From NCBI GenBank assembly GCA_903824855.1, contig CAIJYI010000041.1, positions 27,159-91,158 of the forward strand: a stretch of 64,000 bases of DNA, read 5' to 3'. Below the pieces are notes generated by a model. The model did not search any database, was not told the origin of the DNA, and worked only from the letters and a program-made list of their open reading frames with translations. Positions 1 through 64,000 of this stretch are shown here, piece by piece. Within the stretch, counting starts at the first letter, position 1; every line of letters starts with the position of its first letter. Source of the stretch: an uncultured bacterium (lineage in GTDB: Bacteria > Patescibacteriota > Minisyncoccia > Phycocordibacterales > CAIJYI01). The position numbers and the translations under genes were made by a program.

Positions 1-177
1 GAATTGGCAATTAGGGACTCAGAATCTAAAATTGCCGAATTGGAAGCGCAGTTTACCACGCTCGGAAAAAGCGTTGATGTGAATTTCGCTAAAGATATGG
101 GGTATCAAGAAATCTCCAAAATCGATTACGTCTCACGTTCTCCTGTCTTAACGATGCTCGACGGCCATGTCAGATAA
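1..177 (+). CDS. 3' end (58 codons + TAA) of an upstream gene cut by the window edge; product unknown
   Basis: Frame 1 is open from position 1 to TAA at 175-177 (...SRSPVLTMLDGHVR*). It overlaps the ftsI ATG by 11 nt. Its position upstream of ftsI would fit an FtsL-like gene, but no motif supports that. Confidence 0.3.
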   Translation, partial: ELAIRDSESKIAELEAQFTTLGKSVDVNFAKDMGYQEISKIDYVSRSPVLTMLDGHVR

Positions 178-1891
178 ATCATACGGGCATAAAAGAATTT
201 GGTTTCTCTATTTTTGTATTATTCTCGTAGCTTCCATACTGATTGGGAGGCTATATGTTTTGCAAATTGTTAAAGGAAATGACTTTCGCGATCAAGCGGA
301 AGGTCAATACAAAAAACCGACAAGTCAGTTTGATCGTAATGATATTTATTTTACTGAAAAGAACGGTAATCTTGTGTCGGCAGCGACGGTGCGAACCGGA
401 TATATTCTTGAACTGAATCCGAAAATGATTAAGGACGCAAATTCGGCTTACAATAAATTATCCGAGGTTATTGTTCTTGATAAAACAAATTTTCTGGAAA
501 AAGCAACGAAGAAAAATGATTCATCAGAAATTATCGCGCATCGCATGGAACAGTCTGTTGCCAATAAAATTCAATCACTAAAAATACCGGGTGTTTTTGT
601 TTCTCCTGAACATTGGAGATATTATCCGAGCGGAACACTTGCCGCTCACCTTATTGGTTTTGTGGGATATGAGGAGGATGGAATAACCTTATCGGGCCGA
701 TATGGACTCGAAAGTTATTATGACACAATCTTGAGCAAAAATTCGGGAAATTCAGAACGCAATTTTTTCGCCGAAGTATTTTCTTCTGCGACCTCGGTAA
801 TTGATCCGGCAGAAAAGGCAAAGGGAGATATCGCGCTCACTATCGAACCGACGGTTCAATCGGAGTTAGAGAAACAATTACGAGATATTAAAACAAAATA
901 TAATAGTGGTGATGTCGGCGGAATTATAATCAATCCAAAAACCGGTGAAATCTACGCGATGGAAACGGTTCCGACCTATGACCCGAATGATACGTCAAAA
1001 GAGAAAACCCTCTCAGTTTTTAATGACGCTCTCGTGGGAAGTCGGTATGAAATGGGATCTGTCGTTAAAGCTTTGGTAATGGCCGCGGGAATCGATACGG
1101 GAAAAGTAACGGCGAAAATGACATACAACGATAACCTCGGTTATATTATCGCAGACGGCTATAAAGTTTATAACTACGACCTTCGTGGACGCGGAAATAA
1201 TATTCCGATGCAAGAGATTCTCAATCAATCATTGAATACCGGAATGGTTTTTGTAATGAAACAAATGGGGAAGCCGAATCTTGAAAAATATTTGACTGCT
1301 TACGGGCTCGGAGATCAGACAACTATCGATTTACCGTCAGAAATTTCCGGGGATTTGAAAAATCTTGAAGCCGGAAAAAATCGCACTGTTGAGTATGCCA
1401 CAGCTTCGTTCGGGCAGGGAATTTCCGTGACACCAATCGCCATTGCTCGCGCGCTCTGTTCTCTTGGAAATGGCGGGTTGCTCATCGATCCGCATCTTCG
1501 AGCAAAAACAATTCTTCCTGCCGGAATCGCAAAACCATTTACCATTGCAGAAGGAACTCGTGTACTCAAACAGAGTACTTCCAAAGAAATTACGCGTATG
1601 TTGGTGGAGGTTGTCGACAAGGCTCTTTTAGGTGGTACGGTGAAAATGGATCATTATTCAATCGCGGCAAAAACAGGTACAGCTCAAATTTCCATGAATG
1701 GAAAATATTCCGCCGATCAATATCTACATTCCTTTTTCGGTTATTTCCCGGCCTATGACCCAAAGTTTCTCGTCTTTCTTTATGTGGTAAATCCACGAGG
1801 GGAAGCATACGCTTCTCATACCCTGACCGCTCCATTTATGAATCTAACAAAGTTCTTACTCTCCTATTACGAGGTACCGCCGGATAGATAG
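167..1891 (+). CDS. ftsI: Penicillin-binding protein 2 / FtsI-type peptidoglycan transpeptidase
   Basis: 574 aa with an N-terminal TM anchor. Transpeptidase motifs are present: SxxK (GSVVKAL), SxN (SLN) and KTG (AAKTGTAQ). Located immediately upstream of murF. Confidence 0.85.
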   Translation: MSDKSYGHKRIWFLYFCIILVASILIGRLYVLQIVKGNDFRDQAEGQYKKPTSQFDRNDIYFTEKNGNLVSAATVRTGYILELNPKMIKDANSAYNKLSEVIVLDKTNFLEKATKKNDSSEIIAHRMEQSVANKIQSLKIPGVFVSPEHWRYYPSGTLAAHLIGFVGYEEDGITLSGRYGLESYYDTILSKNSGNSERNFFAEVFSSATSVIDPAEKAKGDIALTIEPTVQSELEKQLRDIKTKYNSGDVGGIIINPKTGEIYAMETVPTYDPNDTSKEKTLSVFNDALVGSRYEMGSVVKALVMAAGIDTGKVTAKMTYNDNLGYIIADGYKVYNYDLRGRGNNIPMQEILNQSLNTGMVFVMKQMGKPNLEKYLTAYGLGDQTTIDLPSEISGDLKNLEAGKNRTVEYATASFGQGISVTPIAIARALCSLGNGGLLIDPHLRAKTILPAGIAKPFTIAEGTRVLKQSTSKEITRMLVEVVDKALLGGTVKMDHYSIAAKTGTAQISMNGKYSADQYLHSFFGYFPAYDPKFLVFLYVVNPRGEAYASHTLTAPFMNLTKFLLSYYEVPPDR

Positions 1892-1922
1892 AAAAAAGTA
1901 TCGTAAATGGTGAAAATTGAAA

Positions 1923-1951
1923 TTCAATGAAAGCTGTTTTTGTGCTATAAT
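1923..1951 (+). promoter_or_regulatory. sigma70-like promoter with extended -10 (TGcTATAAT at 1943-1951; weak -35 TTCAAT, 17-nt spacer) upstream of murF
   Basis: Sequence match only. Confidence 0.35.
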
Positions 1952-2003
1952 GGCCATACAGGGCTCTTGTCTGTGATAATCCGTTAAAATCTCTCAAATA
2001 ATT

Positions 2004-3326
2004 ATGAAAAATTTCGCAAAAAAAATAATTACCGCTATTCTGGTTGCTGAAGCTTCGGCGGTTTTGAAAAAATATAAACCAAAAATTGTTGCCGTCATAG
2101 GAAGTGTCGGAAAGACATCGACGAAGGATGCAATATATTCTGTTTTTTCCCGCGAATTTTTTGTGCGTAAAAGCGAAAAAAGTTTTAACTCCGAAATCGG
2201 AATTCCTCTTACGGTGCTTGGCTGTGGAAACGGTTGGAATAATCCAATTATTTGGATTCAGAATATTTGGAGTGGTTTAATGCTTCTCATCGGCGATAAA
2301 AAATATCCCGAATGGCTCATCTTGGAAATCGGTGTTGATAGACCGGGAGATATGAAAAATGCCACCAAATGGATTCATCCTGATATCCTCGTAGTAACTC
2401 GTTTCGCTGATGTTCCCGTTCATGTAGAATATTTTGCATCACCCGAAGCGATTATCGCCGAAAAAAGTTTAATGGTCGGATCTCTCAAAAAAGAAGGCAC
2501 GCTTGTTTTGAATGCTGATGATGAGAAGGTTCTCGCTCTTAAATCAAAATGGAAAGGGAAAATAAAAACTTACGGCTTCAAAGAAGAAACAGATATTACC
2601 GGTTCTCATGTTTCAATTATGTACGGCGAAGATGATTTGGAAAGAAAATCTCCGACCGGAATAATGATTCGTCTTGATGTCGGCGAAACCAGTATCCCCG
2701 CTCGTATTTACGGCTCACTCGGTAAAGCCATGAGTTATTCAGCGATGGCGACCACCGCTGCGAGTATTTCTGCCGGTATTAATCTCGTAAAAATAACCGA
2801 AGGACTTTCTGAAATCATACCACCTCAAGGAAGAATGCGGTTGATTCCCGGAATAAAAAATTCAATCATTCTTGATGATTCCTACAACGCTTCACCCGTC
2901 GCAATGGCTTCCGCACTTGAAACATTAAAAGAAGTGAAATCATATGGAAAGAAATATGCCGTCTTGGGAGACATGCTTGAACTCGGAAAATATTCCACGG
3001 AAGAACACAAAAAAGTCGGAGCACTCGCCAAAGAATCCTGTGATGTACTTTTGACGGTAGGAATTCGCGCTCGTGCCATTGCCGACGGCGCTCTCGACGC
3101 TTTTATGAGCGAAGACAACATCTATCAATTTGAATCATCACGTGAAGCAGGGAAATATCTGGAAAAATTAATCGGCGATGGAGATATTATTTTAATCAAA
3201 GGTTCTCAAGGATCCGGCTCAAACAGTATTCGCATGGAAAGAGCCGTAGAAGAAATAATGGCCGAACCGGAAAAGAAATCCGAACTTTTAGTAAGACAAG
3301 GCGAAGAATGGGAGAAGAGGGCGTAG
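2004..3326 (+). CDS. murF: Mur ligase, UDP-MurNAc-tripeptide--D-Ala-D-Ala ligase (MurF-type)
   Basis: 440 aa. P-loop GSVGKTST is present. The C-terminal DDSYNASP motif is the MurF variant (MurE has DYAHTPD instead). Follows ftsI as in dcw clusters. Confidence 0.75.
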   Translation: MKNFAKKIITAILVAEASAVLKKYKPKIVAVIGSVGKTSTKDAIYSVFSREFFVRKSEKSFNSEIGIPLTVLGCGNGWNNPIIWIQNIWSGLMLLIGDKKYPEWLILEIGVDRPGDMKNATKWIHPDILVVTRFADVPVHVEYFASPEAIIAEKSLMVGSLKKEGTLVLNADDEKVLALKSKWKGKIKTYGFKEETDITGSHVSIMYGEDDLERKSPTGIMIRLDVGETSIPARIYGSLGKAMSYSAMATTAASISAGINLVKITEGLSEIIPPQGRMRLIPGIKNSIILDDSYNASPVAMASALETLKEVKSYGKKYAVLGDMLELGKYSTEEHKKVGALAKESCDVLLTVGIRARAIADGALDAFMSEDNIYQFESSREAGKYLEKLIGDGDIILIKGSQGSGSNSIRMERAVEEIMAEPEKKSELLVRQGEEWEKRA

Positions 3327-3359
3327 CTTTAAGCTTTCACTTTTAGGGTAAGATATTTT

Positions 3360-3387
3360 TTGCTTTTTTATAAAAATATGCTATATT
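3360..3387 (+). promoter_or_regulatory. Putative promoter for tRNA-Glu (extended -10 TGcTATATT at 3379-3387; -35-like TTGCTT)
   Basis: Sequence match; lies 73 nt upstream of the tRNA. Confidence 0.3.
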
Positions 3388-3429
3388 CATAAAGTTCATC
3401 AAGTTATAAAGTTCATCAAGTTCATCAAG
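3386..3429 (+). repeat. Tandem 9-nt minisatellite (AAGTTCATC / AAGTTATAA units, about 4.5 copies) in the tRNA-Glu leader
   Basis: Direct reading. The same unit family recurs at 20161-20199 (inside alaS) and, as reverse complement, at 55878-55922. Confidence 0.8.
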
Positions 3430-3459
3430 CCCGAACGCATGGCAAACTTTATTACCCCG

Positions 3460-3531
3460 GGCCCTATCGTCTAACGGTTAGGACGAAAGCTTCTCAAGCT
3501 TTAAATCAGAGTTCGATTCTCTGTAGGGTCA
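3460..3531 (+). tRNA. tRNA-Glu (anticodon CUC)
   Basis: Hand-folded cloverleaf. The 7-bp acceptor GGCCCTA/TAGGGTC has one G-T pair. D-stem is GTCT/GGAC. Anticodon stem AAAGC/GCTTT carries loop TTCTCAA, giving CTC. T-arm is CAGAG-TTCGATT-CTCTG, discriminator A. No CCA is encoded. Confidence 0.8.
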
Positions 3532-3555
3532 CAAAACGCAAAATAAATAAAAATT

Positions 3556-3602
3556 TGGGGGTCGTTCCGCCTTGTTGGCGGTGCGACCCCCAATTTTTTA
3601 TT
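3556..3602 (+). terminator. Rho-independent terminator downstream of tRNA-Glu
   Basis: GC-rich hairpin GGGGGTCG...CGACCCCC with an inner CCGCC/GGCGG stem, followed by AATTTTTTATTTATTTT. Confidence 0.75.
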
Positions 3603-3609
3603 TATTTTA

Positions 3610-3640
3610 GAAAAGCAAACTGCTTTGCTTTTCGGCGTTT
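3610..3640 (+). terminator. Second perfect 10-bp hairpin (GAAAAGCAAA-CTGC-TTTGCTTTTC) followed by GGCGTTTTG
   Basis: Direct reading. Could be a back-up terminator or the 5' element of a non-coding RNA. Confidence 0.4.
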
Positions 3641-3885
3641 TGTGAGGCCGGAGCCATGTCCTATCAAGGACAGGCGAGGCGAGGTCAACAAGCTCTTAGT
3701 AGAATTGGAGCGAAGCGAACAATTATACTTAGTGACTTGCGACCACCCCGTGACAGTATGCGAAGCATTCAATTCAAACCCGCCCGTTGCATTATTAGCC
3801 AGTTCAACAAGTAAGTGAACACTTTGACATAATTAAGTAAATCATATACTGTAGGCCACAGGTCTAAATCGTTTAAACCACATCA

Positions 3886-4248
3886 TTGGAGGACATAACG
3901 ATGGGTACTTCTAAAGAAGAAACACTAAAGAAATTAATTCGCAAATTCGGCTTGCCGGAAACGTCAACATGGGAAGATATTAGCGATTATAGCCGATCAT
4001 GGGAAGATATTCGCAATCGCAATCAATCACCAAAAAAATTTTGGAGAGATGGCGTACCGATGTTTCTTGCTGGCCTGTTTATTTTTTTAGCTGGCTTTCT
4101 TACATTATCCCCTCCGGGGTTTTATGGATTCGGTCGTGAACTTATAAATGCAGGTTATGGAATTTTTCCGCTGGTATTTTTGATTTCTGTAATCGCAGCA
4201 GTGGGAGGCGCCATAATGATGCTTGCTTCTTCCTGTAATACGGAATAA
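3886..4248 (+). CDS. Small membrane protein (hypothetical)
   Basis: 120 aa. Two C-terminal hydrophobic helices and an internal duplicated peptide TWEDISDYSRSWEDIRNR. No recognisable domain. Confidence 0.5.
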   Translation: MEDITMGTSKEETLKKLIRKFGLPETSTWEDISDYSRSWEDIRNRNQSPKKFWRDGVPMFLAGLFIFLAGFLTLSPPGFYGFGRELINAGYGIFPLVFLISVIAAVGGAIMMLASSCNTE

Positions 4249-4338
4249 AAAAACTCACAGAAACTCGCTCGGCTTTAAGCAGGGCGATTTTTTTTACATT
4301 CTTTTTGAGTCTGTCTTTCTGTATGTTATGATATATTT

Positions 4339-4671
4339 ATGTCACTTATTTCACCAAACGAACTAAAAAAGCTTATCTCTGAAAATCCCGGGCTTACCAT
4401 TATTGATATCCGTTCGCCTGAGGAAATCTCTTCCGGGGTAATTCCGAATTCGAAATGGATGGATGTAACATCAAAAAGTTTTATGAACGATGTTTCTTTA
4501 TTGCCGAAAGATAAGACTTACTGCGTGTACTGCGCCTCGGGCGGTCGTTCCTCTATGGTTGTGCCTTTTATGGAAATGAACGGTTTTACAAAAGTCTACG
4601 AACTTGAAGGGGGGATTATGGCTTGGGAAAATGACGGAAATACACTGGTGTTGCCAAAAGAAGATAAATGA
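4339..4671 (+). CDS. Rhodanese-domain sulfurtransferase
   Basis: 110 aa. Active-site loop CVYCASGGRS typical of single-domain rhodaneses (GlpE/PspE-like). Confidence 0.75.
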   Translation: MSLISPNELKKLISENPGLTIIDIRSPEEISSGVIPNSKWMDVTSKSFMNDVSLLPKDKTYCVYCASGGRSSMVVPFMEMNGFTKVYELEGGIMAWENDGNTLVLPKEDK

Positions 4672-4884
4672 AATTTCAGTTTAATTTCGGAATGACTAAC
4701 CGAAATGCGCGGGAATATGTCGAGAACGTTACCACTTTATTTATGAGAAATGCGCCATCATAATGGCGTATTTTTTTGTAAGTTATACACAGTAGAATTA
4801 TTGAAAAAAGTCTTTTATTGTTACAATTAAATGGTAATAAAATTATCGAAATAACACCATGAGGTGTTATTAATTGTTGAATTT

Positions 4885-7800
4885 ATGAAATATAAATTTT
4901 TTAAAAAAATATTTGGTCTGGGTGATGGAAATATTACATTTCTTAGTTTTTGTGAAAGACCCCATCTGTTTTTAAAAAATAAATTCAAAATTTATAGTAC
5001 TTGGCACAAGAATTCCTACTCGGATGTTGTTCATGGTGCGCTACTCGTCGCCTTCATTGTCCTTGTCGCTATAATTAGTTTATTCAGTATTGGTTTATTA
5101 CCGATATCTGCGGCGGTTGTTAATTATTATGTTGACCCATCGGGGACAGACGATAGCTCTCACGGATTAGGAACGGGTACCGATGCTTTTAATACTATTC
5201 AATACGCAATCGATTTTGCCGGTTCTAATTCCATCATAAACATTGCTCCGGGGACATACACGGAAAGAATTTCTATTAATAAATCTCTCAGTCTTGTTGG
5301 TGCAAGTAAAGACACTACAAACATTGTCGGAGTTACCGGTTACGATTCCGTTATTGCCGTTTCTTCTACCGGTTCGGAAGGTTCTCCTCTTTTAATTAAA
5401 AACTTAACGATTGATGCGAACAACAATCCTTTTGGGGCAGACACCTGGGAGAGTGGTATTTATGCGGATGCTTCTAATTATATCACGGTTGAAAATGTTA
5501 ATGTCATTAATTTTAAAGCGGACGGTATCCTTCTTTCAAATGACTCAAACAATAATACGGTAAAAAAGAGCACGATTACCGGATCGACGGACGGATGTAT
5601 TGCCGGTGTAAATATTGATGGAAATTCCGGAGAAAATTTAATCGGTGGCTACGACATCAGCGACGGCAATACGATATCTGTACAGACGGCAGGAATCGGT
5701 AATCTAAATGTTGTTTATCTCTCAGGTACTAATGATAAAAGTAACACGATTCAACACAACACACTGAATGGCGGAGTGCAGGCTTTTCAACAAGATAGTT
5801 TTTCGACGGGTCAAACAACGGTCGCCGATAATGTGCGTGATAGCGTAGCAAGTCCAACTCATGGAGGAATAAGGTTTGATGGCGGCAACGGAATAATACT
5901 TCGAAATACGATTAGAAGTTCCTCACAACCGATTGAATTTTTTGGAAATAATACATTTATTGAGGCAAATCATTTGGACGGAGCGACATCTCACGCAATA
6001 TATTTAGGAGCTTATACCGGTACCGCGACGATAGATTACAATACTATTTATGACATTAACGGAGGAGATGCTATTCGAGCCGTATCCGGAGGTACTTATT
6101 TGAAAATTGATGATAATACCATTTACAATATTTCCGGCGCAGGTATTTATCTTGAGGCTGGAGCAAAAAATGCTGATATCAGGAGTAATGATATACATGA
6201 TATTGCCGAGACCGGATATGCGGCTGTTGTAGTCTATGGTGAGGGGGCGACAATTTATGATAATATGATCCACCATAATCAGAGTGGCGGTTTGGCAGTG
6301 TACGCACAAACAACCAAAGTGGAAAGCAATCGTTTTTTGGATGGCGCTTGGGGAATTATTCTAGGAGCCGTCGGAGCGAATTTTGATATACGTTCAAATA
6401 GTTTTGAGGGTAACGATCCTGGTTCTCTGACCGCACACCGTAATCTTTCACTGACTGCAGGTAGTGCGACCGCAATGTATAACTGGTGGGGAAGTGCCGA
6501 TTTGGAAACTATACAGCAAGGAGTAACAGACGGTGTAACTATACTTCCTTATTATACGAACGCATCAGCGACAGCACTCGCTAGCGCTAAAGCAATTACC
6601 GCTTTTAGTATTCCCGGTCAAGTTGGGCTAACCGTGTTGAATGAAGGAAACCATACTATCAAAGTAACAATGCCGAGCGGAACGGACGTGACGAATCTAT
6701 CTCCCGTAGTCACCTATTCTGTCGCGGCAACAGTGAGTCCTGATTCTTTGGTGCCAACTAATTTTACCAGCCCGGTTACTTATAGGGTCACTTCGGCTGA
6801 TTTAGTCACTGTTCAAGATTATCTCGTCACAATAATTGTTCTTTCGAGTTCTCAGAATTCCCCCGACGTCGACGGTTCTATCACTCTTAATAGTACCGCT
6901 CCGCAGGGTTTGATAGTGAACCCGACACAACCATTGAATGTTACTGTTTCGAGCGGAACAATAAATCCATCTCTTGATGTAAGCGAGTTCATTGGGAGTG
7001 ACGGCACGGGAACCCTTCCTTCAATAACAATACTTTCTTTAAATGCGGATAACACTGAAATAACAATTCCCGCATCCACTATTGTAACATCAGCCAGTAC
7101 TACATGGGATGGAGTAATGTCAGTACCGACAAACGTCACGAATATAACTTTGCCTGAGACCTCGGGGCAAACAAAAACTTTGGTGTCCGCCATTGAGTTT
7201 GGCTTTAGCGGAGCAAAACTCTCTTTCGATAAATCAGTTAAAATATTATTCCCGGGGCAAGCTGATAAAAGAGTCGGGTATCTTCGAACAGGGGAAAGTT
7301 TTACTGAAATTGTAGATAGCTGTGTTTCCGTGAGTGATCAAGTTGCCATTAATGCCGACTTGGTGGGAAGTAAAGAAGATTGTAAAATTAATTCCGGTGC
7401 AGATTTGGTTGTGTGGACAAAACATTTCACAACCTTCGCCGTCTACACACAGACGCAACAGGTTACACAAATTATTAGTGGTGGTGGTGGAGCCGTGGTT
7501 ATTGTCCCTTCGACTCGAACTACCTTGCCGATTGTGAATCCAAACACTATCACAACCACTGCGCCCACTGTCGGTGTCGCGGTTCAGATACCTGAGGAGT
7601 CTTCAGTACAAATTCCCGTCACCACGACAGTTACATCCTCGATTACTGCGGGAACGGTAACGACGACACCTTCTTTGGTTGAAAACATTGCATCTCTGGG
7701 AACTAAATTATTTGATATTATCTTTACTCTCCAAAATGCTCTATTAAACAAATCGAGCAGTTTGGTTGCGATGACTCAGTTTACCAGTTTTGGTACGGTG

Positions 7801-8109
7801 CCAACTTCGGTTTTAATGAAATATCAAATTGTCGATTCGAAAAATGTCCCCGTCTATTCTTCAAAGGAATCCGTCACTGTTGAAACTGAACGATTGGTAA
7901 CGAAAAAATTTGAGAATCTTAATCTTCCAAACGGAAAATACACGCTCGTTCTTTCAACGAGCTATGGTAATAATGTGAATGATGAATTTAAGCAGGTATT
8001 TGAAGTTAAGGGGGCTTCTACTTCATGGAGTGTGTGGATAGGTTTAACTCTCCTTTTTGTAGGTATCTTTTGTTTAATATTTTCTATATTTGTCAAACGA
8101 AAAGCATAA
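4885..8109 (+). CDS. Giant cell-surface protein with right-handed parallel beta-helix (pectate-lyase-like) repeats and a C-terminal TM anchor
   Basis: The track ORF starts at GTG 4864; the first ATG is 4885. It has an N-terminal TM/signal segment and long stretches of degenerate Asn/Gly/Ile beta-helix repeats with Thr/Ser-rich regions. The C-terminal hydrophobic anchor is WSVWIGLTLLFVGIFCLIFSIF followed by KRKA. Confidence 0.7.
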   Translation: MKYKFFKKIFGLGDGNITFLSFCERPHLFLKNKFKIYSTWHKNSYSDVVHGALLVAFIVLVAIISLFSIGLLPISAAVVNYYVDPSGTDDSSHGLGTGTDAFNTIQYAIDFAGSNSIINIAPGTYTERISINKSLSLVGASKDTTNIVGVTGYDSVIAVSSTGSEGSPLLIKNLTIDANNNPFGADTWESGIYADASNYITVENVNVINFKADGILLSNDSNNNTVKKSTITGSTDGCIAGVNIDGNSGENLIGGYDISDGNTISVQTAGIGNLNVVYLSGTNDKSNTIQHNTLNGGVQAFQQDSFSTGQTTVADNVRDSVASPTHGGIRFDGGNGIILRNTIRSSSQPIEFFGNNTFIEANHLDGATSHAIYLGAYTGTATIDYNTIYDINGGDAIRAVSGGTYLKIDDNTIYNISGAGIYLEAGAKNADIRSNDIHDIAETGYAAVVVYGEGATIYDNMIHHNQSGGLAVYAQTTKVESNRFLDGAWGIILGAVGANFDIRSNSFEGNDPGSLTAHRNLSLTAGSATAMYNWWGSADLETIQQGVTDGVTILPYYTNASATALASAKAITAFSIPGQVGLTVLNEGNHTIKVTMPSGTDVTNLSPVVTYSVAATVSPDSLVPTNFTSPVTYRVTSADLVTVQDYLVTIIVLSSSQNSPDVDGSITLNSTAPQGLIVNPTQPLNVTVSSGTINPSLDVSEFIGSDGTGTLPSITILSLNADNTEITIPASTIVTSASTTWDGVMSVPTNVTNITLPETSGQTKTLVSAIEFGFSGAKLSFDKSVKILFPGQADKRVGYLRTGESFTEIVDSCVSVSDQVAINADLVGSKEDCKINSGADLVVWTKHFTTFAVYTQTQQVTQIISGGGGAVVIVPSTRTTLPIVNPNTITTTAPTVGVAVQIPEESSVQIPVTTTVTSSITAGTVTTTPSLVENIASLGTKLFDIIFTLQNALLNKSSSLVAMTQFTSFGTVPTSVLMKYQIVDSKNVPVYSSKESVTVETERLVTKKFENLNLPNGKYTLVLSTSYGNNVNDEFKQVFEVKGASTSWSVWIGLTLLFVGIFCLIFSIFVKRKA

Positions 8110-8149
8110 CTCATTTATTTAATCTCAAAAACTTCTAAATATACATTAT

Positions 8150-9202
8150 ATGAACAAACTACGAATCAAAACCGACGCAAAAATTTTAATCTGTTTTCTC
8201 TCCATTATCCTCCTTTGTTTTATACAGATGGGAGTTACCTATTTATATCAAGGTGGCGTCTTAAAAAATATCACAAATCTGGAAGGAGTGGAAAACTCAC
8301 TGCAAGTTCTTGCCATATCGAAAAATGGTGACGACCATGTACTCGATGAAACTATTTATTTTTCAATTCTTTACGCCGAGAAAGGTGATTATGAGATGGT
8401 AAATAGCTACAAATCAAAATATGATCAATTATTGGCTGAAAGTAAGATTCGTTTTGAAAAAGGAAGTATTGCCTCTCTCTTGAAACAGAGCCATAGAACG
8501 GCGAAGGATAAACAACTGACAGAGCTGTATATACAAAATATCGCTTCAGCAGAAACCGGTATGAGAGTAATTGTTACGGATGCGTGGACTGCTTTACAAA
8601 ATAAGGATATTCAAAAAGCCAATGCTTTAATCACAAGTTCAGATTATAAAAAATATCATGAGGAAATGCATCTCAATATTGATAATTGGATAGAACTGGA
8701 AACATCGAATCTTGATGTTCTCCGAAATATTGTTTTTACACAATTACAAAACTCAATTTCTTTCACTCTTGTATATTTTATTATGATGCTGGCGGTTTTG
8801 CTTTTTGTTCTTTTCGCCGTCCGAACCTTTGTTGCAGAGCGAGATAGATTTTATGAATTAATTTATAATACTTCACAAGATGCGATGATGACGCTGGAAG
8901 GGCCGGACTGGAAGTTTACATCGGGGAATCCAATGGCTTTAAGGCTATTTAATGTCAAAGACAAAAATGAATTTATGTCTCTCAGTCTCGTTGATTTATC
9001 ACCGGAGAAACAGGAAGATGGACAGCTTTCAAGTGAAAAGGCAAAGATGATGATTGAAAGAGGAATGAAAGAAGGAAGAATTTCTTTCCGCTGGTTGCAT
9101 AAAGAATTTAACGGAAATAATTTTCATGCCGATGTATTGATGAGCAGAATTGATGAAAAAGGAAAGTCATATCTGCAGGCAATCGTAAGAAAAATGGATT
9201 AG
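8150..9202 (+). CDS. Membrane sensor protein with a C-terminal PAS-like domain and no output domain
   Basis: 350 aa: N-terminal TM, extracytoplasmic segment, second TM (TLVYFIMMLAVLLFVLFAV), then a ~110-aa PAS-like fold (YNTSQDAMMTLEGPDW...RWLHKEFNGNNFHADV). No kinase or GGDEF domain is present. Confidence 0.5.
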   Translation: MNKLRIKTDAKILICFLSIILLCFIQMGVTYLYQGGVLKNITNLEGVENSLQVLAISKNGDDHVLDETIYFSILYAEKGDYEMVNSYKSKYDQLLAESKIRFEKGSIASLLKQSHRTAKDKQLTELYIQNIASAETGMRVIVTDAWTALQNKDIQKANALITSSDYKKYHEEMHLNIDNWIELETSNLDVLRNIVFTQLQNSISFTLVYFIMMLAVLLFVLFAVRTFVAERDRFYELIYNTSQDAMMTLEGPDWKFTSGNPMALRLFNVKDKNEFMSLSLVDLSPEKQEDGQLSSEKAKMMIERGMKEGRISFRWLHKEFNGNNFHADVLMSRIDEKGKSYLQAIVRKMD

Positions 9203-9258
9203 GAAATTTAGATTTTTAAAAAACCGGCGCCAAAATGTCAGTCATAAAAGTAATGTAA

Positions 9259-9771
9259 ATGACATCTTCAATAAAAAATAAATCACTTCATATTGTCTCG
9301 CTATTATTCATATCAATAATGGCACTTCCGAACATTGTGTCAGCAATGACCGTTAGCGTTGGCATACCCGATGCTTTTTCACAGGTGCAAGCGGGAAATA
9401 AGATATATTTTGAAACAGAAATTAAATGGCCGGAAAATACCGGACGTAAAGATTTACGCATCGATTATTCCATATTGGATAAAAATAAAACGGAAATAGC
9501 TCAACTAAAAGTCTTAAGAGCTATCGAGACCCAGGTTTCATTCATGGACGGAATAGCTGTTCCCGCAGATGCTTCTTCGGGTTTGTATACCGTTTTGGTG
9601 AAAATAAGTGATTACGGAACTCTTTCCAAGGAAGCATCCGTGACCTTTAATGTGACTCAAAGTGGAAATTCAACACAGACATATCTCATTGTTATTATTG
9701 GATTTTTAAGTTTTATTTCAATTTTTGTTACTTTTGAATTATTCTTCTTAATGAGAAAGAAATCATTCTGA
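9259..9771 (+). CDS. Secreted, C-terminally anchored hypothetical protein
   Basis: 170 aa. Signal peptide ends ...PNIVSA, and there is a C-terminal TM helix followed by basic residues. Confidence 0.5.
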   Translation: MTSSIKNKSLHIVSLLFISIMALPNIVSAMTVSVGIPDAFSQVQAGNKIYFETEIKWPENTGRKDLRIDYSILDKNKTEIAQLKVLRAIETQVSFMDGIAVPADASSGLYTVLVKISDYGTLSKEASVTFNVTQSGNSTQTYLIVIIGFLSFISIFVTFELFFLMRKKSF

Positions 9772-9825
9772 TGATAGATCAACGCCTCTTTTTTCTTGAA
9801 TAATAAAGGTTTTTTTGAATAAGCA

Positions 9826-9836
9826 GGGGGGGGGGG
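9826..9836. repeat. G11 homopolymeric tract in the promoter region of the (GNN)n surface-protein gene
   Basis: Direct reading (gcaGGGGGGGGGGGagaaaaag). Highly atypical in this AT-rich sequence. Sits about 25 nt upstream of a TTGACA box at 9859. Confidence 0.85.
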
Positions 9837-10032
9837 AGAAAAAGTCCTATCAAAAATGCTTGACAGGGCTATTTCATTATGCTAACGTTGCGAAAGGTCG
9901 TTTTTGAGGAGAGTCTTCAAGAATAGACTATTTGTCCTTTGAAATAATAAAGTACGTAGAAAATCTAACTGATTATTTCAGGGAATTCATGCCGTTTTGG
10001 CATATTTCTTAACTTCTAAAAGGAAGAAAAAA

Positions 10033-10776
10033 ATGAATAAGTTATTACTTGCAGTATCTGTATCTTTATTACTTGGCTCCACTGCATTCGCAGACGTAAC
10101 TACTGCTCCTACTCCAACTACGGCAACAAGTACTTTATCCGTCACAGGTTATAGTCATGCGTTTGCTGAAGCACTTGGAAATCTGACTGGTGTGCAAACT
10201 CACGATACTCTTAATTTAACCGGATCACTTTCCGGTAGTGGGAATTTTATTACCGGTCAATCAACTGGTATTGCTGATGTTCTCGGTGCCGGTCCTACTC
10301 ATTCAATTGCGGAAAGTGGCATAATAGGCAGTCTTTCTTTGAGCCTTGACCCTCACTTTATTTCCGGAACTGGCAGTAGTGAGCAATATGGTGTGTTGAG
10401 TTCTTTAGGTACCGGATCAAGTATTGTTAGTGGCAGTTTGTCATTAAGCGGTAATTTAGGATCTAACTTTGGAAGCGCAAGTGCTCTGGATGGCGCAACA
10501 AGTACTCAATTTACATCCGGTTTGCTTTCTGCTCAAGGTTTGAGCTCCGGCGATCTTTGGATTAAAACAGCACTTACCCCAGCGATAATTCCAGACCCAG
10601 GTACAGGTGGTACCGGTGGTGACAACGGTAACAACGGTAACAACGGTAACGGTGGTAACAACGGTAACGGTGGTACTGGCCAAGATTATGGAAATGGTAA
10701 TGGCGGTACAAATAATGGTCATGGTAATGGCGGCAATAACGGTAATGGCCAAGGCACAGGCGGCGGTCAACAATAA
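10033..10776 (+). CDS. Secreted Gly/Ser/Thr/Asn-rich low-complexity protein with C-terminal (G-N-N/G-N-G)n repeats
   Basis: The track start is TTG 9997. The ATG at 10033 follows AGGAAG and begins a signal peptide (MNKLLLAVSVSLLLGSTAFA). The C-terminus carries GDNGNNGNNGNGGNNGNGG and related repeats. Confidence 0.55.
   Translation: MNKLLLAVSVSLLLGSTAFADVTTAPTPTTATSTLSVTGYSHAFAEALGNLTGVQTHDTLNLTGSLSGSGNFITGQSTGIADVLGAGPTHSIAESGIIGSLSLSLDPHFISGTGSSEQYGVLSSLGTGSSIVSGSLSLSGNLGSNFGSASALDGATSTQFTSGLLSAQGLSSGDLWIKTALTPAIIPDPGTGGTGGDNGNNGNNGNGGNNGNGGTGQDYGNGNGGTNNGHGNGGNNGNGQGTGGGQQ
10600..10765 (+). repeat. In-frame tandem 6/9-nt repeats (AACGGTAAC, GGTGGT, AATGGC) encoding (GNN/GNG)n
   Basis: Direct reading of GGTGACAACGGTAACAACGGTAACAACGGTAACGGTGGTAACAACGGTAACGGTGGT... 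Confidence 0.7.
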
Positions 10777-10808
10777 GAATACCGCGTAGTTGTTCAATTA
10801 GCATTTTT

Positions 10809-10842
10809 GAGAAGGAGTTTTCCCTCCTTCTCTATTTTTTTC
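10809..10842 (+). terminator. Rho-independent terminator (GAGAAGGAG-TTTTCC-CTCCTTCTC + TATTTTTTT)
   Basis: Direct reading; lies downstream of the (GNN)n gene. Confidence 0.7.
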
Positions 10843-10901
10843 TCCCCACAGCACTAACAAATTTTGAAACCATTCTTCTCACGAAACAAAGGATATTATT
10901 A

Positions 10902-11906
10902 ATGAATCAGTTACAAAGAATTATCGCAGCAGTTTTTATCTCCGGGTGTGCAATTTCTTTTGCCGCATCCGCAGGAGATACAAACACCAATGTAGATGTC
11001 GGGAATAACGCAACAGCGCAAACTATTGGCGGAGCTCAAAATCAAACATTCCGTCAAGGTGATACTTACGTTAAAGTTTCACCCGCTGTGCCACTCCCAA
11101 ATACTGCGGCTTCACTCGCTGTCAATCCAACCACTTTTTTGAATAACGGTGCAGGCTTGGCGGAAAGGACTGCGCAATATAGTAGATTGTTTGCTCAATT
11201 TACTAAAGGTGTTGTTTCAGTCAACGGGTTAAATAGTAAACGTGGCGAAACAAAAACCACAGATACGGATTTTGCCGTCCTCGTATGGCAACCTTATTCC
11301 GATTACTATAATGGTGCGGTGAATGAAGATTTGTACGTCAAATCATTTTCGCCGATGATAACCGATATGTCTGTAGACTTTGGTGCTATGTCGCCAACAA
11401 CAAACTTTTTTGTTATCGGCCATGTCGCCGTGGTAACACCAAAAGGTTCTGATTTATCTGACGCCGTTTTGCAGGAAACATTAATCGCGGAAGCGGAAAA
11501 GTTTCTTGTAAACGAAGTTGAGATAACCGGTTTTACGGATATTACTCCAATGGTGATTTTTGAAACAACCGCATTCTATCAAGGCAGTGCCGTGACGAGT
11601 GGTGGTTATCAAATCTCTCCTCAAGTGAGCATGTTCCCCGGTGCCGGTGTTGGAACAGGCAGTTTCTTCAGCTTTCAAGATGTGAAAGGTCAATCAACTC
11701 CTGAATATCGCCTTGGTATGAAAATTGTTTTCTTAGCAAAAGCGACAAATGCAGGTGAAGGTCATGCGATAGTTGCAAAAGTGCAACAAATCAGTAAGAC
11801 TATTGCAGAAAAAGCCGCCAGCGAAAAAGCTGCAGCAGCCGAAAGGTCATCTGAAATGGCAGTTAAACATTCTGTTGACACTGCTGTAGATAAAACAGCT
11901 CAATAA
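10902..11906 (+). CDS. Secreted hypothetical protein
   Basis: 334 aa. Signal peptide MNQLQRIIAAVFISGCAISFAASA. No known domain recognised. Confidence 0.55.
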   Translation: MNQLQRIIAAVFISGCAISFAASAGDTNTNVDVGNNATAQTIGGAQNQTFRQGDTYVKVSPAVPLPNTAASLAVNPTTFLNNGAGLAERTAQYSRLFAQFTKGVVSVNGLNSKRGETKTTDTDFAVLVWQPYSDYYNGAVNEDLYVKSFSPMITDMSVDFGAMSPTTNFFVIGHVAVVTPKGSDLSDAVLQETLIAEAEKFLVNEVEITGFTDITPMVIFETTAFYQGSAVTSGGYQISPQVSMFPGAGVGTGSFFSFQDVKGQSTPEYRLGMKIVFLAKATNAGEGHAIVAKVQQISKTIAEKAASEKAAAAERSSEMAVKHSVDTAVDKTAQ

Positions 11907-11971
11907 TTTCTTCGATTTTTTACGTAAAATCAATCGCAAAAAAGCGAAAAATAGTTAGATAAGCAAAGTTC

Positions 11972-12004
11972 AAGCTCTTCATTTTTATGGAGAGCTTTTT
12001 TTAT
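11972..12004 (+). terminator. Hairpin (AAGCTCT...AGAGCTT) with a large loop and a T-run
   Basis: Direct reading. Separates the secreted-protein gene from the sigma-factor promoter. Confidence 0.4.
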
Positions 12005-12017
12005 TTGTCATTTTTCT

Positions 12018-12047
12018 CTGGCATAAAAATAGTATTCTTTGTATGAT
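12018..12047 (+). promoter_or_regulatory. Conserved promoter-like element copy A (CTGGCATAAAAATAGTATTCTTTGTATGAT), ending 6 nt before the sigma-gene ATG
   Basis: The same 30-mer recurs at 18764-18793 upstream of tsaC, and the following 10 nt also match 9/10. It contains a -10-like TATGAT and a -35-like CTGGCA with an 18-nt spacer, implying a leaderless transcript. Confidence 0.45.
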
Positions 12048-12053
12048 TAGAAA

Positions 12054-12602
12054 ATGAACGATGAGGATATCGTGAAATTAGTACAGAACGGCGATATTGA
12101 AATCTTCGGTGTTTTGATTGAACGTTACGAGGAGAAGATGCTTCGATATGCGCGAAAATTTTTATTTGGTACTGATTCTGCAACTGATCTGGTGCAGGAT
12201 GTTTTTACGAAAGCCTATATTAATATATCCGGTTTTGATACAGCGAAAAGATTTTCTCCGTGGCTTTATCGTATTGCGCATAATTGTTTCATAAATGAAT
12301 TAAAGAAAAATAAACGAGAACCCGTGCCGATGTTTGATATGGACATTTTTTTCCCGAATTATCCTCAGAATGATACGCCGGAAACAGAGGTGATTCGAAA
12401 TGAGTTAAAAAAGACACTTGGCGATTGTATTAATAATATCGATTACAAATATAAAGAAGTTCTCATCTTGTATTATTATGAAGAATTAAGTTATAAGGAG
12501 ATTTCGGATATCTTGCATATCCCCGTGGCAACCATAGGAATGAGGATTAGCCGCGGAAAGGAAGCAATGAAAAAAATTATACTTAAGGAACAAGAAATAT
12601 GA
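12054..12602 (+). CDS. ECF-family RNA polymerase sigma factor (sigma-70 regions 2 and 4)
   Basis: 182 aa. Region 2 is DLVQDVFTKAY...WLYRIAHNCFINELKK. The region 4 HTH is LSYKEISDILHIPVATIGMRISRGKEAMKK. Confidence 0.8.
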   Translation: MNDEDIVKLVQNGDIEIFGVLIERYEEKMLRYARKFLFGTDSATDLVQDVFTKAYINISGFDTAKRFSPWLYRIAHNCFINELKKNKREPVPMFDMDIFFPNYPQNDTPETEVIRNELKKTLGDCINNIDYKYKEVLILYYYEELSYKEISDILHIPVATIGMRISRGKEAMKKIILKEQEI

Positions 12603-13309
12603 GTAACTCAAAAACAAAATCGATAAAAAATTCAATATTGTATAAAATAAAAAATGGAGACATTAAGAAACTTCCAAAAGTTATTTTTAATGTAAAATCG
12701 GCTTTTTTTATTGTTGCGTTATTCCTCGTTCTGTCTTTTTCAGTTTTTGTGTTAAGTTTTATTGTTTTTTCACTTCAGATCTCCGGACTATGGAAGCTTT
12801 CATTTTTTGGAATTAAAGGATTTCAGATGTTAATTAGTAATTTACCTTGGATCATTATTCTTCTGGTCATAGGGTTTATTGTCATTTTGGAGATTATGGT
12901 AAACAGATATTCCTTCTCTTATCGAAAACCATTTCTGTATACCTCATTAATGGTAATCTGTCTAGTCGTCGTGACAAGTCTCGTTATTAGAAAAACTTCC
13001 TTTGATGAAAATTTTTATTCAAAAATTGAACAGGGAAAAATACCGGCATTTAAGCCGCTATACGAAAAGTATGTTAATCCGAGTCCTGAATACTTTCACC
13101 CCGGGACGTTGATAAAAATGGAACCCGAAGGTTTTATCCTTGAGCTTCATGATAAAAAAACTATTTTTGTGAGGATATCCGAAAAAACAGAAAAGCGAAT
13201 CGGTTTTGAAATTTATCCAGGAACTCGATTACTCGTTGTCGGTAAAATAGTGAACGAAATTATTGACGCAGAAATCATCGATAATGCGCCCTCTAGTGGG
13301 CGTCCGTAA
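12599..13309 (+). CDS. Membrane protein, putative anti-sigma factor
   Basis: 236 aa. Start overlaps the sigma-gene stop (ATGA). It has a cytoplasmic N-terminus followed by 3-4 TM helices. The anti-sigma role is inferred from synteny only. Confidence 0.4.
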   Translation: MSNSKTKSIKNSILYKIKNGDIKKLPKVIFNVKSAFFIVALFLVLSFSVFVLSFIVFSLQISGLWKLSFFGIKGFQMLISNLPWIIILLVIGFIVILEIMVNRYSFSYRKPFLYTSLMVICLVVVTSLVIRKTSFDENFYSKIEQGKIPAFKPLYEKYVNPSPEYFHPGTLIKMEPEGFILELHDKKTIFVRISEKTEKRIGFEIYPGTRLLVVGKIVNEIIDAEIIDNAPSSGRP

Positions 13310-13342
13310 TATTATTTTTTTTCAATTGTAGTAATATATAGA

Positions 13343-13366
13343 GAGCATCTGTGCTCGTTTATTATT
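13343..13366 (+). terminator. Weak hairpin (GAGCA-TCTG-TGCTC) followed by GTTTATTATTT
   Basis: Direct reading. Confidence 0.3.
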
Positions 13367-13392
13367 TATATATTTCTAAAATATAATTATTT

Positions 13393-15021
13393 ATGAAATT
13401 TTTTCTTATGAATCCGATGCGCATCGTTATTTTATTATTAACATTCGGTATAATCGCGGTGGGCGGGTTTTGGTACTCATCGGATCATAGAGCAAATTTA
13501 TCAAACTCCGATATTTCCGCCGCAACGTCAACTGATAGTGCTTCTTATATAAGACCCTCAACAGAAGCAGATAAGACAAATAATCCGCCTCCAGAGGCTG
13601 CAATTATTGCTTGTTCTGGTAAATCAATTGGCGTAGCATGTCAATTTTCAGATAATGGAAACATTGCTGTTGGTGTCTGCGACGATAACCCTGGTGTCCT
13701 CGCTTGTAGAAAAAATGATGACGCTGGCGTTGGACAAACAGCTACAGGGACAACAAAACCGACGACAGGAACTACGGGTGCATCGATAAATAGTCAACCA
13801 TCAAAAACAACAACGACAACCACTTCTACCACCACAACTAAACCTACTACCCCGCCTTCATCCGGGGGGCAGAGCAGTTACAGTATAACGCAGGCAATTT
13901 CTGATCAAGCTCAATTAAACACGCTGGCTTTTGATGGGCTCGGATTTTTAACCGGAAATACTTGCTCGGATTCATTTTTACCTCCGGGAAAAGTTGCTGA
14001 TTTTTTCGGTTTTCAATATTTGAGAGATACCACGGCGAACGGAAAAGGACATGATACTGATTTCGTAACCAACTCGGCTAATAATGTTCTGTATACTTTA
14101 ACGGCTGCACAAAAAGCGAAGATGACTGCGCTTGCGAAATCACAGAGCTCCCAAGTAAATGAATTCGCGTATAAAAGATTTCCTTTGATGGTAGCTTTTC
14201 GCCGCGAATTTACAGGAGATATTCCATCCGGAACAACTGGTTTGAGTAAAACAGCAGTAATGGACTATTCCGCGGATCTCTATGAAATTGATGCTCAGAT
14301 AAGTTTGGAGAGGGCACAATTATTTGGAGAGATTATCAGGTCACTTTCAACTGAACAGAAAGCATATTTTGATGCTATGGTGAAAGGAGGTTTTGCCTCG
14401 TGGAAGATCTTACCGGACCAGGTTGATAAGGTAAATCTTACTGTTGACCAGTCAGTGCTTATGATGACGTATGCGAGCGAAATGTTTGGTTGGTATGCGG
14501 GAAATATTGAAGCTGATACATATTTCTGCCCTGAGAGGCAGGCGGATTACTTTGGCGGATTTTATATAAAAGACGCTCCGGCTATTGGGAATGCCGGTTA
14601 TACTATCGATGAATCTATCACCGGCGACCAAGGTCAAGCTTTCTTAAATGCTTTAAGTAGTGCACAAAAACCAATCATAACAACTTTAGTTGACACACAA
14701 AGAACAGCAATCAACAGTATTGTCGAAAAAAGACGTGCTATTTCAACCGAATTGCGCAATGCCTTGTCGACAGGAACAATTGATACCGAAAAGGTAATTG
14801 CTTTGTCGAGACAATACGGGGAATTGGACGGAGAAATTTCATATTATTACGCTTCTGCCTTCTCAAAGGTCGGTAAAACTCTCACTACTGATCAAAAAGC
14901 GAATTTGGTGAAGTTAAAAAATCTTGACGGATATTCTTGCCCAAGTACTTCTGCATATCTCTATTCGGCAAAGATTACAATGCCAACAGTTGAAAGTACA
15001 GATTTTCTTTTTGCTAAATAA
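13393..15021 (+). CDS. Large membrane-anchored extracytoplasmic protein with a Cys-rich module and Thr-rich linker (hypothetical)
   Basis: 542 aa. Starts with an N-terminal TM, then a 6-Cys module (CSGKSIGVACQF...CDDNPGVLAC), a TTTTTTSTTTTKPTTPP linker and a ~380-aa C-terminal domain of unknown family. Confidence 0.55.
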   Translation: MKFFLMNPMRIVILLLTFGIIAVGGFWYSSDHRANLSNSDISAATSTDSASYIRPSTEADKTNNPPPEAAIIACSGKSIGVACQFSDNGNIAVGVCDDNPGVLACRKNDDAGVGQTATGTTKPTTGTTGASINSQPSKTTTTTTSTTTTKPTTPPSSGGQSSYSITQAISDQAQLNTLAFDGLGFLTGNTCSDSFLPPGKVADFFGFQYLRDTTANGKGHDTDFVTNSANNVLYTLTAAQKAKMTALAKSQSSQVNEFAYKRFPLMVAFRREFTGDIPSGTTGLSKTAVMDYSADLYEIDAQISLERAQLFGEIIRSLSTEQKAYFDAMVKGGFASWKILPDQVDKVNLTVDQSVLMMTYASEMFGWYAGNIEADTYFCPERQADYFGGFYIKDAPAIGNAGYTIDESITGDQGQAFLNALSSAQKPIITTLVDTQRTAINSIVEKRRAISTELRNALSTGTIDTEKVIALSRQYGELDGEISYYYASAFSKVGKTLTTDQKANLVKLKNLDGYSCPSTSAYLYSAKITMPTVESTDFLFAK

Positions 15022-15039
15022 CTATTCATTATTAATTTT

Positions 15040-15756
15040 TTGAAACATATGTATAAAGATACCGATAAAGTCGTTTTGATTACGGACAATGATGATCTTG
15101 TCGTGGAAAGCAGTGATGACAAGAATCAAACAAAAAATAAAGAAAAAATAATTATTGCCGTATTGTCTGTCGTATTTTTGATTCTTCTTTGTGGAGTCAT
15201 TTGGGATCTTTATGGAAGAAAAACCTTGACCATATATTTATGCGGAACAGAAATAGCGACAAGCACTGCTGGTTTATTGGGTACGAGTACCCCGAAAGAT
15301 CTTTCCATTGCATCACAAAATACAGCGAGTCCCGAAACTCCCCCAGCAACTCCTTCTGGTGTCAAAAAGAGCGTAGGCAATACCCCGCTAAAACCTTCAG
15401 GAAATACTACCGCGTCTATAACGAAACCGAGTAGTAGTGTCGCATACTCTTCATATGGCACCTGTATAGAAAATGCGAAAGATCTTGGTTCCAGTAAAGA
15501 TTGCTGTGATTGTTTGAGCGCTGATGTTTCCGTGAGAAAAGCATGTAGAGACTTCGCGGCGACGTATGATTTTACAAAAAATACAACAATAAAAACATTC
15601 ACTATTCCTTCGTCTCTCGGTCGAACCGGAAATTATACTGCTTACACATCAAGTGCCACACAACAAGAATGTAAGCAAAAATGTGATTCTTCTACAACTC
15701 TTCAGTGTGGCGATTTTCAATTCTGTCGGACTGCGTGCGATAGTATGACACAATAA
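15040..15756 (+). CDS. Membrane-anchored Cys-rich secreted protein (hypothetical)
   Basis: 238 aa. TM helix precedes a C-terminal domain with about 12 Cys (CCDC...CRTAC). Confidence 0.45.
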   Translation: MKHMYKDTDKVVLITDNDDLVVESSDDKNQTKNKEKIIIAVLSVVFLILLCGVIWDLYGRKTLTIYLCGTEIATSTAGLLGTSTPKDLSIASQNTASPETPPATPSGVKKSVGNTPLKPSGNTTASITKPSSSVAYSSYGTCIENAKDLGSSKDCCDCLSADVSVRKACRDFAATYDFTKNTTIKTFTIPSSLGRTGNYTAYTSSATQQECKQKCDSSTTLQCGDFQFCRTACDSMTQ

Positions 15757-15762
15757 TCAAAT

Positions 15763-16968
15763 ATGAATAAGAAGGTTTTTATTTCGCTCATTTGTGCGTT
15801 GGTTGTCGGGATTATTTCGATTTCGTATTTTTGGGTCGCAAACAGAGACAAAAAAATAATTTCTTCCGAAACATTATCGCAATCCGAACAGGTAACCAAA
15901 TCAACCTCTACCGAACAAATAGTCACGATTACCGAGCCGTCGACCGTCACCTCGCAAAATTCCGTTCAGGGAAGTTTCTCGTTTGGAATTCAGGGCGATT
16001 CTCATCCTGAAAGAGCGGGAAAAATGTTTAATGCGGATTTGTATGCAATAAACCTGCAAAATGCAAATAATGCTAATCTCGCGTTTTATTTTCTTCTCGG
16101 CGATGACTTCAGTATTGAGAAATTGATTGAGGACAAGACCTTTACTCAAGAAACTGTTGATAAAGTATATTTGCAGCAAAAAAATTATTTGAAAAATATT
16201 TCCGTGCCGATTTATTTAGTGAACGGCAACCATGAGCAAGAAGCCAAATATTTACTGGACGGTACGAATAATAATCCGGCAATTTTAGCAAAAAACGCGC
16301 GCGCAAAATTTTTTGATTCTCCCGGCGCCGAAAACGGTTACTACTCTTTCACGCATGGAGATGCTCTCTTTGTTGTTATTGATTTTTATTGGCATTCGGA
16401 CTTGGCGGCGGATAATGTTGCCGGCGCAAAGGGCGGAAGCGCGAAACGAAGCGATTTATGGAACAATACGCTCGGCGACGTCCAATATCAATGGTTTAAA
16501 AAAACACTGGAAGAAAGCAAGGCGAAATATAAATTCGTTTTCACACATCATGTTCTGGGCACAGGGCGCGGAGGAGTGGAGGAAGCAAAGTTGTATGAAT
16601 GGGGCGGATACAACTCAAAAGGCGTTTGGGAATTTGATACCAAAAGGCCGGGATGGGAATTGCCGATTCATCAGCTGATGGCGAAAAACGGTGTGACGAT
16701 ATTTTTCCAGGGACATGATCACTTATTCGCCAAACAAGAACTTGATGGAGTAATCTATCAGGAGGTTCCAAACCCTGCGGATAATACTTATACGGCATTC
16801 AACAAAGATGCCTATAAAACGGGAACCGTATTACCGAATTCCGGATATCTCAATGTGACGGTTTCGCCGACGAATGTAAAAGTTGATTATATACGAGCAT
16901 TCCTTCCAAAAGACGAAACGGCAACGAGTAAAAACGGTTCCGTAGCTTTTTCCTATACCGTTCAATAA
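15763..16968 (+). CDS. Membrane-anchored calcineurin-like metallophosphoesterase (purple-acid-phosphatase-like), paralog 1
   Basis: 401 aa. Metallophosphoesterase motifs GDSHPE...GDD...GNHE...HH...GHDH are present, after an N-terminal TM. Confidence 0.7.
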   Translation: MNKKVFISLICALVVGIISISYFWVANRDKKIISSETLSQSEQVTKSTSTEQIVTITEPSTVTSQNSVQGSFSFGIQGDSHPERAGKMFNADLYAINLQNANNANLAFYFLLGDDFSIEKLIEDKTFTQETVDKVYLQQKNYLKNISVPIYLVNGNHEQEAKYLLDGTNNNPAILAKNARAKFFDSPGAENGYYSFTHGDALFVVIDFYWHSDLAADNVAGAKGGSAKRSDLWNNTLGDVQYQWFKKTLEESKAKYKFVFTHHVLGTGRGGVEEAKLYEWGGYNSKGVWEFDTKRPGWELPIHQLMAKNGVTIFFQGHDHLFAKQELDGVIYQEVPNPADNTYTAFNKDAYKTGTVLPNSGYLNVTVSPTNVKVDYIRAFLPKDETATSKNGSVAFSYTVQ

Positions 16969-16977
16969 ATTTGAATC

Positions 16978-18129
16978 ATGAAAATCTTCAAAACATCATA
17001 CATTATTATCGCTTTGCTTATCGGAATCTGCGCTGTTTCCGTTTTTTGGGCGATGAATAAAAATACTGCGGAAGAGATTTTTCCCGAACAAGCGGCGGAA
17101 ATTTCACGGTCGACAACGACGCCAGCAGACATCAACGCGACAAGCCAATCTCCCGCCACACAGGGTGAAGCAGTGGACGCAGTGGAAGAGACCTCAAAGG
17201 AAGTCGCCGGCGGCGACGATAATTACGTTTTTGATATAGAAGCCGATCCTCATATGGATGAGCAGTCTGATTCCAAAATTTATACTCAGACCTTAAAAAA
17301 TATTGTGAGCGACAAACCGGCATTTTTGATAGACCTCGGTGATATTTTTATGGTGGATAAATTGTCTGATAAAAGCGAGGCAAATATAAAAGCGCGCTAC
17401 GACCTCATGAAAGGATATTATGACCTGCTCGGGTCCATTCCTCTCTATTTTGCGATGGGAAACCATGATGGAGAAGTTGGCTGGGATAAGCTCTATACGA
17501 AGAATTATCGTCTCCAATATTTCCCGAAAGAAACCTACGATAAAAACTATTATTCTTTTGAAAAGGAAAATGCGCTTTTTGTCGTTCTTGACCCGTACAT
17601 GTATACGACGACGAAGCCAAATGAGAACGGGTGGGACTGGACACTTGGAAAAGCGCAATATGATTGGTTGAAAAAAACACTTGAGTCGAGTAATGCAAAA
17701 TATAAATTTGTGTTCATTCACCAGCTCGTTGGCGGAGATAACCAAGGACGCGGAGGTATTGAATTTGCCAAACTCTATGAATGGGGAGGAAACAACATCG
17801 ACGGCAGTTATGGATTTACATTGAATCGTTCAGGATGGGGAACTCCGATTCATCAATTGCTGGTCGATAACAAAGTTGATGTAGTTTTTAAAGGTCACGA
17901 TCATTTTTTCGCTAAGCAAATATTGAATGGAGTGATATATCAAACAGTTCCACAGCCAAGTCATCCTGGGGCTAATATTAATACTGCGGAGGAGTATGGA
18001 TATTTAAATGGAGTAATTCTCGGAGGTTCCGGTTATTTGAGAGTGACAGTTATGGACACAAAAGCTCTGGTTGAATTTGTTAAGACAAATAGCACAAAAG
18101 ATGTTGCGGATTCATATTCTATACAATAA
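16978..18129 (+). CDS. Membrane-anchored calcineurin-like metallophosphoesterase, paralog 2
   Basis: 383 aa. Clearly paralogous to 15763-16968 (KYKFVFxHxxxGxxxGRGGxExAKLYEWGG...PIHQL...GHDHxFAKQxLxGVIYQxVPxP). Arranged as a tandem duplicate. Confidence 0.7.
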   Translation: MKIFKTSYIIIALLIGICAVSVFWAMNKNTAEEIFPEQAAEISRSTTTPADINATSQSPATQGEAVDAVEETSKEVAGGDDNYVFDIEADPHMDEQSDSKIYTQTLKNIVSDKPAFLIDLGDIFMVDKLSDKSEANIKARYDLMKGYYDLLGSIPLYFAMGNHDGEVGWDKLYTKNYRLQYFPKETYDKNYYSFEKENALFVVLDPYMYTTTKPNENGWDWTLGKAQYDWLKKTLESSNAKYKFVFIHQLVGGDNQGRGGIEFAKLYEWGGNNIDGSYGFTLNRSGWGTPIHQLLVDNKVDVVFKGHDHFFAKQILNGVIYQTVPQPSHPGANINTAEEYGYLNGVILGGSGYLRVTVMDTKALVEFVKTNSTKDVADSYSIQ

Positions 18130-18222
18130 AAAAATGTAACTTTTTCTGGTGCTGATTCCATAGTATAGATGGATACAAGATGTATTTTGTTTAAGATAAT
18201 TATTAATAATATTAAAATTACG

Positions 18223-18660
18223 ATGAAAAAAACTATCGTTTTAGGTCTTAGTGTTGCCTTATTGGCCATGTCTGGAAGTATTACTTATGCACAGATAAAA
18301 AGCGTTGGAGCAAAAGCTTTTGCAAATCAAAATGCAAGTATGAATCTTCCTTGTGTTCAGACAGCTGTTGGGGTCAGAGAAACAGCTATTCAAGCTTCAT
18401 TTACAAAATTCACGTCATCAACATTAACAGCAATGCAGACAAGAGCTACTGCACTTAATACTGCTTGGGGTATGACCGTTGGAGCAGAAAGAAGAGCTGC
18501 TCGGAAAGCTGCCTGGGATGCATATAAGTCAACCAACGATGCAGCACGAGCAACTTTTAAAACGGAAAAACAAGTAGCTTGGGATACATTCAACAAAGCT
18601 TCCGCTGTGTGTGGGGTCGAAGTTGTAGAAACACCTTCTCAAGACGGGTTGACAATATAA
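18223..18660 (+). CDS. Secreted hypothetical protein
   Basis: The track start is 18169. The ATG at 18223 begins a signal peptide (MKKTIVLGLSVALLAMSGSITYA). The rest is Ala/Thr-rich and probably helical. Confidence 0.5.
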   Translation: MKKTIVLGLSVALLAMSGSITYAQIKSVGAKAFANQNASMNLPCVQTAVGVRETAIQASFTKFTSSTLTAMQTRATALNTAWGMTVGAERRAARKAAWDAYKSTNDAARATFKTEKQVAWDTFNKASAVCGVEVVETPSQDGLTI

Positions 18661-18682
18661 AACTACACTAAGATATAAAGAC

Positions 18683-18720
18683 AAAAAATACCCTGACTAA
18701 AGCGACGGGTATTTTTTTAT
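18683..18720 (+). terminator. Terminator-like hairpin (AAAAATACCC...GGGTATTTTTTT)
   Basis: Direct reading. Confidence 0.5.
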
Positions 18721-18763
18721 ATAAAAACAATAAAAATTTTATTTTATAAAAGTACTTATCTTG

Positions 18764-18793
18764 CTGGCATAAAAATAGTATTCTTTGTATGAT
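18764..18793 (+). promoter_or_regulatory. Conserved promoter-like element copy B, identical 30-mer to 12018-12047, ending 6 nt before the tsaC ATG at 18800
   Basis: Direct comparison. Confidence 0.45.
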
Positions 18794-18799
18794 GAGAAA

Positions 18800-19342
18800 A
18801 TGAGAAATATGGATATTATCGAAATTCTGAAAAACGGTGGTATTGGGATTTTTCCGACCGATACATTGTATGGATTGGTTGGCTCGGCACTTAATCCGTC
18901 CGTAGTGGAAAGAATTTACAAGGTAAGAAAACGGTCAGACGGGAAACCGTTTATTGTTTTGATACACGAGATTAAAGATCTTGAATCTTTTGGCATTTTA
19001 ATTCAGAGTGAAGAAGTAAAAACCGCACAAACGTATTGGCCCGGCCCCGTGAGTATAATTTTACCGTGCGATAATCCTCAATTTGAATATTTGCATCGAG
19101 GAACGAAATCAATCGCTTTTCGCTTGCCGGCAGACATTGAACTTCATAATTTTCTCAAAGAAACCGGTCCGCTTGTCGCACCTTCCGCCAATACCGAAGG
19201 GAATCCGCCGGCACTTACCATAGAAGAAGCAAAAAACTATTTCGAAGACGAAGTTGATTTTTACGTTGATGAAGGAAAAAAGGAAGCTCTGCCTTCAAAA
19301 ATTTTAAAAATTGTCGGAAGTTCTGTTACTACTCTGCGATAA
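18800..19342 (+). CDS. tsaC: L-threonylcarbamoyladenylate synthase (YrdC/TsaC family)
   Basis: The track start is 18785. By analogy with the sigma-gene copy of the upstream element, the start is more likely 18800 (MRNMDIIEIL...). The YrdC-domain signature is GIFPTDTLYGLVG plus a KxR motif. Confidence 0.7.
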   Translation: MRNMDIIEILKNGGIGIFPTDTLYGLVGSALNPSVVERIYKVRKRSDGKPFIVLIHEIKDLESFGILIQSEEVKTAQTYWPGPVSIILPCDNPQFEYLHRGTKSIAFRLPADIELHNFLKETGPLVAPSANTEGNPPALTIEEAKNYFEDEVDFYVDEGKKEALPSKILKIVGSSVTTLR

Positions 19343-19351
19343 AGATATTAT

Positions 19352-19378
19352 TGAGAAAATTCGAAATTTCGGTATAAT
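19352..19378 (+). promoter_or_regulatory. sigma70-like promoter (TTGAGA-N15-TATAAT) upstream of alaS
   Basis: Sequence match. Confidence 0.4.
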
Positions 19379-19386
19379 GAACCAAT

Positions 19387-21171
19387 ATGCAATCAAATGA
19401 AATAAGGGCGAGATTTTTAACTTTTTTTGAGAAACGCGGGCATGCAATTATCCCGAGCGCTTCACTCATTCCTGAAAATGACCCTTCAGTGCTTTTCAAC
19501 ACGGCCGGAATGCAACCATTAGTGCCGTATCTTCTTGGAGAGTCACATCCGAGTGGTGCGACACGTCTCGCGAATTCACAGAAATGCGTCAGAACGGTTG
19601 ATATCGATGAGATAGGTGATAATACCCATGCGACATTTTTTGAAATGCTCGGCAACTGGTCGCTCGGAGATTATTTTAAGGAAGAGGCCATCGAATGGAG
19701 TTTTAAATTACTTACCGACAAAGAAGAAGGATTTGGACTCGATCCGAAACGACTGTATGTAACAGTTTTTGAAGGTGATGAAAATGCTCCTCGTGATGAC
19801 GAGGCTTTTGAAATCTGGAAAAAATATATTCCCGAACATCGCATTTATTTTATGGGTGCGAAGAATAACTGGTGGAGCCCCGGAGATAATGGTCCGTGCG
19901 GTCCCGATTCGGAAATGTTTTACGATGTGACGGTTGAAGGACTCGGTGACATGACGAAGGAAGAATACTTGAAAGCTGATGATGAACAAAAAATTGTTGA
20001 AATCTGGAACGATGTTTTCATGGAATATGAAAAGAAAGATGGAAAAGTAATAGGGAAGTTGTCAAAGAAAAACGTTGATACCGGATCAGGGCTAGAGCGC
20101 GTGACGATGGTCGTTCAAGGAAAAAATAATATTTATGATACCGATTTACTGCAACCGATAGTTCATCAAGTTCATAAAGTTTCTCAAGTTCGTCAAGTTA
20201 CGGACGGAAATGAACGTGTCGAGCGAATTATCGCCGACCACTTGCGCACTTCGATTTTTATGATTGCGGATGGCGTTGTTCCGTCCAATACCGATAGAGG
20301 TTACATCTTGCGACGTCTTTTACGTCGTGCGGTAAGACTTTCACATACCTTGGAACTCAGTTGCGGGCTGGAAGAACTTGTCGGTTCTGTTATTCATATT
20401 TATACTGATTCCTATCCGAATTTAGTAAAAGATGCCGTCAGAATTCAGAATGAAATAAAGAAAGAAGAAGAAAAATTCCGTCTCACACTCGTCCACGGAA
20501 TGAAAGAATTCGAAAGAATTTCAGAAGGGAAGAGTGAATTATCCGGAGCGGAAACCTTCAGTCTTTTTTCCTCGTATGGTTTTCCGATTGAGATAACAAA
20601 AGAACTTGCTTCTGAAAGAGGAATCGTCGTCGATGAAAAAGGCTTTGAAGAAGAATTCAAAAAACATAAAGAAATTTCTGCCGTCGGTTCCGAACAAAAA
20701 TTTAAAGGCGGACTGGCTGATACTTCGGAAATTTCGACGCGTTATCATACCGCCACACATCTTCTCCAAAAAGCTCTCCGTACGGTTTTAGGCGAACACG
20801 TTTTTCAGAAGGGAAGTAATATTACTGCCGAGAGAATGCGTTTTGACTTCTCTCATGGAGAAAAAATGACCGATGAACAGAAGAAAATGACGGAAGATTT
20901 GGTGAATGAAAAAATTAAGGAAGCCTTGCCGGTAATGTACGAGGATCTTCCGATTGATGAAGCCAGAAAACGCAATCCTATCGGCCTATTTGGCGATAAA
21001 TATGGCGATGTCGTTCGTGTTTATACAATAGGCGAAGGCGATAAAAAATGGAGCATTGAGCTTTGTGGAGGCCCACACGTGAAGAATACGAGTGAACTCG
21101 GTCATTTCAAAATCCTTAAAGAAGAAGCCGTGTCAGCAGGAGTCCGAAGAATAAAAGCTGTGCTTGAATAA
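19387..21171 (+). CDS. alaS: Alanyl-tRNA synthetase, short form (catalytic + tRNA-recognition + editing core; no C-Ala domain)
   Basis: 594 aa. N-terminal class II aaRS motifs are present, along with the editing-site motifs HTATHLL and CGGPHV near the C-terminus. The protein ends soon after CGGPHV. Confidence 0.9.
   Translation: MQSNEIRARFLTFFEKRGHAIIPSASLIPENDPSVLFNTAGMQPLVPYLLGESHPSGATRLANSQKCVRTVDIDEIGDNTHATFFEMLGNWSLGDYFKEEAIEWSFKLLTDKEEGFGLDPKRLYVTVFEGDENAPRDDEAFEIWKKYIPEHRIYFMGAKNNWWSPGDNGPCGPDSEMFYDVTVEGLGDMTKEEYLKADDEQKIVEIWNDVFMEYEKKDGKVIGKLSKKNVDTGSGLERVTMVVQGKNNIYDTDLLQPIVHQVHKVSQVRQVTDGNERVERIIADHLRTSIFMIADGVVPSNTDRGYILRRLLRRAVRLSHTLELSCGLEELVGSVIHIYTDSYPNLVKDAVRIQNEIKKEEEKFRLTLVHGMKEFERISEGKSELSGAETFSLFSSYGFPIEITKELASERGIVVDEKGFEEEFKKHKEISAVGSEQKFKGGLADTSEISTRYHTATHLLQKALRTVLGEHVFQKGSNITAERMRFDFSHGEKMTDEQKKMTEDLVNEKIKEALPVMYEDLPIDEARKRNPIGLFGDKYGDVVRVYTIGEGDKKWSIELCGGPHVKNTSELGHFKILKEEAVSAGVRRIKAVLE
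20161..20199 (+). repeat. In-frame tandem 9-nt repeat (GTTCATCAA / GTTCATAAA / GTTTCTCAA / GTTCGTCAA) inside alaS encoding VHQVHKVSQVRQV
   Basis: Direct reading. Same unit family as the arrays at 3386-3429 and 55878-55922. Confidence 0.7.
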
Positions 21172-21185
21172 TTTTTAAAAAAATA

Positions 21186-21222
21186 AACCGCTTCGAATAT
21201 TTTCGAAGCGGTTTTGGTTTAT
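21186..21222 (+). terminator. Rho-independent terminator (AACCGCTTCGAA-TATT-TTCGAAGCGGTT + TTGGTTT)
   Basis: Direct reading; lies downstream of alaS. Confidence 0.8.
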
Positions 21223-21329
21223 TATTGAGAGTAAAGGAAACATTCTTTTTTTATGATTGCCGAACCTGTTTTTGAACGTTATGCACACCCGTTTTTTTCC
21301 ATCTTATGTTATAATATAGGCAATGGGGA

Positions 21330-22514
21330 GTGTTCAAACTTCCTTTTGAAATGGGAATATTTTCTTCAAACAAACCACACATCGCGACAATAATTGATAT
21401 CGGAAGTTCGAGTATCGGGGCTTCGGCTGTTTTACTGTATCCGGATAAAAAACCCTCCGTTCTTTATACTATTCGAAAGGATATGGCGTTTCAGGAAAAG
21501 TTTAATTTTGATCGATTCGTTCTTTCAATGTTAGAAACGCTTGAGAATGTTGTTCAAGAATTATCATCATTTCCGCTTCCTTCACATTCAGATCAAACGA
21601 CGCTCTGTGTGTTTTCTTCTCCATGGTATGCTTCTCAAACACGTTCTGTTAAAAAAACTTTTGAAACAACGACAAAAATAACGGAAAAAATTCTGGAAGA
21701 AATACAGAATACTGAAGTTGAAGCATTTAAACAATCTGAACTTAAAAGTATGGGTGAAGATGCTGTTATTCTTGAAGCTGAAACTATTCAGACAAAAATA
21801 AACGGCTATGAGACCGCTCATCCATTTGGAAAACAGGCGAATGATATGCAGACGGTTATGTATATCAGTATTTCTCCCAAATCTATTATAAAACCGGTCA
21901 CAGATAAGTTACGAAAACACATTCACGGTAATAATCTGCATTTTTCATCATTTTCTTTTTGTTCGTTCGTCGCGGTGCGAGATATATTTCACGGAAAGAA
22001 TTTCATGCTCATCGATATTTCAGGTGAGGTGAGTGATATTTCTATTGTTAAAGACCATGTGTTGCAGGAGACGTTTTCATTTCCTTTCGGCAAGAATTTC
22101 CTTTTACGAAAAATTGCTTCAGAAACCGGTCATACCTTTCAGGAAGCGATTTCACAATTCAGAATGGTCAGTAATTTAGAATCAAATGAAAATAATTCAA
22201 AGAAAATTTTGATTGCGATGGAAAAAGCAGGCAAGGATTGGCTTCTTGAATGCAAAAATGCACTCACGCCGATTCTTGAAAACCAAGAAGTTCTCCCCCA
22301 TGATGTTTTTATTACAGCCGACGAAGATGTTTCAATGTGGTTTATTTCTAATGTTCAAGAATTCGAAAATTCATCTTTTACTTTTACCGATAAACAATTT
22401 TCCATCAAGCATTTGAATCCTACATTCCTATCTTCGTTTTGCGAATCAGAAACCGGAGTTGAGAGAGACCCTTTTATTATGATTGAGAGTCTTTTTGTAA
22501 AACGTTTTATTTAA
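21330..22514 (+). CDS. Divergent actin-fold (ASKHA) ATPase, FtsA/PilM-like
   Basis: 394 aa. Phosphate-1-like IDIGSSSIGASAV near the N-terminus. Phosphate-2-like LIDISGEVSDISIV at about residue 215, compared with FtsA DIGGGTTD. Extended -10 TGtTATAAT at 21308-21316. Confidence 0.4.
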   Translation: MFKLPFEMGIFSSNKPHIATIIDIGSSSIGASAVLLYPDKKPSVLYTIRKDMAFQEKFNFDRFVLSMLETLENVVQELSSFPLPSHSDQTTLCVFSSPWYASQTRSVKKTFETTTKITEKILEEIQNTEVEAFKQSELKSMGEDAVILEAETIQTKINGYETAHPFGKQANDMQTVMYISISPKSIIKPVTDKLRKHIHGNNLHFSSFSFCSFVAVRDIFHGKNFMLIDISGEVSDISIVKDHVLQETFSFPFGKNFLLRKIASETGHTFQEAISQFRMVSNLESNENNSKKILIAMEKAGKDWLLECKNALTPILENQEVLPHDVFITADEDVSMWFISNVQEFENSSFTFTDKQFSIKHLNPTFLSSFCESETGVERDPFIMIESLFVKRFI

Positions 22515-22576
22515 TATTTCTTTTATCAAATATCGCGAGTCAAATTTATTAACCCCTTTTTATAAAAAACAAACAT

Positions 22577-24031
22577 ATGGTAAAAAAGATAATGCAGGAT
22601 GTCGTTTCGATAAAAAAGGAACCCCATGGTAATTCTCGAACGGTCAATAGCGGGGAAAAAATAACGAAACACTCAGTCTCCCCTGTGGAATCATTTCCTG
22701 AAAAAAAGGAATTCCGAAAAGCAACGAAACAAGTTGAAGAAATTCTTCCCGAAATGGAAAGAGATGAACAAAAAATTAAGGATGAAGTACTCGAAAGTTC
22801 CCCTATTTTTGCTAAACTCAAACAGCGACATGATGAAAGGGAGAGTTTTTCAGAGGAGTATGCCGCGGGTCACAATAAGCTCTGGAAAACATATTTTGTT
22901 AAGGGTATTTTTGCGGCAGTGATTCTCATAGTTTTCGGCATTGTCGTTTGGAGTACCGCATTTTATTCCGCATTTATTTCAATACATCTTAAACACTCTA
23001 AGGTAGCTTTGAATAATCAAGAATTCCATTCTGCTGCTGATACACCGGATCTCGTTCCTTATCAAATAATGTCATTATCTGAACAAGCCAGTGTAAAAAT
23101 TACCCCAACCGGTGAAAAAAGAGTAACACAAAAAGCTTCCGGCCCGATCGTTGTTTACAATAATTTCAAGACTCAGCCTCAAATATTAGTAAAGAATACC
23201 CGATTTGAGAGCGCTGACGGCAAAATTTATCGAATCGATCGCCAGATTGTTATTCCGGGAATTAAAAAAGTATCAGGCAAAGATGTCCCCGGTTCCGTTG
23301 AGGTTACGGTGTATGCTGATGAAGCAGGATCAGATTATAATATAGGGCTCACTGATTTTACCATTCCAGGCTTTAAGGGTTCGCCACAATATCAAAAGTT
23401 TTACGGACGTTCAAAGGCGGCGATGAAAGGTGGAGCTTCCGGAATGATTAAAACAATTTCCGATGCCGACAGAGAAGCGGCAAAGACCAGTTTAACGAAA
23501 TCTCTGACCGATAAACTCACAGCGAAGGCAAAGACTCAAAAACCAAAAGGAACTGTACTTTATCCAAAAGCGATGTTCTTCACCTTTATTGATTCAGTTG
23601 ATGATAACGCCGCATCAACAGAAAAGGACGTTTCCTTCACCTTGAAGGGGGAATTAGGAGTAATCTTATTTAATGAAGACGAACTGAGTCGAAGTATCGT
23701 AAAAACGAACGGGGAAGTGACTGCAGATGAAAAAATAGCTATTGATAAAATAGAGAGTCTTGATTTTGAATGGAAGATTCCAATGAGCAGTGTTCCTGAC
23801 AAAACCGCTACCTTGGACTTTACGCTTTCCGGTCCAGCCAACGCTGTCTGGGTGGTTGATATAAATTCCTTTAAGAATAAACTTGCAGGAACGAGCAATT
23901 CAGGGTATCCTAAAATAGTCTCAGAATTCCCCGGAATTGAGAAAGTTACGAAGAATTCTATCAGTCCATTCTGGATGAATACATACCCGAAGGACACAAC
24001 CAAGATATATATAGAGACCATTATTGATTAA
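22577..24031 (+). CDS. Membrane protein (hypothetical); possible partner of the FtsA/PilM-like ATPase
   Basis: 484 aa. Acidic/basic N-terminal cytoplasmic segment, one TM (GIFAAVILIVFGIVVW), then a ~360-aa extracytoplasmic domain of unknown family. Confidence 0.45.
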   Translation: MVKKIMQDVVSIKKEPHGNSRTVNSGEKITKHSVSPVESFPEKKEFRKATKQVEEILPEMERDEQKIKDEVLESSPIFAKLKQRHDERESFSEEYAAGHNKLWKTYFVKGIFAAVILIVFGIVVWSTAFYSAFISIHLKHSKVALNNQEFHSAADTPDLVPYQIMSLSEQASVKITPTGEKRVTQKASGPIVVYNNFKTQPQILVKNTRFESADGKIYRIDRQIVIPGIKKVSGKDVPGSVEVTVYADEAGSDYNIGLTDFTIPGFKGSPQYQKFYGRSKAAMKGGASGMIKTISDADREAAKTSLTKSLTDKLTAKAKTQKPKGTVLYPKAMFFTFIDSVDDNAASTEKDVSFTLKGELGVILFNEDELSRSIVKTNGEVTADEKIAIDKIESLDFEWKIPMSSVPDKTATLDFTLSGPANAVWVVDINSFKNKLAGTSNSGYPKIVSEFPGIEKVTKNSISPFWMNTYPKDTTKIYIETIID

Positions 24032-24091
24032 TCACATATTAGTGCTTGACTATTTTAGCTAAAATATGCTAGCATAGTGAAACTTACGCAA

Positions 24092-24310
24092 ATGAATTTA
24101 AAAGAGAAAGAAGAGGGCGTATATGGTACCATCACAGAGGCTTTGCCGAATACCTTGTTCCGTGTGTTATTAGACGGAGTTAAGGAAGAAAAGTTGGCCT
24201 ATTTGTCGGGTAAAATGCGAATTCACAGAATTAAAGTTCTGGTCGGAGATCGTGTTTTTGTCACTCTCGATCCTTATGGAGGAAAGGGGCGTATTACAAA
24301 ACGGTTATAG
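24092..24310 (+). CDS. infA: Translation initiation factor IF-1
   Basis: The track start is 24077; Met at 24092 gives a 72-aa product. S1-like motif ...[57 protein letters not shown]. Confidence 0.85.
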
Positions 24311-24442
24311 TTTCGTTATTTCTTTGGAAAAGGAGTTGTTTTCCGAAGTTCACGTTTAACTCATCATCCGTCATAAAAGCGGAGGAAGAAGGGAAAGACG
24401 TACCGAGTTACTTTTATAGTTTAAAATTTATCATAAAATATT

Positions 24443-24556
24443 ATGCGAGTAAGAGCTGCAGTTAAAAAGATTTGTCCGAAATGCAAGACTGTTAGACGAA
24501 CAGGTCGTGTGTTTGTAATTTGCGATAATGCTCGTCATAAACAGCGACAAGGCTAA
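24443..24556 (+). CDS. rpmJ: 50S ribosomal protein L36
   Basis: 37 aa, absent from the track because it is under 60 aa. [37 protein letters not shown] has the canonical L36 Cys pattern. Confidence 0.85.
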
Positions 24557-24574
24557 TTAAATTTATATAATATT

Positions 24575-24955
24575 ATGCGTATCCTTGGAATCACCATACC
24601 TGATAATAAACGTCTTGAGATAGGATTAACATCTATCTACGGAATCGGCAGAACAACTGCTAAAAAGATACTAACAGAAGCTAGTGTCGATTTTGGTTTG
24701 CGACCAAATGCTTTAACTCCTGACCAGGAGGCTTTTATAAGAAAGGAAATCGAAGGAAGAAAGGTTGAAGGAGATTTGAAACGTCTCGTTGCCGGAAATG
24801 TAAAGCGTTTGAAAGATATTAAAAGTTACAGAGGAACCAGACACGCGAGAAGACTTCCGTCACGCGGACAAAGAACTAAAACCAACTCCCGCACCGTTAG
24901 AGGCAATGTCCGTAAGACTATGGGATCGGGACGCAGAAAAGTTGAAAAGACATAA
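24575..24955 (+). CDS. rpsM: 30S ribosomal protein S13
   Basis: 126 aa. MRILGITIPDNKRLEIGLTSIYGIGRTTAKKIL... Confidence 0.9.
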   Translation: MRILGITIPDNKRLEIGLTSIYGIGRTTAKKILTEASVDFGLRPNALTPDQEAFIRKEIEGRKVEGDLKRLVAGNVKRLKDIKSYRGTRHARRLPSRGQRTKTNSRTVRGNVRKTMGSGRRKVEKT

Positions 24956-24994
24956 AAATTGTTAAAATCTAGAAATCAATAAAAACCTAAAAAA

Positions 24995-25423
24995 ATGGGA
25001 AAGAAACGAATAGTTAAAAAAGGAGGTGAAGGAGCATCGGGAAAACCGAGATCTTTGAGCCGCGTACCGAAGAAGAAAGTTTCTTCAGGTCGCTTGTATG
25101 TTGAATCAACCTACAACAATACTAAAGTTGTCCTTACAGACTCTTTAGGAAATGCTCTTGTCTGGTCTTCATCCGGAACACTGGGATTCAGAGGTGCAAA
25201 GAAAGGTACCCCGTTCGCAGCAGCTAAAGTTGGTGAATTGGTTGGAGAAAAAGCTCAGACCATGGGAATGAAAGAAGCCGCAGTGATTATCAAGGGAGTT
25301 GGCGCAGGCCGTGAGGCTACTGTCCGAGGATTCGTTTCAAAAGGAATCGATATCACTTCCATCAAAGATACCACCCCGGTTCCACATAATGGCCCGAAGC
25401 CAAAGAAACCAAGAAGAGTTTAG
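24995..25423 (+). CDS. rpsK: 30S ribosomal protein S11
   Basis: 142 aa. ...GTPFAAAKVGELVGEKAQTMGMKEAAVIIKGVGAGREATVRGF... Confidence 0.9.
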   Translation: MGKKRIVKKGGEGASGKPRSLSRVPKKKVSSGRLYVESTYNNTKVVLTDSLGNALVWSSSGTLGFRGAKKGTPFAAAKVGELVGEKAQTMGMKEAAVIIKGVGAGREATVRGFVSKGIDITSIKDTTPVPHNGPKPKKPRRV

Positions 25424-25537
25424 TTAATTAAATTATGCTTCCACGGTACTGGAAAGGAAAGTATGAAAACATAGGTTTTCATCCCTCGGCCCACAGCCGA
25501 GCCTACGCCTAAGCGGGCCGCGCGAGCGATCAATCAA

Positions 25538-26161
25538 ATGGACAAAAAATGTAAAATTTGTAGACGCGCAGGAGAAAAGCTTTTCTTAAAAGGAGAAAGG
25601 TGTTTTTCGCCGAAGTGCGGAATTATGCGCAAGGCATACCCACCGGGTAAGCGTGACTCTGAAAGGAAACACCGCAGCACCGTCACTGAGTATGGCACAC
25701 AGTTGCGCGAAAAACAGAAAGTTCGCAACACCTATGGACTCTCAGAAAAACAGTTTTCAAACTACGTAAAGGAAGTCACGAGTTCAAAAGGAGACCCTTC
25801 AACTCTTTTATACGAAACGATGGAAATGAGATTAGATAACACCATCTACCGCCTCGGACTTGCAAAATCACGTTCAGAAGGAAGACAAATGGTATCGCAC
25901 GGACATTTCTTGGTTAACGGAAAAAGACTCACCATCCCTTCACATCATGTTAAAATCGGCGACGTAATCAAGATTCGTCCCGGAAGTATGACAAACATCC
26001 CATTCATGGGAATTACTGAAAAAACAGGGAGAGGCCCTATCCCTGCGTGGCTTTCATTCGATCAGAAGAAAGCCGAAGCCGTTGTTCTCGGAAAACCAAT
26101 TCTGGACAAAGGAGCTTCTGAATTCAAACTCACCTCCGTCATCGAGTATTACAGCAGATAG
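25538..26161 (+). CDS. rpsD: 30S ribosomal protein S4 (with N-terminal C4 zinc ribbon)
   Basis: 207 aa. Zinc ribbon CKICRR...CFSPKCG. S4 domain RLDNTIYRLGLAKSRSEGRQMVSHGHFLVNGKRLTIPSHHVKIGDVI. Confidence 0.9.
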   Translation: MDKKCKICRRAGEKLFLKGERCFSPKCGIMRKAYPPGKRDSERKHRSTVTEYGTQLREKQKVRNTYGLSEKQFSNYVKEVTSSKGDPSTLLYETMEMRLDNTIYRLGLAKSRSEGRQMVSHGHFLVNGKRLTIPSHHVKIGDVIKIRPGSMTNIPFMGITEKTGRGPIPAWLSFDQKKAEAVVLGKPILDKGASEFKLTSVIEYYSR

Positions 26162-26216
26162 TAACTCTTTACAAATCTGTGTTAATAATGTATATTGTTT
26201 AATAACATAAAAAAAC

Positions 26217-27197
26217 ATGCTCGAAACAGACATTTTATTGCCATCGAAACCAAGAGTAATTGAGGAAAGTGAATTTTCCGGCGTCTTTGAGATAGACGGA
26301 TTATATCCTGGTTATGGACACACGCTCGGTAATTCGCTTAGGCGAATTATATTGTCATCCCTTCCGGGAGCGGCAATTACCTCCGTAAAAATAGACGGAG
26401 TTAGTCACGAGTTCAGCACGCTTGAAGGCGTCAAACAGGACGTCATAATGATCCTTATTAACCTTAAAAAGGTTCGTTTGAAAGTTACCGGAGATGAACC
26501 GCAGGAGATTACTTTGTCCGCAAAGGGGCCAAAGACACTCACTGCTAAAGACATCAAAACGCCGGGACAAGTAGAAATTTTAAACGGAGATCAGGAGATA
26601 GTTGAGATTACCGGTCACAATACCGCTCTCAACATTAGCATGACCGTTCAAAAAGGGCTCGGATATGCTACCCGCGAAGAATTACAAAAAGACAAAGTCG
26701 AAGTCGGCGCAATTTTACTCGATTCAATTTTCACACCGGTTCGCCGCGTGAATTACGAAGTCGAAGATATGCGCGTTGGAGATAAGACCGACCACAACAG
26801 ACTCCGTATTATGATTGAGACCGACGGTTCCATTACATCAAGAGAAGCTCTTGAAATGGCTATCGAGATCATGATTAAACAATTACAATCAATCGTAGGC
26901 TTTAAAGAAAAATCAGAACAGATTGAAGAGAAAGAAATGGCTGAAGAGGCACAGAACAGAGAAAAAGCCCGAAGAGAAAAAGATGATACCGACCCTGAAC
27001 TCTTAAAGACACGCATCGAGACTATGAATATGACCACGAGAACGCAAAACGCTCTCTCTGCGGCCAACATCAGAACCCTCGGCGGATTAGTCAGAAAGAA
27101 AGAGGAAGATTTACTTGATATCGACGGACTTGGAGAAAAAGGAATTCAAGAAATCAAGAAAGTATTGTTCGATTTAGGATTAACATTAAGACAGTAA
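26217..27197 (+). CDS. rpoA: DNA-directed RNA polymerase alpha subunit
   Basis: 326 aa. ...GHTLGNSLRRIILSSLPGAAIT... with a C-terminal alphaCTD (...LGEKGIQEIKKVL...). Confidence 0.9.
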   Translation: MLETDILLPSKPRVIEESEFSGVFEIDGLYPGYGHTLGNSLRRIILSSLPGAAITSVKIDGVSHEFSTLEGVKQDVIMILINLKKVRLKVTGDEPQEITLSAKGPKTLTAKDIKTPGQVEILNGDQEIVEITGHNTALNISMTVQKGLGYATREELQKDKVEVGAILLDSIFTPVRRVNYEVEDMRVGDKTDHNRLRIMIETDGSITSREALEMAIEIMIKQLQSIVGFKEKSEQIEEKEMAEEAQNREKARREKDDTDPELLKTRIETMNMTTRTQNALSAANIRTLGGLVRKKEEDLLDIDGLGEKGIQEIKKVLFDLGLTLRQ

Positions 27198-27238
27198 AAT
27201 AACAGCTAACCAAGCGCTCTAAACGGGCGAGAACCAAC

Positions 27239-27589
27239 ATGAGACATCACGACGCAAACAGAAAATTCGGAAGAGAGAAGAAGGTGCGAGTCGCACTCCT
27301 TCGCTCTTTGGCGGTTTCGCTCGTCCGTTACGAGAAGATTAAAACCACCGAAGCAAAAGCAAAAGAACTTCGCCCTCTCATTGAGAAAGCGATTACCAAA
27401 GGCCGAAATGGAGACCTTGCCGCTCGCCGCGTGCTCTTAGAGCAAATCGGAGGTGTTGCAACCGTCAAAAAATTGGTTGAAGAAATTGCTCCTCGTTACA
27501 TGAAGAGAACCGGAGGTTATACCAGAATCACAAAGATTGCTCCAAGAAAGGGCGACGCGAGCAAGATGGCTATTATTGAATTTGTATAA
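27239..27589 (+). CDS. rplQ: 50S ribosomal protein L17
   Basis: 116 aa. MRHHDANRKFGREKKVRVALLRSLAVSLVRYEKIKTTEAKAKELR... Confidence 0.9.
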   Translation: MRHHDANRKFGREKKVRVALLRSLAVSLVRYEKIKTTEAKAKELRPLIEKAITKGRNGDLAARRVLLEQIGGVATVKKLVEEIAPRYMKRTGGYTRITKIAPRKGDASKMAIIEFV

Positions 27590-27593
27590 AAAC

Positions 27594-27950
27594 ATGACGA
27601 ATACCACAATCTACACTATTGACGCGGAAGGAAAAAAACTCGGAAGAGTAGCCTCTGTCGCCGCTGCGCACCTTACCGGGAAAACAAGCCCGACCTTTGT
27701 TCGCAATGCGATCATGGGAGAAAAAGTACGCATCATTAATGCTTCAAAAGTTTCAATCGACCCAAAGAAGCTCGTTCAGAAAACTTACGGCCGATATTCC
27801 GGATACCCGGGAGGTTTGAAAATCCGCCGAATGGAAGAAGTTATCGCCAAGAAAGGTCACAAAGAAATCTTTGTGAAAGCTATCTTCGGAATGGTCCCTT
27901 CAAATCGTTTACGAGCCAAGATCATGAAGAATCTTGAAGTTGTCGACTAA
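27594..27950 (+). CDS. rplM: 50S ribosomal protein L13
   Basis: The track start is 27537, overlapping rplQ. The ATG at 27594 gives [30 protein letters not shown]..., which aligns with L13 N-termini. Confidence 0.85.
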
Positions 27951-27960
27951 ATTTAAATAT

Positions 27961-28377
27961 ATGGTAACAAAGACAGACACCAAAACTGAAAAATTTTCAC
28001 AAGGAGTTGGCAGAAGAAAAACTTCCACCGCTTCCGTACGTCTCACACTCGCAGACGAAACATCAGTAGTCATCAACGGAAAAGATGCTAATGTATATTT
28101 CCCAACTGAAGAAATGAGAGCAATCGTTTTTGAAGCATTTGCTATTGCTAAGCTTCCGGTAAAATTCGCCGTTTCCGTTAAAGTAAGCGGAGGGGGAATT
28201 CACTCACAAGCTGAAGCCGTACGCCACGGAATTTCCAGAGCTCTTCTCGTCTACGATATAGAGACTCGCAAAAAACTCAAAAAAGAAGGATTTCTTAAGA
28301 GAGACCCAAGAGCCAAAGAAAGAAGAAAATTTGGTCTCAAGAAAGCCCGCAAAGCAGCTCAATGGAGCAAACGCTAA
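27961..28377 (+). CDS. rpsI: 30S ribosomal protein S9
   Basis: The track start is 27934, overlapping rplM; the ATG at 27961 avoids that overlap. The C-terminus ...[12 protein letters not shown] is typical of S9. Confidence 0.85.
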
Positions 28378-28394
28378 ACAAAATTTTACAAAAA

Positions 28395-28428
28395 AACGTT
28401 CCCGCATTCCTGCGGGAACGTTTTTTAT
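28395..28428 (+). terminator. Rho-independent terminator (AACGTTCCCGCA-TTCC-TGCGGGAACGTT + TTTTAT)
   Basis: Direct reading; ends the ribosomal-protein operon. Confidence 0.8.
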
Positions 28429-28513
28429 CCGAGTTCTTTTATTACAGATAAGTTATCATTAAGCCGAAAGTTTTGCGTGACCGTAATGTCAAAGTTTTGC
28501 TTCGTCGGTACTT

Positions 28514-28542
28514 TCGCAAGTCTGGCGAGACCGTGGTATAAT
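28514..28542 (+). promoter_or_regulatory. sigma70-like promoter with extended -10 (TGgTATAAT at 28534-28542) for dnaG-rpoD
   Basis: Sequence match. A weak -35 TTCGCA lies 17 nt upstream. Confidence 0.4.
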
Positions 28543-28637
28543 GAAAAATATATCAAAATTGGTATATTAAGTTGTAAAAAAAGTTAATATTCGTCTTCGT
28601 TCGTCTATAAGCTAAAAGCTATAATCTAAAACCTCGT

Positions 28638-30341
28638 ATGTCATCTCCCGTAGAACTCATTAAAGAAAAATTAGATATTGCGACCGTTGTGGGCTCGTAC
28701 GTCAAGCTAGAGCGGGCCGGCGGGAATTTTCGAGCTAAGTGTCCTTTTCATAATGAAAAGACTCCTAGCTTTATGGTATCGCCCGACAGAGGGTCTTATC
28801 ATTGTTTTGGCTGTAATAAGGGAGGAGATATATTTAGTTTTGTGGAAGAAATAGAAGGCACGGATTTTGCGGGAGCGCTTCGCGTGCTTGCCGATAGGGC
28901 CGGTGTCGTTCTCACTCGAGAAAATCCCGCGGAAAGAAACGAACGGGATCGAATGTTTATGTTGCTCGCTGATGTGACACTTTTTTATCGAAAGGAATTA
29001 CGAAAGAATACTGAAGCAATTGCGTATTTAAGAAAGAGAGGATTGCTTCCCGCCACTATCGACGAATTTCAAATTGGCTTTGCTCCTAATGATTGGCATA
29101 TCACGGAAGCATATCTCAGAAGTCGAGGATACACCGACAATGAAATGGAAAAGACGGGTATGTCGATTCGTACGGAAAAAGGAATATATGACCGCTTCCG
29201 TTCTCGCATTATGTTTCCGCTTTGCGACAGTTCCGGAAGAGTAGTTGGTTTTACCGGTCGTGTTTTCAATAGTGACGATCCTGCCAAATATGTAAATAGT
29301 CCCGAAACTCCACTTTATAATAAATCAAAAATACTCTTTGGACTTTCCCTCGCAAAAGCAGCCATCAGAGAAACCGGTTCCGTCATTCTCGTCGAAGGTC
29401 AGATGGATTTAATCATGTCGCATCAGACGGGAACGAAAAATTCCGTTGCGGTATCGGGTACAGCCCTTACCATAATGCAGTTGGAAATGTTGAAACGTTA
29501 CACTGATAAATTACTCTTTTCTTTTGATAGCGACGATGCCGGACTTGCCGCAGCGAAGAAAAGTGCGATTCCCGCATTGCGCATGGGTTTTGATGTTCGA
29601 GCGATTGAACTATCAGGAGAGAAAGACCCCGCTGACCTTATTCTCGAATCTCCCGAAAAATGGAATGAAGCCATCCGTCAGTCAAAACATATCATCGAAT
29701 TTTTCCTCGCAGTTCTTCAAAAGAAATCCACAGATAAAAGAACATTCCGACTCGCCGTTGAAAAAGATGTTTTGCCGATAGTCGCAGCGATTGAAAGCCG
29801 AATTGATCAAGCTCATTTCATCGATGTTGTCGCCACATTTTTGGATATCTCACGCGATGCTGTTTATGAGGAAGTAAAAAAGACCGCACTTGGCGATACA
29901 AACAGTCCGATAATTCATGAAAAATTCGATGCCGTTTTGCCGCTTAAAAAAACTCCCGCGACAAGGAGGGAAGCGGTCGAAAGAAAGATTAAAGGCGTAA
30001 TATTATGGCAACAGCACGCAAGCGCTCCACTTCTTAATGCCGATGAAATCCTCGCACGTTATAAGGAAATCGCCGGTTTGATTATTGATGCGGAAGAAGC
30101 CGAAAAGAATGCGCTTATTTATGAAGCAGAAGCATTTTATGACGGATCCCTGTCGTTGCAAAAATCGGTGGATGATTTACTGATGAGTTTTGAGAAGGAA
30201 ATTCTGAAGGAAAAATTAGTAGAAACCATGGCAGATTTACGAAAAGCCGAGCTTCTTCATGACTCAGCTAAAGCGCTTCAAATACTGAATGAATGCAATG
30301 TAATTTCCGAGAAACTCAACCGAATGAATACGTCATTGTAA
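28638..30341 (+). CDS. dnaG: DNA primase
   Basis: 567 aa. CHC2 zinc finger CPFHNEKTPSFMVSPDRGSYHCFGCNKGGD. TOPRIM-region motif VILVEGQMD. Confidence 0.85.
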   Translation: MSSPVELIKEKLDIATVVGSYVKLERAGGNFRAKCPFHNEKTPSFMVSPDRGSYHCFGCNKGGDIFSFVEEIEGTDFAGALRVLADRAGVVLTRENPAERNERDRMFMLLADVTLFYRKELRKNTEAIAYLRKRGLLPATIDEFQIGFAPNDWHITEAYLRSRGYTDNEMEKTGMSIRTEKGIYDRFRSRIMFPLCDSSGRVVGFTGRVFNSDDPAKYVNSPETPLYNKSKILFGLSLAKAAIRETGSVILVEGQMDLIMSHQTGTKNSVAVSGTALTIMQLEMLKRYTDKLLFSFDSDDAGLAAAKKSAIPALRMGFDVRAIELSGEKDPADLILESPEKWNEAIRQSKHIIEFFLAVLQKKSTDKRTFRLAVEKDVLPIVAAIESRIDQAHFIDVVATFLDISRDAVYEEVKKTALGDTNSPIIHEKFDAVLPLKKTPATRREAVERKIKGVILWQQHASAPLLNADEILARYKEIAGLIIDAEEAEKNALIYEAEAFYDGSLSLQKSVDDLLMSFEKEILKEKLVETMADLRKAELLHDSAKALQILNECNVISEKLNRMNTSL

Positions 30342-30402
30342 AAAATCTCATTTTAGTGCAGAATATCAAATACGGAACAACTAATAACTATCAATAAACA
30401 CT

Positions 30403-31719
30403 ATGCCAAAAAAGTCAAAAATTGTGAAAAAGGCGAAAAAGGCTGTGGAACCAAAAAAGGCTCCAAAAAAGAAGGAAGTAAAGAAACCGACAAAACCGGT
30501 TAAGAAGCTGCCTGCTAAAAAAATAGTTATTTCGAAGAAACCGGTAAAAAAGATTCCGGTTAAAAAAGCGGCGAAGTTCGAAGTGTCAAAGAAAAAGAAA
30601 GAGGTTAAAGCTCCGAAAGTTGCCCGCCCAAAAGAAACGGTTGAAGAAAAAAAGGACCGCGTTTTGAATCAGGAAAAGAAAGCCGAAATACTTATCGCGA
30701 AAGGACGTGAACGTGGATTCATTACCTATGATGAAATTATCCGCGAATTCCCGAATGTTGAAGACGATATCCTTTTTCTCGATGAACTCTATGACAAATT
30801 AAATCAAGTTGGTATTGATGTCTTGGAAAGTGGCGGACTCTTGGAAGAGACTGACGACATTCTCAAAAAATATTCCATCGGAAGTGGCGCATCAAAAGAT
30901 TCCATTCAGATGTACCTGCGCGAAATCGGACAATATCCTCTCCTTTCGGCTCACGAAGAAAGAGAACTCGCAAAAAGAATTGAAGCCGGCGATGCAGAAG
31001 CGAAAGGACTTCTTGCAAAAGCAAACCTTCGCCTCGTTGTTTCTATTGCAAAAAAATACGTCGGAAGAAGCCCTGACCTCACACTCCTCGACTTAATTCA
31101 GGAAGGAAATATCGGACTCTTCAAAGCGGTTGAGAAATTTGAATATGCAAAAGGATTTAAGTTTTCCACCTATGCAACTTGGTGGATTCGCCAAGCTATC
31201 ACTCGCGCTCTCGCCGACCAATCCAGAACGATTCGTATTCCTGTCCACATGGTTGAAACAATTGCAAAATACAAACAAGTTTCCAGAAGATTAAGCCAAG
31301 ACCTCGGTCGCGATCCTCTCGCTTCAGAAATCGCCACAGAAATGGGACTCGACGTTGAAAAAATTCACAATATTGAAAACATTGTCCAAGATACCGTTTC
31401 TCTCGAAAAACCAATCGGTGACGAAGACGATAAATCAACTCTCGGAGAATTTATTGCAGACGAAAAGATTCTCGCTCCGGACCAAGAAGTTTCCAGAAGA
31501 ATTTTGACCGACCAAGTAAAAATGATTTTAAACGATCTCTCTCAGAAAGAAAGAAAGATTTTGGAAATGCGACACGGACTCGTCGACGGCGTCACTCATA
31601 CTCTTGAAGAAGTAGGAAAAGAATTCGGAGTTACCCGCGAGCGTATCCGCCAGATTGAAGCTAAAGCTCACGAGAAGATTCGACAGCATCCGGGCGCCGA
31701 TAAACTGCAAGGATATTAA
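30403..31719 (+). CDS. rpoD: Primary RNA polymerase sigma factor (sigma-70) with an ~80-aa Lys/Pro/Val-rich N-terminal extension
   Basis: 438 aa. Region 2.4 is [13 protein letters not shown] and region 4.2 is [21 protein letters not shown]. The N-terminus is KK(x)PxKK repeats resembling histone H1. Confidence 0.9.
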
Positions 31720-31762
31720 AAAAGCTTTTATCCTTTAGGGAATAGCTTTTAGAAAAAAAAGA

Positions 31763-31798
31763 AACTCCGTACCGAATTAATCGGTGCGGAGTTTTGGT
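31763..31798. terminator. Bidirectional terminator hairpin (AACTCCGTACCGA-ATTAA-TCGGTGCGGAGTT) with U-tracts on both strands
   Basis: Serves rpoD on the + strand and the gene ending at 31798 on the - strand. A near-identical copy lies at 32201-32239. Confidence 0.7.
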
Positions 31799-32097
31799 TA
31801 TTTCAAGGTGTTGGCAAATTCTTTGATTAAATCGGATGCTATATGTTTTCCATAACATGTTAAGAAGTATAGGCTTCTATCGTTTTCCGAAAAGTATTTG
31901 CCTATATGGTAAGATTTGCCAAGAAGTTCCTTCTTGTAAAGCTCCTGAAGGGTAATCTTTGTAGAAAATTCGGTTCCACCAATGAGATTCATTATTTCAT
32001 CCCATGTGTAGTAGATTAATTCATATTGTTCGCCACCTTGCTCTATTTTTTTGAGTAATAGATGAATCAATATTTGTTTTTCAATATTCGTCATCAT
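31798..32097 (-). CDS. Small hypothetical protein, paralog A (possible winged-helix fold)
   Basis: 99 aa (MMTNIEKQILIHLLLKK...). Paralogous to 32247-32531 (MTSIAKKVLIYLFLKS...). Confidence 0.4.
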   Translation of the reverse strand: MMTNIEKQILIHLLLKKIEQGGEQYELIYYTWDEIMNLIGGTEFSTKITLQELYKKELLGKSYHIGKYFSENDRSLYFLTCYGKHIASDLIKEFANTLK

Positions 32098-32200
32098 TTG
32101 TCGCCTCTCTTAATTGATGTTTGCTTTCTGGGTGAAATAATATCATATATCTTAATTAAAGTCAAATTTACTGCAAACAAGATTTTGTCAGGGAATGTGA

Positions 32201-32239
32201 ATAAAAAAACTCCGAACCGAATTAAATCGGTGCGGAGTT
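32201..32239 (-). terminator. Terminator hairpin, near-duplicate of 31763-31798 (AACTCCGAACCGA-ATTAAA-TCGGTGCGGAGTT), followed on the minus strand by a T-run
   Basis: Direct comparison of the two hairpins. Confidence 0.65.
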
Positions 32240-32246
32240 TCGTGTT

Positions 32247-32531
32247 CTATGTGTCTAAATGTTTTGTTAAACCAAGAATTAAAGCTTTTGCTTCTTGTCG
32301 GCCTTTGAATTCAATGAAATACCAACACTTTTCAGTTTCTTTTTCGGTCGCTATACCGACATTTCCGGCAAGCAAAAGTTCTCTTAGTGCGGGTTCCGTT
32401 AACTCTTTGGATTCGTGTGTGAATTTTTGGATTTGTTCCAACGTGTGTAAATCCAACCGATGGCCTTCTTTTCGAAGGTCGGTGCTTTTAAGAAAAAGAT
32501 AAATAAGTACTTTTTTTGCAATGCTGGTCAT
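32247..32531 (-). CDS. Small hypothetical protein, paralog B
   Basis: 94 aa. Tandem paralog of 31798-32097; each copy carries its own copy of the terminator hairpin. Confidence 0.4.
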   Translation of the reverse strand: MTSIAKKVLIYLFLKSTDLRKEGHRLDLHTLEQIQKFTHESKELTEPALRELLLAGNVGIATEKETEKCWYFIEFKGRQEAKALILGLTKHLDT

Positions 32532-32599
32532 TTGACGCCTCTTCTTTTTGTTGTTACAATCTATGGACGATTTTATAGTAAATCCACACCGAAGTCAAC

Positions 32600-33283
32600 A
32601 TGCAAGATTTTATCTGGGAACGCGAATATCGAAACCCGCTTTTGGTTACCAAAGGCGAGGATCCGCAGAAAGATACTCTGCGATTTTTGAAGTGGCTCCG
32701 GCGCGAGAGAGAAATTCCTCTTGATCATCTCTCCGTGCTAGATTTGGGATGCGGAACAGGACGAAATTCAAACTATCTCGCAGAACTCGATAATATTGTT
32801 ACCGGATACGAAATTTCAAAAACGGCAATCGAACTGGCAAAAGAACGAGCAAAAAATCTCAAAATCAATGTTGACTATCGAGTCCAGAATATCGGTGCTC
32901 CATACCCACTCGCTGATAATTCAATGGATGTCGTTATTGATGTAACTTCGTCAAATTCATTAAATGAACAAGAAAGAGAAATCTATCTTTCTGAAACAGC
33001 ACGAGTATTAAAACAGGGCGGACATTTTTTTGTAAAAACTCTCTGCAAAGACGGCGACCAGAATGCAAAAGCGCTCATAAAAAATAATCCGGGTCCGGAA
33101 TATGACACCTATATCAATAAAGACATGGGGTTAACCGAGCGCGTTTTTACCGAGAAAGATTTCAGAGAAATGTATTCAAAATATTTTCAAATCCTCGAAC
33201 TGGAAAAAAAGACCAGCTACACCAGATTCAAAAATCAAAGCTACAAAAGAAATTTCTGGCTAGCGTATATGGTAAAATTTTAA
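32600..33283 (+). CDS. Class I SAM-dependent methyltransferase
   Basis: 227 aa. Motif I is VLDLGCGTGRNSNYLA. An acidic motif II follows after a beta strand. Confidence 0.7.
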   Translation: MQDFIWEREYRNPLLVTKGEDPQKDTLRFLKWLRREREIPLDHLSVLDLGCGTGRNSNYLAELDNIVTGYEISKTAIELAKERAKNLKINVDYRVQNIGAPYPLADNSMDVVIDVTSSNSLNEQEREIYLSETARVLKQGGHFFVKTLCKDGDQNAKALIKNNPGPEYDTYINKDMGLTERVFTEKDFREMYSKYFQILELEKKTSYTRFKNQSYKRNFWLAYMVKF

Positions 33284-33286
33284 ATC

Positions 33287-33311
33287 CACTTGGCGGTGAA
33301 ACCGCCAAGTG
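33287..33311. repeat. REP-like 25-nt perfect palindrome (CACTTGGCGG-TGAAA-CCGCCAAGTG), followed by T8
   Basis: Direct reading; 4 nt after the methyltransferase stop codon. Confidence 0.85.
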
Positions 33312-33383
33312 TTTTTTTTGACAAATTCGATTATTTAGTGTAATTTGAGAAAGGAATTTGTTGATTTGAAATTGGAGAAAAAA

Positions 33384-33977
33384 ATGAATGTACTGAAAAA
33401 AGTGGTAAATTTTCTTTTTGAATTGGGACATTTGAGCTATGTTCCGAGAAGCGGTTGGCATAAGTTGGGAATAAAGGATCCTCAGAGCGTCGCTGAACAT
33501 ACGGCAAGAACGGCACAAATCGCTTTCGTGCTCGCTACTCTGGAAGGTCATAAAAATCCTTGTCATTGTGCGACTGTCGCGCTTTTTCATGACATTACAG
33601 AAACTCGTACCATGGATATGAATCGTGTTTCTAAAGGTTATAACCTTACTGACCATAAACATGCTTCATTTGACCAAATTGCCGGAATGGAAAAAGTTTC
33701 AGAAAATATCGCCTATGTTTGGAATGAATTCGAGGACGGAAAAACCAGAGCAAGCGTTATTGCTCGTGATGCCGATATTTTGGAACTGATGCTGACCGCA
33801 AGAGATATTGAAGAAGCAGGATACAAGGATGCAAAAGAATTTCTCAATTCAGGAATGAAAAGACTGCAAACAGAAAGCGGAAAAAAAATAGGCGCTGAAT
33901 TATATTTCGCCGATCCAAATGCTTGGTGGAAGGAATTTCAGCCAAGTTCGAAATTCGCTGAAACCGTCGGGTTGTAA
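33384..33977 (+). CDS. HD-domain phosphohydrolase (YfbR-like 5'-deoxynucleotidase family)
   Basis: The track start is TTG 33345; the ATG at 33384 follows GGAG. Motifs H...HD are present (AEHTARTAQIA...ALFHDITE). Confidence 0.65.
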   Translation: MNVLKKVVNFLFELGHLSYVPRSGWHKLGIKDPQSVAEHTARTAQIAFVLATLEGHKNPCHCATVALFHDITETRTMDMNRVSKGYNLTDHKHASFDQIAGMEKVSENIAYVWNEFEDGKTRASVIARDADILELMLTARDIEEAGYKDAKEFLNSGMKRLQTESGKKIGAELYFADPNAWWKEFQPSSKFAETVGL

Positions 33978-34128
33978 TAATAAAGCAAACGAGTTGATAA
34001 AAACTCAAATCTCTCTCCTTCGGGCGGGGGATTTTTTTATAATCAGGTTAATCAAACATGATATCTTTTCATAAATTTAAAGACTCGTGGTATACTATAA
34101 TTAATTAAATAATACTAAATTTATTTCT

Positions 34129-35160
34129 ATGATTGAAAATAAAAAACTTCAAATGTGGTATTTCTTTATTTTATTCGGACTTTCCGTGTTCCTCCTCTTT
34201 TTGGTTTTCAAACCATTTTTGGAAATTATGGTAGTTGCCTCCGTTTTAGCGGTGCTTCTCTATCCGTTTTATAAAAAGATTCTTTCTTTTTTCCGTGGTA
34301 ATAAAACGCCATCGGCCTTGATGGCAGTCTTGATTGCTGTTTTCTTTATTGTTACTCCTATTTATTTTTTGGGGATACAGATATTAGAGGAAGCTCGCTC
34401 TTTGTATACAAACGTCCAAGTAAATGGCGGTCCATTTATTCAAGCAATCACTCGTGCTATCGAAACACCGTTTCGTAAAATTTCACCTGATTTCACTATA
34501 AACATTCAAGATTATCTTACTCGCTTTGCCGATTTCCTTCTTCAGAATCTCGGACCAATCGCCTCGGGAACTGCTTTCGTCGCATTTGAAGTTCTCATTA
34601 CCATAATCACGCTATTCTTCTTCCTAAAAAATGGAGACGAATTCCTTGAAAGTATTTCTAAGTTTTCTCCGCTTGATGACAAATATGATACCGAAATTCT
34701 TACATCCATTCAGAGAACTATTAATTCCGTTTTACGTGGTTCTCTTTTGATTGCCGTTATTCAAGGTTTCTTGGTGGGCACGGGCTTCTACCTATTTCAG
34801 GTTCCCAACGCTTCGCTCTGGGGATTAGTGGCGGCATTTTGTGCGCTTATTCCGGGTGTGGGCACCGCATTTGTTACCATCCCCGCAATATTGTATCTCT
34901 TCCTCACAAGCAACTCTACTCTCGCTATGGGTCTTTTAATTTGGTCCGCATTATTAGTCGGAAGCATTGATAATTTCCTTGCACCTTATTTATATAACAA
35001 GGGAATCAAGATTCACCCGCTCTTTGTTTTCTTTTCCGTTCTTGGGGGGATCATATATTTCGGGCCTATGGGTTTCCTTTTTGGTCCGATTATTTTAAGC
35101 GCTTTTCTTTCTATTTTTCGAGTATATCGACGATTTATCTTGAAGGAAGAGGATTCATAG
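34129..35160 (+). CDS. AI-2E family transporter (PerM/TqsA-like, UPF0118)
   Basis: 343 aa with about 8 TM helices. Topology and conserved Gly/Pro-rich C-terminal helices are typical of AI-2E transporters. Extended -10 TGgTATACT at 34088-34096. Confidence 0.65.
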   Translation: MIENKKLQMWYFFILFGLSVFLLFLVFKPFLEIMVVASVLAVLLYPFYKKILSFFRGNKTPSALMAVLIAVFFIVTPIYFLGIQILEEARSLYTNVQVNGGPFIQAITRAIETPFRKISPDFTINIQDYLTRFADFLLQNLGPIASGTAFVAFEVLITIITLFFFLKNGDEFLESISKFSPLDDKYDTEILTSIQRTINSVLRGSLLIAVIQGFLVGTGFYLFQVPNASLWGLVAAFCALIPGVGTAFVTIPAILYLFLTSNSTLAMGLLIWSALLVGSIDNFLAPYLYNKGIKIHPLFVFFSVLGGIIYFGPMGFLFGPIILSAFLSIFRVYRRFILKEEDS

Positions 35161-35314
35161 CTGTCAAAAGATAATGTGGATAAGAGTGTTTGCCAGAAAT
35201 ATTACAGTGTCGTATAATAAAATTGCACAGATGGATTAAAATGATTGGGAGATTATCCTGGTTATTTTACGTATAAAAAGAATACTCCGTGCAAGATATT
35301 TTATAAATAACATC

Positions 35315-36526
35315 ATGAAACCGAAAGTATTAATGTTTGGGTGGGAATTTCCCCCGCACAACAGTGGCGGTCTTGGGACGGCCTGTTTCGGTTTGACTCG
35401 TGCGCTTTCCGGCGATGCTGACGTCGTTTTTGTGCTACCCAAAAAAGCTGAAGTGAATTCCGATTTTGTAAAAATGGTTTTTGCGAATGAACACAGCATA
35501 AGCGTCCGTCATGTAGATACACTTTTGTACCCATATGTTACCGAAGAAAAATATGGTGAAGAACGACACCTCTATACCGACCAGGTCTACGGATTCTCTC
35601 TCATGGAAGAAGTAAAACGTTATGCCAGAAAAGCCGCAGACATTGCAAGAAAAGCAAAATGCGATGTAATCCACGCTCATGACTGGCTCGCTTACAGTGC
35701 AGGAATTGAAGCAAAGAAAGCCACCGGAAAACCCCTCATCGTTCATGTCCACGCTACAGAATTTGATCGTACGGGCGGAAACGGAGTGAATCAGCTTGTT
35801 TATGATATTGAACGCAAAGGAATGGAAGCTGCCGATGCGGTGATTGCCGTCAGTCAATGGACCAAAAACATTATCGTCAATCATTACGGAATCTCACCTG
35901 ATAAAATTACGGTTGTTCATAATGGCATCGATATAAATGATTTCAAAATTCTTCCTTCCAGAGTTCAAGCCTTAAAAGATGCGGGAAATAAAATAGTACT
36001 TTTTGTTGGACGCATTACCATGCAGAAAGGCCCCGATTATTTTATACGCGCGGCGACCCGTGTTTTGGAATTTCGTCCGAATACCATTTTCCTCGTTTCC
36101 GGTTCAGGAGATATGGAAAGGGAAATGATACGCCTAGCTGCTTCTAAAGGTATTTCGGATAAAATTTTCTTCGTCGGTTTTCTTCGTGGTGATGATTTAG
36201 ACAGTGTTTATCAATCAGCGGATCTTTATGTTATGCCTTCGATTTCGGAACCATTCGGTATTACCCCCCTCGAAGCGCTTGCGAACGGCACGCCGGTGCT
36301 CATTTCACGACAATCAGGTGTTTCCGAAGTTCTGTCGCACGCGCTAAAAGCTGATTTTTGGGATATCGACGATACTGCCGATAAAATCATTTCTACGCTG
36401 GATAATAAATGCCTCCACGATAGTTTGAAAGAAAACGGTATGAGGGAATTGGACAAAAATGCGTGGGTTGTCGCAGCGAGAAAATGTCTTTCCGTTTATA
36501 AACGTTTGATTATTGAAACTGTATAA
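35315..36526 (+). CDS. GT-B glycosyltransferase, family 4 (group 1)
   Basis: 403 aa. The N-terminal Gly-rich motif is GWEFPPHNSGGLGT. The C-terminal E-x7-E motif is EPFGITPLEALANGTPV. Confidence 0.75.
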   Translation: MKPKVLMFGWEFPPHNSGGLGTACFGLTRALSGDADVVFVLPKKAEVNSDFVKMVFANEHSISVRHVDTLLYPYVTEEKYGEERHLYTDQVYGFSLMEEVKRYARKAADIARKAKCDVIHAHDWLAYSAGIEAKKATGKPLIVHVHATEFDRTGGNGVNQLVYDIERKGMEAADAVIAVSQWTKNIIVNHYGISPDKITVVHNGIDINDFKILPSRVQALKDAGNKIVLFVGRITMQKGPDYFIRAATRVLEFRPNTIFLVSGSGDMEREMIRLAASKGISDKIFFVGFLRGDDLDSVYQSADLYVMPSISEPFGITPLEALANGTPVLISRQSGVSEVLSHALKADFWDIDDTADKIISTLDNKCLHDSLKENGMRELDKNAWVVAARKCLSVYKRLIIETV

Positions 36527-36567
36527 TATTTATTAATAAAGAGTCCAGAAAAACGGACAGAAATTCT

Positions 36568-36957
36568 ATGGCCATCAAAAAGACTGTCGCTCTTCCGAAA
36601 AAGAAAAGCAACGCAAAAAAAATATCAAAGAAATTAATCGTACTCCTTCCTGATAAAAAAACATCTGCTAAAAAATCTTCCGCTTCAAAAAAGGAACTCA
36701 TTATTGCTTCGGCTGATGAGTGTTTTTGGGTGAATGATGGTCCGGCACTTCAGAGTCTACTTGATCTTCGCGAGGCATTTAAAACACTCACGAAAGCACA
36801 ATTTTCTTATCATTTAAACAAGGAAAAAAACGATTTTTCCAATTGGATATTATTTGTTCTTAAAGATGAAAAATGCTCAAAAGATTTGCTCAAAGCAAAA
36901 AACATGAAGAATGCGCTCTCTGTTATAGAGCAGCATCTTAAAGGATACGATATATAA
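36568..36957 (+). CDS. Lys-rich small protein (hypothetical; histone-like basic N-terminus)
   Basis: 129 aa. The N-terminal 45 aa are KK/SAKK repeats. Confidence 0.4.
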   Translation: MAIKKTVALPKKKSNAKKISKKLIVLLPDKKTSAKKSSASKKELIIASADECFWVNDGPALQSLLDLREAFKTLTKAQFSYHLNKEKNDFSNWILFVLKDEKCSKDLLKAKNMKNALSVIEQHLKGYDI

Positions 36958-37148
36958 TTCAATAAGTTCTGATGGCGGTTTGCTAATCCTTGCACCGGAA
37001 AAAGAGAGGGAAGGGGAAAACTATTAATCACACGATTTGTAGTTTTTTTCTGTTGACAGCCTTCGTTATTGTTTGCTCCGAATAATTGGCTCTAAATATA
37101 GTTAAATAGGCAAAAAATGTATCTAAATTCGAAAGATTTCGGGCTAAA

Positions 37149-37177
37149 TTGACAAAATGGCGAAAATATGACATACT
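37149..37177 (+). promoter_or_regulatory. Candidate promoter (TTGACA-N17-CATACT) inside a ~400-nt ORF-free region
   Basis: Sequence match only. It would give a ~185-nt structured leader ahead of the gene at 37366. Confidence 0.3.
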
Positions 37178-37365
37178 ATACAAAAGGCATAGAAAAACCT
37201 CGTATTTTATGCTAAGGTATATCTATTCGGTAATGCTTGCCTCGGCAAGACCCACTCCCCATAAATTGGGACTGGGCAGTGCAAAAAAGAGCCTTAAAAC
37301 AGTAATTTTTTACTAACGGGCTATTCCAAATTCTTTACGGTGTTAGCGGAGCAAAACCGCTCAAA

Positions 37366-37911
37366 ATGGGTAATCTAATAATACAACTTACACGGTCCAT
37401 CGCCGTTCTGCCAATTCTTGCGATGGGACTCACTTCTCCGTTTGTTTCAGCCGGGATATTCCAACCTTCTCTTGATGGTTCTATGAATATTGCCCAGGTT
37501 CAAACTGTTGCGGAAAAGAATGTCCTCTCGGAACGTGCCGAGATGATAGATGCGTACTTCAAAGAAAGAAGTATGCCTCTTTATGGTTTCGGAGAAAAAA
37601 TGGTTAAAGAAGCCGATTTACACAAAATAGATTGGAGGCTTTTACCTGCTATTGCCGTTCGTGAATCGAGCGGAGGAAAACAGTCGTGTGGTTATAACCC
37701 ATTCGGATGGGCTTCGTGCGATGTTGCCTTTAAAAGTTATAATGAATCTATTGAGGTCCTCGCAACAAATCTCGGAGGAGATAATCCAAATACAGCAAAA
37801 TATTATTCAGGCGGAACTGAACTAAAACTTCATCATTACAACGGAACGGTCATCGCTTCTTATACGGGAGAAGTTCTCGCCATCATGGACTCGATTGGTC
37901 CGAAATACTAA
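37366..37911 (+). CDS. Secreted hypothetical protein (weak lysozyme/SLT-like ES...NP pattern)
   Basis: 181 aa. Signal peptide plus AIAVRESSGGKQSCGYNPFGW. Confidence 0.4.
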   Translation: MGNLIIQLTRSIAVLPILAMGLTSPFVSAGIFQPSLDGSMNIAQVQTVAEKNVLSERAEMIDAYFKERSMPLYGFGEKMVKEADLHKIDWRLLPAIAVRESSGGKQSCGYNPFGWASCDVAFKSYNESIEVLATNLGGDNPNTAKYYSGGTELKLHHYNGTVIASYTGEVLAIMDSIGPKY

Positions 37912-37947
37912 TTTCAAATTTTAAAAAAGAAAATTCACAAAAGAAAT

Positions 37948-37985
37948 AAGGCGAACCCTGAATAAGGGGTTCGCCTTATTTCTTA
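37948..37985 (+). terminator. Rho-independent terminator (AAGGCGAACCC-TGAATAA-GGGGTTCGCCTT + ATTTCTT)
   Basis: Direct reading. Confidence 0.75.
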
Positions 37986-38064
37986 TCTCATTACCGTCAA
38001 ACAAGTAATGATGATTTTCGCTTATGAAAATTTTATGTATAATAAAGAAAACGTAACTATTTTT

Positions 38065-38832
38065 ATGAAAAACAAACCAATTATTCTTGTCCCGGCGTTT
38101 AATGGACCATCCGTAAGAGGAGGTAATCTTGATTCCGCATATGTTGATGTTACCTATCTTAACGCACTGACATTTGCCGGAGGAATTCCTCTTATCATAT
38201 CTCCCGACACATCTTCCTCTGATATTGCTCGTCTTTGTTCTCTTGGTGACGGACTTTTGATTCCCGGGGGCGTAGACATTGATCCTTTAAGATACGGTGA
38301 AGAAAAAGACGAAACTATTGAAAATATAAATTTAGAGAGAGATGAACTTGAATTTGCTCTGGTGAAATGTTTTCTTGAAATGAAAAAACCGGTCATGGGT
38401 ATTTGCAGAGGAATGCAAGTTTTAAATGTTTCTCTTTCGGGAAATCTTCATCGTGATATAAAAAAGGAAATTGAACATCCTTTAGCTCATGAATGGGATA
38501 AAACTTCACCCATTAGTGAACGGTATCATTTCCTGGCGCATTCAGTTGCTATTGACCCGGAATCCGCTCTTTCCGAATATATTCCCTCAAAAGAAGTTTC
38601 AGTGAACAGTCTCCATCATCAGGCGGTGAAAGTGCTCGGGAAAAATCTTCGAATTGGCGCCAAATCGCCCGATGGCGTTATTGAAGAGATTGAATCATCT
38701 GATATGTCAGATAGGTGGCTTCTTGGTGTCCAGTGGCATCCTGAGGCGATTCTCGAAGCCCGTCCGGAAAACAAAATTATTTTTGAAAAATTTATTGAGG
38801 CGTCATTGATGAAGAGCGATAAAAATATGTAG
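38065..38832 (+). CDS. Class I glutamine amidotransferase-like hydrolase (peptidase C26 / gamma-glutamyl-GABA hydrolase family)
   Basis: The track start is 38008; an alternative Met is at 38065. Catalytic Cys is in GICRGMQVLNV. His is in WLLGVQWHPE. Confidence 0.7.
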   Translation: MKNKPIILVPAFNGPSVRGGNLDSAYVDVTYLNALTFAGGIPLIISPDTSSSDIARLCSLGDGLLIPGGVDIDPLRYGEEKDETIENINLERDELEFALVKCFLEMKKPVMGICRGMQVLNVSLSGNLHRDIKKEIEHPLAHEWDKTSPISERYHFLAHSVAIDPESALSEYIPSKEVSVNSLHHQAVKVLGKNLRIGAKSPDGVIEEIESSDMSDRWLLGVQWHPEAILEARPENKIIFEKFIEASLMKSDKNM

Positions 38833-39117
38833 AGTTTTAATTACCCTGTATATGTATATATACGGTACTATTTCAGGTATTGATATATTTTTGAAATTTG
38901 CTATACTGAACTTTCATTTTTTAGCGGTTTAATTTTTTCGGAAAAAATATGACAAACAGAAAACATTTTCTCCTTATCGGAGTAACGTATCTTGCTCTCC
39001 TGATATTATTTTCAGTCACACAAACAAATGCAAATCCTTCAACGAGAAAGATTGGTCATTATCAAAATTCATCAGTGACGGAATAGCAGTTGAAATAGTC
39101 TAAAAACACTTCAAGAA

Positions 39118-39774
39118 TTATATTTTCTTGAAGTGTTTTTTTGTATCGAAATATTTTTCAAATAAAATGATTCCAAGGGAAAGAGTGAAGAAACCAAGGG
39201 CATATCCTCCGAAGATATCACTGGCGTAATGAACACCGAGATACATTCGAGAGAACCCGATGATTATCATGAAGAAAATCCAACCGAGGAGAATAGTGGC
39301 GCGGGTTTTTTCGTCGGTATAACTTTGGGCGAGAATATAAGCAAGGACTCCGTAAAATACAACCGAAATATTTGTATGACCGCTCGGAAAAGAAAATGAT
39401 GTTTCGGTATAAACAGAGAGAAGAGAGGAAGGACGTAATCGTCCGATGATTTCTTTTAATGCGAAAACTAAAGCGGAGCTTCCGGCGACCGTTCCAATAA
39501 GAAGCAATATTTCCTCGCTTTTGTTCTTAATAAGAAGAATTATTCCAAAACAAAACATTGCAATGAAGACAAAAGCGGCGCTTCCGAGATAGGTAATTAT
39601 AAGAAACAAGTCATTGCCGATTGGTGTTCGCAAACCTTCGAGAAAAAGGAGAATATTTCTATCTATCGATTCTGTCATTCCCATTCCTATCATGAGGGTG
39701 AGTATCGCCAAAAAAACGCCGGTCGTGTAGACGACAGACCACAATTTTTTGGTGGAAATTTCAAACGAAATCAT
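39118..39774 (-). CDS. PAP2-family lipid phosphatase (undecaprenyl-diphosphate / phosphatidate phosphatase-like)
   Basis: 218 aa. PAP2 motifs KEIIGRLRP, PSGHT and SRMYLGVHYASD. About 6 TM helices. Confidence 0.75.
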   Translation of the reverse strand: MISFEISTKKLWSVVYTTGVFLAILTLMIGMGMTESIDRNILLFLEGLRTPIGNDLFLIITYLGSAAFVFIAMFCFGIILLIKNKSEEILLLIGTVAGSSALVFALKEIIGRLRPSSLLSVYTETSFSFPSGHTNISVVFYGVLAYILAQSYTDEKTRATILLGWIFFMIIIGFSRMYLGVHYASDIFGGYALGFFTLSLGIILFEKYFDTKKHFKKI

Positions 39775-39775
39775 T

Positions 39776-39849
39776 TGGTCGGGATGCCGGGAATCGAACC
39801 CGGTCTATACGAACCCGAATCGTATGTACTACCGGTATACTACATCCCG
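39776..39849 (-). tRNA. tRNA-Pro (anticodon CGG), CCA encoded
   Basis: The reverse complement folds as acceptor CGGGATG/CATCCCG, anticodon stem TACGA/TCGTA with loop TTCGGGT (giving CGG), and T-arm CCGGG-TTCGATT-CCCGG. Discriminator A followed by CCA. Confidence 0.8.
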
Positions 39850-39969
39850 ATGACTTTACTAAGCTCGGCACTGATAAATATAGCACATCACGGAAAAAAC
39901 TCAAAGTTTAAAGAAAAAAAATAAACAAAAAAATACCGGAAATAGTCCGGTATTTTTTGGATGAAGATA

Positions 39970-40836
39970 TTAGAGAAGAGCGGAATCAAGTCCGTTGTTT
40001 GATGGGGTTACCTTAAATAATAAATCCAGGTATTCCCAATATTTTGTATTTCCACCTAATTCATTGGCACATTCTGTCGCTTCCGCTTCTAGTCTTGCTT
40101 TCGGATGAATACTATCGAGAGGGAAGTATCGGTAGACCCAGGCGACTTTTCCGCTGGCGCCATATTCCTTCATGATATCTATCATTGTTTGATGGAACAT
40201 TTTACTGAATGGACATTCGGTATCGGAGTATTCAACTATTTTGATATCTGCGCTCGGGTTTCCCGTAATACGGTCGTTGCTTGTTATTTCAGGAATATCT
40301 ATCGATACAGCGCCTTTTGGATCTCCGGTGAGGACTGATTCTATAAGTTGTTTCAATGAGGCGATTGGTTGTGCTCCGTTGATGACATATTTTTTACCAT
40401 TTTTTGCAATAAGAATACTGAATGGTGTCCCCGTGATTCCGGCTTTTTCTCCGGCTGATGATACGACTAAAATTGGTGCGGTGTATTTTCCGCTCGCTAG
40501 ACAGGCGGCAAAATCTTTTTTATTGAGATTAACTTCCGCTGAAATGGAACCTTTTTTGAGTTGAGCTAGTGCGGCGTCACTTGGCGATGCAACTTTCGGA
40601 ATAGACGGCGTCCTTGAACCGGTCCAGAGAATAGAACCCGCAACAATTATTCCTGCGATAATAATGGCGATGGGAACAGTAATGGAAGGGCTTTCTTTTA
40701 TTTGTGTCTGTGCCATTATCGGTTCGAAATTCTGATTTTCACTGATTGGAGCAGGAGAGTTTTTTGGCTCGTCAATCGTATTTTTTGGTGTATGTTTTGG
40801 CTGATCGTGTCTATGGTGTTTGCTATTGTAATTCAT
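39970..40836 (-). CDS. Membrane-anchored DsbA-like thioredoxin-fold protein with a CxxS (CPFS) active site
   Basis: 288 aa. Pro-rich N-terminus and TM. DsbA/BdbD-like stretch is KIVEYSDTECPFSKMFHQ...FPLDSIHPKARLEAEATECA...KYWEYLDLLF. Confidence 0.6.
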   Translation of the reverse strand: MNYNSKHHRHDQPKHTPKNTIDEPKNSPAPISENQNFEPIMAQTQIKESPSITVPIAIIIAGIIVAGSILWTGSRTPSIPKVASPSDAALAQLKKGSISAEVNLNKKDFAACLASGKYTAPILVVSSAGEKAGITGTPFSILIAKNGKKYVINGAQPIASLKQLIESVLTGDPKGAVSIDIPEITSNDRITGNPSADIKIVEYSDTECPFSKMFHQTMIDIMKEYGASGKVAWVYRYFPLDSIHPKARLEAEATECANELGGNTKYWEYLDLLFKVTPSNNGLDSALL

Positions 40837-40996
40837 AAAAATATGTGTTTTCTATTAATACCTTGGTATAAGCTCCGTCTATTGTATCATATCAAAAATC
40901 TTCGCGCCAACGGGGCAAAAATTTCACCTTGATTATTCGTGAAATTACGAATATAATTCTTCAATACTTCAAAAATTAACAAATAGTAATTTTTTC

Positions 40997-42412
40997 ATGA
41001 ATATTCGAAAAACTAAAATCGTGGCGACTATCGGTCCGGCGTCGGAGAATCCTCGAGAACTTGCCGGTATGATTAACGCGGGTATGAACGTGGCTCGTCT
41101 CAATTTTTCCCACGGATCCCACGAAGAATACATTGAGATTATTTCTCACATTCGCTCACTGTCGGAAAAACTTCATATTCCTGTTGCGATACTCCAAGAT
41201 TTATCCGGTCCGAAAATTCGTATCGGTACTTTTGAGACTGAGACCGTCACCTTAAAAAAAGATGCTGAATTTATTCTCACGACTGAACCGTATGTCGGAA
41301 ACGACGGGCGTGTTTTTGTGAATTATAAGAATCTTCCGAAGGAAATAGAGGAAGGGTCTCATATCATGCTCGATGACGGAAAAATTAAATTGCGCGTATC
41401 ATCTGTAAAAGGAAATGATATTCACTGCACCGTATCCATGGGCGGAATTATTCGCGGTGGAAGAGGAGTGAATGTCCCCGGGACAAGGCTTTCTATCGGA
41501 TGCCTGAGTAAAAAAGATAAAGATGACTTAGCTTTGGGTATTAAAGAAAAGGTTGATTTCGTTGCTCTTTCTTTTGTTCAATGTGCAGATGATATTCGAA
41601 GTTTGAGAAAAATCCTGCACGAACATAAATCAAAAGCACTCGTTATTGCAAAAATCGAAACGAAAGAGGCGGTAAAAAATATTGATCAAATTATTGAAGT
41701 TTCAGACGGTATCATGATTGCGCGCGGGGACCTTGCCGTTGAAATACCTGCGGAAGAGGTTCCTCTTATACAAAAACTGATTATAAAAAAATCCATTGCT
41801 GCGGGGAAGCCCGTTATTACCGCGACTCAGATGCTGGATTCGATGATTCATTCTTCTGTTCCTACTCGTGCTGAAGTAAGTGACGTTTCAAATGCGATAT
41901 TGGATGGAACGGATGCTATTATGCTTTCGGGGGAAACCGCCATGGGAGATCATCCTGTTTTAACCATTGAAACCATGTCTCGAATCGCGACCAGCATCGA
42001 AGAAAGTGAGCTGTTTCAGGAAGAAGTCGGACGATTTGCGCGCGTAACGATGGGGGTTGCTGATTCTGTCAGTCTTGCGGTAACGACGACAGCGGCAAAC
42101 ATTGGTGCAAAAGCTATTATTGCTCTTTCTGAAACCGGCTTTACTCCTCGAATGATTTCAAGATATAAACCGAAACAGCTGATATTTGTTTTCACTCCTC
42201 ATATTGAGACACGCAATCACGCATTGCTTAGTTTTGGATGTGTTCCCGAGATAACCCAACATTTTAAAGAATTGTCCGAAGCTACCGAATATGCGAAACG
42301 ATTTTTATCACATCGCAAAAATTTGAAAGAAGGAGACAAGTTTGTATTGTGCGCAGGAATCCCGTTTGGAAAAGCCGGAAACACGAATCTTCTTATGGCC
42401 TACACCATTTAA
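40997..42412 (+). CDS. pyk: Pyruvate kinase
   Basis: 471 aa. MNIRKTKIVATIGPAS...NVARLNFSHGSHEEY...MIARGDLAVEIP... Confidence 0.9.
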   Translation: MNIRKTKIVATIGPASENPRELAGMINAGMNVARLNFSHGSHEEYIEIISHIRSLSEKLHIPVAILQDLSGPKIRIGTFETETVTLKKDAEFILTTEPYVGNDGRVFVNYKNLPKEIEEGSHIMLDDGKIKLRVSSVKGNDIHCTVSMGGIIRGGRGVNVPGTRLSIGCLSKKDKDDLALGIKEKVDFVALSFVQCADDIRSLRKILHEHKSKALVIAKIETKEAVKNIDQIIEVSDGIMIARGDLAVEIPAEEVPLIQKLIIKKSIAAGKPVITATQMLDSMIHSSVPTRAEVSDVSNAILDGTDAIMLSGETAMGDHPVLTIETMSRIATSIEESELFQEEVGRFARVTMGVADSVSLAVTTTAANIGAKAIIALSETGFTPRMISRYKPKQLIFVFTPHIETRNHALLSFGCVPEITQHFKELSEATEYAKRFLSHRKNLKEGDKFVLCAGIPFGKAGNTNLLMAYTI

Positions 42413-42427
42413 TATGGAGGAAAAAAT

Positions 42428-42658
42428 ATGTACGTAAAAGTAAAAGTCACTCCGGGATCAAAAAAGGAATTGTTTACAAAAATTTCAGATGATCATTTTG
42501 AAGCTTCTGTAAAAGAGAAAGCCGAGCGCAATATGGCGAATGACCGCGTAAGAGAATTGGTAGCTCTTCATTTCGGCATTCCAACAAAAAAAGCCAAACT
42601 CATTTCCGGTCATCATTCTCCATCAAAAATATTTTCCGTAGAAAAGGAAGGAGAGTAA
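42428..42658 (+). CDS. DUF167 / YggU-family small protein (UPF0235)
   Basis: 76 aa. YVKVKVTPGSKKELF...LISGHHSPSK pattern. Confidence 0.55.
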   Translation: MYVKVKVTPGSKKELFTKISDDHFEASVKEKAERNMANDRVRELVALHFGIPTKKAKLISGHHSPSKIFSVEKEGE

Positions 42659-42666
42659 AAAATAAA

Positions 42667-42702
42667 CCCCGATGAATTTGATTCATCGGGGTTGTTTTTG
42701 TT
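42667..42702. terminator. Bidirectional terminator (CCCCGATGAAT-TTG-ATTCATCGGGG) flanked by A-run and T-run
   Basis: Lies between convergent genes 42428-42658 (+) and xdhC (-). Confidence 0.75.
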
Positions 42703-43655
42703 TAAGAGCTATTTTTAATTTGAATGACTTCAGCTGCGATACTCACGGCAATTTCTTCAGCGGTTTTACTTTTTATGGAAAGACCGATAGGGGATTTTAC
42801 ACGAAAGAGTAATGCTTCCGAAACACCGTCTTTTCGAAGCTTTTCAAAGATTTCAGCAACTTTTGTCTTGCTCGCCATCATGCCGAGATACTTCAAATCT
42901 TTATGAAGAAGACCCCGGAGTACCGTTTCGTCATGGAGATGACTCGGCGTCATAATGAAAGCGTAAGAGTTTTCTCCTTCTTTAACCATATTCGGAAGTG
43001 TTTCAAATGGAGAAATAATCAGTTCGTTTATATTGGAATTTTCTGTTATCGTATTGATAAACGGACGTTCGTCAAGAACAATAACTCGAAAACCAAGCGA
43101 AGAAAGAATTGGAGAGAGAGCAAGGCAAACATGACCGCCACCAAAAATATAGGCTCTATTTCTTTGGTCAATCACTTCTTCGTATAGCCAGTCGTTCTCC
43201 TTCATATTCGCAAACGAATAATTTTCGTGGCGTTTTTCTGAAAGACATTGAATTCCGGATGATGAAATACAAAAAACTTTCGGTGTCGAATTTTCAAAGG
43301 CAGATAAGCATTCTTCTAATACCGAAAGTGATTTTTCATTAATCGGACATATAACAACGCTCTGACTTCCACCGCATATCATTCCGGAAGAGTTTTCTCC
43401 CGCGGAAATTTTGTGAATTCGATGAAAATATTTGGGTTCCGATATTTTTTGTGCAATAAATTTTCTCGCCTTATTTACCATATTTTTTTCAATGGTACCG
43501 CCGCCGATGGTTCCCAAAAGAGAATCTTCTGTTACTGCCATCGAAAAGCCTTCTCGCCCCGGAGCATGTCCCGAAGAACAAACGACCGTGATGAGTGCGC
43601 AAGTTTTTTCATTTTGTATTGCGTTAACAAGAAATTGCAGAATTTCTTTTTTCAT
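42702..43655 (-). CDS. xdhC: XdhC/CoxI-family xanthine dehydrogenase maturation factor
   Basis: 317 aa. N-terminal XdhC_CoxI domain (ALITVVCSSGHAPGREGFSMAV...GTIGGGTIE) plus a C-terminal Rossmann-like domain (AYIFGGGHV). Confidence 0.7.
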   Translation of the reverse strand: MKKEILQFLVNAIQNEKTCALITVVCSSGHAPGREGFSMAVTEDSLLGTIGGGTIEKNMVNKARKFIAQKISEPKYFHRIHKISAGENSSGMICGGSQSVVICPINEKSLSVLEECLSAFENSTPKVFCISSSGIQCLSEKRHENYSFANMKENDWLYEEVIDQRNRAYIFGGGHVCLALSPILSSLGFRVIVLDERPFINTITENSNINELIISPFETLPNMVKEGENSYAFIMTPSHLHDETVLRGLLHKDLKYLGMMASKTKVAEIFEKLRKDGVSEALLFRVKSPIGLSIKSKTAEEIAVSIAAEVIQIKNSS

Positions 43656-44179
43656 TTAAACCACACGGCAGAAAGGGCGAAATAGATGGCCATGAGACCG
43701 GAGTAAATACAATTTGCAAGAAAACGGTGTTTATACTCAAGTTTATTTTGAATGACGTAATTTCCAAGAATTGTAATCGGAATTTGGTAAATAAATGAGG
43801 TGAATCCGGTATTTAAAAGGCTCCAGGAAATCTCGTACCATTTCCCCGATATGATGGCGACAAGTGCAATATGGCGGGCAATCCAAAGAGGATTGAAATA
43901 AGCCATGGCAAGAAGCATGCGGAGTATTTTTGTTTTCCAATTTTGTACTCGGCCATTAGTTATTCGATCGATAAATAAAAACCAATTTGGTATTTCTATC
44001 GCATACAAAGTACTCCCTATTAATGCAATACCAAGCATTCTATAGACGGAAAAATTTCCGGTAAGAAATGCGGCGATACTATCACCGATTGCATAAATAA
44101 AAATTCCTGAAATTATATTTTCATAGGAATAATTTATTCGTTTCATCCATTTTGGAGTGGGTAAATTTTCAAGTTTCAT
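43652..44179 (-). CDS. Small polytopic membrane protein (hypothetical; possible substrate carrier for the purine module)
   Basis: 175 aa with about 5 TM helices. No motif recognised. Confidence 0.4.
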   Translation of the reverse strand: MKLENLPTPKWMKRINYSYENIISGIFIYAIGDSIAAFLTGNFSVYRMLGIALIGSTLYAIEIPNWFLFIDRITNGRVQNWKTKILRMLLAMAYFNPLWIARHIALVAIISGKWYEISWSLLNTGFTSFIYQIPITILGNYVIQNKLEYKHRFLANCIYSGLMAIYFALSAVWFK

Positions 44180-44251
44180 AAGTAAATCTCCAATGATTTT
44201 CCATTGAATATATTATAATGCATGTGTTAATGTGTCAAATATAAATTAGCT

Positions 44252-44722
44252 TTAATATTCGACTTTATCGTTCTTTTCGGTCCAATCAGTAAATGCTTTG
44301 GTCGCTTCCTCGTCTTTTAGATGTTCAAAAGGAATGGAACGGCTCATGTATTCTTTCGCAATTTCTTCGTAAATAAATTGGTCGTCGAAACCGATATTTT
44401 TCGCATCTTCTTTTGTGCTTGAATAGTAAACTCTATCCGGTCGTGCCCAATAGATTGCACCGAGACACATCGGGCAAGGTTCGCAGGATGTGTAAACCTC
44501 ACAGCCATCGAGTTGAAAAGTTCCAAGCGTTTCGCAAGCATTTCTGATAGCGACAACTTCGGCATGTGCGGTTGGGTCATTGGAGGTCGTGACGTGGTTA
44601 GCTCCCTCGGCGATAATTTTACCGTCTTTTACAATAACGGCTCCAAAAGGACCACCTGTTCCGTTTGCGATATTTTCTCGCGCGAGTGCTCCCGCTCTTT
44701 TCATAAATTCCTGTTTTTCCAT
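44252..44722 (-). CDS. guaD: CDA-fold guanine deaminase (GuaD/TadA-like zinc deaminase)
   Basis: 156 aa. Zinc ligands HAE and PCPMC. The GuaD-like stretch is GGPFGAVIVKDGKIIAEG...CEPCPMCLGAIYWARP...GFDDQFIYEEI. Adjacent to the xanthine dehydrogenase genes. Confidence 0.65.
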   Translation of the reverse strand: MEKQEFMKRAGALARENIANGTGGPFGAVIVKDGKIIAEGANHVTTSNDPTAHAEVVAIRNACETLGTFQLDGCEVYTSCEPCPMCLGAIYWARPDRVYYSSTKEDAKNIGFDDQFIYEEIAKEYMSRSIPFEHLKDEEATKAFTDWTEKNDKVEY

Positions 44723-44731
44723 AAAGTTGAA

Positions 44732-46990
44732 TTATTGATGATCATTAAAAAGTGATAATAATACTTTTTCCGGTGTAAGCGGGGTATCGAAGATGGTATT
44801 TATTTTTGGTCTGAAGGCTTTTATTGCATTTTGGAGTGCGAAGTATACGGCGAGTCCATACATGAACGGCGGTTCTCCGATAGCTTTTGAGTTAAGGGCG
44901 CCGGCGTTTGGCTCATCTGATTCAAGGAATTCAATGGAAATTTCTTTCGGAGAAAAATAGATGTCCGGTATTTTATATGAAGAAAGATCTTTTGTGAGAA
45001 GTTTACCTGTTTTTCCGTATACCAGTTCCTCCATGGTAAGCCAACCTATTCCTTGGAGTACGGCCCCTTCGATTTGTCCGCGGTCAATCACAGAATGAAT
45101 GCTTTGGCCTGCATCATGAATAATTTTCATTGACTCGACTTCATAGGTACCTCTCAAACAATCGAGATTTACTTCCGCTATGGCTGTGCCGAACGTGTGA
45201 TATGCAAAAGCGTCACCTTTTTCAATTTTTTTATCGAAAAATATTTTTGGCGTTGCGTAATGTGCGAGTGAAGATAATCCGATTCTTGAAAAGTAAACAT
45301 CATTCACAAGACTCGTCCAATTCCACTTTGTTTCTTTTCCGCCACAGAGAACTTTTTCATTTTTTATTTCAACCTGTTCGGGGGATGTCTCCAACTGGTC
45401 TGCAACAAACGCTTTGAGACGCGATAAAATATCTTCGCAAGCAATTCTCGTGGCGTTGCCGTTTAGGTCTGCTCCCGAGCTGGCTGCCGTGGGGCTCGTA
45501 TTTGCGTTTCTTGTAGTGTTGGTGCTTTCGCTTTTAATTCTTGAAATATCAATTGAAAATACGCGTGAGATTACCGTTCTTATTTTTGCATTAACGCCCT
45601 GACCCATTTCAATGGCTCCGGTGGTCACGCCGACGCTTCCGTCATTGTAAACATGAACAAGTGAAGATGCTTGATTGAGGAAGGTACTGGTAAATGAGAT
45701 TCCAAAACAAAGAGGCATAACGGCTACCCCTTTCTTTTTAGAAGGATGGCTTTCGTTCCACTTGTTTGCATTCTCCATTATGTCGGCAATGTCATATTTT
45801 TTATCTGCTTGTTCAAAACATTTTATTGCATTGTCGCTTAAGTTTTTCATTCCGTACGGAAATTCATCTCCTTTTTTTGAAAGATTCTTTTTTTGTAGAA
45901 CGACCGGATTAATACCAAGTTTTTCTGCCGCTTTCCAAATTGCAGACTCAAGCACGAGCATCGCCTGTGGGCCTCCAAAACCTCGATAGGCGGTATTTGG
46001 GACAAGGTTTGTTCGACAACACGCTGCGTAGGAACGGACGTTGGGAATGAAATAACTGCCGGTCGTGTGAAGAAGTGTTCTTTCTAATATTGCAGTTGAA
46101 AGATCGGCTGATGCTCCGGAGTTTTGGAAGAATTTCACATCGTATGCCAAAATCGTTCCATCTTTTTTAAGACCAATTTTGTAATCGGAAGAATAGGGAT
46201 GTCGTTTTCCTGTAATGCAAAGGTCTTCCTCTCTTTTGAGTACTATTTGAACCGGTTTCTTGAGAATCATTGCAGCAAGTGCCGCCATCGCCGCGTAAGG
46301 AGTCGCTTGATCTTCTTTTCCTCCGAATCCGCCTCCAAGACGAAGAACATCGACTTCAACTTGATGCATGGGAAGTCCTAAAATTCCTGCCGTCGTTTTT
46401 TGTACCGCCGTCGGGGATTGTGATGAAGAGTATACTTTTACTCCACCTCCTTCTTTTGGTGTGGCAAAAGCATTTTGTGTTTCAAGATAGAGATGTTCCT
46501 GTCCTCCGATTTCAACACTTCCCTCAACGATGCAATCGCAATTTTTCCACGCGCCTTCAATATCGCCAAGAGAAAAAGTTCTCGGGGGAGCAATAAAGCT
46601 TCCTTTTGCATGAGCTTCTCTCGGGGTAAAAATCGGAGGCAATTCCTCGTATACTACGCGGATTGAATTTGCCGCTTTCTTTGCGAGATCTCGCGATTCG
46701 GCGACAATTATGGCTATTGGTTGTCCGACATGATGGACTTCATTTTTTGCAAGTAGAGGTTCGTCCGCAATGATATTACCAATCTCATTATTTCCGGGAA
46801 TATCTTTTTCGGTAAAAATTCCTGCTACTCCCGGTATTTTTCGGGCATCATCAAAATTAATCGCGGATATTTTTGCATGCGCGGAAGTTGAGGTGAGAAT
46901 CGCAATATGCAACATCTCCATACCGGCAGCGCGATCTGCGGTAAATTCCGATTCGCCTTTTACGTGCAAAAGAACGTCGTAGTCTTTCAT
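44732..46990 (-). CDS. xdhB: Xanthine dehydrogenase molybdopterin-binding subunit
   Basis: 752 aa. Ald_Xan_dh_C and MoCo-binding motifs, including GGGFGGKE. Confidence 0.85.
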   Translation of the reverse strand: MKDYDVLLHVKGESEFTADRAAGMEMLHIAILTSTSAHAKISAINFDDARKIPGVAGIFTEKDIPGNNEIGNIIADEPLLAKNEVHHVGQPIAIIVAESRDLAKKAANSIRVVYEELPPIFTPREAHAKGSFIAPPRTFSLGDIEGAWKNCDCIVEGSVEIGGQEHLYLETQNAFATPKEGGGVKVYSSSQSPTAVQKTTAGILGLPMHQVEVDVLRLGGGFGGKEDQATPYAAMAALAAMILKKPVQIVLKREEDLCITGKRHPYSSDYKIGLKKDGTILAYDVKFFQNSGASADLSTAILERTLLHTTGSYFIPNVRSYAACCRTNLVPNTAYRGFGGPQAMLVLESAIWKAAEKLGINPVVLQKKNLSKKGDEFPYGMKNLSDNAIKCFEQADKKYDIADIMENANKWNESHPSKKKGVAVMPLCFGISFTSTFLNQASSLVHVYNDGSVGVTTGAIEMGQGVNAKIRTVISRVFSIDISRIKSESTNTTRNANTSPTAASSGADLNGNATRIACEDILSRLKAFVADQLETSPEQVEIKNEKVLCGGKETKWNWTSLVNDVYFSRIGLSSLAHYATPKIFFDKKIEKGDAFAYHTFGTAIAEVNLDCLRGTYEVESMKIIHDAGQSIHSVIDRGQIEGAVLQGIGWLTMEELVYGKTGKLLTKDLSSYKIPDIYFSPKEISIEFLESDEPNAGALNSKAIGEPPFMYGLAVYFALQNAIKAFRPKINTIFDTPLTPEKVLLSLFNDHQ

Positions 46991-48417
46991 AGAGATAAAA
47001 TATTTTGATTAATTGTTTTTGGTGATAATTCGATGAAATGTGAAAGAAGTAAGTTTCTGAGTAATAAGCGCTTATATTTCTCGGTACCGCGGACATCGCT
47101 TATTGGTGAAATTTCTTCGTTTGCGATTTTAAGCGCGTCTTTAATTATAGATTCTTCAATTTTCTTTCCCGTTAAATATTCGCATGTTTTAGAAAGATAC
47201 AAAGGTGTTGGTCCGACTCCGCCGGCAGAGATCCCGACTTTTTCAATGATGTGTTTTTTGACGGTTATGCAAATACCTGTGTTGACGCTTGCAATATCAA
47301 GATATTTTCTTTTAGAAACCTTTTCAAAATGCAAAAAAGTATTTTTATCGGGAACATTGATGATTATCCATTCTAGAATTTCGTTGTCTTTTTTGTCCAT
47401 TGTTTTGTATCCTTTGTAGAATTCGCGAAGAGGGATTTCCCGTTTGTTTATTCCGTCTGAAAAAGAAAGAATAGCATCCATTGCGAGAAAGAAAACCGTC
47501 ATGTCTCCTATGGGGGAAGCATTGATTATATTTCCGGCGACGGTTGCTCTATTTCGAATCGGAAGGGAAGCGATAAGTTGAAAAACGTTCTTCCCCTGCG
47601 GGTAGATTTTTTCCATAATCTTTGACGTGCGTAATTCTTCAAACGTGACGGCACCGCCAATATAACATTTGCCTTCATTGAGAAAAATTTCACGCAAATC
47701 TTTTCTTTCGGAAATAAAATAGATGTCTTGATTTTCAAGGATATCTCTTTTTTGAATCGCAATATCGGTTCCTCCGCCGGCAATTATTTTGTGTGATGAA
47801 AGAATGGGGATTCCTGCCGGTTGCATCCCTTTTATTTTTTTGTGGATTTCTTTGAAATAGGAGGGGAGTATGTTTTCATCAATAAGAAGCTTTACACGAG
47901 CGGCGCTTCCGGGTTTGGTTTTTTTGAAATCGGAGGAATTGAGTTTTTTGAGAATAGCGAATAGTGCGCGTTTAATGGAGACATATCCCGTACATCGGCA
48001 AATATTCCCGGAAACGGATTGAATGGCTTCTTCCTTATCCAAATCGGTGGTGGTCATGAGAAAACCCGTAAAAGCTATGATGAATCCGGGTGTGCAGAAA
48101 CCACACTGCGCGGCAAACTCAGTCGCGAACGTTTCTTGAATCAAACTTAAACGTTTTTGATTTAATCCCTCTATGGTAACAACGTGTTTACCGGAAAGTT
48201 CTCCTGTCGGCAAAAGACAAGAATTAATAGCTTTGTAACGCAGTGTCGATTCGCCGATATTTTCTCCTAGAAGTACCATACAGGCACCGCAATCACCCTC
48301 ACCACATCCTTCTTTTGAACCCTGCAGATGAAGATTTTCACGTATCGTCTTTAGTGTCGCTTTTCCGTCACGAAGGTTAAGCGAAATCTCCTTATCATTG
48401 ATAATAAATGAAGTCAT
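46987..48417 (-). CDS. xdhA: Xanthine dehydrogenase small subunit (2x [2Fe-2S] + FAD-binding)
   Basis: 476 aa. Ferredoxin-like CGEGDCGAC and CGFCTPG, then a CO-dehydrogenase-flavoprotein-like FAD domain. Confidence 0.85.
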   Translation of the reverse strand: MTSFIINDKEISLNLRDGKATLKTIRENLHLQGSKEGCGEGDCGACMVLLGENIGESTLRYKAINSCLLPTGELSGKHVVTIEGLNQKRLSLIQETFATEFAAQCGFCTPGFIIAFTGFLMTTTDLDKEEAIQSVSGNICRCTGYVSIKRALFAILKKLNSSDFKKTKPGSAARVKLLIDENILPSYFKEIHKKIKGMQPAGIPILSSHKIIAGGGTDIAIQKRDILENQDIYFISERKDLREIFLNEGKCYIGGAVTFEELRTSKIMEKIYPQGKNVFQLIASLPIRNRATVAGNIINASPIGDMTVFFLAMDAILSFSDGINKREIPLREFYKGYKTMDKKDNEILEWIIINVPDKNTFLHFEKVSKRKYLDIASVNTGICITVKKHIIEKVGISAGGVGPTPLYLSKTCEYLTGKKIEESIIKDALKIANEEISPISDVRGTEKYKRLLLRNLLLSHFIELSPKTINQNILSL

Positions 48418-48512
48418 CGTATTTTTTAAAAATTAAAATGATGTAACTATTTTTTTAGTATAATTGAATTTGAACAGAAAACAAAATTAAAAAGTGATTA
48501 TTTTTTTGAAAA

Positions 48513-49079
48513 TTATTCCTCAACCTTTTTTATTTCCCCGAATTCGCTTTCCAGCTTCTTAATTTTTTCCTCGATTTCTTTCAGGCGTTTTTCTTCGCTT
48601 TCTTTTTTTGCTCCGGTTTCATTGATTAATAGTTCTTCCTCGCGAAGAGCGCCGACGCAATCAGTGAGAGCAACCAGGAGTTCTCCTCGTTTGATCCAGG
48701 TCACTTCGTCCATCATTTTCTTTTTTTCCGGGCTCATTTCTACACGCAAATCCCATATTTTTTTCTCCATCCATTCAATTTCTGCTTCAATCAACTCTTT
48801 TTCAATTTCCTTTTTTCTCGTTTCAATAAAAGCAAGAAGGGAAGGGTCGATATTTTCATCGGCAAGTTTAGTGAGTTCTTGTTTTTCAGAGTTAAGTTCT
48901 TGTTTTATTCGGTCTTGCGCAACTTGGGCATTTCTCAAATGAGAAGTAAACTGATTTCTCGTTCCTCTCAAATATTCGATACGATTTTTTGTATCGTTCG
49001 CGCGATTTGAAATTTTTTCATTCATCGATATCGTCGGCATTGGTTCTGTCGCCGATTCAAAATGATTTTCATTAAACAT
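48513..49079 (-). CDS. Glu/Lys-rich coiled-coil protein (hypothetical)
   Basis: 188 aa with heptad-like EK-rich sequence. Confidence 0.4.
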   Translation of the reverse strand: MFNENHFESATEPMPTISMNEKISNRANDTKNRIEYLRGTRNQFTSHLRNAQVAQDRIKQELNSEKQELTKLADENIDPSLLAFIETRKKEIEKELIEAEIEWMEKKIWDLRVEMSPEKKKMMDEVTWIKRGELLVALTDCVGALREEELLINETGAKKESEEKRLKEIEEKIKKLESEFGEIKKVEE

Positions 49080-49121
49080 ATCATAAGAATATCACCTTTT
49101 TAAAATAAATAAAACATATAT

Positions 49122-49150
49122 TGACTTTGAATAAAACTTATGTTACAATT
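49122..49150 (+). promoter_or_regulatory. Strong sigma70 promoter (TTGACT-N17-TACAAT with TGn extension)
   Basis: Near-consensus -35, spacer and extended -10, about 55 nt upstream of the GNAT gene. Confidence 0.55.
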
Positions 49151-49204
49151 TGCTGAGTATAAATTTATTCAATAATTTGTTTTTTGAAAAATCAGGGGAA
49201 ATTA

Positions 49205-49705
49205 ATGACTACCCGGGTACTTAAAAGTGGTACTGAAATAGAAATTCGTCCGATACTTCCGGAAGATACGGAACGGCTGGCGGAATTCTATGAAAATTTA
49301 AGCGACAAAACCATCCAATCATTTTATCGATGTTCTATTCCTAAAAAACAGCTTGCGAGAAAGGAAAAAATAGTACAGGAATGCAACCAAAACTCTGAGG
49401 AATATTTCAGAACCGTTGCTTTGTGTAATGATAAAATTATCGCTATAAATATGATCATTCAAATTGACCGTTTCAGTGGTGAATATGAAATCGGTAATCT
49501 TGTTTCAGACGAATTCCAAAATATGGGAGTCGGTTCAGTTCTCATGAAAGAAATGTTTCGTCGTGTTAAAAAAAATCATGCATGTTTGAAATTGATTGCG
49601 CATACTACTTTCAATAATTATCGAGCGAGATTTCATCTTTTGAAATTTGGTTTTAGCTTGGATAACATTATTGATGAAGAATTTGTTTGGGTATGTACGG
49701 TTTAA
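49205..49705 (+). CDS. GNAT-family N-acetyltransferase
   Basis: The track start is 49184; an alternative Met is at 49205. Acetyl-CoA motif A is QNMGVGSVLMKEMF. Confidence 0.6.
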   Translation: MTTRVLKSGTEIEIRPILPEDTERLAEFYENLSDKTIQSFYRCSIPKKQLARKEKIVQECNQNSEEYFRTVALCNDKIIAINMIIQIDRFSGEYEIGNLVSDEFQNMGVGSVLMKEMFRRVKKNHACLKLIAHTTFNNYRARFHLLKFGFSLDNIIDEEFVWVCTV

Positions 49706-49719
49706 TATTCCGAAAAACC

Positions 49720-49751
49720 AAGCTCTGTGTTTTATCACAGAGCTTTTTTTA
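49720..49751 (+). terminator. Rho-independent terminator (AAGCTCTGTG-TTTTAT-CACAGAGCTT + TTTTT)
   Basis: Direct reading. Confidence 0.8.
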
Positions 49752-49792
49752 TATAATTTTCGTATTTTTAATGAATATGATAAAATGGACTG

Positions 49793-50851
49793 ATGGAAAA
49801 TAAACTGCCAAATGTCACTGATCATTCACACGAGCTTTTTGATGAGCAAAATGAGCGGATGTCGGAAAAAATTGAAATTATCACCATCACGGATACCCAT
49901 AATGATTATGAGGCGATTATTCGAAATCTTCGCATTCACGACATCATTGATGAAAACGGCGAGTGGAAAGAAGGTGTGAAAAATATACACGTAATTCATA
50001 CGGGAGATGTCGTAAATAAAAAAAATCCTGATAAAAAAAGTTTGGAATACATTTTTCATCTAAAAGCTACGGCTCCAAAAACGTGTTCCGTTGAAATTCT
50101 CGCAGGCAATCACGAAATGGATTATTTGATGGGAAAAACCGGGCCTGCGGAAGAAGGTTCTGAAAGAAAAATCATTGAAGGAATGTCTTTGCTCAGTTCC
50201 GCCGGCCCCGTACTTTTTTTACATGGCTATCCGACAAGAAAATTGCTTCGATGGATTGAGTCTTACACGATAACCGACGGATATTCAGTCGAGGAAGCGA
50301 TTGCGGAAATAAATAGACAATTTAGTGAGGCATTAGAGGAATCAACGGCAGGGTATAATAATAAATTAAGTCACTTTTTATTCGGTGATACCGAAGAAAA
50401 GAAAAAATCCGGAGCTGAAAAAGAGAATAAAAAATTAAAATTAGAAAATCGAAAAATAATAGAGGACGATGTAGATACTTCAACCGAATTACCTAACGGG
50501 CGAAAACTAAAACCTCTTTTTCGAAAAACATTACCGATTGATTATTATCAAAAACATGGAAAAGAAGTTTCCGAGCTTCTTTCTACTCTCGGTTTTGATG
50601 TCGTCATTCACGGACACGTAAGATCACCGAGGGGGGTTCAGTCTGTCGGTGAATTCAAAGAATTTTTGCCGAATGTCACCTTAATCAGCAATGACGTCGC
50701 TGTTTCCGATTTTAAAAGTACCAAAGTTGGAGAACCGACGGCTGGAAATAAATGGGGTTCAACAAAGATAATCATGGAGAACAATTCCGAGGGAAAAACT
50801 ATAATCAACGAAATGACTTTTGTAAACAAAGACACCGTGGAACAAGTATAA
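49793..50851 (+). CDS. Calcineurin-like metallophosphoesterase (cytoplasmic)
   Basis: 352 aa. Motifs ITDTHND, GDVVNK, GNHE and GHVRSP. Confidence 0.6.
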   Translation: MENKLPNVTDHSHELFDEQNERMSEKIEIITITDTHNDYEAIIRNLRIHDIIDENGEWKEGVKNIHVIHTGDVVNKKNPDKKSLEYIFHLKATAPKTCSVEILAGNHEMDYLMGKTGPAEEGSERKIIEGMSLLSSAGPVLFLHGYPTRKLLRWIESYTITDGYSVEEAIAEINRQFSEALEESTAGYNNKLSHFLFGDTEEKKKSGAEKENKKLKLENRKIIEDDVDTSTELPNGRKLKPLFRKTLPIDYYQKHGKEVSELLSTLGFDVVIHGHVRSPRGVQSVGEFKEFLPNVTLISNDVAVSDFKSTKVGEPTAGNKWGSTKIIMENNSEGKTIINEMTFVNKDTVEQV

Positions 50852-50893
50852 TATAATAAGAACGTAAGTTTTATAATTTAAAAAATAATTTAT

Positions 50894-51229
50894 ATGGGTA
50901 ATTTTGAAGGAATGCCTTCCGTCTCAAAACAAGAAGAATCACAAAAAGAAAAACTCTCAAAATTGGTAAATTCACTTCTTGCGGATTCTCTACTCGTGGT
51001 TGCAGGAAGTTCAAAGGAAGATATTATCGCGGGAGAAAAAGTGCTTGATGAAAAAATGGCAAAAATGAATCGCGAAGATTTGCTCAATCTCACCATGGAA
51101 ATACAACAATATCTGAACGAACCAAACCCTGATTTTGTGGATGAGTCGATGTACAACCGTTTCAGTATCGTGTACGGTGCCGCGTGCATGCAACTCGAAA
51201 AACTCGACGGCAATACAACCTCAGAGTAA
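50894..51229 (+). CDS. Hypothetical protein
   Basis: 111 aa, acidic, no known domain. Confidence 0.4.
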   Translation: MGNFEGMPSVSKQEESQKEKLSKLVNSLLADSLLVVAGSSKEDIIAGEKVLDEKMAKMNREDLLNLTMEIQQYLNEPNPDFVDESMYNRFSIVYGAACMQLEKLDGNTTSE

Positions 51230-51246
51230 ATCTATTTAAGAAATTC

Positions 51247-51270
51247 ACTTGGCGGTTTCACCGCCAAGTG
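51247..51270. repeat. REP-like palindrome (CACTTGGCGG-TTTCA-CCGCCAAGTG)
   Basis: Direct reading; 18 nt after the stop of 50894-51229. Confidence 0.85.
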
Positions 51271-51280
51271 ATTTTTAATA

Positions 51281-51310
51281 ATAAAAAAAGCGCACTATTC
51301 GGTGCGCCTT
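51281..51310 (-). terminator. Terminator hairpin (AAGCGCAC-TATTCG-GTGCGCCTT) with a T-run on the minus strand
   Basis: Lies downstream of the minus-strand gene 51317-51709. Confidence 0.55.
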
Positions 51311-51316
51311 CCTTTG

Positions 51317-51709
51317 TTAATATGCGAAAAGTATATTCCTTATTGCTACGAAAAACCGTACTATGAAAGTGAAAATAATTGTCGTCAATGTCGTAATGAA
51401 TGCGATAATTGATGCAGTTACCAATATTTGCGTAAATGTTAGTAGATGTCCGGGGAGAGTTGAAAACATTCCGGCAAGTAGTAAAATACTAAAACTAACA
51501 AGCGCAATATGAGTACTTCGATGTGATAGATTTCTAATTTTTTCCTGAATTACGAGATTCTTTTTAAGGAACACAATTTCAATGAAAAGAAACAATGAAT
51601 AACTGAATACAAATAATATTAAAAAATTAATCGGTATCAGATTGTATGTCATGATAAATCTCCTTTTTGTGTAAACAAACGTGAAAACAATCTTTCTAAA
51701 TGGTATCAC
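51317..51709 (-). CDS. Small membrane protein (hypothetical)
   Basis: 130 aa with 3 TM helices. Confidence 0.4.
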   Translation of the reverse strand: MIPFRKIVFTFVYTKRRFIMTYNLIPINFLILFVFSYSLFLFIEIVFLKKNLVIQEKIRNLSHRSTHIALVSFSILLLAGMFSTLPGHLLTFTQILVTASIIAFITTLTTIIFTFIVRFFVAIRNILFAY

Positions 51710-51734
51710 ACCTCAGGATTAAGTCAATTTATCC

Positions 51735-53681
51735 TTAGGGCTTTAAGGTTTGGGAAGACGATAGTTTTAATTCCAGATTACCTTTAATAATCAAATCCGA
51801 AGCACTGGTCGCTTTTACTTCTTCTTCATAGAGCGTTTTACAGTCTTCAATGGGAAGGACGGTTTGTTTTGACATTGAAAGACATTCGCCATTCTCAAAC
51901 AATCCTCCATCCGTAAAGTTTTTGTAAGTAAGATTTCCGGTCAGTATCGTTGTTATTGCCTTTGAATAAGCGTTGCGAAGGGTCACTCGGTGAGTTTTTC
52001 CGAGCAAATCTTTTCCAAAAAGAGTGCTGGTTGATGTGATGCCGAGAATGTTTTCCACTGTGGGATAAAAATCAAGGTGACTTCCGGGGGTTGAATAAGT
52101 TTTTGCGGGAAGATTGGTTCCGAGAAGAATAAGAGGGACATTACTTGAACGTGTTTCTTTGAAAGCTTTTGTGGTTGATGTCCCAATTAAATCAGAAATA
52201 CCGTAAAGATTTCCGTGATCGCCGTAGATTGCGATTACGGAATTATTATAGAGACCATTTACTTTTAATCCCGCGATAAATTCGCCGATGGCCATGTCGG
52301 TATAATGTATACTTTGCAAATAATCTTTCTGAATAGCATTAAAAGGAGATTTTTCAGGAATGGAGAGTGTCTGTAAATTGGTCGGAATTTTGAATGGTGT
52401 GTGTGAAGAAAGGGTAATCAGTGTCGCCATGAATGGAGACTGAAATCCCGTCATTTCTTGCAATGACTGAGCAAAAAAATCAGAATCGGGAAGGTATTCG
52501 GTTTTCATCGGAACAGGCAAAACAAAATCAGATTTGCTAAAAGATTTTTCATATCCGAGCGCGGGATAAATATTGGAACGATTCCAGAAGGTCGGTTCAT
52601 CTGCGTGCAGGGAATAGGTTCGGTAACCATTTTCTTTCAGGAGGGAAGGGAGAGCGTGGTATTTGTTGTGCGCAAAATCTATAAACGCGACGGTGTTTGT
52701 TAGTGAGTAGAGAGAATTAAGAATGACAAATTCAGCATCGGCCGTATTTCCGGCGCCAACCTGAGTATAATAATTATTGAAATACAAACCGTGTTTTGCA
52801 AGAATATTTAAATTCGGAGTAATTTCCTGACCATTTATTTTTTGAAAAAGTACGGAATTCTCCAAGGACTCTACTTGAATAATGATGAGATTTTTATTTT
52901 TTGCCGAACCGAAGGTGTTCGTTTTTCCTATTTTTGGTACTGCGTCTTTCCATTCTAAAACAAGTGCGATATCTTCGGGGGTTAATTTTGTACTTCGCAA
53001 CGTCATCCCGATAAAATCAGCGGCAAAATAATTAAAAATTCCGATTCTCTGAACGGTCATGTTTGGAGAATAAACAAAGCTGTTCATCTCACGAATCGTT
53101 TGGGGAAAATGTGTGATTTTATACCAACCGTTTCCGTTGCCGAATAAAATTACACCGTATCCAAAAAGACCTATGATTATGATGCACAATAAATAAAAAA
53201 CGCGTAAGTTTTTCCACTTGGCGGTGAAACCGCCAAGTGGAAGTGTATCGATAATTTTTTCCTTTTTTTGGAGAAAAATTCCTATAAAAAGGACGACGAA
53301 TTGGAGAAGAAAAATGATAAGAGAAAAGGAAACAAGATTGAGTATTGATCCAGCGAGCGAGGTGGTTTGACCGGCATATTTAAGAGCCGAGGCCTGCATA
53401 AATCCGCCGAAGTAGGAAAAATAGAGATATTGAGCAAGAAAAAGCCATGCAACAAAAGAGGAAATAATAAAGAGATACACATAGCGCCACCATTTCGAAA
53501 AAAGTACCGATGGGCCGTAAAAAAGTATCCCGAGAGAGAAAGTTGAGAGAATAAAAAGAAAAAAGAAAGGACTGTCATGAAGCCCGACAAATATATTAAA
53601 AATCTGGTTTTGTGCGACGAATAATATCGCCAGTGAAATCGGCAGAAAAAGAAAAGAATTTTTTGGGAGAAATTTCTTCAT
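51735..53681 (-). CDS. LtaS-like sulfatase-family membrane enzyme (polyglycerolphosphate/lipoteichoic-acid synthase-like); contains an in-frame REP copy
   Basis: 648 aa. About 5 N-terminal TM helices, then a sulfatase domain (NLIIIQVESLEN...YYTQVGAGNTADAEF...). REP-encoded LPLGGFTAKW sits in the TM/linker region. Confidence 0.7.
   Translation of the reverse strand: MKKFLPKNSFLFLPISLAILFVAQNQIFNIFVGLHDSPFFFLFILSTFSLGILFYGPSVLFSKWWRYVYLFIISSFVAWLFLAQYLYFSYFGGFMQASALKYAGQTTSLAGSILNLVSFSLIIFLLQFVVLFIGIFLQKKEKIIDTLPLGGFTAKWKNLRVFYLLCIIIIGLFGYGVILFGNGNGWYKITHFPQTIREMNSFVYSPNMTVQRIGIFNYFAADFIGMTLRSTKLTPEDIALVLEWKDAVPKIGKTNTFGSAKNKNLIIIQVESLENSVLFQKINGQEITPNLNILAKHGLYFNNYYTQVGAGNTADAEFVILNSLYSLTNTVAFIDFAHNKYHALPSLLKENGYRTYSLHADEPTFWNRSNIYPALGYEKSFSKSDFVLPVPMKTEYLPDSDFFAQSLQEMTGFQSPFMATLITLSSHTPFKIPTNLQTLSIPEKSPFNAIQKDYLQSIHYTDMAIGEFIAGLKVNGLYNNSVIAIYGDHGNLYGISDLIGTSTTKAFKETRSSNVPLILLGTNLPAKTYSTPGSHLDFYPTVENILGITSTSTLFGKDLLGKTHRVTLRNAYSKAITTILTGNLTYKNFTDGGLFENGECLSMSKQTVLPIEDCKTLYEEEVKATSASDLIIKGNLELKLSSSQTLKP
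53215..53239. repeat. REP-like palindrome inside the LtaS-like ORF (in-frame, encodes LGGFTAKW)
   Basis: Direct reading, confirmed by back-translation against the ORF-track protein. Confidence 0.85.
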
Positions 53682-53777
53682 GAGTATTTAAGTATATCAA
53701 AAAAAACGGGGAGAGACGATAGCCTTCGTTGTAAAAAAATAAAGCCCCTGAAAAGATCAGGGACTTTGAATGGTATG

Positions 53778-54170
53778 TTACCAAGTACGAAGATGACGGT
53801 TTTTTCTTTCCACTTTATGGTGGACAGAAGCGTGGTCACCACAAGAGAGACATTCTTTTACGTCAAAATAATGCTCGTACTTATTTGGCTCGCTCGCATC
53901 GGCACCGGTTTCAATTACATAAGTAATTCGAATTCTTGATCCGCATTTTTTACATTTTTTGTAATGCGGTATTCCTATCGCTCCAATGAGGAAAAGGCAG
54001 GGAATAAGAAGAAGGCCCGCTACTGTATTTATGGTGGGCAATATCGGGTCAAGCACTAATGCTATTGATCCAAGAGCGACGGAGAGGACATTTAAAAAGA
54101 TCAATAAAAGGTAAAGAGGGACAATTGTGATAATCAGTAATTTGAAAAAGTGTTTTACGGCATTCATCAT
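53778..54170 (-). CDS. Membrane protein with a C-terminal CxxC...CxxC zinc ribbon (hypothetical)
   Basis: 130 aa with 2 TM helices. Zinc ribbon CKKCGSR...CLSCGDH. Confidence 0.4.
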   Translation of the reverse strand: MMNAVKHFFKLLIITIVPLYLLLIFLNVLSVALGSIALVLDPILPTINTVAGLLLIPCLFLIGAIGIPHYKKCKKCGSRIRITYVIETGADASEPNKYEHYFDVKECLSCGDHASVHHKVERKNRHLRTW

Positions 54171-54327
54171 CTGACTCCTTTGTTTGTTGTGTGAAATCCC
54201 AATTTATATACTAACATAATGGCGTTCATATGTCAACGAATCTTTTTGGGTTGACATCATTAATAGAATGTGATTATATTATGAAAGAAATTGACATTTC
54301 AACATAAAATCAATCTATAAAACGGAG

Positions 54328-55761
54328 GTGCTCGTGGGGGCATTAAAAAAATATTTCAGCGATTTTGCGATTCTAAAAGAAACGCACAAGGCGTATTGGG
54401 GTATTCAAACCATCAATATATTGGACGCGACATACGAGTTCGCTTTCTCTCTTATTATCACCCTTTTCCTGTCTAAAACAATTGGTTTTACGGATCAGGA
54501 GGCCGGCTTTGCGATAATGACCGTCGGTATCATCAGTTCCATCACGTTTCTTTTTATCGGGCCTTTCGTTGATCGGCTCGGTTTAAGAAAGGCACTTTGG
54601 ACTTCACTTCTCGGGATGTTATTCTTTCGAACAATTTTAGTCGGCTGCGCATTTTATCCGGGGATTCCGTATCGCGGTTTGGTAACAATGGCGATGATCT
54701 TTCTCGCCGGTGTTCCCGCGGCGATGCTGGGAACTGTTTATCAAATCGGCAATAGGCGATTTACTTCAAAAAAAGCTCAAGCTGCAGGATTTAATGTTTG
54801 GTATATTGCGATGAATATCGGCGCACTCTTGGCAGGATTGCTCGTCGACTTTTTGCAGGGTGGCCTTATGCTTTCCCGCGAATGGGTTCTCGTTTTTGGT
54901 ATCGGTTCAACTATCATAACGATATTTGTTGCACTCTTTACGGTTACAACAAATGAACAATATCGCGCGAGTGATGAAGAATCATTGCCGGAAAAACCAA
55001 AAGTTGAGAAAACGAAGAAGGGATGGAGAGAAGGTGTTGATTATGCCAAAAGCGTAATTATTGCTCCTTCATTTTTGCGGATGATTTCCGCGCTCACATT
55101 ATTGCTCGGCGTTCGTGTCGCGTTTTTGTACACAAATCTCCTGATGCCCAAATATTGGATTCGCGTCATCGGAGAAAATGCACATATCGGATGGCTGAAT
55201 GCAATCAATCCGACGATTATCATTATTGGTGTATTTCTTCTCGTTCCGATAATCAACAAATATGACACGTACAAAATGCTGGCTTGGGGAGCTCTGCTCG
55301 CTGCGCTATGTTTTGCACCGCTTGCCGTACCGTGGTATTTTGTCAGCAGTAATATTGTCGTCGCTTATTATGTGATGGCCGTCGGTTGCATGATTATTCT
55401 TTCATTCGGCGAAATGATGTGGTCTCCGCGTATGTCGCATTATATTGTTTCCGTTGCTCCTGAGGGGCAAGAAGGAACATACGCTGCATTCTCATCGCTC
55501 CCGTGGTTTGTCGGCAAAACACTTGCCGGCGGATTATCAGGCGTCATGCTCGCGAAATGGTGTCCCGAGTTTATTGTACGAGACGGAATACATGTTCCGA
55601 TACAACAAGCTTTGGTTAATCATTCGCTTTCATATTGGCAAACTCCTGAAGCAATGTGGCTGGTACTTGGTCTTATTGCCGTCATCGGTCCAATCATTAT
55701 GCTCTTTTTGAAAGATTGGTTTACTGTTGGAATGAAAAAAGAAACACAACTCGAGGAATAA
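54328..55761 (+). CDS. MFS transporter
   Basis: 477 aa with about 12 TM helices in a 6+6 arrangement around a central charged loop (EKPKVEKTKKGWREG). Confidence 0.7.
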   Translation: MLVGALKKYFSDFAILKETHKAYWGIQTINILDATYEFAFSLIITLFLSKTIGFTDQEAGFAIMTVGIISSITFLFIGPFVDRLGLRKALWTSLLGMLFFRTILVGCAFYPGIPYRGLVTMAMIFLAGVPAAMLGTVYQIGNRRFTSKKAQAAGFNVWYIAMNIGALLAGLLVDFLQGGLMLSREWVLVFGIGSTIITIFVALFTVTTNEQYRASDEESLPEKPKVEKTKKGWREGVDYAKSVIIAPSFLRMISALTLLLGVRVAFLYTNLLMPKYWIRVIGENAHIGWLNAINPTIIIIGVFLLVPIINKYDTYKMLAWGALLAALCFAPLAVPWYFVSSNIVVAYYVMAVGCMIILSFGEMMWSPRMSHYIVSVAPEGQEGTYAAFSSLPWFVGKTLAGGLSGVMLAKWCPEFIVRDGIHVPIQQALVNHSLSYWQTPEAMWLVLGLIAVIGPIIMLFLKDWFTVGMKKETQLEE

Positions 55762-55779
55762 AAATTTCGGGTAAAAAAC

Positions 55780-55815
55780 AATGGCGTCACGAGTAACTCG
55801 TGACGCCATTTTTAT
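55780..55815 (+). terminator. Rho-independent terminator (AATGGCGTCACGAG-TAA-CTCGTGACGCCATT + TTTAT)
   Basis: Direct reading. Confidence 0.8.
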
Positions 55816-55877
55816 ACTATTTTAATTACATTGTTTTCGTCCATACTTTATAAAATTGATGCCTGCCTGTAGGTAGG

Positions 55878-55922
55878 AACTTGATGAACCTGATGAACTT
55901 TATAAACTTGATGAACTTATAA
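55878..55922 (-). repeat. Tandem 9-nt minisatellite (reverse complement of AAGTTCATC units, 5 copies) covering the last 7 codons, the stop and the 3' flank of the M3 peptidase gene
   Basis: Direct reading. It encodes ...GFISSSSL* on the minus strand. Confidence 0.8.
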
Positions 55923-58077
55923 ATCCGTATTGTCGCATAAGTGCATCAATACTTGGTTTTCTTCCGAGGAACGCTTCGTTGCTTTCAGAAAACGGTCTTG
56001 ATCCACCGACGGATAATATTTCATCGTTGAATTTTTTTCCGACCGACCAATCGATTTTTCCATTTTTTATAAATTGTGAGAAATCATCAGCCGCCAGAAC
56101 TTCGGCCCAGTGATAACTGTAATATCCTGCGGAATATCCTCCTGCAAAGATGTGACCAAAACTATTCGGATACGTCGACATCCATGGATAGAACGTTGTT
56201 ACCACATTTTTGCGATACACGTTGCTAAACATCTCGTCTGATTGTCCGGATTTACCGGGAACATATTCTAAATGTAAACGGAAATCAAACTCATCAAGAA
56301 CGGTTGCCCGAGAAGCGCTTAATCCTTTTCCGAACATTCTTACTTCACGTGCGGTTTCCAAAAGAGCCAAAGGCATTTTCTCTCCGGTTTTGTAATGGAA
56401 AGCAAAGCTCCCAATCACTTCCGGTTGCCAAACGAAATTTTCCATAAATTGACTTGGCAGTTCTACGCCGTCCCAAGGAACGCCACCACCGCCGGAAATA
56501 TCTCTTGTGTTGATTTTTGTTAACAATTTTTGAGAATTATGTCCGAATTCATGGAAGAGATAGAGAACCTCTTGAAATCCAAGAAGCGGTTCTTCTCCCG
56601 CTGTTGGTGCCTGAAGATTAAGAACGATAAGTCCGACCGGTAATTGAATGGTCCCGTCACTTTTTTGATAGCGATCAACCATAGAATTCGCCCAACCTCC
56701 GCTATTTTTTCCCTCACGCTGAAACAAGTCTAAATAAAATCCGCCGATTAAATTTCCTTCGCTTGAATATACTTCGTAAAATTTAACGCTCTTGTGCCAG
56801 ACAGAAACGCCGGCTCTTTCGCGGATAGTAACTCCGTAAAGTTTATTCACCACAGAAGAAAGTCCTCCCATTACTTTTGATAAAGGGAAATAAGGACGCA
56901 TGGCTTCTTCGGAAAAATTAAATTTCTCCTTTTTTAAGAGCTGTTGATAATACGACACATCCCACGGTTCGACTTTTTTTAAACCGTCCTTTGAAAGTGC
57001 GAAGGCACTGAGTTCTTTGATATCTCTTTCTGCGAACGGACGTGAACGTGATTGCAAGTCGGTAATGAAATTCATTACCTCCGCAGTGCTTTTCGCCATC
57101 CTCGTTTCCAACGCCATTTCGGCGTAGTTATTAAAACCGAGCAGTTTTGCTTCCTTATGACGAAGCTCCAATATTTTTTCTATAACGGGAGCATTATCAA
57201 ATTTTTGTCCTTGGGGGCCGTTTGCTGATGCGACCGAGTAAATTGCGCGATATGCTTCTTCACGAAGGTCCCGGTTTTTTGCATAGCTAATAATCGTTCC
57301 AACTGTGCCGTCTCCAAGAGTAAGAACATATCCGTTTAAGCCGTTTTTTTGCGCGACTTCTTTAGCGGAATTTATTACCGACTGCGGAATACCGTCAAGT
57401 ATTTTCTCATCGGTAATATGTTTTTTCCATGAATTGGAAGAAGCGGTTTCGTTGTCGGAAAATTTTTTCGTGAGGGTCCCTAATTCAATAATTATTTTTG
57501 TGAGATCCTGCCGTTTTTCCGCAGAAAGCAAAATTCCGGACAGACGATAATCACGAAGTGTATTATCAAGAGATGCTATTTGTTCGGGCAGTAAATTATT
57601 TTTTTCCGCGGTATCTCTGACTTCTTTGTATGCGTTGAACATTTTTTCGTTCTGAGCATTGGAGAGTTCGAATTGAGTGATTTTTGTTTGACATCTTTCA
57701 TAGATGGCGTCACTTTTTTCACGGACAGATTCTTCCGGTTTTGAGACCGTCGACAGGTGATTGATTGGATACCAAAGTTGATATAACTCATCAGCCATCT
57801 CATTTTGTGGAAGAACAAAATTTTCCCACGTATAAGGACTGCCTTCGTTTAATCTTTTTTGTAACCATTCGTTTTGTCTCGCGAGTAAGGCGTCAATTTC
57901 CGGTTCAACCGTCAAAATATCTATTTTCTGCCAGTTGTAGAGAATCAGTTCAGTTTTTGGGTGTGAGGGCGTTTGAGAAAAATTTTCAAGCGCCGCGTAT
58001 CCAAGGAAAATCGTGCAGAGGGAAACAACCAGTGCAATAATCGTTCGTTTCATTTTGACTCCTTTAAAGGTTTTCAA
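55900..58077 (-). CDS. M3-family zinc oligopeptidase (Dcp/oligopeptidase A-like), secreted
   Basis: 725 aa. Signal peptide, then the zinc motif HEFGH (LFHEFGHNSQ) and a downstream E ligand. Confidence 0.85.
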   Translation of the reverse strand: MKTFKGVKMKRTIIALVVSLCTIFLGYAALENFSQTPSHPKTELILYNWQKIDILTVEPEIDALLARQNEWLQKRLNEGSPYTWENFVLPQNEMADELYQLWYPINHLSTVSKPEESVREKSDAIYERCQTKITQFELSNAQNEKMFNAYKEVRDTAEKNNLLPEQIASLDNTLRDYRLSGILLSAEKRQDLTKIIIELGTLTKKFSDNETASSNSWKKHITDEKILDGIPQSVINSAKEVAQKNGLNGYVLTLGDGTVGTIISYAKNRDLREEAYRAIYSVASANGPQGQKFDNAPVIEKILELRHKEAKLLGFNNYAEMALETRMAKSTAEVMNFITDLQSRSRPFAERDIKELSAFALSKDGLKKVEPWDVSYYQQLLKKEKFNFSEEAMRPYFPLSKVMGGLSSVVNKLYGVTIRERAGVSVWHKSVKFYEVYSSEGNLIGGFYLDLFQREGKNSGGWANSMVDRYQKSDGTIQLPVGLIVLNLQAPTAGEEPLLGFQEVLYLFHEFGHNSQKLLTKINTRDISGGGGVPWDGVELPSQFMENFVWQPEVIGSFAFHYKTGEKMPLALLETAREVRMFGKGLSASRATVLDEFDFRLHLEYVPGKSGQSDEMFSNVYRKNVVTTFYPWMSTYPNSFGHIFAGGYSAGYYSYHWAEVLAADDFSQFIKNGKIDWSVGKKFNDEILSVGGSRPFSESNEAFLGRKPSIDALMRQYGFISSSSL

Positions 58078-58190
58078 GTAGCTAAATCTGTTCTTATGTA
58101 AACATTATTTATTTATTATGTCAATTGAAATATTCCTGATATACTTTGCGTAATAAAGAGCATATTACTAATTAAAATTGTAAAAAATAT

Positions 58191-58820
58191 ATGTGTGAAG
58201 GAAATTGCAATCACGGACATGACGTTGATGTCGAAGAAATTTTTAACGGAGAAATCGGGGAAAAAATTCCCTCGTTTAAATTGAAGGTGTATCAAAAAGA
58301 AGAATTTAAAGACGTAAATCTTTCTGAATACCGCGGAAAATGGCTTATACTCTTTTTCTATCCTGCCGACTTTACTTTCATCTGCCCGACCGAATTGGAA
58401 GAAATGGCAAATAAATATACCGACTTTGTAAAATTGGGCGCGGAAGTTATTTCCGTGAGTACCGATACTGTTTTTACCCATAAAGCATGGCATGACACTT
58501 CGGAAGCGGTGAAGAAAATCACTTTCCCGATGGCATCCGATATGAGCGGAGAACTCTCCCGAACTTTTGGAACTTACATTTATGAAGGCGAGGATGCGGG
58601 GCTTTCTCTTCGCGGAACTTTCATTATTGATCCGGAAGGAATTCTTCGTTCCATTGAAATCAATGACAACAGCATTGGCCGAAGCGCGAAAGAACTCTTC
58701 CGAAAACTGCAAGCGGCAAAGTTTGTTCACGATCACGGAGGAAAACAAGTTTGCCCTGCGAGTTGGGAACCGGGTGATGAGTCACTTACTCCCGGAATCG
58801 ATTTGGTAGGAAAAATATAA
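58191..58820 (+). CDS. Typical 2-Cys peroxiredoxin (AhpC/TSA family) with a short Cys/His-rich N-terminal extension
   Basis: 209 aa. Peroxidatic-Cys motif FYPADFTFICPTE. A resolving Cys lies near the C-terminus (VCPA). The N-terminus is MCEGNCNHGHDVD. Confidence 0.85.
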   Translation: MCEGNCNHGHDVDVEEIFNGEIGEKIPSFKLKVYQKEEFKDVNLSEYRGKWLILFFYPADFTFICPTELEEMANKYTDFVKLGAEVISVSTDTVFTHKAWHDTSEAVKKITFPMASDMSGELSRTFGTYIYEGEDAGLSLRGTFIIDPEGILRSIEINDNSIGRSAKELFRKLQAAKFVHDHGGKQVCPASWEPGDESLTPGIDLVGKI

Positions 58821-58828
58821 ATTTGAAA

Positions 58829-58858
58829 ACCGCAGACTGGAATGTCTGCGGTTTTTTG
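58829..58858 (+). terminator. Rho-independent terminator (ACCGCAGAC-TGGAAT-GTCTGCGGT + TTTTTGTT)
   Basis: Direct reading. Confidence 0.8.
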
Positions 58859-58873
58859 TTATAATGAAAAACT

Positions 58874-59488
58874 ATGCAAACAAGTTTATTTGATATGGGT
58901 GGCGTACCGGCGAAAGAAAGTTATCTTTTTTTTGATACCGAAACTACCGGGCTTCCAAATCGATGGGGTGCGCCTGTTGAAGATGTCGAAAATTGGCCTC
59001 GCCTCGTTCAGATCGCGTGGCTTATGTTCGAAGAAAGCGGAAAAAAAACAGGGGAGGGAAATGTGATAATTCGACCTGATGGTTTTATCATTCCGCTCGA
59101 TTCCTCACGCATTCATGGAATCACTACGGAGCGGGCACTCGCAGACGGTATCCCCATTCGGCAAGCGCTGGAGACATTTCGCGATGTGATAAAAGAAACG
59201 AATTACCTTGTCGCACACAATATTGATTTTGATGAAAAAATTATCGGAGCAGAATTTATTCGTGCCGAAATGCAACACGACTTTCAGAAAAAGAAAAAGA
59301 TTTGCACCATGAAAAGTTCCGTTGATTTTTGCGCTATCCCGTCTTCTCGCGGTTTCAAATGGCCTCAGTTGAATGAACTTCACATGAAGCTTTTTGGCGA
59401 ACCATTCAAAGACGCCCACGACGCCTCCGTAGACATCGCCGCGACCGCCAAATGTTTCTGGGAACTAAGAAAAAGGGGAGTAATCTAG
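58874..59488 (+). CDS. DnaQ-like DEDDh 3'-5' exonuclease (DNA pol III epsilon family)
   Basis: 204 aa. Exo I motif FFDTETTGL. Exo II motif LVAHNIDFD. Exo III motif HDASVDI. Confidence 0.75.
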   Translation: MQTSLFDMGGVPAKESYLFFDTETTGLPNRWGAPVEDVENWPRLVQIAWLMFEESGKKTGEGNVIIRPDGFIIPLDSSRIHGITTERALADGIPIRQALETFRDVIKETNYLVAHNIDFDEKIIGAEFIRAEMQHDFQKKKKICTMKSSVDFCAIPSSRGFKWPQLNELHMKLFGEPFKDAHDASVDIAATAKCFWELRKRGVI

Positions 59489-59494
59489 GCATTT

Positions 59495-59521
59495 CCACTT
59501 GGCGGTTTCACCGCCAAGTGG
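59495..59521. repeat. REP-like palindrome (CCACTTGGCGG-TTTCA-CCGCCAAGTGG)
   Basis: Direct reading; 7 nt after the exonuclease stop. Confidence 0.85.
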
Positions 59522-59559
59522 AAATTTCAAGAGGAAAAGTTAAAGAATTATAGAAAAAA

Positions 59560-59596
59560 GGGAAGTGAAAAATCACTTCCCTTTGTTTTTTTTATT
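59560..59596. terminator. Bidirectional terminator (GGGAAGTGA-AAAA-TCACTTCCC + TTTGTTTTTTTT)
   Basis: Direct reading. Confidence 0.7.
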
Positions 59597-59786
59597 GCGC
59601 TGTTAGAAAGAGAGCTATTTTGTCACCCGGATGTATCGGGGTGCCGAGAGTGGCTCGTTTTCCGTTTAATTCGATGGAAGTAAATCTGAGTTTAAAAAGT
59701 TTCATTTTGGAGAATAAATACCCCAGTCTTTTTCCTTCGTCGGCTTCTCCGACTTCGATATAAATAATTGCTTCAGAAAATATCAT
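59592..59786 (-). CDS. Small protein (64 aa), beta-grasp/S4-like pattern ...NGKRATLGTPIHPGDKIALF (hypothetical)
   Basis: Weak motif only. Paralog-like to 59822-60007. Confidence 0.3.
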   Translation of the reverse strand: MIFSEAIIYIEVGEADEGKRLGYLFSKMKLFKLRFTSIELNGKRATLGTPIHPGDKIALFLTAQ

Positions 59787-59821
59787 CTTTGTGTACCTCG
59801 TGGCATAGTTTGAAAAAATTA

Positions 59822-60007
59822 TTATTTTTTATATAAACTGATTATGTCACCGCCGTTAACGATTTTAAAATCGCGCTTCACTTTTTTTCCGTTAATTTTT
59901 ATCAGATAAAAATCATCAAACGAATATTCAAATTCATGGAGGAGTGAAGCCAGTGTTTCCGGCTCTCGTGATATTCCGAAAGTAATGGTTGACGTTGGTG
60001 TTCTCAT
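59822..60007 (-). CDS. Small protein (61 aa) ...INGKKVKRDFKIVNGGDIISLY (hypothetical; S4/ThiS-like pattern)
   Basis: Weak motif only. Confidence 0.3.
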   Translation of the reverse strand: MRTPTSTITFGISREPETLASLLHEFEYSFDDFYLIKINGKKVKRDFKIVNGGDIISLYKK

Positions 60008-60101
60008 TTTTAATTCTCGATTGAAAAGAACGAAACCTTTCCCATCATACGCTAACTTTCTTTATTGTCAAACATCGGTTCTTGTGTTACAGTAAGCTCT
60101 C

Positions 60102-61100
60102 ATGGAATTTTCAATGATTAAAGAAATACTGGCTCGTGAGCCGAAATACCGTTTGGTCCAGGTGAACCAAGCGATTTTTTCCGATCTTGCAGAAAGCTGG
60201 GACGAAGTCACCGCACTTCCAAAAAAACTTCGCGAAACTTTGCAGGCGGAATGCCCGCTTGAAATCAATGCCGAACTCTCTTTATCCGATGATAAAGATA
60301 CCGCAAAGGCCCTTATTCGCCTCGCTGATGGAAAATTTATTGAAACAGTCCTTATGCGCCACGAAGACGGTCGCAACACCGTATGCGTGTCATGTATGGT
60401 CGGGTGTCCGATGAAATGTGCTTTCTGCGCGACGGGTGAAATGGGACTTTTGCGAAAATTAACCGCTGATGAAATCATTACACAAGTTTTGTTTTTCTCG
60501 CGCTTTTTAAAGAAAGAAAATGCCCGTGTCGGGAGTGTTGTTTTTATGGGAATGGGTGAACCTTTTTTGAATTACGATAATGTGATGCAGGCGGTAAGAA
60601 TCTTAAATAATCCTGAATGTTTCGGTATCGGAGCGCGTCATATTTCAATTTCCACCTGTGGAATTTTTGACGGCATCAGAAAACTTACTACGGAAGATAT
60701 TGCCGTGAATCTTGCCATCTCGCTTCATGCACCAAACGATGAAGTACGCAGGAAAATTATGCCTGTGGCGGAAGGGTATACGATTGCGGAACTTCTCACC
60801 GTGATTGATGAATATATCGCAAAAACTCGTCGAAAAGTTATGTTTGAATATCTTTTGATTGACGGAGTAAATGATACCGACGAAATGGCTCGAGAACTTG
60901 CTACAATCTTGAAACATAAATTATGCGTAGTGAATCTTATTCAATACAACGACACCGGCGCTTTCGTCGCGTCATCGCATAATCGTATGAATCGTTTCAA
61001 AGAAATTCTTGAAAAAGCAAAAATAGAAGTAACAATGCGCTACCGTTTCGGACGAGACATAAAAGGCGCCTGTGGCCAACTCGCTACCGGCAGAAATTAA
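60102..61100 (+). CDS. rlmN: Radical-SAM 23S rRNA/tRNA adenine-C2 methyltransferase (RlmN/Cfr family)
   Basis: 332 aa. The CxxxCxxC cluster is CPMKCAFCATG. A conserved upstream Cys lies in CVSCMVGC, and the C-terminal catalytic Cys in GACGQL. Confidence 0.85.
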   Translation: MEFSMIKEILAREPKYRLVQVNQAIFSDLAESWDEVTALPKKLRETLQAECPLEINAELSLSDDKDTAKALIRLADGKFIETVLMRHEDGRNTVCVSCMVGCPMKCAFCATGEMGLLRKLTADEIITQVLFFSRFLKKENARVGSVVFMGMGEPFLNYDNVMQAVRILNNPECFGIGARHISISTCGIFDGIRKLTTEDIAVNLAISLHAPNDEVRRKIMPVAEGYTIAELLTVIDEYIAKTRRKVMFEYLLIDGVNDTDEMARELATILKHKLCVVNLIQYNDTGAFVASSHNRMNRFKEILEKAKIEVTMRYRFGRDIKGACGQLATGRN

Positions 61101-61120
61101 TTTGTTTATTTCAAATAATT

Positions 61121-61145
61121 CACTTGGCGGTTTCACCGCCAAGTG
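61121..61145. repeat. REP-like palindrome (TTTCA loop orientation) 17 nt upstream of the RAYT gene
   Basis: Direct reading. Confidence 0.85.
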
Positions 61146-61161
61146 ATATGATTGCTGAACT

Positions 61162-61818
61162 ATGAATAGACAACCAATGGTAACAGGGGAATTTTATCAT
61201 GCATACAATCACGGAGTGGAAGACCGCGACATTATTCTTGATAATTTTGATGCTCTCCGTTTTTTAGAAAGTATGAGAGTGTTTAACTGTGTACAACCCA
61301 TCGGTAGTATATACGAGCAGTCATTTGTTCACGAAAATTTACTTGGCGGTGAAACCGCCAAGTCAAAATTGGTTAACATCGTTGCCTATTGTATTAATCC
61401 GAATCACTTCCATTTATTACTTGAACAGGTGTCAGATAATGGAATAAGCGAATTCATGAAGCGTTTAGGAGGAGGATATACATGGTATTACAACAATAAA
61501 CATAAGAGAAAAGGAAGTCTGTTCCGGGGTGTTTTTCGCTCATCTCATATCTCCACAGACGCATACATAAATCATTTAAGTGCTTATATAAATCTAAATG
61601 ATCACGTTCATCAACTTGGCGGTGAAACCGCCAAGTTGGTTAAGTCGAGTTGGGGAGAGTATATTGGAAAAGTTACTCATCCGATGTGCACAAAAGAAAT
61701 TGTTTTAGGTCAATTCAAAAATAAAAAAGAATATAAAAAATATGCAGAAGATTCTCTCTCCGGAATGCAGGACAGAAAAAAAATAGAAAGAGAAGAAAAA
61801 TATTTAATGATTGATTAA
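61162..61818 (+). CDS. REP-associated tyrosine transposase (RAYT; IS200/IS605 TnpA-like HUH Y1 enzyme) carrying two in-frame REP copies
   Basis: 218 aa. HUH motif is NPNHFHLLLE. The region GGGYTWYYNNKHKRKGSLFRGVF resembles the TnpA core, and the catalytic-Tyr region is AYINHLSAYINLN. REP-encoded NLLGGETAKSKL and HQLGGETAKLVK interrupt it. Confidence 0.75.
   Translation: MNRQPMVTGEFYHAYNHGVEDRDIILDNFDALRFLESMRVFNCVQPIGSIYEQSFVHENLLGGETAKSKLVNIVAYCINPNHFHLLLEQVSDNGISEFMKRLGGGYTWYYNNKHKRKGSLFRGVFRSSHISTDAYINHLSAYINLNDHVHQLGGETAKLVKSSWGEYIGKVTHPMCTKEIVLGQFKNKKEYKKYAEDSLSGMQDRKKIEREEKYLMID
61341..61363. repeat. REP-like palindrome inside the RAYT ORF (encodes LLGGETAKS)
   Basis: Direct reading. 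Confidence 0.85.
61614..61636. repeat. REP-like palindrome inside the RAYT ORF (encodes QLGGETAKL)
   Basis: Direct reading. Confidence 0.85.
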
Positions 61819-61823
61819 TTTTT

Positions 61824-61848
61824 CACTTGGCGGTGAAACCGCCAAGTG
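61824..61848. repeat. REP-like palindrome (TGAAA loop orientation) 6 nt after the RAYT stop; inverted relative to 61121-61145
   Basis: Direct reading. Confidence 0.85.
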
Positions 61849-61860
61849 AAAAAGTATAAA

Positions 61861-61890
61861 AAATCCCCCGATGTGGGGGATTTATGTTTA
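61861..61890 (+). terminator. Terminator-like hairpin (AAATCCCCC-GATGT-GGGGGATTT) + ATGTTTAT
   Basis: Direct reading. Confidence 0.5.
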
Positions 61891-61931
61891 TGGAATCTCA
61901 ACAAAAGATTGGGTGCCAATGAAGTCTTGGG

Positions 61932-62168
61932 TTATCGTAGCCGATGATTCGGTGGGTGGTAAATACTGCTTCGTTGGTAATCGTTGCAATTTCGTTTTTT
62001 TAAAACGGTGCCGAGAACGATTAATTCGGTAGGGTGCATAACGTTTGTTGATACACGTTCTTTACCGAGAACTAAGGTGATGGCTTTGATTTGAAATCTT
62101 CTCCAACCCTCTTCTTTTCTTAAGAGCGTCATTTTTGTCGTTCTTTGGTTTGTTTTTTCGTTGTACAT
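61932..62168 (-). CDS. Small hypothetical protein (78 aa)
   Basis: Open frame only; no family recognised. Confidence 0.3.
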   Translation of the reverse strand: MYNEKTNQRTTKMTLLRKEEGWRRFQIKAITLVLGKERVSTNVMHPTELIVLGTVLKKRNCNDYQRSSIYHPPNHRLR

Positions 62169-62240
62169 GAGATAACTCCAAAATAAGTGTTATATAATTC
62201 TGTTTTTATTATATCATAAATTAATAAAAAAGTCAATATA

Positions 62241-62280
62241 AAAACACCCCTTTGCGAGCTTCGCAAAGGGGTGTTTTTAT
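62241..62280. terminator. Long perfect hairpin (AAAACACCCCTTTGCGA-GCT-TCGCAAAGGGGTGTTTT) between 61932-62168 and the MgtC gene
   Basis: Direct reading. Confidence 0.7.
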
Positions 62281-62290
62281 TGAGTATAAT

Positions 62291-63610
62291 TTAGGGGATG
62301 AATAACAACCCCGCAAAACTTGAAATGGCGACGATGGAAATGGCGATGATGAAACGAACGGCAAATTTTTTCGTACCCTGAAGGTAGGAGTAAACCGCTT
62401 TGCTAATTAAGTTCGTTGCGTTTACCAAGAGGAACACGATTAAGGCAAATTTGAGAGTAATAGTCGGTCCGGCCATTTCCGCGAGATTGATAACGATAGC
62501 ATCCATTCCGACAAATGAGGCGATAATGGAACTGATGATAAATCCTGCATTTCCGAACATGATCAAACAGATTTTTGTGAGAAGTTTAACACAGGTGATA
62601 AGTACCGCAAATTTGAGGGCTGATTCAAGAGAGAAAATTTTGAAATCTTTGATACCGCGTTCTTCCACGGTTATTTCCGGCTCGTGTTTTTTGAGGAAAT
62701 AAATGGAAAGTAATCCTGCGGTCGCAATCATTATGAGCAAGCTCGGAATAAGTGAAATGAGCCATTGGCCATTGAGAGGCCCTGCAAGGAGAAATACCTG
62801 CATAAAACTTGCCATGTTGGAGAGAAGTGCTGCTCCGATGAGGTAATTTATTACATGGCTTTTTTGACTGCGAAGAGCGAGTGATTGAGTGGTGGAAGTT
62901 GAAGAAACAAATCCTCCGAGAAAGCTTGCGACGGTAAAACTGCTTTTATTACCGATAAGTCTACCTAACGCATATCCGAAGACGTCGATTCCTGTAATGA
63001 GTACGACAACAAACCACAGTTTTTGGGGATTGATTATCTCAAGATTCATGAATGGTCCGATGGAAAGATTCATATTCTGGATTATCTGAACGACGACGGG
63101 GATACTATTGAGTGAATAGCCGATATTTGGAAGAAAGGGAAGAATGACGAGCGAAATAATCGCGTAATTGATGAACGATTGAATCTCATTTTGCGATACG
63201 CCTTGTACGAGTTGTTTTGACTTCGCTTTAATCGATAAGATCATGACAAGTACGACAAAAATGGCGACGATGAGCTGAAGCGGAACGATATCAAGCATCG
63301 GTAACATTCCGATAATAAACGTGAAAAATGTTGCGACTTCGGTGGTCATTCCGAAATCTCCCGTGCGCACCGAACCTGTGGCATAATAAATCAGAATCAT
63401 CACGAAGAAACAAATCGCGATGGCTAAGGAAAGAATGACAAGGTTGTTAATGTAAAAGATTCCACATATGGCACCGAGAAGAGCGATAAGCGCGTAGGTT
63501 CTCATTCCTCCGGCTGAACCTTCTTGTGGTTGTCCTGTTTCCCTTTCTAATCCGACTGCGGCGCCGAAGAGGATAGAGAGAACGAGTTTAAATGCAAGAA
63601 TTGATATCAT
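62291..63610 (-). CDS. MgtC/SapB-family membrane protein fused to a DUF4010-like polytopic domain
   Basis: 439 aa. MgtC signature GAAVGLERE...AGGMRTYALIALLGA at the N-terminus, followed by about 10 TM helices. Confidence 0.65.
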   Translation of the reverse strand: MISILAFKLVLSILFGAAVGLERETGQPQEGSAGGMRTYALIALLGAICGIFYINNLVILSLAIAICFFVMILIYYATGSVRTGDFGMTTEVATFFTFIIGMLPMLDIVPLQLIVAIFVVLVMILSIKAKSKQLVQGVSQNEIQSFINYAIISLVILPFLPNIGYSLNSIPVVVQIIQNMNLSIGPFMNLEIINPQKLWFVVVLITGIDVFGYALGRLIGNKSSFTVASFLGGFVSSTSTTQSLALRSQKSHVINYLIGAALLSNMASFMQVFLLAGPLNGQWLISLIPSLLIMIATAGLLSIYFLKKHEPEITVEERGIKDFKIFSLESALKFAVLITCVKLLTKICLIMFGNAGFIISSIIASFVGMDAIVINLAEMAGPTITLKFALIVFLLVNATNLISKAVYSYLQGTKKFAVRFIIAISIVAISSFAGLLFIP

Positions 63611-63779
63611 GAATTTTATTTATGAATAAATTAAAATAATTTTAGTCGTTAATTCTATTGTACTATACATATCATTCGCATTCAAATTATTCAAAAATAA
63701 AAAAGCGTATTATTAGTCATTAATAAACTTGCTTGTCAACATTTCGCACTTCTTATTTTTACTCTATAATAGGGAACTT

Positions 63780-64000
63780 ATGACTACAAAAAACTGGGGT
63801 TTTGATATTCGAGATTTAGATACGAGTGTTCGTCCTGCTGATGATTTTTTTCATTACGCGAGCGGAGGCTGGATGAAACGCAATGCATTGCCGGCAACGG
63901 AAGCTATGTGGGGCAGTTTTACCGTGTTGCGACAAGATAATCGAAAGAAATTAAAAGCGATTGTTGAGGAGGTCGCGCAAGATAGAAAAGCGAAGGCGGG
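63780..64000 (+). CDS. M13-family metallopeptidase (PepO/neprilysin-like), 5' partial
   Basis: The first 73 aa are MTTKNWGFDIRDLDTSVRPADDFFHYASGGWMKRNALPATEAMWGSFTVL..., matching the M13 N-terminal domain. Runs off the window. Confidence 0.6.
   Translation, partial: MTTKNWGFDIRDLDTSVRPADDFFHYASGGWMKRNALPATEAMWGSFTVLRQDNRKKLKAIVEEVAQDRKAKA

Follow-up and report, generated by a model that had tools for sequence, protein, structure and literature searches.

A 40-nt promoter-like element before an ECF sigma factor gene and tsaC in a patescibacterial genome is probably one promoter copied once

Introduction

Why do nearly identical 40-nt sequences adjoin the start codons of two genes that lie 6.7 kb apart, one for an ECF sigma factor and one for the tRNA-modification enzyme TsaC? 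The question arose from a 64,000-nt stretch of DNA (the window) of an uncultured, ultra-small patescibacterium (CPR). An earlier note on this DNA had proposed a common regulator, either the ECF sigma factor itself or a repressor controlling both genes. Our analysis suggests that one ordinary promoter was probably copied once, by duplication or capture, and that the repeat is not the mark of a shared regulon. Current ideas stand, apart from the earlier reading of the repeat as the sign of a regulon, which needs correction.

Few CPR/Patescibacteria can be cultivated, and for this reason hardly any work exists on how they regulate their genes. Our full-text literature search found no paper on leaderless transcription or on ECF sigma promoters in this group. 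In Actinobacteria and Deinococcus-Thermus, the promoters of leaderless genes place the -10 box about 6–9 nt upstream of the start codon, and the genes have no Shine-Dalgarno motif.

Results

Two copies of the element in the window

Copy 1 (CTGGCATAAAAATAGTATTCTTTGTATGATTAGAAAATGA, by direct sequence reading) lies at 12018–12057 on the forward strand and extends from a -35-like hexamer through the first base past the ATG of the sigma factor gene. Copy 2 lies at 18764–18803 on the same strand and adjoins the ATG of tsaC. It is identical to copy 1 at 39 of 40 positions, with G for T at 18794 (element position 31). Copy 1 is probably the older copy and copy 2 the derived one. A search with the 40-mer allowing up to 3 mismatches found exactly these two sites in the window; in 100 dinucleotide-preserving shuffles it found no site at all. 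The sequence reading and the shuffles bear out the earlier description of two near-identical copies with one mismatch.

The total sequence searchable for further copies was about 84 kb of the genome. Neither 18-nt half of the element had a further match at up to 3 mismatches. A third copy was not found in the window at up to 12 mismatches in 40, and the 10 kb of the same genome on each side of the window contained no copy at up to 10 mismatches in 40. With only two copies in this wider search, the proposed shared regulon was not supported. Exact-pattern scans of the GTDB genome collection and the JGI metagenomes gave no match, which indicates that the species is absent from both. Conservation of the element in any other organism was not found in our searches, these two collections included. 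Five matches of the 18-nt core on viral contigs had unrelated flanks and were rejected as chance matches.

The T variant was present in seven sigma-locus sequences (the window and six contigs) and the G variant in six tsaC contigs, from independent metagenome assemblies. Each copy's own variant base recurs in this way, so the repeat is no assembly artefact. The samples that contain this organism are also the source of the ENA assemblies ERZ1426829, ERZ27313xxx and the BUCK21-1 series. Contigs of the same species share at least 99.86% identity, too much to inform an alignment of the intergenic regions. A genus-level relative for such an alignment was not found; identity to the nearest relatives is 67% for AlaRS, 66% for TsaC and 64% for the sigma factor.

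It had also been stated that the flanks outside the 40 nt do not match. This is correct for the 5' flanks. On the 3' side a weak match was found: 29 of the 49 nt after the element are identical, which is the maximum over the 1711 gene pairs in the window (mean 14.2, sd 3.3; z 4.5). The two genes have similar first 17 codons on the forward strand (12058–12106 in the sigma gene and 18804–18852 in tsaC, 59% identical in register). The N-termini of the sigma factor and of TsaC are each native to their own family, and four of the seven codons for shared amino acids differ at synonymous sites. For these two reasons, the element as the conserved core of a larger, older duplication reaching into the coding sequence was ruled out. 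Judged in this way, the likeness of the 3' flanks is convergent, at the protein level and not recent, and lies outside the recent repeat.

The gene behind copy 1 (12054–12602, forward strand) encodes a SigW-like ECF sigma factor of 182 aa with the Pfam domains Sigma70_r2 and r4_2. Among solved structures its closest relative is B. subtilis SigW (5wuq, E 3e-29), and SigW is also its best NCBIfam model, below the cut-off. In regions 2.4 and 4.2 it follows the consensus of its family. The gene behind copy 2, tsaC (18800–19342, forward strand), encodes an L-threonylcarbamoyladenylate synthase of 180 aa. This Sua5/YciO/YrdC-TsaC protein matched Pfam PF01300 (E 1e-42) and NCBIfam TIGR00057, the latter above the cut-off. 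The claim that both copies end at the ATG of an open reading frame proved right for the sigma gene at 12054 and for tsaC at 18800, where the start matches the homologue register.

Promoter-like layout of the element

The layout CTGGCA-18-TATGAT-6-ATG is common to both copies, with the ATG at 12054 and 18800. The -35-like CTGGCA (12018–12023 in copy 1 and 18764–18769 in copy 2, forward strand) matches TTGACA at four of six positions. The -10 box TATGAT (12042–12047 and 18788–18793, forward strand) matches TATAAT at five of six, including A2 and T6. The earlier placement of TATGAT 6 nt before the ATG, with CTGGCA 18 nt further upstream, was confirmed in both copies. Read as a sigma-70-type promoter, the element has 9 of 12 hexamer matches, with a weak -35 hexamer and an 18-nt spacer that is allowed and stands at the upper limit of the 16–18 nt range. 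A consensus scan listed both copies. Overall, shuffled sequences yield at least as many sites as the window does, and the fit is therefore only a pattern match.

Each copy is bracketed by a terminator-like hairpin and an ATG without a Shine-Dalgarno motif. Upstream of copy 1, a hairpin with a T-run at 11972–12004 (forward strand; fold z-score -4.3) ends the gene at 10902–11906 and stands 14 nt before the element. Upstream of copy 2, a hairpin AAUACCC...GGGUAUU with a U-run at 18687–18719 (forward strand; fold z-score -4.5, not equalled in 200 shuffles) ends the gene at 18169–18660, about 45 nt before the element. Between TATGAT and the ATG there are 6 nt, TAGAAA or GAGAAA, which contain no GGAG-like or Shine-Dalgarno motif.

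The same geometry recurs elsewhere. A TATGAT or TATAAT box followed after 5–9 nt by an ATG was also found at 4339, 13393, 19387, 58874 and 61162. In 12 of the 60 genes of the window, a -10 box with at least five of six matches ends 4–10 nt before the ATG, and several of these genes also have a good -35 box, such as alaS (TTGAGA-16-TATAAT-8-ATG). Such -10-like hexamers are common in this AT-rich genome, and their enrichment 5–9 nt before the ATG is only about two-fold across the 60 genes. In relatives, the VTT genes show TGnTAnnAT-6..8-ATG, and many sigma orthologues also have a -10 box followed after 5–9 nt by the ATG. The placement between hairpin and ATG, the lack of a Shine-Dalgarno motif and the recurring geometry support, at the level of sequence, the earlier suggestion of leaderless or near-leaderless mRNAs. 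The element is best described as a promoter-like unit that adjoins the start codon and is predicted to give such an mRNA.

Other classes of element were rejected. A sigma-54 promoter has the pattern TGGCAC-N5-TTGCW; the element reads TGGCAT-N5-TAGTA, has no GC at -12, and the pattern has no match in the window. The folds of the two copies are not significant (z +0.6 and -0.9), which speaks against an RNA or DNA hairpin. These values, the two copies in about 84 kb and a dyad that is not significant also argue against a dispersed repeat of the REP or MITE kind. A cis-regulatory RNA was not found with Rfam: two tRNAs alone pass the gathering scores in the window, and the matches from local permissive scans had E values of 0.09 or worse and lay on terminators.

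The element and the promoter motif of the ECF sigma family

About 60 orthologous sigma loci define a family promoter, TGAAATAAA-N12/13-TTGTA(T/G)TAAT, which is similar to the promoters of B. subtilis SigW. At the orthologous loci it precedes the sigma gene and recurs behind the anti-sigma gene. A family matrix was built from the sites at 26 of these loci, which score 18.3–30.4 bits. Scanning 3.67 Mb gave 72 matches of at least 17 bits, nearly all of them within sigma loci and pointing the same way as the sigma gene. Their core spacer is 16 or 17 nt, with two cases of 18.

On this matrix copy 1 scores 9.4 bits and copy 2 scores 5.9 bits. Only 0.02% of the window positions score as high as 9.4 bits; the sequences upstream of the genes at 28638, 2004 and 54328 equal this score. 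Three near-invariant core positions of the family motif are broken in the element. Its -35 core is GGCATA where the family has GAAATA, and no high-scoring site replaces both the second and the third A. Its -10 core is GTATGA where the family has GTA(T/G/A/C)TA, with T as the fifth base in all matrix sites. The spacer between these cores is 15 nt, a length seen in none of the 72 matches. Measured from the ECF-type hexamer, copy 1 stands 7 nt from the ATG; the corresponding distance is 4–11 nt in about half of the orthologous loci.

Two sites of the family type were found elsewhere in the window, both on the forward strand. The top forward-strand match of the matrix, GTAATA-16-GTAGTA at 13303–13337 (18.5 bits), lies between the stop codon of the anti-sigma gene and the LTXXQ gene (13393), in the same position as the second promoter of the relatives. 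Homology of the LTXXQ protein to the small secreted proteins behind that second promoter was considered and had no BLAST or Pfam support, which leaves the position alone as conserved. The other site, GAAATA-17-GTAATA at 58124–58159 (18.3 bits), stands 35 nt upstream of a gene for an AhpC-type peroxiredoxin (58191–58820), whose AhpC/PrxU matches are below the NCBIfam cut-offs. The element fails the family motif in its core positions and its spacer, and good sites exist elsewhere in the window. These results argue against the earlier proposal that the ECF sigma factor autoregulates through the element.

The neighbourhood of tsaC in relatives

Four of five relatives carry tsaC as the second gene of a VTT/DedA-tsaC operon, where it lacks a promoter of its own and either overlaps the VTT-domain gene or follows it after a few nt. 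In the fifth relative another gene precedes tsaC, 46 nt away. Neither the window nor the 10 kb flanking it on each side yielded a VTT gene. Since tsaC lacks its own promoter in four of the five relatives, copy 2 is probably a lineage-specific copy of the sigma-gene promoter, a direction of copying that rests on five relatives only 61–66% identical in TsaC.

Discussion

The reading that we favour is a single copying of an ordinary promoter. The factor most likely to read the element (CTGGCA, 18 nt, TATGAT, 6 nt, ATG) is the housekeeping sigma factor of the sigma-70 type, whose gene lies at 30403–31719. Transcription would begin on the A of the ATG itself or no more than about 3 nt away, giving a leaderless mRNA. 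Copy 1 is probably a diverged descendant of the SigW-like autoregulatory promoter of the orthologues, which now fits sigma-70 and not ECF rules. The 9.4-bit score, rare in the window, together with the family-typical distance to the ATG, supports this descent. In related CPR bacteria, tsaC would be transcribed from the promoter of the upstream VTT/DedA gene. This partner appears to have been lost in the present lineage, and tsaC may then have gained a copy of the promoter 6.7 kb upstream. The copies would be nearly identical because the copying is evolutionarily recent, not because a common regulator constrains every base. The copying may have begun with a tandem duplication, after which a deletion formed a junction where the two loci share ATGA and have similar first codons; alternatively, repair may have produced a short templated patch. 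The sequences themselves show the sharply limited repeat, its promoter-like geometry, the family ECF motif that the element fails to match and the operon setting of tsaC in relatives. From these we infer the promoter activity, the leaderless start, the sigma factor that reads the element, the copying direction and the mechanism.

Capture of a promoter has a parallel. In the long-term evolution experiment with E. coli, the rnk-citT tandem duplication is reportedly a promoter capture. In a similar way, tsaC, which had no promoter of its own, appears to have acquired a second copy of a promoter from close by, as a direct repeat on the same strand. Unlike rnk-citT, the unit here is a sharply bounded 40-nt cassette and not a multi-kb tandem unit, and the event is deduced from relatives. 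The locus would be a natural case of promoter turnover. Its sigma gene seems to have lost the canonical autoregulatory promoter, and tsaC, an essential tRNA-modification gene parted from its former operon partner, seems to have acquired a copy of what replaced that promoter. The element also resembles the bacterial promoters of leaderless genes, as its TATGAT ends 6 nt before the ATG with no Shine-Dalgarno motif. It differs from the described leaderless cases in its host, a member of the Patescibacteria/CPR, and its leaderless start is a prediction from the sequence pattern. It adds a sequence-level case for leaderless promoters serving a subset of genes in this clade.

The element could instead be a variant ECF-dependent promoter, by which the sigma factor would autoregulate its own operon and the copy at tsaC would place t6A synthesis in the envelope-stress regulon. 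Copy 1 stands exactly where the orthologues have their autoregulatory promoter, TGGCATAAA and TTGTATGAT each have 7 of 9 bases in common with the family blocks TGAAATAAA and TTGTATTAA, and a score of 9.4 bits is rare in the window. However, this score is far under that of every matrix site and is equalled upstream of three other genes, and the element combines three broken near-invariant positions with a spacer length foreign to the family matches. Since regions 2.4 and 4.2 of the sigma factor are as in the rest of the family, a shift in its specificity is not expected, and canonical ECF sites exist in the same window at 13303 and 58124. None of the TsaC orthologues examined carries such a promoter. 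We regard this explanation as fairly unlikely. Weak or dual recognition by the ECF sigma factor could still follow from the partial likeness to the ECF motif that the element has kept. A working hybrid, derived from an ECF promoter and read both by the SigW-like sigma (or another factor) and by the housekeeping sigma, with the tsaC copy coupling t6A to envelope stress, seems quite unlikely to us. If it were true, t6A tRNA modification, and perhaps the downstream alaS, would be coupled to the envelope-stress response in a minimal CPR genome.

A promoter with an embedded operator, bound at both copies by its own repressor or activator and kept base by base through selection for co-control of the two operons, would explain why the 39/40 identity extends to spacer positions, which in promoters are usually free to vary. 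Between the -35 and -10 boxes lies an imperfect dyad, CATAAAAA-N8-TTTGTATG, but it matches at 7 of 8 positions and 16% of shuffles of the element do equally well. The two copies in about 84 kb have no candidate regulator gene adjacent to them, the element was not found conserved in any other organism, and recent duplication explains the identity without constraint. Nothing points to the repressor suggested in the earlier note, this dyad is the only symmetry and is not significant, and we consider such an operator very unlikely. The copies are also direct repeats around a 6,746-bp block that holds the whole sigma operon and is not beside tsaC in relatives. They might thus be recombination scars, either the attL and attR of a 6.7-kb sigma-operon island or the ends of a mobile element, with an incidental promoter function. 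Against this, the block contains no integrase, transposase or recombinase and no terminal inverted repeats. No empty site or alternative junction was seen among the matches listed (17 sigma and 18 TsaC contigs), in a near-clonal population that could hide polymorphism. An attachment site whose 40 bp coincide exactly with the span from a -35 box to a start codon would also be odd, and scars of this kind appear extremely improbable.

The sigma factor itself is most similar to SigW of B. subtilis, whose autoregulated promoter has -35 TGAAAC and -10 CGTA (PMC5758882). Its orthologues carry a comparable TGAAAT-N16/17-TGTA(T/G)TA before the sigma gene, and this SigW-like promoter is repeated before the downstream gene for a secreted protein. 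The 40-nt element, with its GGCATA, 15-nt spacer and GTATGA, does not match this motif; the canonical sites of the window are those at 13303 and 58124. The comparison points to a family-wide SigW-like ECF motif with a conserved two-promoter layout, and to a predicted small regulon formed by the LTXXQ operon and the peroxiredoxin gene.

A recent 40-nt repeat upstream of the sigma gene and tsaC

The promoter-like element CTGGCATAAAAATAGTATTCTTTGTATGAT(T/G)AGAAAATGA lies on the + strand at 12018-12057 and 18764-18803 with 1 mismatch between the copies, and the genes 3' of it are the ECF sigma factor gene (12054-12602) and tsaC (18800-19342). The tsaC start at the ATG at 18800 is backed by the N-termini of homologues. 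The element had no match in 100 dinucleotide-preserving shuffles, and the variant base was reproduced across independent assemblies (T in 7 sigma-locus sequences, G in 6 tsaC contigs) of a nearly clonal sampled population (identity of at least 99.86%). The repeat reported in the earlier note was thus borne out at both loci. Neither half of the element had an additional match in the window at up to 3 mismatches. No third copy was found in the window at up to 12 of 40 mismatches, or at up to 10 mismatches in the 10 kb of the same genome beyond each window end.

The 5' flanks of the two copies show no relation to each other. Past the 3' end, the sequences stay similar without gaps for 49 nt (29 identical), which is the top value of 1711 window gene pairs (mean 14.2, sd 3.3). 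The encoded N-termini, ..DEDIVKLVQNGDIEIFG.. in the sigma factor and ..DIIEILKNGGIGIFPTDT.. in TsaC, are in the same register and each is standard for its own family. Synonymous-site differences were found in 4 of the 7 shared amino-acid codons, compared with a single mismatch in the preceding 40 nt. These results ruled out the coding similarity as a remnant of the same duplication, so the recent repeat spans exactly the stretch from the -35-like hexamer to ATGA.

Leaderless promoter geometry

Each copy occupies an insulated intergenic region, with a terminator-like hairpin and T-run on one side (11972-12004 for the sigma copy, fold z -4.3; 18687-18719 for the tsaC copy, fold z -4.5) and the ATG on the other. 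No Shine-Dalgarno sequence was found before the ATG of either gene. The element is laid out as CTGGCA-18-TATGAT-6-ATG. If the start site follows the -10 box by about 7 nt, as is usual in established promoter geometry, the first transcribed base would be the A of the ATG.

The genome combines Shine-Dalgarno genes with genes whose -10 box stands near the ATG, as in the element. A -10 box (at least 5/6 match) ending 4-10 nt before the ATG was found in 12 of 60 window genes; on so small a set of genes, the enrichment is no more than roughly two-fold. Several of the 12 also have a good -35 box, including alaS (TTGAGA-16-TATAAT-8-ATG), the gene at 60102 (TTGTCA-17-TACAGT-8-ATG) and the gene at 4339 (TTGAGT-16-TATGAT-6-ATG). 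The closest genomes are Patescibacteria/CPR MAGs (Paceibacteria-like), none of them a close relative of the window organism (AlaRS identity at most 67%), and VTT-domain genes in related CPR genomes carry TGnTAnnAT-6..8-ATG. This recurrent spacing makes a leaderless promoter abutting the ATG, as previously proposed, plausible for the clade and supports it at the sequence level.

SigW-like promoter motif of the sigma family

Orthologues of the sigma factor were collected from 80 metagenomic loci by profile search (33-57% identity) and from 1 locus fetched separately (64%). About half of the upstream regions share the bipartite motif TGAAATAAA-N12/13-TTGTA(T/G)TAAT, whose core is GAAATA-N16/17-GTATTA and whose end often lies 4-11 nt before the ATG. 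Scanning 3.67 Mb with a position weight matrix made from 26 of these sites yielded 72 hits with 17 bits or more, nearly all of them within sigma loci and oriented like the sigma gene. The hits fall in two conserved positions, one immediately before the sigma gene and one about 1.3 kb downstream, between the anti-sigma gene and a secreted-protein gene. B. subtilis SigW is most similar to the window's sigma. SigW promoters carry TGAAAC at -35 and CGTA at -10 (PMC5758882), which makes the sigma and its motif a SigW-like system.

The top two matrix hits in the window (18.5 and 18.3 bits) were clear of all others (next-best site 15.1 bits; next-best gene-upstream region 10.4 bits). The canonical ECF-type sites are both on the + strand. 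One, at 13303-13337, the conserved second position of the family, runs across the anti-sigma stop codon and precedes the LTXXQ gene by 59 nt; the other, at 58124-58159, precedes an AhpC-type peroxiredoxin gene by 35 nt. The regulon predicted here for the ECF sigma consists of the LTXXQ-protein operon and the peroxiredoxin gene. The SigW-like promoter motif, shared across this family of CPR sigma factors, and the two targets predicted in the window are the more useful by-products of the analysis.

Several independent metagenome assemblies break at 13328-13421, in the very AT-rich LTXXQ leader and gene start (contigs from the sigma side stop at 13328 and 13383, those from the tsaC side start at 13409-13421), a pattern that probably reflects coverage or assembly.

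Identity of the element

The sigma copy scored 9.4 bits and the tsaC copy 5.9 bits. The element has GGCATA where the family has GAAATA and GTATGA where it has GTATTA, and its 15-nt ECF-type spacer occurs in none of the 72 matrix hits. Sigma regions 2.4 and 4.2 match the consensus of the family, which gives no reason to expect altered specificity. Taken together, these features indicate that the element is not a canonical promoter for the window's ECF sigma. With canonical sites elsewhere in the window, the ECF autoregulation or common regulator suggested in the earlier note was not supported. A variant ECF promoter is unlikely on the same grounds, even though only 0.02% of positions in the window score as high as 9.4 bits and the sigma copy's distance from the ATG is typical for the family. 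To judge from this residual similarity, the sigma copy is probably a diverged descendant of the ancestral autoregulatory promoter. Compared with the family motif, the sigma copy has a spacer one base shorter and a T-to-G change in the -10 box, both shifts toward sigma-70 rules.

An operator common to both copies is more doubtful still, its sole favourable point being a non-significant dyad. Origin of the repeat as an att site or island is highly improbable, as it lacks a recombinase and, among the contig places examined, empty-site variants. A sigma-54 promoter, known RNA families and a hairpin structure for the element were excluded at the level of sequence. The pair is best read as a promoter that was duplicated or captured, an event of a known type, here in a lineage that has been little studied.

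Neighbourhood of tsaC and proposed direction of copying

Five nearest TsaC relatives (61-66% identity) were examined. In four, tsaC directly follows a VTT/DedA-type gene (few-nt gap or overlap) and has no promoter of its own, the leaderless-type promoter being on the VTT gene; the fifth has another upstream neighbour and a 46-nt gap. No VTT gene was found in the window or within 10 kb of its ends, and in other CPR genomes the AlaRS loci lack both tsaC and the window's sigma type within 10 kb. The simplest account of the tsaC copy would be a two-step history. A rearrangement may have parted tsaC from its operon partner and moved it behind the sigma operon. The promoter of the sigma gene, which is on the same strand 6.7 kb upstream, may then have been copied against the tsaC ATG. 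The copying could have proceeded through a 6.7-kb tandem duplication followed by deletion, with the junction at the shared ATGA and similar first codons, or through a short templated patch during repair.

Other repeats, insertions and paralogues

The sigma operon block contains tandem metallophosphatase paralogues (15763-16968 and 16978-18129; Pfam Metallophos) with a 92-nt stretch at 71% identity, and a Metallophos gene also ends the sigma operon of one relative. A related organism of the same sample series (contig L093, 9700-9790) has its sigma orthologue beside sequence resembling a tRNA-gene 3' end; in one variant contig, an element encoding a serine recombinase, a Rep protein and a PemK toxin is inserted at this place. 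Immediately after the window's tRNA gene at 3460-3531, some strains carry a large-serine-recombinase insertion in either orientation; identity of the insertion-bearing contigs L179 and L180 (from about 13370) to the window ends at 3535. In the window itself, a near-perfect hairpin of 32 nt lies at 3540-3608.

A 9-nt-period repeat (AGTTCATCA-like) occurs at 3384-3429, at 20160-20199 within the alaS coding sequence and, inverted on the opposite strand, at 55878-55917 (copies 88-96% identical). A tandem repeat of this period (GGTAACAAC-like) at 10600-10675, in the ORF at 9997-10776, encodes a Gly/Asn-rich low-complexity stretch. The palindromic hairpin repeat CACTTGGCGG-TGAAA/TTTCA-CCGCCAAGTG has eight window copies (33282-33327, 51241-51286, 53210-53255, 59491-59536, 61116-61161, 61335-61380, 61608-61653 and 61819-61864). 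Two inverted copies directly flank a Y1-type transposase gene (61162-61818, 218 aa, Pfam Y1_Tnp), which resembles the REP/RAYT arrangement, here in a CPR genome.

Follow-up and report, generated by a model that had tools for sequence, protein, structure and literature searches.

A short perfect palindrome lies within, and on both sides of, a RAYT-like transposase gene in Patescibacteria

The window, by which we mean the whole 64-kb stretch of DNA analysed here, holds eight identical copies of the palindrome ACTTGGCGGT-GAA-ACCGCCAAGT (start positions of the 21-mer: 33289, 51248, 53217, 59498, 61123, 61342, 61615 and 61826), whereas the exact 21-mer had no match in 100 shuffles, and a search across the window for degenerate copies with one to three mismatches returned none beyond the eight exact ones. 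Because the base before (A) and the base after (T) are also common to all eight copies, the repeat unit comes to 23 nt, a perfect palindrome whose arms pair over 10 bp around a 3-nt loop; its foot (ACTTGG/CCAAGT) is invariant and its four inner stem pairs are variable. The hairpins have predicted stabilities of -17 to -25 kcal/mol, and among the palindrome's six reading frames a stop appears in just one, frame 2 with the GAA loop (WR*NRQ). Four copies are grouped at a gene for a RAYT-like Y1/HUH transposase and the other four, identical to them, are dispersed (Table 1). Three of the eight are coding and in frame, one in an LtaS-like ORF and two in the RAYT-like ORF, and the dispersed intergenic copies are found shortly past stop codons or between convergent ORFs; the one at 33287, with its stem followed by a T-run, looks like an intrinsic terminator. 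An assembly artefact was rejected since many independent assemblies show the same architecture, and CRISPR or tandem repeats were rejected since the copies are single, dispersed hairpins.

Table 1. Genes, hairpins and a putative promoter element in the window, in order of position.
Feature	Position	Strand	Details
Dispersed copy	33287..33311		starts 4 nt past the stop of a methyltransferase gene (32600-33283); followed by T8
Dispersed copy	51245..51271		between convergent ORFs 50894-51229 (+) and 51317-51709 (-)
LTA-synthase-like host gene, 648 aa	51735..53681	-	Pfam Sulfatase, E=4e-38; homologs named LTA synthase family protein
Copy flagged by the earlier note, 14-bp stem	53212..53242		TTCCACTTGGCGGT gaa ACCGCCAAGTGGAA; in frame, minus-strand reading PLGGFTAKW
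Dispersed copy, 16-bp stem	59491..59525		extended stem starts 3 nt past the stop of an RNase_T-family exonuclease gene (58874-59488)
5' flanking hairpin, 12-bp stem, loop ttc	61120..61146		42 nt upstream of the ATG; -21.4 kcal/mol
Putative extended -10 box	61144..61152	+	TGATATGAT; from promoter scan, function presumed
RAYT-like Y1/HUH transposase gene, 218 aa	61162..61818	+	Pfam Y1_Tnp; HUH H82/H84; catalytic Tyr Y142
Intragenic hairpin site 1, 10-bp stem, loop gaa	61341..61363	+	ACTTGGCGGTGAAACCGCCAAGT; LGGETAK, aa 61-67
Intragenic hairpin site 2, 12-bp stem, loop gaa	61612..61638	+	QLGGETAKL, aa 151-159; -22 kcal/mol
3' flanking hairpin, 16-bp stem	61819..61853		first base right after the TAA stop

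The copy in the LtaS-like gene, with CACTTGGCGGTGAAACCGCCAAGTG at 53215-53239, amounts to exactly seven codons (21 nt) that face a gap in 119 of 119 other homologs, and its predicted RNA fold reaches -25.2 kcal/mol (z=-6.3). An AF2 model puts the insertion site in a loop (aa 140-153) between two helices (H119-139 and H154-180), with pLDDT below 50 at residues 149-152. On this alignment we take the copy to be a recent, clean, lineage-specific insertion, seated, according to the model, in a tolerant linker. Pairs of filled and empty orthologs were found for LtaS, DnaE and MiaA; the relatives (for LtaS, at most 67% protein identity) are too diverged for such pairs to resolve exact insertion boundaries or a target duplication, and several filled/empty sites represent a replacement rather than a net insertion.

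The RAYT-like protein matches Y1_Tnp (PF01797) over aa 64-144 with 36.4 bits against a gathering cutoff of 23 (E=6e-9). Its H82-F-H84 motif and Y142 are invariant among 28 aligned homologs, and an AF2 model places HUH on a strand (E82-89) and the tyrosine on a helix (H133-144). Homologs are named RayT by JGI, and the best NCBIfam model is the RayT equivalog NF047646, at 26.4 bits and below its 80-bit cutoff, while the IS200 model scored 16.2 against a cutoff of 55; by these profile scores RayT is a closer match than IS200, yet the protein falls outside the curated RayT family. The top Foldseek match was the E. coli RAYT-REP complex (4er8_A, E=2e-6, TM(target) 0.61), a modest match with 12% identity that ranks ahead of the IS608 and ISDra2 TnpA proteins. 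A family-profile search against PDB sequences matched no solved structure, and the hairpin sites were therefore placed by the AF2 model and Foldseek and not residue by residue on E. coli RAYT. The gene is present in one copy within the window. Its neighbours (SHMT, TGT, QueA and radical SAM genes) recur in homolog loci, which suggests synteny, and the gene seems to be vertically inherited; some MAGs (L017, L026, L007) have a second, distant RAYT paralog. The hairpin most likely belongs to a Patescibacteria-specific branch of the RAYT-like Y1/HUH transposases.

Two copies that the earlier note did not mention flank this gene. The 5' hairpin, whose loop is inverted relative to the other three hairpins of the locus, overlaps the -35 and spacer region of a putative promoter, and the final two bases of its foot supply the TG of the putative -10 box. 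Since this box lies 9 nt upstream of the ATG and no Shine-Dalgarno sequence is found there, the RAYT mRNA is probably leaderless. In 14 other RAYT loci a hairpin also occupies the position from -31 to -51 relative to the ATG, and a TGnTATAAT-like box adjoins the hairpin in eight loci, including one (L091) with a decayed hairpin. At the other end of the gene, the 3' hairpin begins 0-7 nt past the stop in 11 of the 12 RAYT loci listed, L046 being the exception. Within the ORF, ACTTGGCGGTGAAACCGCCAAGT occurs at site 1 and again at site 2 (61614-61636, LGGETAK as aa 152-158). In the AF2 model, site 1 is a loop with pLDDT below 50 that precedes the HUH strand, and site 2 is a loop that follows the Tyr helix.

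Both intragenic sites are ungapped in the family alignment, with palindrome-free homologs having segments of equal length there, and the pattern is kept, with unrelated hairpin sequences, in lineages less than 50% identical. All four positions are occupied in L083, L085, L087, L088, L009, L046 and L079, and some of them in L092, L080, L032, L048, L054 and L090; the distant paralogs L017, L026 and L082 are flanked by unrelated hairpins, which also occur in frame inside them at about +156 to +170. The layout, with a promoter hairpin, two in-frame hairpins in surface loops either side of the HUH-to-Tyr core and a stop-codon hairpin, is a conserved one, and judging from the alignment we regard the two intragenic copies as old, inherited parts of it and not as new insertions. 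The peptide encoded at these sites is a passenger, both sites being low-confidence loops in a protein whose HUH motif and Tyr do not vary.

Within each genome examined, the two intragenic RAYT copies match each other and both flanking hairpins, with the exception of the discordant and mosaic loci described below. Between genomes, the inner stem and the loop differ, and both arms change together in a compensatory manner. Among 121 homologs, which display at least 17 variants, the site-1 and site-2 heptapeptides are identical at 7/7 residues in 60 and at 6/7 in 25, a degree of match reached by none of 5000 permutations. Locus-specific variants, each present at all sites of its own locus, are CGGTgaaACCG, ACGTccgACGT, AGGTttaACCT, AGGCgaaGCCT, GAGTtccACTC, GGGTgaaACCC and AGGCccgGCCT; across ten variants 100% of cells are paired and six of ten pairs have changed on both sides, which none of 500 shuffles equalled. 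In line with this, 11 of 131 full-length representatives (less than 50% mutual identity) contain the same heptapeptide twice without mismatch, first near aa 58-61 and again near aa 147-160, compared with none of the shuffled sequences, and a perfect 9+3+9 palindrome can encode 15 of 23 such heptapeptides but only 0.27% of random ones.

The variant at the RAYT locus is linked to the genome in which it resides. CGGT hairpins are present in seven of nine RAYT loci from genomes found through the CGGT 21-mer and, save for one 3' copy, in none of seven loci found by protein homology alone (one-sided Fisher p ~0.003). Discordant cases exist: the L029/L087-type RAYT gene has three AGGC hairpins but a CGGT hairpin at its 3' flank, and CGGT is also the variant of at least 11 dispersed copies in the MAG; the L079 RAYT gene has AGGC, yet a CGGT copy lies elsewhere in the same MAG; and L048 is a mosaic hairpin locus. 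A search of the 10 kb to each side of four homolog RAYT genes turned up no dispersed copy of the variant hairpins, so that RAYT-locus hairpins can exist without an obvious dispersed population.

To follow the repeat outside the window, we surveyed 104 copies in about 80 related loci, all ascertained on the exact 21-mer. When frames were read from stop-to-stop ORFs and not from curated gene calls, 51 of the 96 non-RAYT copies fell inside ORFs of at least 150 aa, 24 of them reading LGG(E/F)TAK, 26 LAV(K/S)PP and a single one WRFHRQ, which means that the third frame is avoided (P(<=1 of 51 at p=0.2) = 1.6e-4). All 20 host ORFs tested belong to bona fide families, and most copies lie within the domain envelope. 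The hosts include DnaE, LigA, UvrA, TopA, DnaG, ArgRS, TsaD and MiaA and seem enriched in replication, repair and tRNA functions, in genomes that are in any case well stocked with genes for information processing. Both loop orientations occur in four of four ortholog groups with a common site and frame, and orthologous copies are retained in proteins that are 55-84% identical. Six genomes show, at a single site in ArgRS, four distinct variants of the palindrome, each of them perfect, which indicates that some coding copies are old residents and that the peptide follows the DNA. A coding copy persists only if its frame is free of stops whichever way the loop is turned; this is so for two frames, and avoidance of the third is probably due to a loop flip creating a TGA stop. 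The dispersed copies are found either in frame, in loops of housekeeping proteins, or in intergenic DNA close behind genes, a position in which they look like terminators, some of them with a T-run after the stem.

These data bear on two claims of the earlier note. That the palindromes sit in frame inside real genes, as Rickettsia palindromic elements (RPEs) do, is borne out by the three coding copies in the window and by the 20 survey hosts. That they always use the same frame is true of those three and breaks down in the wider sample, where two frames are used about equally and about half of the copies are coding; the two RAYT copies share their frame by common descent, so that the LtaS copy had a roughly even chance of matching them.

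We believe that the element is probably a REP-type repeat served by a RAYT-like enzyme, with an old four-hairpin layout and with copying and homogenisation driven by the RAYT. RAYTs act on single-stranded REPs by cutting and rejoining them at CT/CA next to the hairpin (PMC8266576). By such cleave-and-rejoin chemistry at the hairpin foot, the RAYT-like protein would recognise the folded single-stranded hairpin and copy or exchange hairpins between sites, an exchange that would both seed new copies and homogenise old ones. The flank consensus in our sample, YCA...TGR, is itself palindromic. Template switching within the hairpin would keep the arms perfectly complementary, while recombination between the arms could flip the loop, upon which a third-frame copy would gain its TGA stop and be purged. 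The hairpins of the RAYT gene probably limit its own expression: the 5' hairpin could occlude the promoter, the two in the ORF could impede translation, and the 3' hairpin stands against the stop codon.

Several features would also be expected if the hairpins were self-maintaining neutral passengers without an enzyme acting in trans, their arms kept perfect by template switching and nearby copies made alike by ordinary recombination or gene conversion, with selection only removing harmful copies and the link to RAYT being historical, a relic of a dead IS200-like element and its ends. The stems show perfect Watson-Crick pairing and contain hardly any G-T pairs, palindromy extends into the copy-specific flanks (mean 2.1 bp versus 0.33 at random), loop flips are common, single hairpins decay stepwise in L090, L091 and L092, and discordant and mosaic loci exist. 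However, at 21-27 bp the repeats offer homologous gene conversion a very short substrate, yet all eight copies in the window are identical over distances of tens of kb, and the wider population is near-monomorphic, with 104 exact copies against about ten with one to three mismatches. Moreover, conservation across lineages less than 50% identical extends to the four-hairpin layout as well as to the RAYT ORF and its catalytic residues, which argues for a working enzyme-substrate pair, and we therefore consider passive maintenance unlikely.

Quite unlikely, in our view, is the reading that follows from the earlier note, namely an RPE-like mobile palindrome with an intrinsic frame preference that inserted recently, including twice into RAYT, where it damaged the catalytic region. 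The clean seven-codon insertion into a loop of the LtaS-like protein is what this reading predicts, the three coding copies in the window do share one frame, and the identity of all eight window copies is what recent spread would give. In the ortholog alignments, however, the proposal of recent insertion into tolerant linkers holds for LtaS, with its gap in every other homolog and its low-pLDDT loop, and fails for RAYT, whose sites are ungapped, family-wide columns even where the hairpins are unrelated. The suggestion that a REP had replaced part of the RAYT catalytic region is contradicted by the invariance of H82, H84 and Y142 and by the position of both peptides in loops. Equal use of two frames among the 51 coding copies, and the persistence of orthologous copies in diverged proteins and of four variants at the ArgRS site, also stand against it, and for the RAYT copies we regard recent insertion as largely refuted.

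A host signal unrelated to transposition, such as a DNA-uptake-type, structural, terminator or RNA-stability signal that is needed where the coding copies lie, seems very improbable to us. It would account for the terminator-like copies downstream of genes, for long-lived orthologous sites and for hosts enriched in replication, repair and tRNA functions, a bias that DNA uptake sequences share. Intragenic REPs show the same bias (PMC3733652), but the enrichment is only an apparent one in Patescibacteria genomes, whose gene content leans towards information processing anyway. The element is tied physically and evolutionarily to one gene family, which carries its own variant inside the gene; a species-wide signal would not tolerate the free variation of inner stem and loop that is seen among related genomes; eight copies in 64 kb is a low density; and a function in RNA only does not explain the perfect two-strand symmetry without G-U pairs. 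Finally, selection at the protein level for an LGGETAK motif duplicated in RAYT, with the DNA repeats as by-products, would fit a motif that occurs twice per protein and recurs in many homologs, but is effectively refuted, since the peptide varies (LGRPTSK, LGSSTPK, LGYQVSK, CKGPTFA, LRSEASQ) always as the palindrome requires, both RAYT sites are low-confidence loops, the same sequence appears in non-coding flanks and in the other frame of other genes, and the compensatory stem changes and palindrome-encodable heptapeptides described above speak for the DNA.

Beyond RAYT-driven homogenisation of a REP-type repeat, one may entertain, tentatively and with more doubt than conviction, a distinct REPtron design of Patescibacteria. 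In it, the hairpins that the RAYT recognises would be written into its own gene, as codons to both sides of the catalytic core and also at the promoter and the stop codon, the enzyme would continuously rewrite all copies genome-wide to one sequence, even those long resident in essential genes, and the intragenic copies would form an autoregulatory or self-processing circuit. If this were true, short stretches of many housekeeping proteins would be dictated by DNA structure and would change in step, and the intragenic copies would be a natural record of repeat and enzyme shifting specificity together. How REPs spread and how they are matched to their RAYT is poorly understood (PMC8266576). The loci described here offer many independent natural replicates, as each enzyme gene holds four copies of its own putative substrate. 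Enzyme lineage and hairpin variant are legible from the same few hundred bases, so that co-evolution of specificity can be analysed directly from sequence, with an unusually clear view of repeat and enzyme evolving together. Small, gene-dense genomes such as these can host a selfish or semi-domesticated hairpin inside essential genes for a long time, the encoded peptide following the needs of the DNA structure. This is relevant to annotation, to alignment-based phylogenies of Patescibacteria markers and to the reading of lineage-specific insertions. The frame rule, by which only frames that are stop-free in both loop orientations survive, is a prediction for other palindromic repeats.

Among known systems, the closest are REPtrons, which combine REPs with a RAYT/TnpA_REP (Nunvar 2010, PMC2817692; Ton-Hoang 2012, PMC3333891; Messing 2012, PMC3479197; Corneloup 2021, PMC8266576), above all the 'group 3' REPs with their short perfect palindromes. 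The likeness includes a Y1/HUH gene that occurs once in the window, in partly conserved neighbourhoods, and that is flanked by its own short GC-rich hairpin here and in 14 other loci; a hairpin that is also dispersed, mostly a short way past gene ends (eight exact copies in 64 kb versus none expected); co-variation of hairpin and enzyme between genomes; and a predicted fold closest to the E. coli RAYT-REP complex. Unlike REPtrons, the element has no GTAG/CGTC tag (GTAG, CTAC, CGTC and GACG within 12 nt of the foot occur at 3-6% of the 104 copies, which is background) and is fully symmetric except for the loop, its cognate hairpins lie in frame at two conserved positions within the RAYT ORF, and the protein scores below the NCBI RayT cutoff. 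REPs are nearly all extragenic, whereas about half of the surveyed copies (51 of 96 outside RAYT) are coding.

Intragenic REPs as such are already known. Di Nocera 2013 (PMC3733652) described GTAG/CGTC REPs wholly inside ORFs, translated in frame, as singles or dimers and notable in uvrA, dnaE, polA, ligase and tRNA synthetase genes, the same host categories as here; in that study the intragenic REPs were a minority, in contrast to about half of our sample, the only REPs mentioned at the RAYT gene overlap its 5' or 3' end, and no frame rule, orthologous sites with compensatory stems or RAYT-internal copies were reported. Our literature search of RAYT papers yielded no description of internal REPs in RAYT ORFs, and nothing relevant for palindromic repeats of Patescibacteria; a RAYT gene with its own in-frame hairpins that evolve in concert appears to be undescribed. 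RPEs (Ogata 2000, 2002, summarised in PMC10969869) are likewise palindromes that lie in frame in unrelated, often essential genes, at surface-exposed positions, without destroying them. The earlier note's comparison is apt as far as this behaviour goes and no further, since classic RPEs measure about 100-150 bp, encode 30-50 residues and have no known associated transposase (PMC10969869), while the unit described here, linked with a RAYT-like Y1 transposase gene, has a length of 21-27 nt and encodes 7-9 residues.

With IS200/IS605 elements such as IS608 and ISDra2, the system shares a Y1 HUH enzyme, predicted here to recognise subterminal single-stranded hairpins, and hairpins at both gene ends that may affect expression. 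In IS200, the left-end hairpin serves as a terminator, and the ribosome binding site is masked by a hairpin in the 5'-UTR. These elements have two different, imperfect end hairpins and guide tetranucleotides that set cleavage, and the whole element moves; by contrast, the RAYT-like gene is seemingly vertically inherited and has four identical perfect palindromes, two of them within the ORF. In REPINs (Bertels & Rainey), the mobile unit is an inverted REP doublet with a spacer; the copies surveyed here are mostly singlets, with a few tight doublets (L023, L005, L066, L045, L049), some of which are in frame.

We file this system as a variant of the REP/RAYT pairing that is tag-less, fully symmetric and frequently coding, and in which the enzyme's own ORF contains the substrate. 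The window (G+C 39.6%; nearest relatives of its proteins in Paceibacteria/Parcubacteria metagenome-assembled genomes, MAGs) holds eight copies of the 21-mer CTTGGCGGTGAAACCGCCAAG, against none in 100 dinucleotide-preserving shuffles, and the palindromes reported in the earlier note were found exactly where it had placed them. Because all eight copies are preceded by A and followed by T, the unit is a 23-nt perfect palindrome with a 10-bp stem (a foot, ACTTGG/CCAAGT, and four inner pairs) and a 3-nt loop. Only one of its six frames carries a stop, and a search across the window for copies with one to three mismatches found none. Many Patescibacteria MAGs (with the labels Nomura-, Zambryski-, Giovannoni-, Kaiserbacteria and others) contain the exact 21-mer, in 82 stretches altogether, and 657 kb hold 104 exact copies versus three, five and two that differ at one, two and three positions; several of these imperfect copies carry compensatory changes or belong to a tight doublet as its second unit. 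The flank consensus (YCA-core-TGR) is palindromic too, and among the 104 copies palindromy runs past the core into copy-specific flank for a mean of 2.1 bp versus about 0.33 expected (maximum 15 bp), often as an A-run facing a T-run (e.g. window 59491-59525 and 61819-61853). This extension could have arisen by inverted copying of the target, by template switching, or through insertion at terminator stems that were already present. In contrast to canonical REPs, which bear tags (PMC3733652, PMC8266576), the 104 copies show no enrichment of GTAG, CTAC, CGTC or GACG near the foot. In addition, we observed tight doublets whose loops are opposite and whose feet adjoin or overlap, in frame in MiaA, LigA, PNPase, DnaG and DnaE (e.g. 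DLAVSPPSQLGGETAK); these are like REPIN or BIME dimers, but translated.

Features of the hairpin/RAYT system (window coordinates unless an L-number, a related locus from another genome, is named)
Feature	Position	Strand	Remarks
Copies of CTTGGCGGTGAAACCGCCAAG	33289, 51248, 53217, 59498, 61123, 61342, 61615, 61826		exact match
LtaS-like ORF, 648 aa	51735-53681	minus	Pfam Sulfatase match, LTA-synthase homologs
Copy 53217 in LtaS-like ORF	53212-53242		reads PLGGFTAKW
RAYT ORF, 218 aa	61162-61818		Pfam Y1_Tnp match; RayT in JGI naming
Copies in RAYT ORF (sites 1 and 2)	61342, 61615		both read LGGETAK
5' hairpin flanking RAYT ORF	61120-61146
3' hairpin flanking RAYT ORF	61819-61853
Separate hairpin AAATCCCCCgatgtGGGGGATTT	61861-61883
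MgtC/DUF4010 gene	62291-63610
Tight doublet	L023 3890-3935
Tight doublet	L005 6675-6714
Tight doublet	L066 6447-6486
Tight doublet	L045 2960-2999
Tight doublet	L049 ~5704
RAYT inner stem and loop	window, L009, L046		CGGT-gaa-ACCG
RAYT inner stem and loop	L083		ACGT-ccg-ACGT
RAYT inner stem and loop	L085		AGGT-tta-ACCT
RAYT inner stem and loop	L087		AGGC-gaa-GCCT (3' hairpin excepted)
RAYT inner stem and loop	L088		GAGT-tcc-ACTC
RAYT inner stem and loop	L092		GGGT-gaa-ACCC
RAYT inner stem and loop	L079		AGGC-ccg-GCCT
RAYT hairpin decay	L092		site 2 lost
RAYT hairpin decay	L090		only two flanking hairpins remain, feet altered
RAYT hairpin decay	L091		all four hairpins lost
ArgRS variant			CGGT/ACCG, three genomes, both loop orientations
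Other ArgRS variants			AGGT/ACCT; AAGC/GCTT; AAAC/GTTT

With the longest open frame across a copy as coding call, ORFs of 150 aa or more contain 51 of the 96 non-RAYT copies; about six of the 51 are at the extreme N-terminus, and the true start may lie downstream of them. Each of the 20 host ORFs scanned belongs to a genuine family (among them TsaD, MiaA, ArgRS, three DnaE, LigA, UvrA, PNPase, TopA, DnaG, PolA, GatB, TatD, two FAD-binding oxidases, peptidase S9 and surface Ig-like proteins), and in most the copy falls within the domain envelope; one host ORF (L026 860-2515, minus strand) has an intein splicing domain as well as bacterial surface Ig-like domains. Filled and empty ortholog pairs were found for DnaE and MiaA, and in TatD the peptide takes the place of a segment of similar length. 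The LtaS-like protein of the window has seven extra residues, alone among 23 and then all 120 aligned homologs, the other 119 being gapped at the site; the copy is thus a true insertion restricted to the window lineage, which agrees with one of the two readings offered in the earlier note. In the AlphaFold model (mean pLDDT 69) it occupies a loop (aa 140-153) between helices H119-139 and H154-180, with residues 149-152 below pLDDT 50. At the insertion point many homologs (P0165-P0232) read LP/KWEK, encoded by CCN AAR TGG, which is near the element foot CCAAGTGG and hints that the element may prefer a foot-like target.

These data support in-frame placement resembling that of Rickettsia palindromic elements (RPEs), the classic case of palindromes within genes (PMC10969869). 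The accompanying claim of a single shared reading frame does not hold, as two frames are used about equally among the 51 long-ORF copies (LGGETAK 18, LGGFTAK 6; LAVKPP 8, LAVSPP 18). The third is depleted (P = 1.6e-4 for no more than 1 of 51 if one fifth were expected), and its sole copy, WRFHRQ at residue 4 of its ORF, is probably non-coding. Both loop orientations occur at the shared site in all four ortholog groups (TsaD, MiaA, FAD oxidase, ArgRS), and a simple explanation for the depletion would be that a loop flip turns such a copy into WR*NRQ.

The earlier note had raised the possibility that recent insertions hit the RAYT gene and that one of them replaced part of its catalytic region. 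Neither proposal survives the family alignment, in which both LGGETAK segments occupy ungapped columns and motif-less homologs carry equal-length segments (e.g. LKGKKPQ, LSEESLK). H82, H84 and Y142 are invariant, and in the AlphaFold model (pLDDT 83, pTM 0.81; top structural match 4ER8, the E. coli RAYT-REP complex) site 1 falls in a loop below pLDDT 50 directly before the HUH strand and site 2 in one directly after the tyrosine helix, so nothing catalytic is lost. Of the earlier interpretation, the RPE-like behaviour and the LtaS insertion therefore stand, while the single-frame rule and the insertional damage to RAYT do not.

The two sites evolve together. Within one protein their heptapeptides are identical in 60 of 121 homologs and differ by one residue in a further 25, and at least 17 variants, including LGGEASK, LGRPTSK, LGGLTPK, LGSSTPK and LGNETSK, are common to both; mean identity, 5.28 of 7 within proteins versus 4.01 between them, was higher than in any of 5000 permutations. 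When 1.84 billion cluster representatives were searched exhaustively, 161 relatives emerged at E ≤ 1e-30, and 11 of 131 full-length representatives repeat a heptapeptide exactly, near aa 58-61 and again near aa 147-160 (shuffled controls, 0). A perfect 9+3+9 palindrome can encode 15 of 23 repeated heptapeptides versus 0.27% of random ones, and the loop peptides are therefore dictated by the DNA. The hairpin layout is an old feature of this RAYT branch. Across window 61120-61853 the spacings are 219, 273 and 211 nt, and the two intragenic hairpins bracket the catalytic core (HUH aa 82-84, Tyr aa 142). Sites 1 and 2 are separated by 273, 279, 285 or 288 nt at the loci seen, always a multiple of three, so that a deletion between them would stay in frame and lose the active site.

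We fetched contigs for homologs with variant peptides and located every RAYT gene in all loci. Four positions at these genes are conserved hairpin sites: 31-51 nt ahead of ATG, near +179, between about +450 and +469, and 0-7 nt past the stop. Mosaic loci excepted, the four hairpins of one locus are alike, and the four inner stem pairs and the loop vary between loci. Across ten variants every pair is a standard one, both sides have changed in 6 of 10 pairs, and none of 500 shuffles was as high; as there is only a single G-U pair, the symmetry holds on both DNA strands. The distant RAYT paralogs of L017, L026 and L082 carry unrelated hairpins (GCAAAGGA, TCGCAAGGT, TGTCAAACAC) at their flanks and also, in frame, within the corresponding variable region ahead of the HUH strand. 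Recurring neighbours (SHMT, TGT, QueA, thymidylate synthase, DHFR) at RAYT and ArgRS loci (L083, L091, L092, L093, L095) suggest conserved gene order across these Patescibacteria, with RAYT vertically inherited.

RAYT variant and genomic repeats tend to agree: CGGT hairpins were present at RAYT in 7 of 9 loci from genomes found via the CGGT 21-mer and, one 3' copy excepted, in 0 of 7 found via protein similarity alone (one-sided Fisher p ~0.003, calculated by hand). Exceptions are L029/L087-type genes (mosaics noted at L087 9618-9652 and in L029), with AGGCgaaGCCT at three sites and the window's CGGT variant at the 3' flank and in at least 11 dispersed copies of the same MAG; L079, whose RAYT is AGGC, yet whose MAG holds a CGGT copy elsewhere; and L048 (RAYT on the minus strand), which combines CGGTgaaACCG at the 5' hairpin and site 1 with AGGTtcaACCT at site 2 and the 3' hairpin. 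Such discordant loci could reflect second RAYTs, recombination between REPtrons (RAYT genes with their flanking REPs) or single-site replacement. An AGGCgaaGCCT hairpin also lies inside a uracil-DNA glycosylase gene (L090 9565-9587; gene 9220-9891, minus strand), and the adjoining RAYT gene has hairpins of another variant with an altered foot.

An old copy resides in ArgRS, where the HLAVKPPS segment is ungapped among 120 homologs and grades through HLAVQPP, HLEVEPP, HLEAKLP and HLETKFP to YLNKNKP. This single site is a perfect palindrome with 10-bp arms in six genomes and four inner-stem variants, so the hairpin persisted in an essential gene as the proteins diverged to about 60% identity. 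Judged from these sequences, it evolved via paired changes and the peptide followed.

Di Nocera et al. (2013, PMC3733652) already described translated intragenic REPs, particularly in genes for tRNA synthetases and for DNA synthesis and repair, and those reported here are a new lineage of that phenomenon. In the open-access RAYT literature that we searched, REPs flank RAYT genes or overlap their ends, and we found no description of copies inside the RAYT ORF or of their concerted evolution. The window RAYT passes Pfam Y1_Tnp; RayT is its best NCBI model, yet at 26.4 bits versus a cutoff of 80. The anatomy and evolution of the system are well supported; for its enzymology and regulation we infer that RAYT most likely recognises the hairpin and then copies or exchanges it, that template switching would keep the arms perfect and loop flips limit the usable frames, and that the gene's own hairpins may restrain its expression.

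Hairpin positions and stability would fit such self-limitation. At eight loci the 5' hairpin foot shares its final two bases with the start of a TGnTATAAT-like extended -10 box, so that this hairpin covers the -35 and spacer region; the box ends 7-10 nt ahead of ATG with no Shine-Dalgarno sequence, and the mRNA is probably leaderless. The box is present in L091 despite its decayed hairpin. The 3' hairpin starts at most 7 nt from the stop codon in 11 of 12 loci printed (exception, L046), and as RNA the RAYT-locus and other hairpins are predicted to be very stable, at -17 to -25 kcal/mol (z between -4 and -7.5). Finally, the separate hairpin 8 nt past the window's 3' REP scores as terminator-like whichever strand is read, and the true terminator between the RAYT gene and MgtC/DUF4010, its convergent neighbour, is probably this one.

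Follow-up and report, generated by a model that had tools for sequence, protein, structure and literature searches.

A RAYT-like transposase gene carrying copies of its presumptive hairpin substrate in a Patescibacteria genome

The gene, its hairpins and a promoter-like site

The window, by which is meant the whole 64-kb stretch of DNA that was analysed, contains an RNase-T-like gene followed by rlmN and an open reading frame (ORF) for a 218-aa protein. A short palindrome lies on either side of this ORF, twice within it and at 4 dispersed places in the 64 kb (Table 1). A scan of the window found the 25-mer CACTTGGCGG-(TGAAA/TTTCA)-CCGCCAAGTG exact at 33287, 51246, 53215, 59496, 61121 and 61824; the copies at 61340 and 61613 have 2 mismatches to the 25-mer and an exact 21-nt core. 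No chance match to the 25-mer is expected, and 0 of 100 shuffles gave one.

Table 1 Positions of the gene, the promoter-like site and the hairpin copies in the window
Feature	Position	Strand	Description
Promoter-like site	61124-61152		−35-like TTGGCG (61124-61129) in left arm of upstream hairpin
Extended −10, TG-A-TATGAT	61144-61152	+	Abuts upstream hairpin
Y1 HUH transposase homologue, RAYT-like	61162-61818	+	218 aa
Upstream hairpin	61121-61145		Exact 25-mer; 21-nt core 61123-61143; + strand loop TTC
Internal hairpin 1 (site 1)	61342-61362	+	In frame, LGGETAK, residues 61-67
Internal hairpin 2 (site 2)	61615-61635	+	In frame, LGGETAK, residues 152-158
Downstream hairpin	61824-61848		Core 61826-61846; loop GAA
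Dispersed copy	53215-53239	−	In frame in LTA-synthase-family gene 51735-53681 (−)
Dispersed copy	33287-33311		3 nt past stop of ORF 32600-33283 (+), followed by T8
Dispersed copy	51246-51270		16 nt past stop of ORF 50894-51229 (+); between convergent genes
Dispersed copy	59496-59520		7 nt past stop of RNase-T-like ORF 58874-59488 (+)

The four copies at the gene, folded as single-stranded DNA, have energies between −11.7 and −18 kcal/mol (z-scores between −7 and −10). Internal hairpin 2 lies ten codons 3′ of the catalytic tyrosine codon and has an extended 12-bp stem (CAACTTGGCGGT/ACCGCCAAGTTG), and flanking T5/A5 lengthen the stem of the downstream hairpin to 16 bp. The peptide encoded by internal hairpin 1 sits in the loop preceding the HUH strand. 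The 33287 copy is predicted to be the stem of an intrinsic-terminator-like site. Apart from two tRNAs, nothing in the window scored above threshold in an Rfam scan.

The HUH motif of the 218-aa protein is H82-F-H84 (61405-61413) and the tyrosine is Tyr142, in AYINLN (61585-61587), with Asn146 four residues on. H82, H84, Y142 and N146 are invariant across 27 homologues (alignment A1), and the HUH motif and Tyr align with those of E. coli RayT. The Pfam profile PF01797 (Y1_Tnp) matches residues 64-144 with 36.4 bits (gathering cut-off 23, E = 6.3e-9). Judged by its sequence, the protein is a homologue of the single-strand-DNA HUH/Tyr enzymes. The NCBIfam RAYT equivalog NF047646 gave 26.4 bits, below its cut-off of 80, and the NCBIfam IS200 model scored lower than the RAYT model, at 16.2 bits against a cut-off of 55.

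An AlphaFold model of the protein (pLDDT 80, pTM 0.79) was compared with the PDB using Foldseek. The top 22 matches were all Y1 transposases; 4ER8 (RayT with a REP hairpin) came first, at E 2.3e-5, and the TnpA proteins of IS608 and ISDra2 ranked after it, at E ~4e-4 to 1e-3. This entry is reportedly the E. coli RayT/TnpA-REP structure of Messing, Ton-Hoang and co-workers from 2012. The modelled fold is nearest to that of E. coli RayT. A search of the PDB with the family sequence profile gave no significant match, ISDra2 TnpA being found at E 0.6. The pLDDT falls below 50 in two segments of the model only, residues 56-66 and residues 155-157, and both in-frame heptapeptides coincide with these, the only two low-confidence loops.

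The host genome is assigned to the CPR because the nearest named homologues of the protein are from Paceibacterota/Parcubacteria. A sequence-only reading of this stretch had already described a CPR-like genome with a HUH/Tyr transposase gene, bracketed by two copies of the palindrome with TTTCA as the upstream loop and TGAAA as the downstream one, and the Pfam match and the exact copies at 61121 and 61824 bear this out. The profile evidence for its RAYT assignment was divided, with Y1_Tnp above its cut-off and the RAYT equivalog below. The palindrome does extend beyond the gene, as it had supposed, and the six further copies that it listed are all real. Three of its positions were off by one, and the copies at 61340 and 61613, which it had called scattered, lie in frame inside the ORF.

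In the promoter-like site, the remainder of the upstream hairpin would serve as a 17-nt spacer. The ATG follows 9 nt past the extended −10, so that the mRNA would be leaderless or nearly so. Among homologous loci, TGnTAnnnT was found at +1 to +9 after the upstream hairpin in 39 of 62, compared with 0 of 82 internal, 0 of 61 downstream and 2 of 218 dispersed hairpins, and the distance from the end of the −10 to the start codon was 6-9 nt in 38 of 43 loci. A promoter scan of the window alone gave 5 sites against 5.0 expected, which is no excess over chance. It is conservation across loci, and not the window taken by itself, that supports this candidate hairpin-embedded promoter.

Hairpins across the gene family and in other genes

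Four hairpin positions are common to the family of 92 homologous genes: upstream (16-40 nt 5′ of the start codon), in two internal loops, and downstream (directly past the stop codon). The consensus, A-CTTGG-NNNN-(NNN)-NNNN-CCAAG-T, is symmetric, with a 9-10-bp stem and a 3-nt loop, and is the presumptive substrate of the 218-aa protein. Of the 111 21-mers in the 92 genes that are in frame and form 8 or more of the 9 pairs, 106 fall at the two internal sites. Such a hairpin is present in the site 1 region of 46 of the 92 genes, and 60 of the 92 have a hairpin at site 2. No hairpin whatsoever was found in 13 of 97 genes; the hairpin-less genes mostly appear as decayed copies of the same length. 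An exact seven-residue gain or loss of the internal hairpins was considered and rejected, as the Tyr-to-Trp and GSIY-to-HUH distances were not cleanly bimodal.

The hairpins at one gene resemble each other. Hairpins of one type lie upstream and/or downstream of the gene in most of the 97 loci; arms were identical in 191 of 225 within-locus pairs, and between loci the mean was 3.0 mismatches in 9. The site-2 21-mer (at most 1 mismatch) was found again at most 120 nt upstream in 60% of loci, compared with 3% of mismatched locus pairs; the corresponding figures were 55% against 3% for the downstream position and 30% against 1% for site 1. A peptide of at least 7 residues is repeated at both internal sites in 62 of the 120 nearest protein clusters, and many different peptides are involved. 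Mixed cases also occur. Two hairpin types are present at one gene in L048, L097 and L146, L029 has one type inside the gene and another downstream and dispersed, and in L165 the hairpins of the gene itself are imperfect and another, perfect type is dispersed.

Hairpin differences between loci are compensatory changes in both arms. At site 2, covariation analysis gave 180 double-sided cells against 69.6 ± 9.8 in shuffled data, with 0 of 500 shuffles as high. The internal peptides are highly variable, with LGGETAK, LGHSMSK, LGDRVSK and RGGSTAT among them. The pattern points to constraint on the hairpin in the gene at the nucleic-acid level.

The orientation of a hairpin resides in its 3-nt loop alone. 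The flanking copies of the window are inverted (TTC versus GAA), and among loci with the same stem the flanking loops were the same in 26 and inverted in 21. The base at ±1 of the hairpin flank is A/T in 290 of 307 copies and that at ±2 is C/G in 114 of 307. No asymmetric tag (GTAG/GTGG or CGTC) was found beside these 307 copies.

Of the dispersed copies in the window, that at 53215 is translated as LGGFTAK within a 648-aa ORF. The LTA-synthase-family protein has exactly 7 extra residues there (PLGGFTAKW region), in a loop between membrane helices, and the insertion is missing from 16 of 16 homologues (51-68% identity), including that of the syntenic relative L165. The DNA at the insertion site is too diverged from L165 for the insertion boundaries to be aligned. 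The hairpin 3′ of the RNase-T-like gene (the 59496 site) is kept in two related genomes: the orthologous place has a hairpin of the same type in L069 and of a different type, CTTGGACGT-CCG-ACGTCCAAG, in L165.

The exact 21-mer was found in 82 stretches in the GTDB genome collection, a census that covers other genomes, the window's own lying outside the collection; a megablast of the window against these 82 stretches gave no match. All of the genomes concerned that have a lineage on record are Patescibacteria. In other genomes there are at least 11-12 exact copies, spread over many contigs. As the census used one exact 21-mer, the stem conservation seen in it is partly ascertainment. At orthologous sites in different species the stems are identical and the loops flipped. 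The exact 21-mer was not found in IMG/VR viral contigs.

About half of the dispersed copies (57 of 109) are inside ORFs of at least 150 aa, with 30 in frame 0, 25 in frame 2 and 2 in frame 1. A single LGGxTAK frame for the intragenic copies is ruled out by the 25 frame-2 copies; this second frame encodes LAV[K/S]PPS in other genes. The genes that host the hairpin in frame include dnaE (three times), ligA, uvrA, topA, pnp, argS and tsaD, and a Pfam check of ten host genes showed domains spanning the insertion. The arm type of dispersed hairpins matched that of the resident gene in 17 of 23 cases, compared with 1.8 expected.

Spread of the hairpins and alternative explanations

A REP/RAYT-like system seems the right frame for the gene and its hairpins, and one of a Patescibacteria type is the likely explanation of both. 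The enzyme would bind the hairpin once it is extruded from single-stranded DNA, cut at the hairpin foot and then copy or swap the 21-nt unit. The hairpin would spread in this way and resident copies would be overwritten in either orientation, giving the loop flips; overwriting would also hold the copies at and inside the enzyme gene to whichever type is current. Spanning 7 codons, the unit is open in 2 of 3 frames in both orientations, so insertions into coding loops would be tolerated and persist. As the upstream hairpin would form the promoter, the enzyme gene would be autoregulated, its transcription being silenced when this hairpin is bound or extruded. The internal copies may be further control sites, or tolerated passengers kept current through overwriting. 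The element is symmetric, and empty sites have diverged too far from filled ones for cleavage sites to be read off the DNA.

A more doubtful proposal is that the in-frame internal hairpins are functional cis elements through which the enzyme targets the gene or transcript that encodes it. They could then serve autoregulation, or allow the 273-nt catalytic core to be excised reversibly and in frame, and substrate and enzyme would be coupled self-referentially. Two surface loops on either side of the active site are encoded by the substrate, so a change of hairpin type would alter the enzyme too. The 273-nt catalytic core lies between two internal copies of the same orientation.

Perfect palindromes, paired changes and outward stem extension can also be obtained by intrastrand template switching during replication. 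Such switching requires neither the RAYT-like enzyme nor selection for pairing. The possibility was considered that the hairpins belong to the host and have no link with the enzyme, being, for example, terminator stems or parts of promoters that template switching and short-patch gene conversion generate, perfect and spread. Several copies do resemble terminator stems with A/T tracts, G-U pairs are few in the covarying stems, and the outward, sequence-variable extension of stems is far above chance (k ≥ 5 in 22 copies, 1.7 expected). In L087 and L090, moreover, the two internal copies are mutually identical yet imperfect palindromes, suggesting conversion rather than selection for pairing. However, four fixed positions recur in ~80 independent loci of one family, and again in distant paralogues of 26-38% identity (L026, L017 and L082), while no other gene family in the loci is so arranged. 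The hairpin type also tracks that of the resident gene, and the closest solved relative, RayT, binds exactly such hairpins. Host elements of this kind are a rather improbable source. The transposase-like gene would, on that explanation, be merely one place where hairpins accumulate.

An ordinary autonomous IS200/IS605-type element, in which the 0.73-kb unit transposes, the end hairpins are LE and RE and the solo hairpins are remnants, is very improbable. The window protein shares its HUH and Tyr chemistry, and presumptively the recognition of hairpins in single-stranded DNA, with the TnpA proteins of IS608 and ISDra2, which its fold also matches; it has the Y1_Tnp match, and there is a hairpin at either end of the gene. 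Unlike such an element, the gene has no distinct left and right ends, both being one symmetric palindrome, and tnpB is not present. A second copy of the transposase gene was found neither in the window nor in loci from the same genomes. The genome of L069 would fit a mobile gene, as its RlmN is 80% identical to that of the window and no RAYT-like gene follows rlmN. Against this, the order RNase-T-like gene, rlmN, RAYT-like gene is kept in L165 at 73% nucleotide identity, a synteny that would fit vertical inheritance. The solo 21-nt hairpins, furthermore, make a precise 7-codon insertion and match the type of the gene, the mobile unit apparently being the 21-nt hairpin alone.

It is scarcely credible that the LGGxTxK heptapeptide has a function in the protein and that the palindrome in the DNA follows from its coding: it does occupy two conserved positions, near the HUH strand and the helix of the catalytic Tyr, but the compensatory changes in codons 1/7, 2/6 and 3/5 find no explanation in protein function, the peptides are diverse between genomes and modelled as disordered loops, and the 21-mer is also found outside coding sequence and, in other genes, in the other frame.

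Relation to known systems and significance

The Patescibacteria gene and hairpins resemble proteobacterial REP/RAYT systems (REPtrons) in how they would work, yet several marks of RAYT membership are missing. The likeness lies in the Y1 HUH fold, in a single gene flanked by cognate short hairpins, in dispersed copies of the same hairpin, chiefly just 3′ of genes, and in the co-variation of gene and hairpin among genomes, the gene being syntenic in a relative. RAYT proteins are marked by the motif NP(L/V)(R/K)xG beside the Tyr and, close to the N-terminus, by an invariant Thr (Nunvar 2010, PMC2817692). Where RayT has NPVKHG, the window protein has N-D-H-V-H-Q and the family NLNDRVHQ, and the Thr was not found in the N-terminal 40 residues in alignment A1. 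Unlike RayT, the window protein has ~55 additional C-terminal residues, as a long helix. Unlike REPs, the hairpin is perfectly palindromic and symmetric throughout, its loop is 3 nt long, and neither a GTAG nor a CGTC tag accompanies it. Its copy number is low, ~19 dispersed copies per 668 kb of flanks near the homologous genes, compared with usually more than 100 REPs per genome (Nunvar et al., PMC2817692).

The orientation of the flanking hairpins is variable in the Patescibacteria family, unlike in REP/RAYT systems, and the window gene differs from E. coli rayT in carrying the hairpin twice in frame and in having it form the putative promoter. We know of no in-frame hairpin copies inside the transposase gene of a classic REP/RAYT system, and the E. 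coli rayT control had no internal REP. The sequence-only reading had called the arrangement the classic REP/RAYT architecture. This label does not survive the in-frame hairpins and the unconserved flank inversion, nor the lack of the RAYT profile match, the motif, the N-terminal Thr and the tag.

A different comparison is with intragenic REPs and Rickettsia palindromic elements (RPEs), since these also place palindromes in frame in intact housekeeping genes, notably those of replication and repair (PMC3733652). RPEs are given as 100-150 bp by Di Nocera 2013 (PMC3733652, where Ogata 2000 is cited), compared with 21-25 nt (7 codons) here. Unlike RPEs, the Patescibacteria hairpin has an identifiable cognate Y1 gene, uses two reading frames and also occupies conserved positions in the gene of the enzyme itself.

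A literature search returned unrelated papers or classic REP/RAYT work, with no paper tying REP/RAYT to CPR/Patescibacteria and no description of REP copies within a RAYT reading frame. To our knowledge, REP/RAYT has been studied almost exclusively in Proteobacteria. The present analysis adds a family of hairpins across Patescibacteria in which the outer stem (ACTTGG/CCAAGT) is conserved and of which the exact 21-mer is common to many species. The enzyme gene appears self-colonised, with a candidate promoter taken from its own presumptive substrate and copies of that substrate in frame at two conserved loops, and its hairpins evolve in concert, copies being identical per locus and different between genomes. 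This would make it a compact natural system for studying substrate choice and substrate renewal by HUH enzymes that are specific for hairpins. The in-frame colonisation of essential genes (dnaE, ligA, uvrA, topA and others) in genomes of ~1 Mb is relevant to the persistence of selfish or domesticated repeats under extreme streamlining, and the 7-residue inserts may serve as a practical marker in CPR comparative genomics.

A Y1 transposase-like protein and its hairpins in the window

The RAYT-like gene encodes a 218-aa protein in which HFH occupies residues 82–84 and Tyr142 lies within AYINLN. It passed the Pfam Y1_Tnp model (36.4 bits, cut-off 23), so the HUH/Tyr transposase proposed in the sequence-only reading is borne out, and the protein belongs to the Y1_Tnp superfamily. 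It failed the NCBIfam equivalog model for RAYT (REP-associated Y1 transposase; 26.4 bits, cut-off 80) and the IS200 model (16.2 bits, cut-off 55). The nearest proteins come from Candidatus Paceibacterota/Parcubacteria MAGs, some annotated by JGI as 'REP element-mobilizing transposase RayT'.

An AlphaFold model of the protein had a pLDDT of 80 and fell below 50 only at residues 56–66 and 155–157, that is, at both hairpin-encoded heptapeptides. A fold search with this model returned 4ER8 first (RayT bound to a REP hairpin, E 2.3e-5), followed by the IS608 and ISDra2 TnpA structures. Profile alignment placed NDHVHQ as the counterpart of RayT NPVKHG; the second heptapeptide follows it directly, before an (L/W)V common to the window protein and RayT.

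The protein is not a canonical RAYT, because its equivalog score is far under the cut-off, both signature motifs of Nunvar et al. (NP(L/V)(R/K)xG and the N-terminal Thr; PMC2817692) are unconserved, the hairpin has no GTAG/CGTC tag, and the flanking copies, inverted in the window and described earlier as the classic architecture, vary in loop orientation across loci (the same in 26, inverted in 21). Nevertheless, in all testable respects the system appears to work like REP/RAYT.

Eight hairpin copies are present in the window (see table). All but two, which are exact in the 21-nt core (two 9-nt arms and a 3-nt loop), match the 25-mer CACTTGGCGG-(TGAAA/TTTCA)-CCGCCAAGTG, which did not occur in window shuffles. 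The bracketing of the transposase ORF by exact palindromes is therefore confirmed. The further copies had been called scattered; they are present, but two lie in frame inside the RAYT-like gene and one inside a gene of the LTA-synthase (LtaS) family, whose product has exactly seven extra residues at the hairpin compared with 16 homologues (51–68% identity). The remaining three dispersed copies lie 3–16 nt 3' of + strand stop codons, the one at 33287 having T8 directly 3'. Single-stranded DNA folding of the four copies at the RAYT-like gene gave −11.7 to −18 kcal/mol.

Hairpin copies and predicted promoter elements of the window
Feature	Position	Detail
RAYT-like ORF	61162-61818 (+)	218 aa
Hairpin, exact 25-mer	33287	
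Hairpin, exact 25-mer	51246	
Hairpin, exact 25-mer	53215	in 648-aa ORF 51735-53681 (-), LTA-synthase family; equivalent frame, LGGFTAK
Hairpin, exact 25-mer	59496	
Hairpin, exact 25-mer	61121	upstream of RAYT-like ORF
Hairpin, exact 21-nt core	61340	in frame in RAYT-like ORF; LGGETAK, residues 61-67
Hairpin, exact 21-nt core	61613	in frame in RAYT-like ORF; LGGETAK, residues 152-158
Hairpin, exact 25-mer	61824	downstream of RAYT-like ORF
Predicted -35	61124-61129	TTGGCG of upstream hairpin
Predicted extended -10	61144-61152	TG-A-TATGAT
Start codon	61162	ATG

No obvious strand bias was seen in loop orientation among the eight copies. GC content is ~0.40, GC skew is above 0 in all 4-kb bins and, within the first 39 kb, nearly all genes run on the + strand. 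The whole window is probably part of a single replichore.

Other palindromes were also seen. A nested one, AAAAATTTGGGGGTCGTTCCGCCTTGTTGGCGGTGCGACCCCCAATTTTTT (3553–3603), lies 3' of tRNA-Glu (3460–3532) with an A-run and a T-run on its sides. Its outer arms, TTGGGGGT/ACCCCCAA, are similar to a different hairpin type within the repeat family (CTTGGGGGT..ACCCCCAAG), and a small second palindrome sits at the apex. This structure may be an old copy on which a terminator was built, or else a nested insertion. Hairpins at 61858–61885 and 62238–62280 are ordinary, terminator-like and outside the repeat family: the first (AAATCCCCCGATGTGGGGGATTT) adjoins the downstream copy and looks bidirectional, and the second has a 20-bp stem immediately past the stop of a membrane-protein gene (62291–63610, −).

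Four hairpin places across the gene family

The comparison covered 97 homologous genes, 92 with recognisable HUH and Tyr, from 80 metagenome loci, genome stretches and the window. In the 92 genes, 106 of the 111 in-frame 21-mers with at least 8/9 stem pairs fell at two internal places: site 1, 18–31 codons ahead of HUH (46 genes), and site 2, 9–14 codons past the Tyr (60 genes). Most loci had further hairpins 37–57 nt ahead of the start codon and just past the stop codon. Distant paralogues at three loci (L026, L017 and L082; 26–38% identity) carry hairpins of their own type upstream, at site 1 and downstream. The four-place arrangement characterises the gene family; in a control, E. coli rayT had no REP within its ORF.

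Arms were identical in 191 of 225 within-locus comparisons and differed at 3.0 of 9 positions on average between loci, site 2 alone having 22 arm types. With at most one mismatch allowed, in either orientation, the site-2 21-mer recurred in the 120 nt upstream in 60% of same-locus comparisons (3% of mismatched locus pairs), in the 120 nt downstream in 55% (3%) and at site 1 in 30% (1%). The hairpin copies at the gene thus evolve in concert. Among the 120 nearest cluster representatives, 62 repeat a peptide of at least seven residues at both sites (LGGETPK, LGGLTAK, LGRPTSK, LGSSTPK). Of 89 full-length representatives of the wider family (E ≤ 1e-30, 975 clusters at 50% identity), 35 had a heptapeptide compatible with a codon palindrome at site 2 (background 0.0067 per position), and only 8 repeated the peptide at both sites.

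The seven codons are arranged symmetrically, the first pairing with the seventh, the second with the sixth and the third with the fifth (CTT/AAG, GGN/NCC, GGT/ACC, GAC/GTC, CAT/ATG). Covariation was scored on 72 distinct site-2 sequences in a fixed register set relative to the Tyr motif, with hairpin-less genes included. Cells with changes on both sides numbered 180 against 69.6 ± 9.8 in shuffles (0 of 500 as high), and the score was 0.404 against 0.179 in shuffles and at most 0.15 with slid partners. G-U pairs are rare, and the encoded heptapeptides vary widely. The constraint on the internal hairpins thus appears to act on nucleic acid. Replication template switching alone could be the source of perfect and extending palindromes, so the paired changes are proof of a process that preserves palindromes but need not reflect selection for folding. 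The conserved unit is a 23-mer, A and T occupying ±1 in 290 of 307 copies; stem extension beyond it is of variable sequence and reaches at least 5 nt in 22 copies (1.7 expected).

Inheritance and a predicted promoter in the upstream copy

L165, the contig of a 72%-identical protein (P0003), has ~73% nucleotide identity to the window and shares its gene order: LtaS(−), ..., RNase-T-like, rlmN, RAYT. The RAYT-like gene is therefore syntenic and, given this order at such identity, probably vertically inherited there. The RAYT hairpins of L165 are decaying (imperfect, 7–8/9 pairs, the downstream one lost) and its LtaS has no seven-residue insertion. At the orthologous place past the RNase-T-like gene the hairpin types differ, a replacement in situ: L165 has a perfect CTTGGACGT-CCG-ACGTCCAAG (8265–8285) and the window CTTGGCGGT-TTC-ACCGCCAAG (59498–59518). 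A third locus, L069 (RlmN 80% identical to the window's), has the same hairpin as the window at this place and no RAYT past rlmN. Four loci have rlmN right next to the RAYT-like gene, but not on the same side: it precedes the gene in the window (60102–61100) and L165, and follows it after 44 nt in L113 and L118.

The motif TGnTAnnnT occurs at +1 to +9 past the upstream hairpin in 39 of 62 loci, and past other copies in 0/82 (internal), 0/61 (downstream) and 2/218 (dispersed). The geometry is fixed: core nucleotides 2–7 (TTGGCG) stand exactly 17 nt ahead of the −10 hexamer. In 38 of 43 loci, 6–9 nt separate the end of the −10 from the start codon, and transcripts are therefore predicted to be leaderless. 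The upstream copy is thus a predicted, hairpin-embedded promoter of the RAYT-like gene, at which the enzyme might regulate itself.

Dispersal of the hairpin in Patescibacteria

The palindrome is dispersed beyond the window. A search of the GTDB species-representative collection, which lacks the window's own genome, found the exact 21-mer CTTGGCGGTGAAACCGCCAAG in 82 stretches (~0.3 matches expected by chance in 596 Gb), and single genomes had at least 11–12 exact copies on many contigs. All records naming a lineage were Patescibacteria (Nomura-, Zambryski-, Giovannoni- and Kaiserbacteria, Minisyncoccia, and records labelled Saccharibacteria); four genomes were labelled just 'bacterium'. The 21-mer was not found in IMG/VR. 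Dispersal is cognate: 17 of 23 dispersed perfect hairpins in gene-anchored loci had the exact arm type of the resident gene (1.8 expected).

Outside the gene loci, 57 of 109 perfect hairpins lay well within ORFs of at least 150 aa. Of these, 30 used the LGG[E/F]TAK frame and 25 the LAV[K/S]PPS frame; the other 2 used the third frame, which has a stop codon in one orientation. Ten host genes checked with Pfam were all intact housekeeping genes, encoding DNA polymerase III alpha (three species, different sites), NAD-ligase, UvrA, topoisomerase I, PNPase, ArgRS, TsaD and a lipase-like protein. In the window's LtaS gene the hairpin is a precise seven-codon insertion. The housekeeping-gene cases echo the REPs that Di Nocera et al. 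(PMC3733652) described within genes. At orthologous insertion sites across species, flanking protein identity was 48–86%, loops were sometimes flipped and stems were identical, which is partly ascertainment as the stretches were retrieved via the exact 21-mer. The dnaE hairpins in L020, L039 and L049 lie at residues 767, 188 and 190, and in another gene the hairpins of two species (L026, L079) almost coincide in position (EGQIATS[ST]P) but differ in reading frame; this suggests insertion hot spots.

The data are best read as a REP/RAYT-like system specific to Patescibacteria. The enzyme would bind and cut the extruded hairpin and then copy or swap it; such overwriting would keep the copies flanking and within the enzyme's own gene current and would account for the loop flips, and the upstream copy would serve as an operator. 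Intragenic REPs and RPEs in themselves are already known; in the literature searched, no paper tied REP/RAYT to CPR or described REPs within the reading frame of a RAYT.

Mixed or decayed hairpin types at several loci (L029, L048, L097, L146, L165) are left unexplained by this simple model. In the L048 RAYT gene the upstream and site-1 hairpins are CTTGGCGGT-GAA and the site-2 and downstream ones CTTGGAGGT-TCA; in L029 the internal hairpins are of type CTTGGAGGC, those downstream and dispersed of type CTTGGCGGT; L097 and L146 are likewise mosaic. These mosaics suggest recombination at hairpins, or two hairpin families side by side. In L087 and L090 both internal 21-mers are identical (21/21) yet imperfect palindromes (6–7/9 pairs), in L090 also unlike the downstream hairpin, suggesting that conversion acts between these two sites. 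Head-to-head doublets, 4 nt apart, occur within ORFs in L023 (3890–3935), L047 (1261–1306) and at site 1 of the L133 RAYT gene. Reminiscent of REPIN doublets, they are translated through in two frames (..LAVSPPSQLGGETAK..), the one inside the RAYT gene itself as SVSGSTAKALAVEPLTH.
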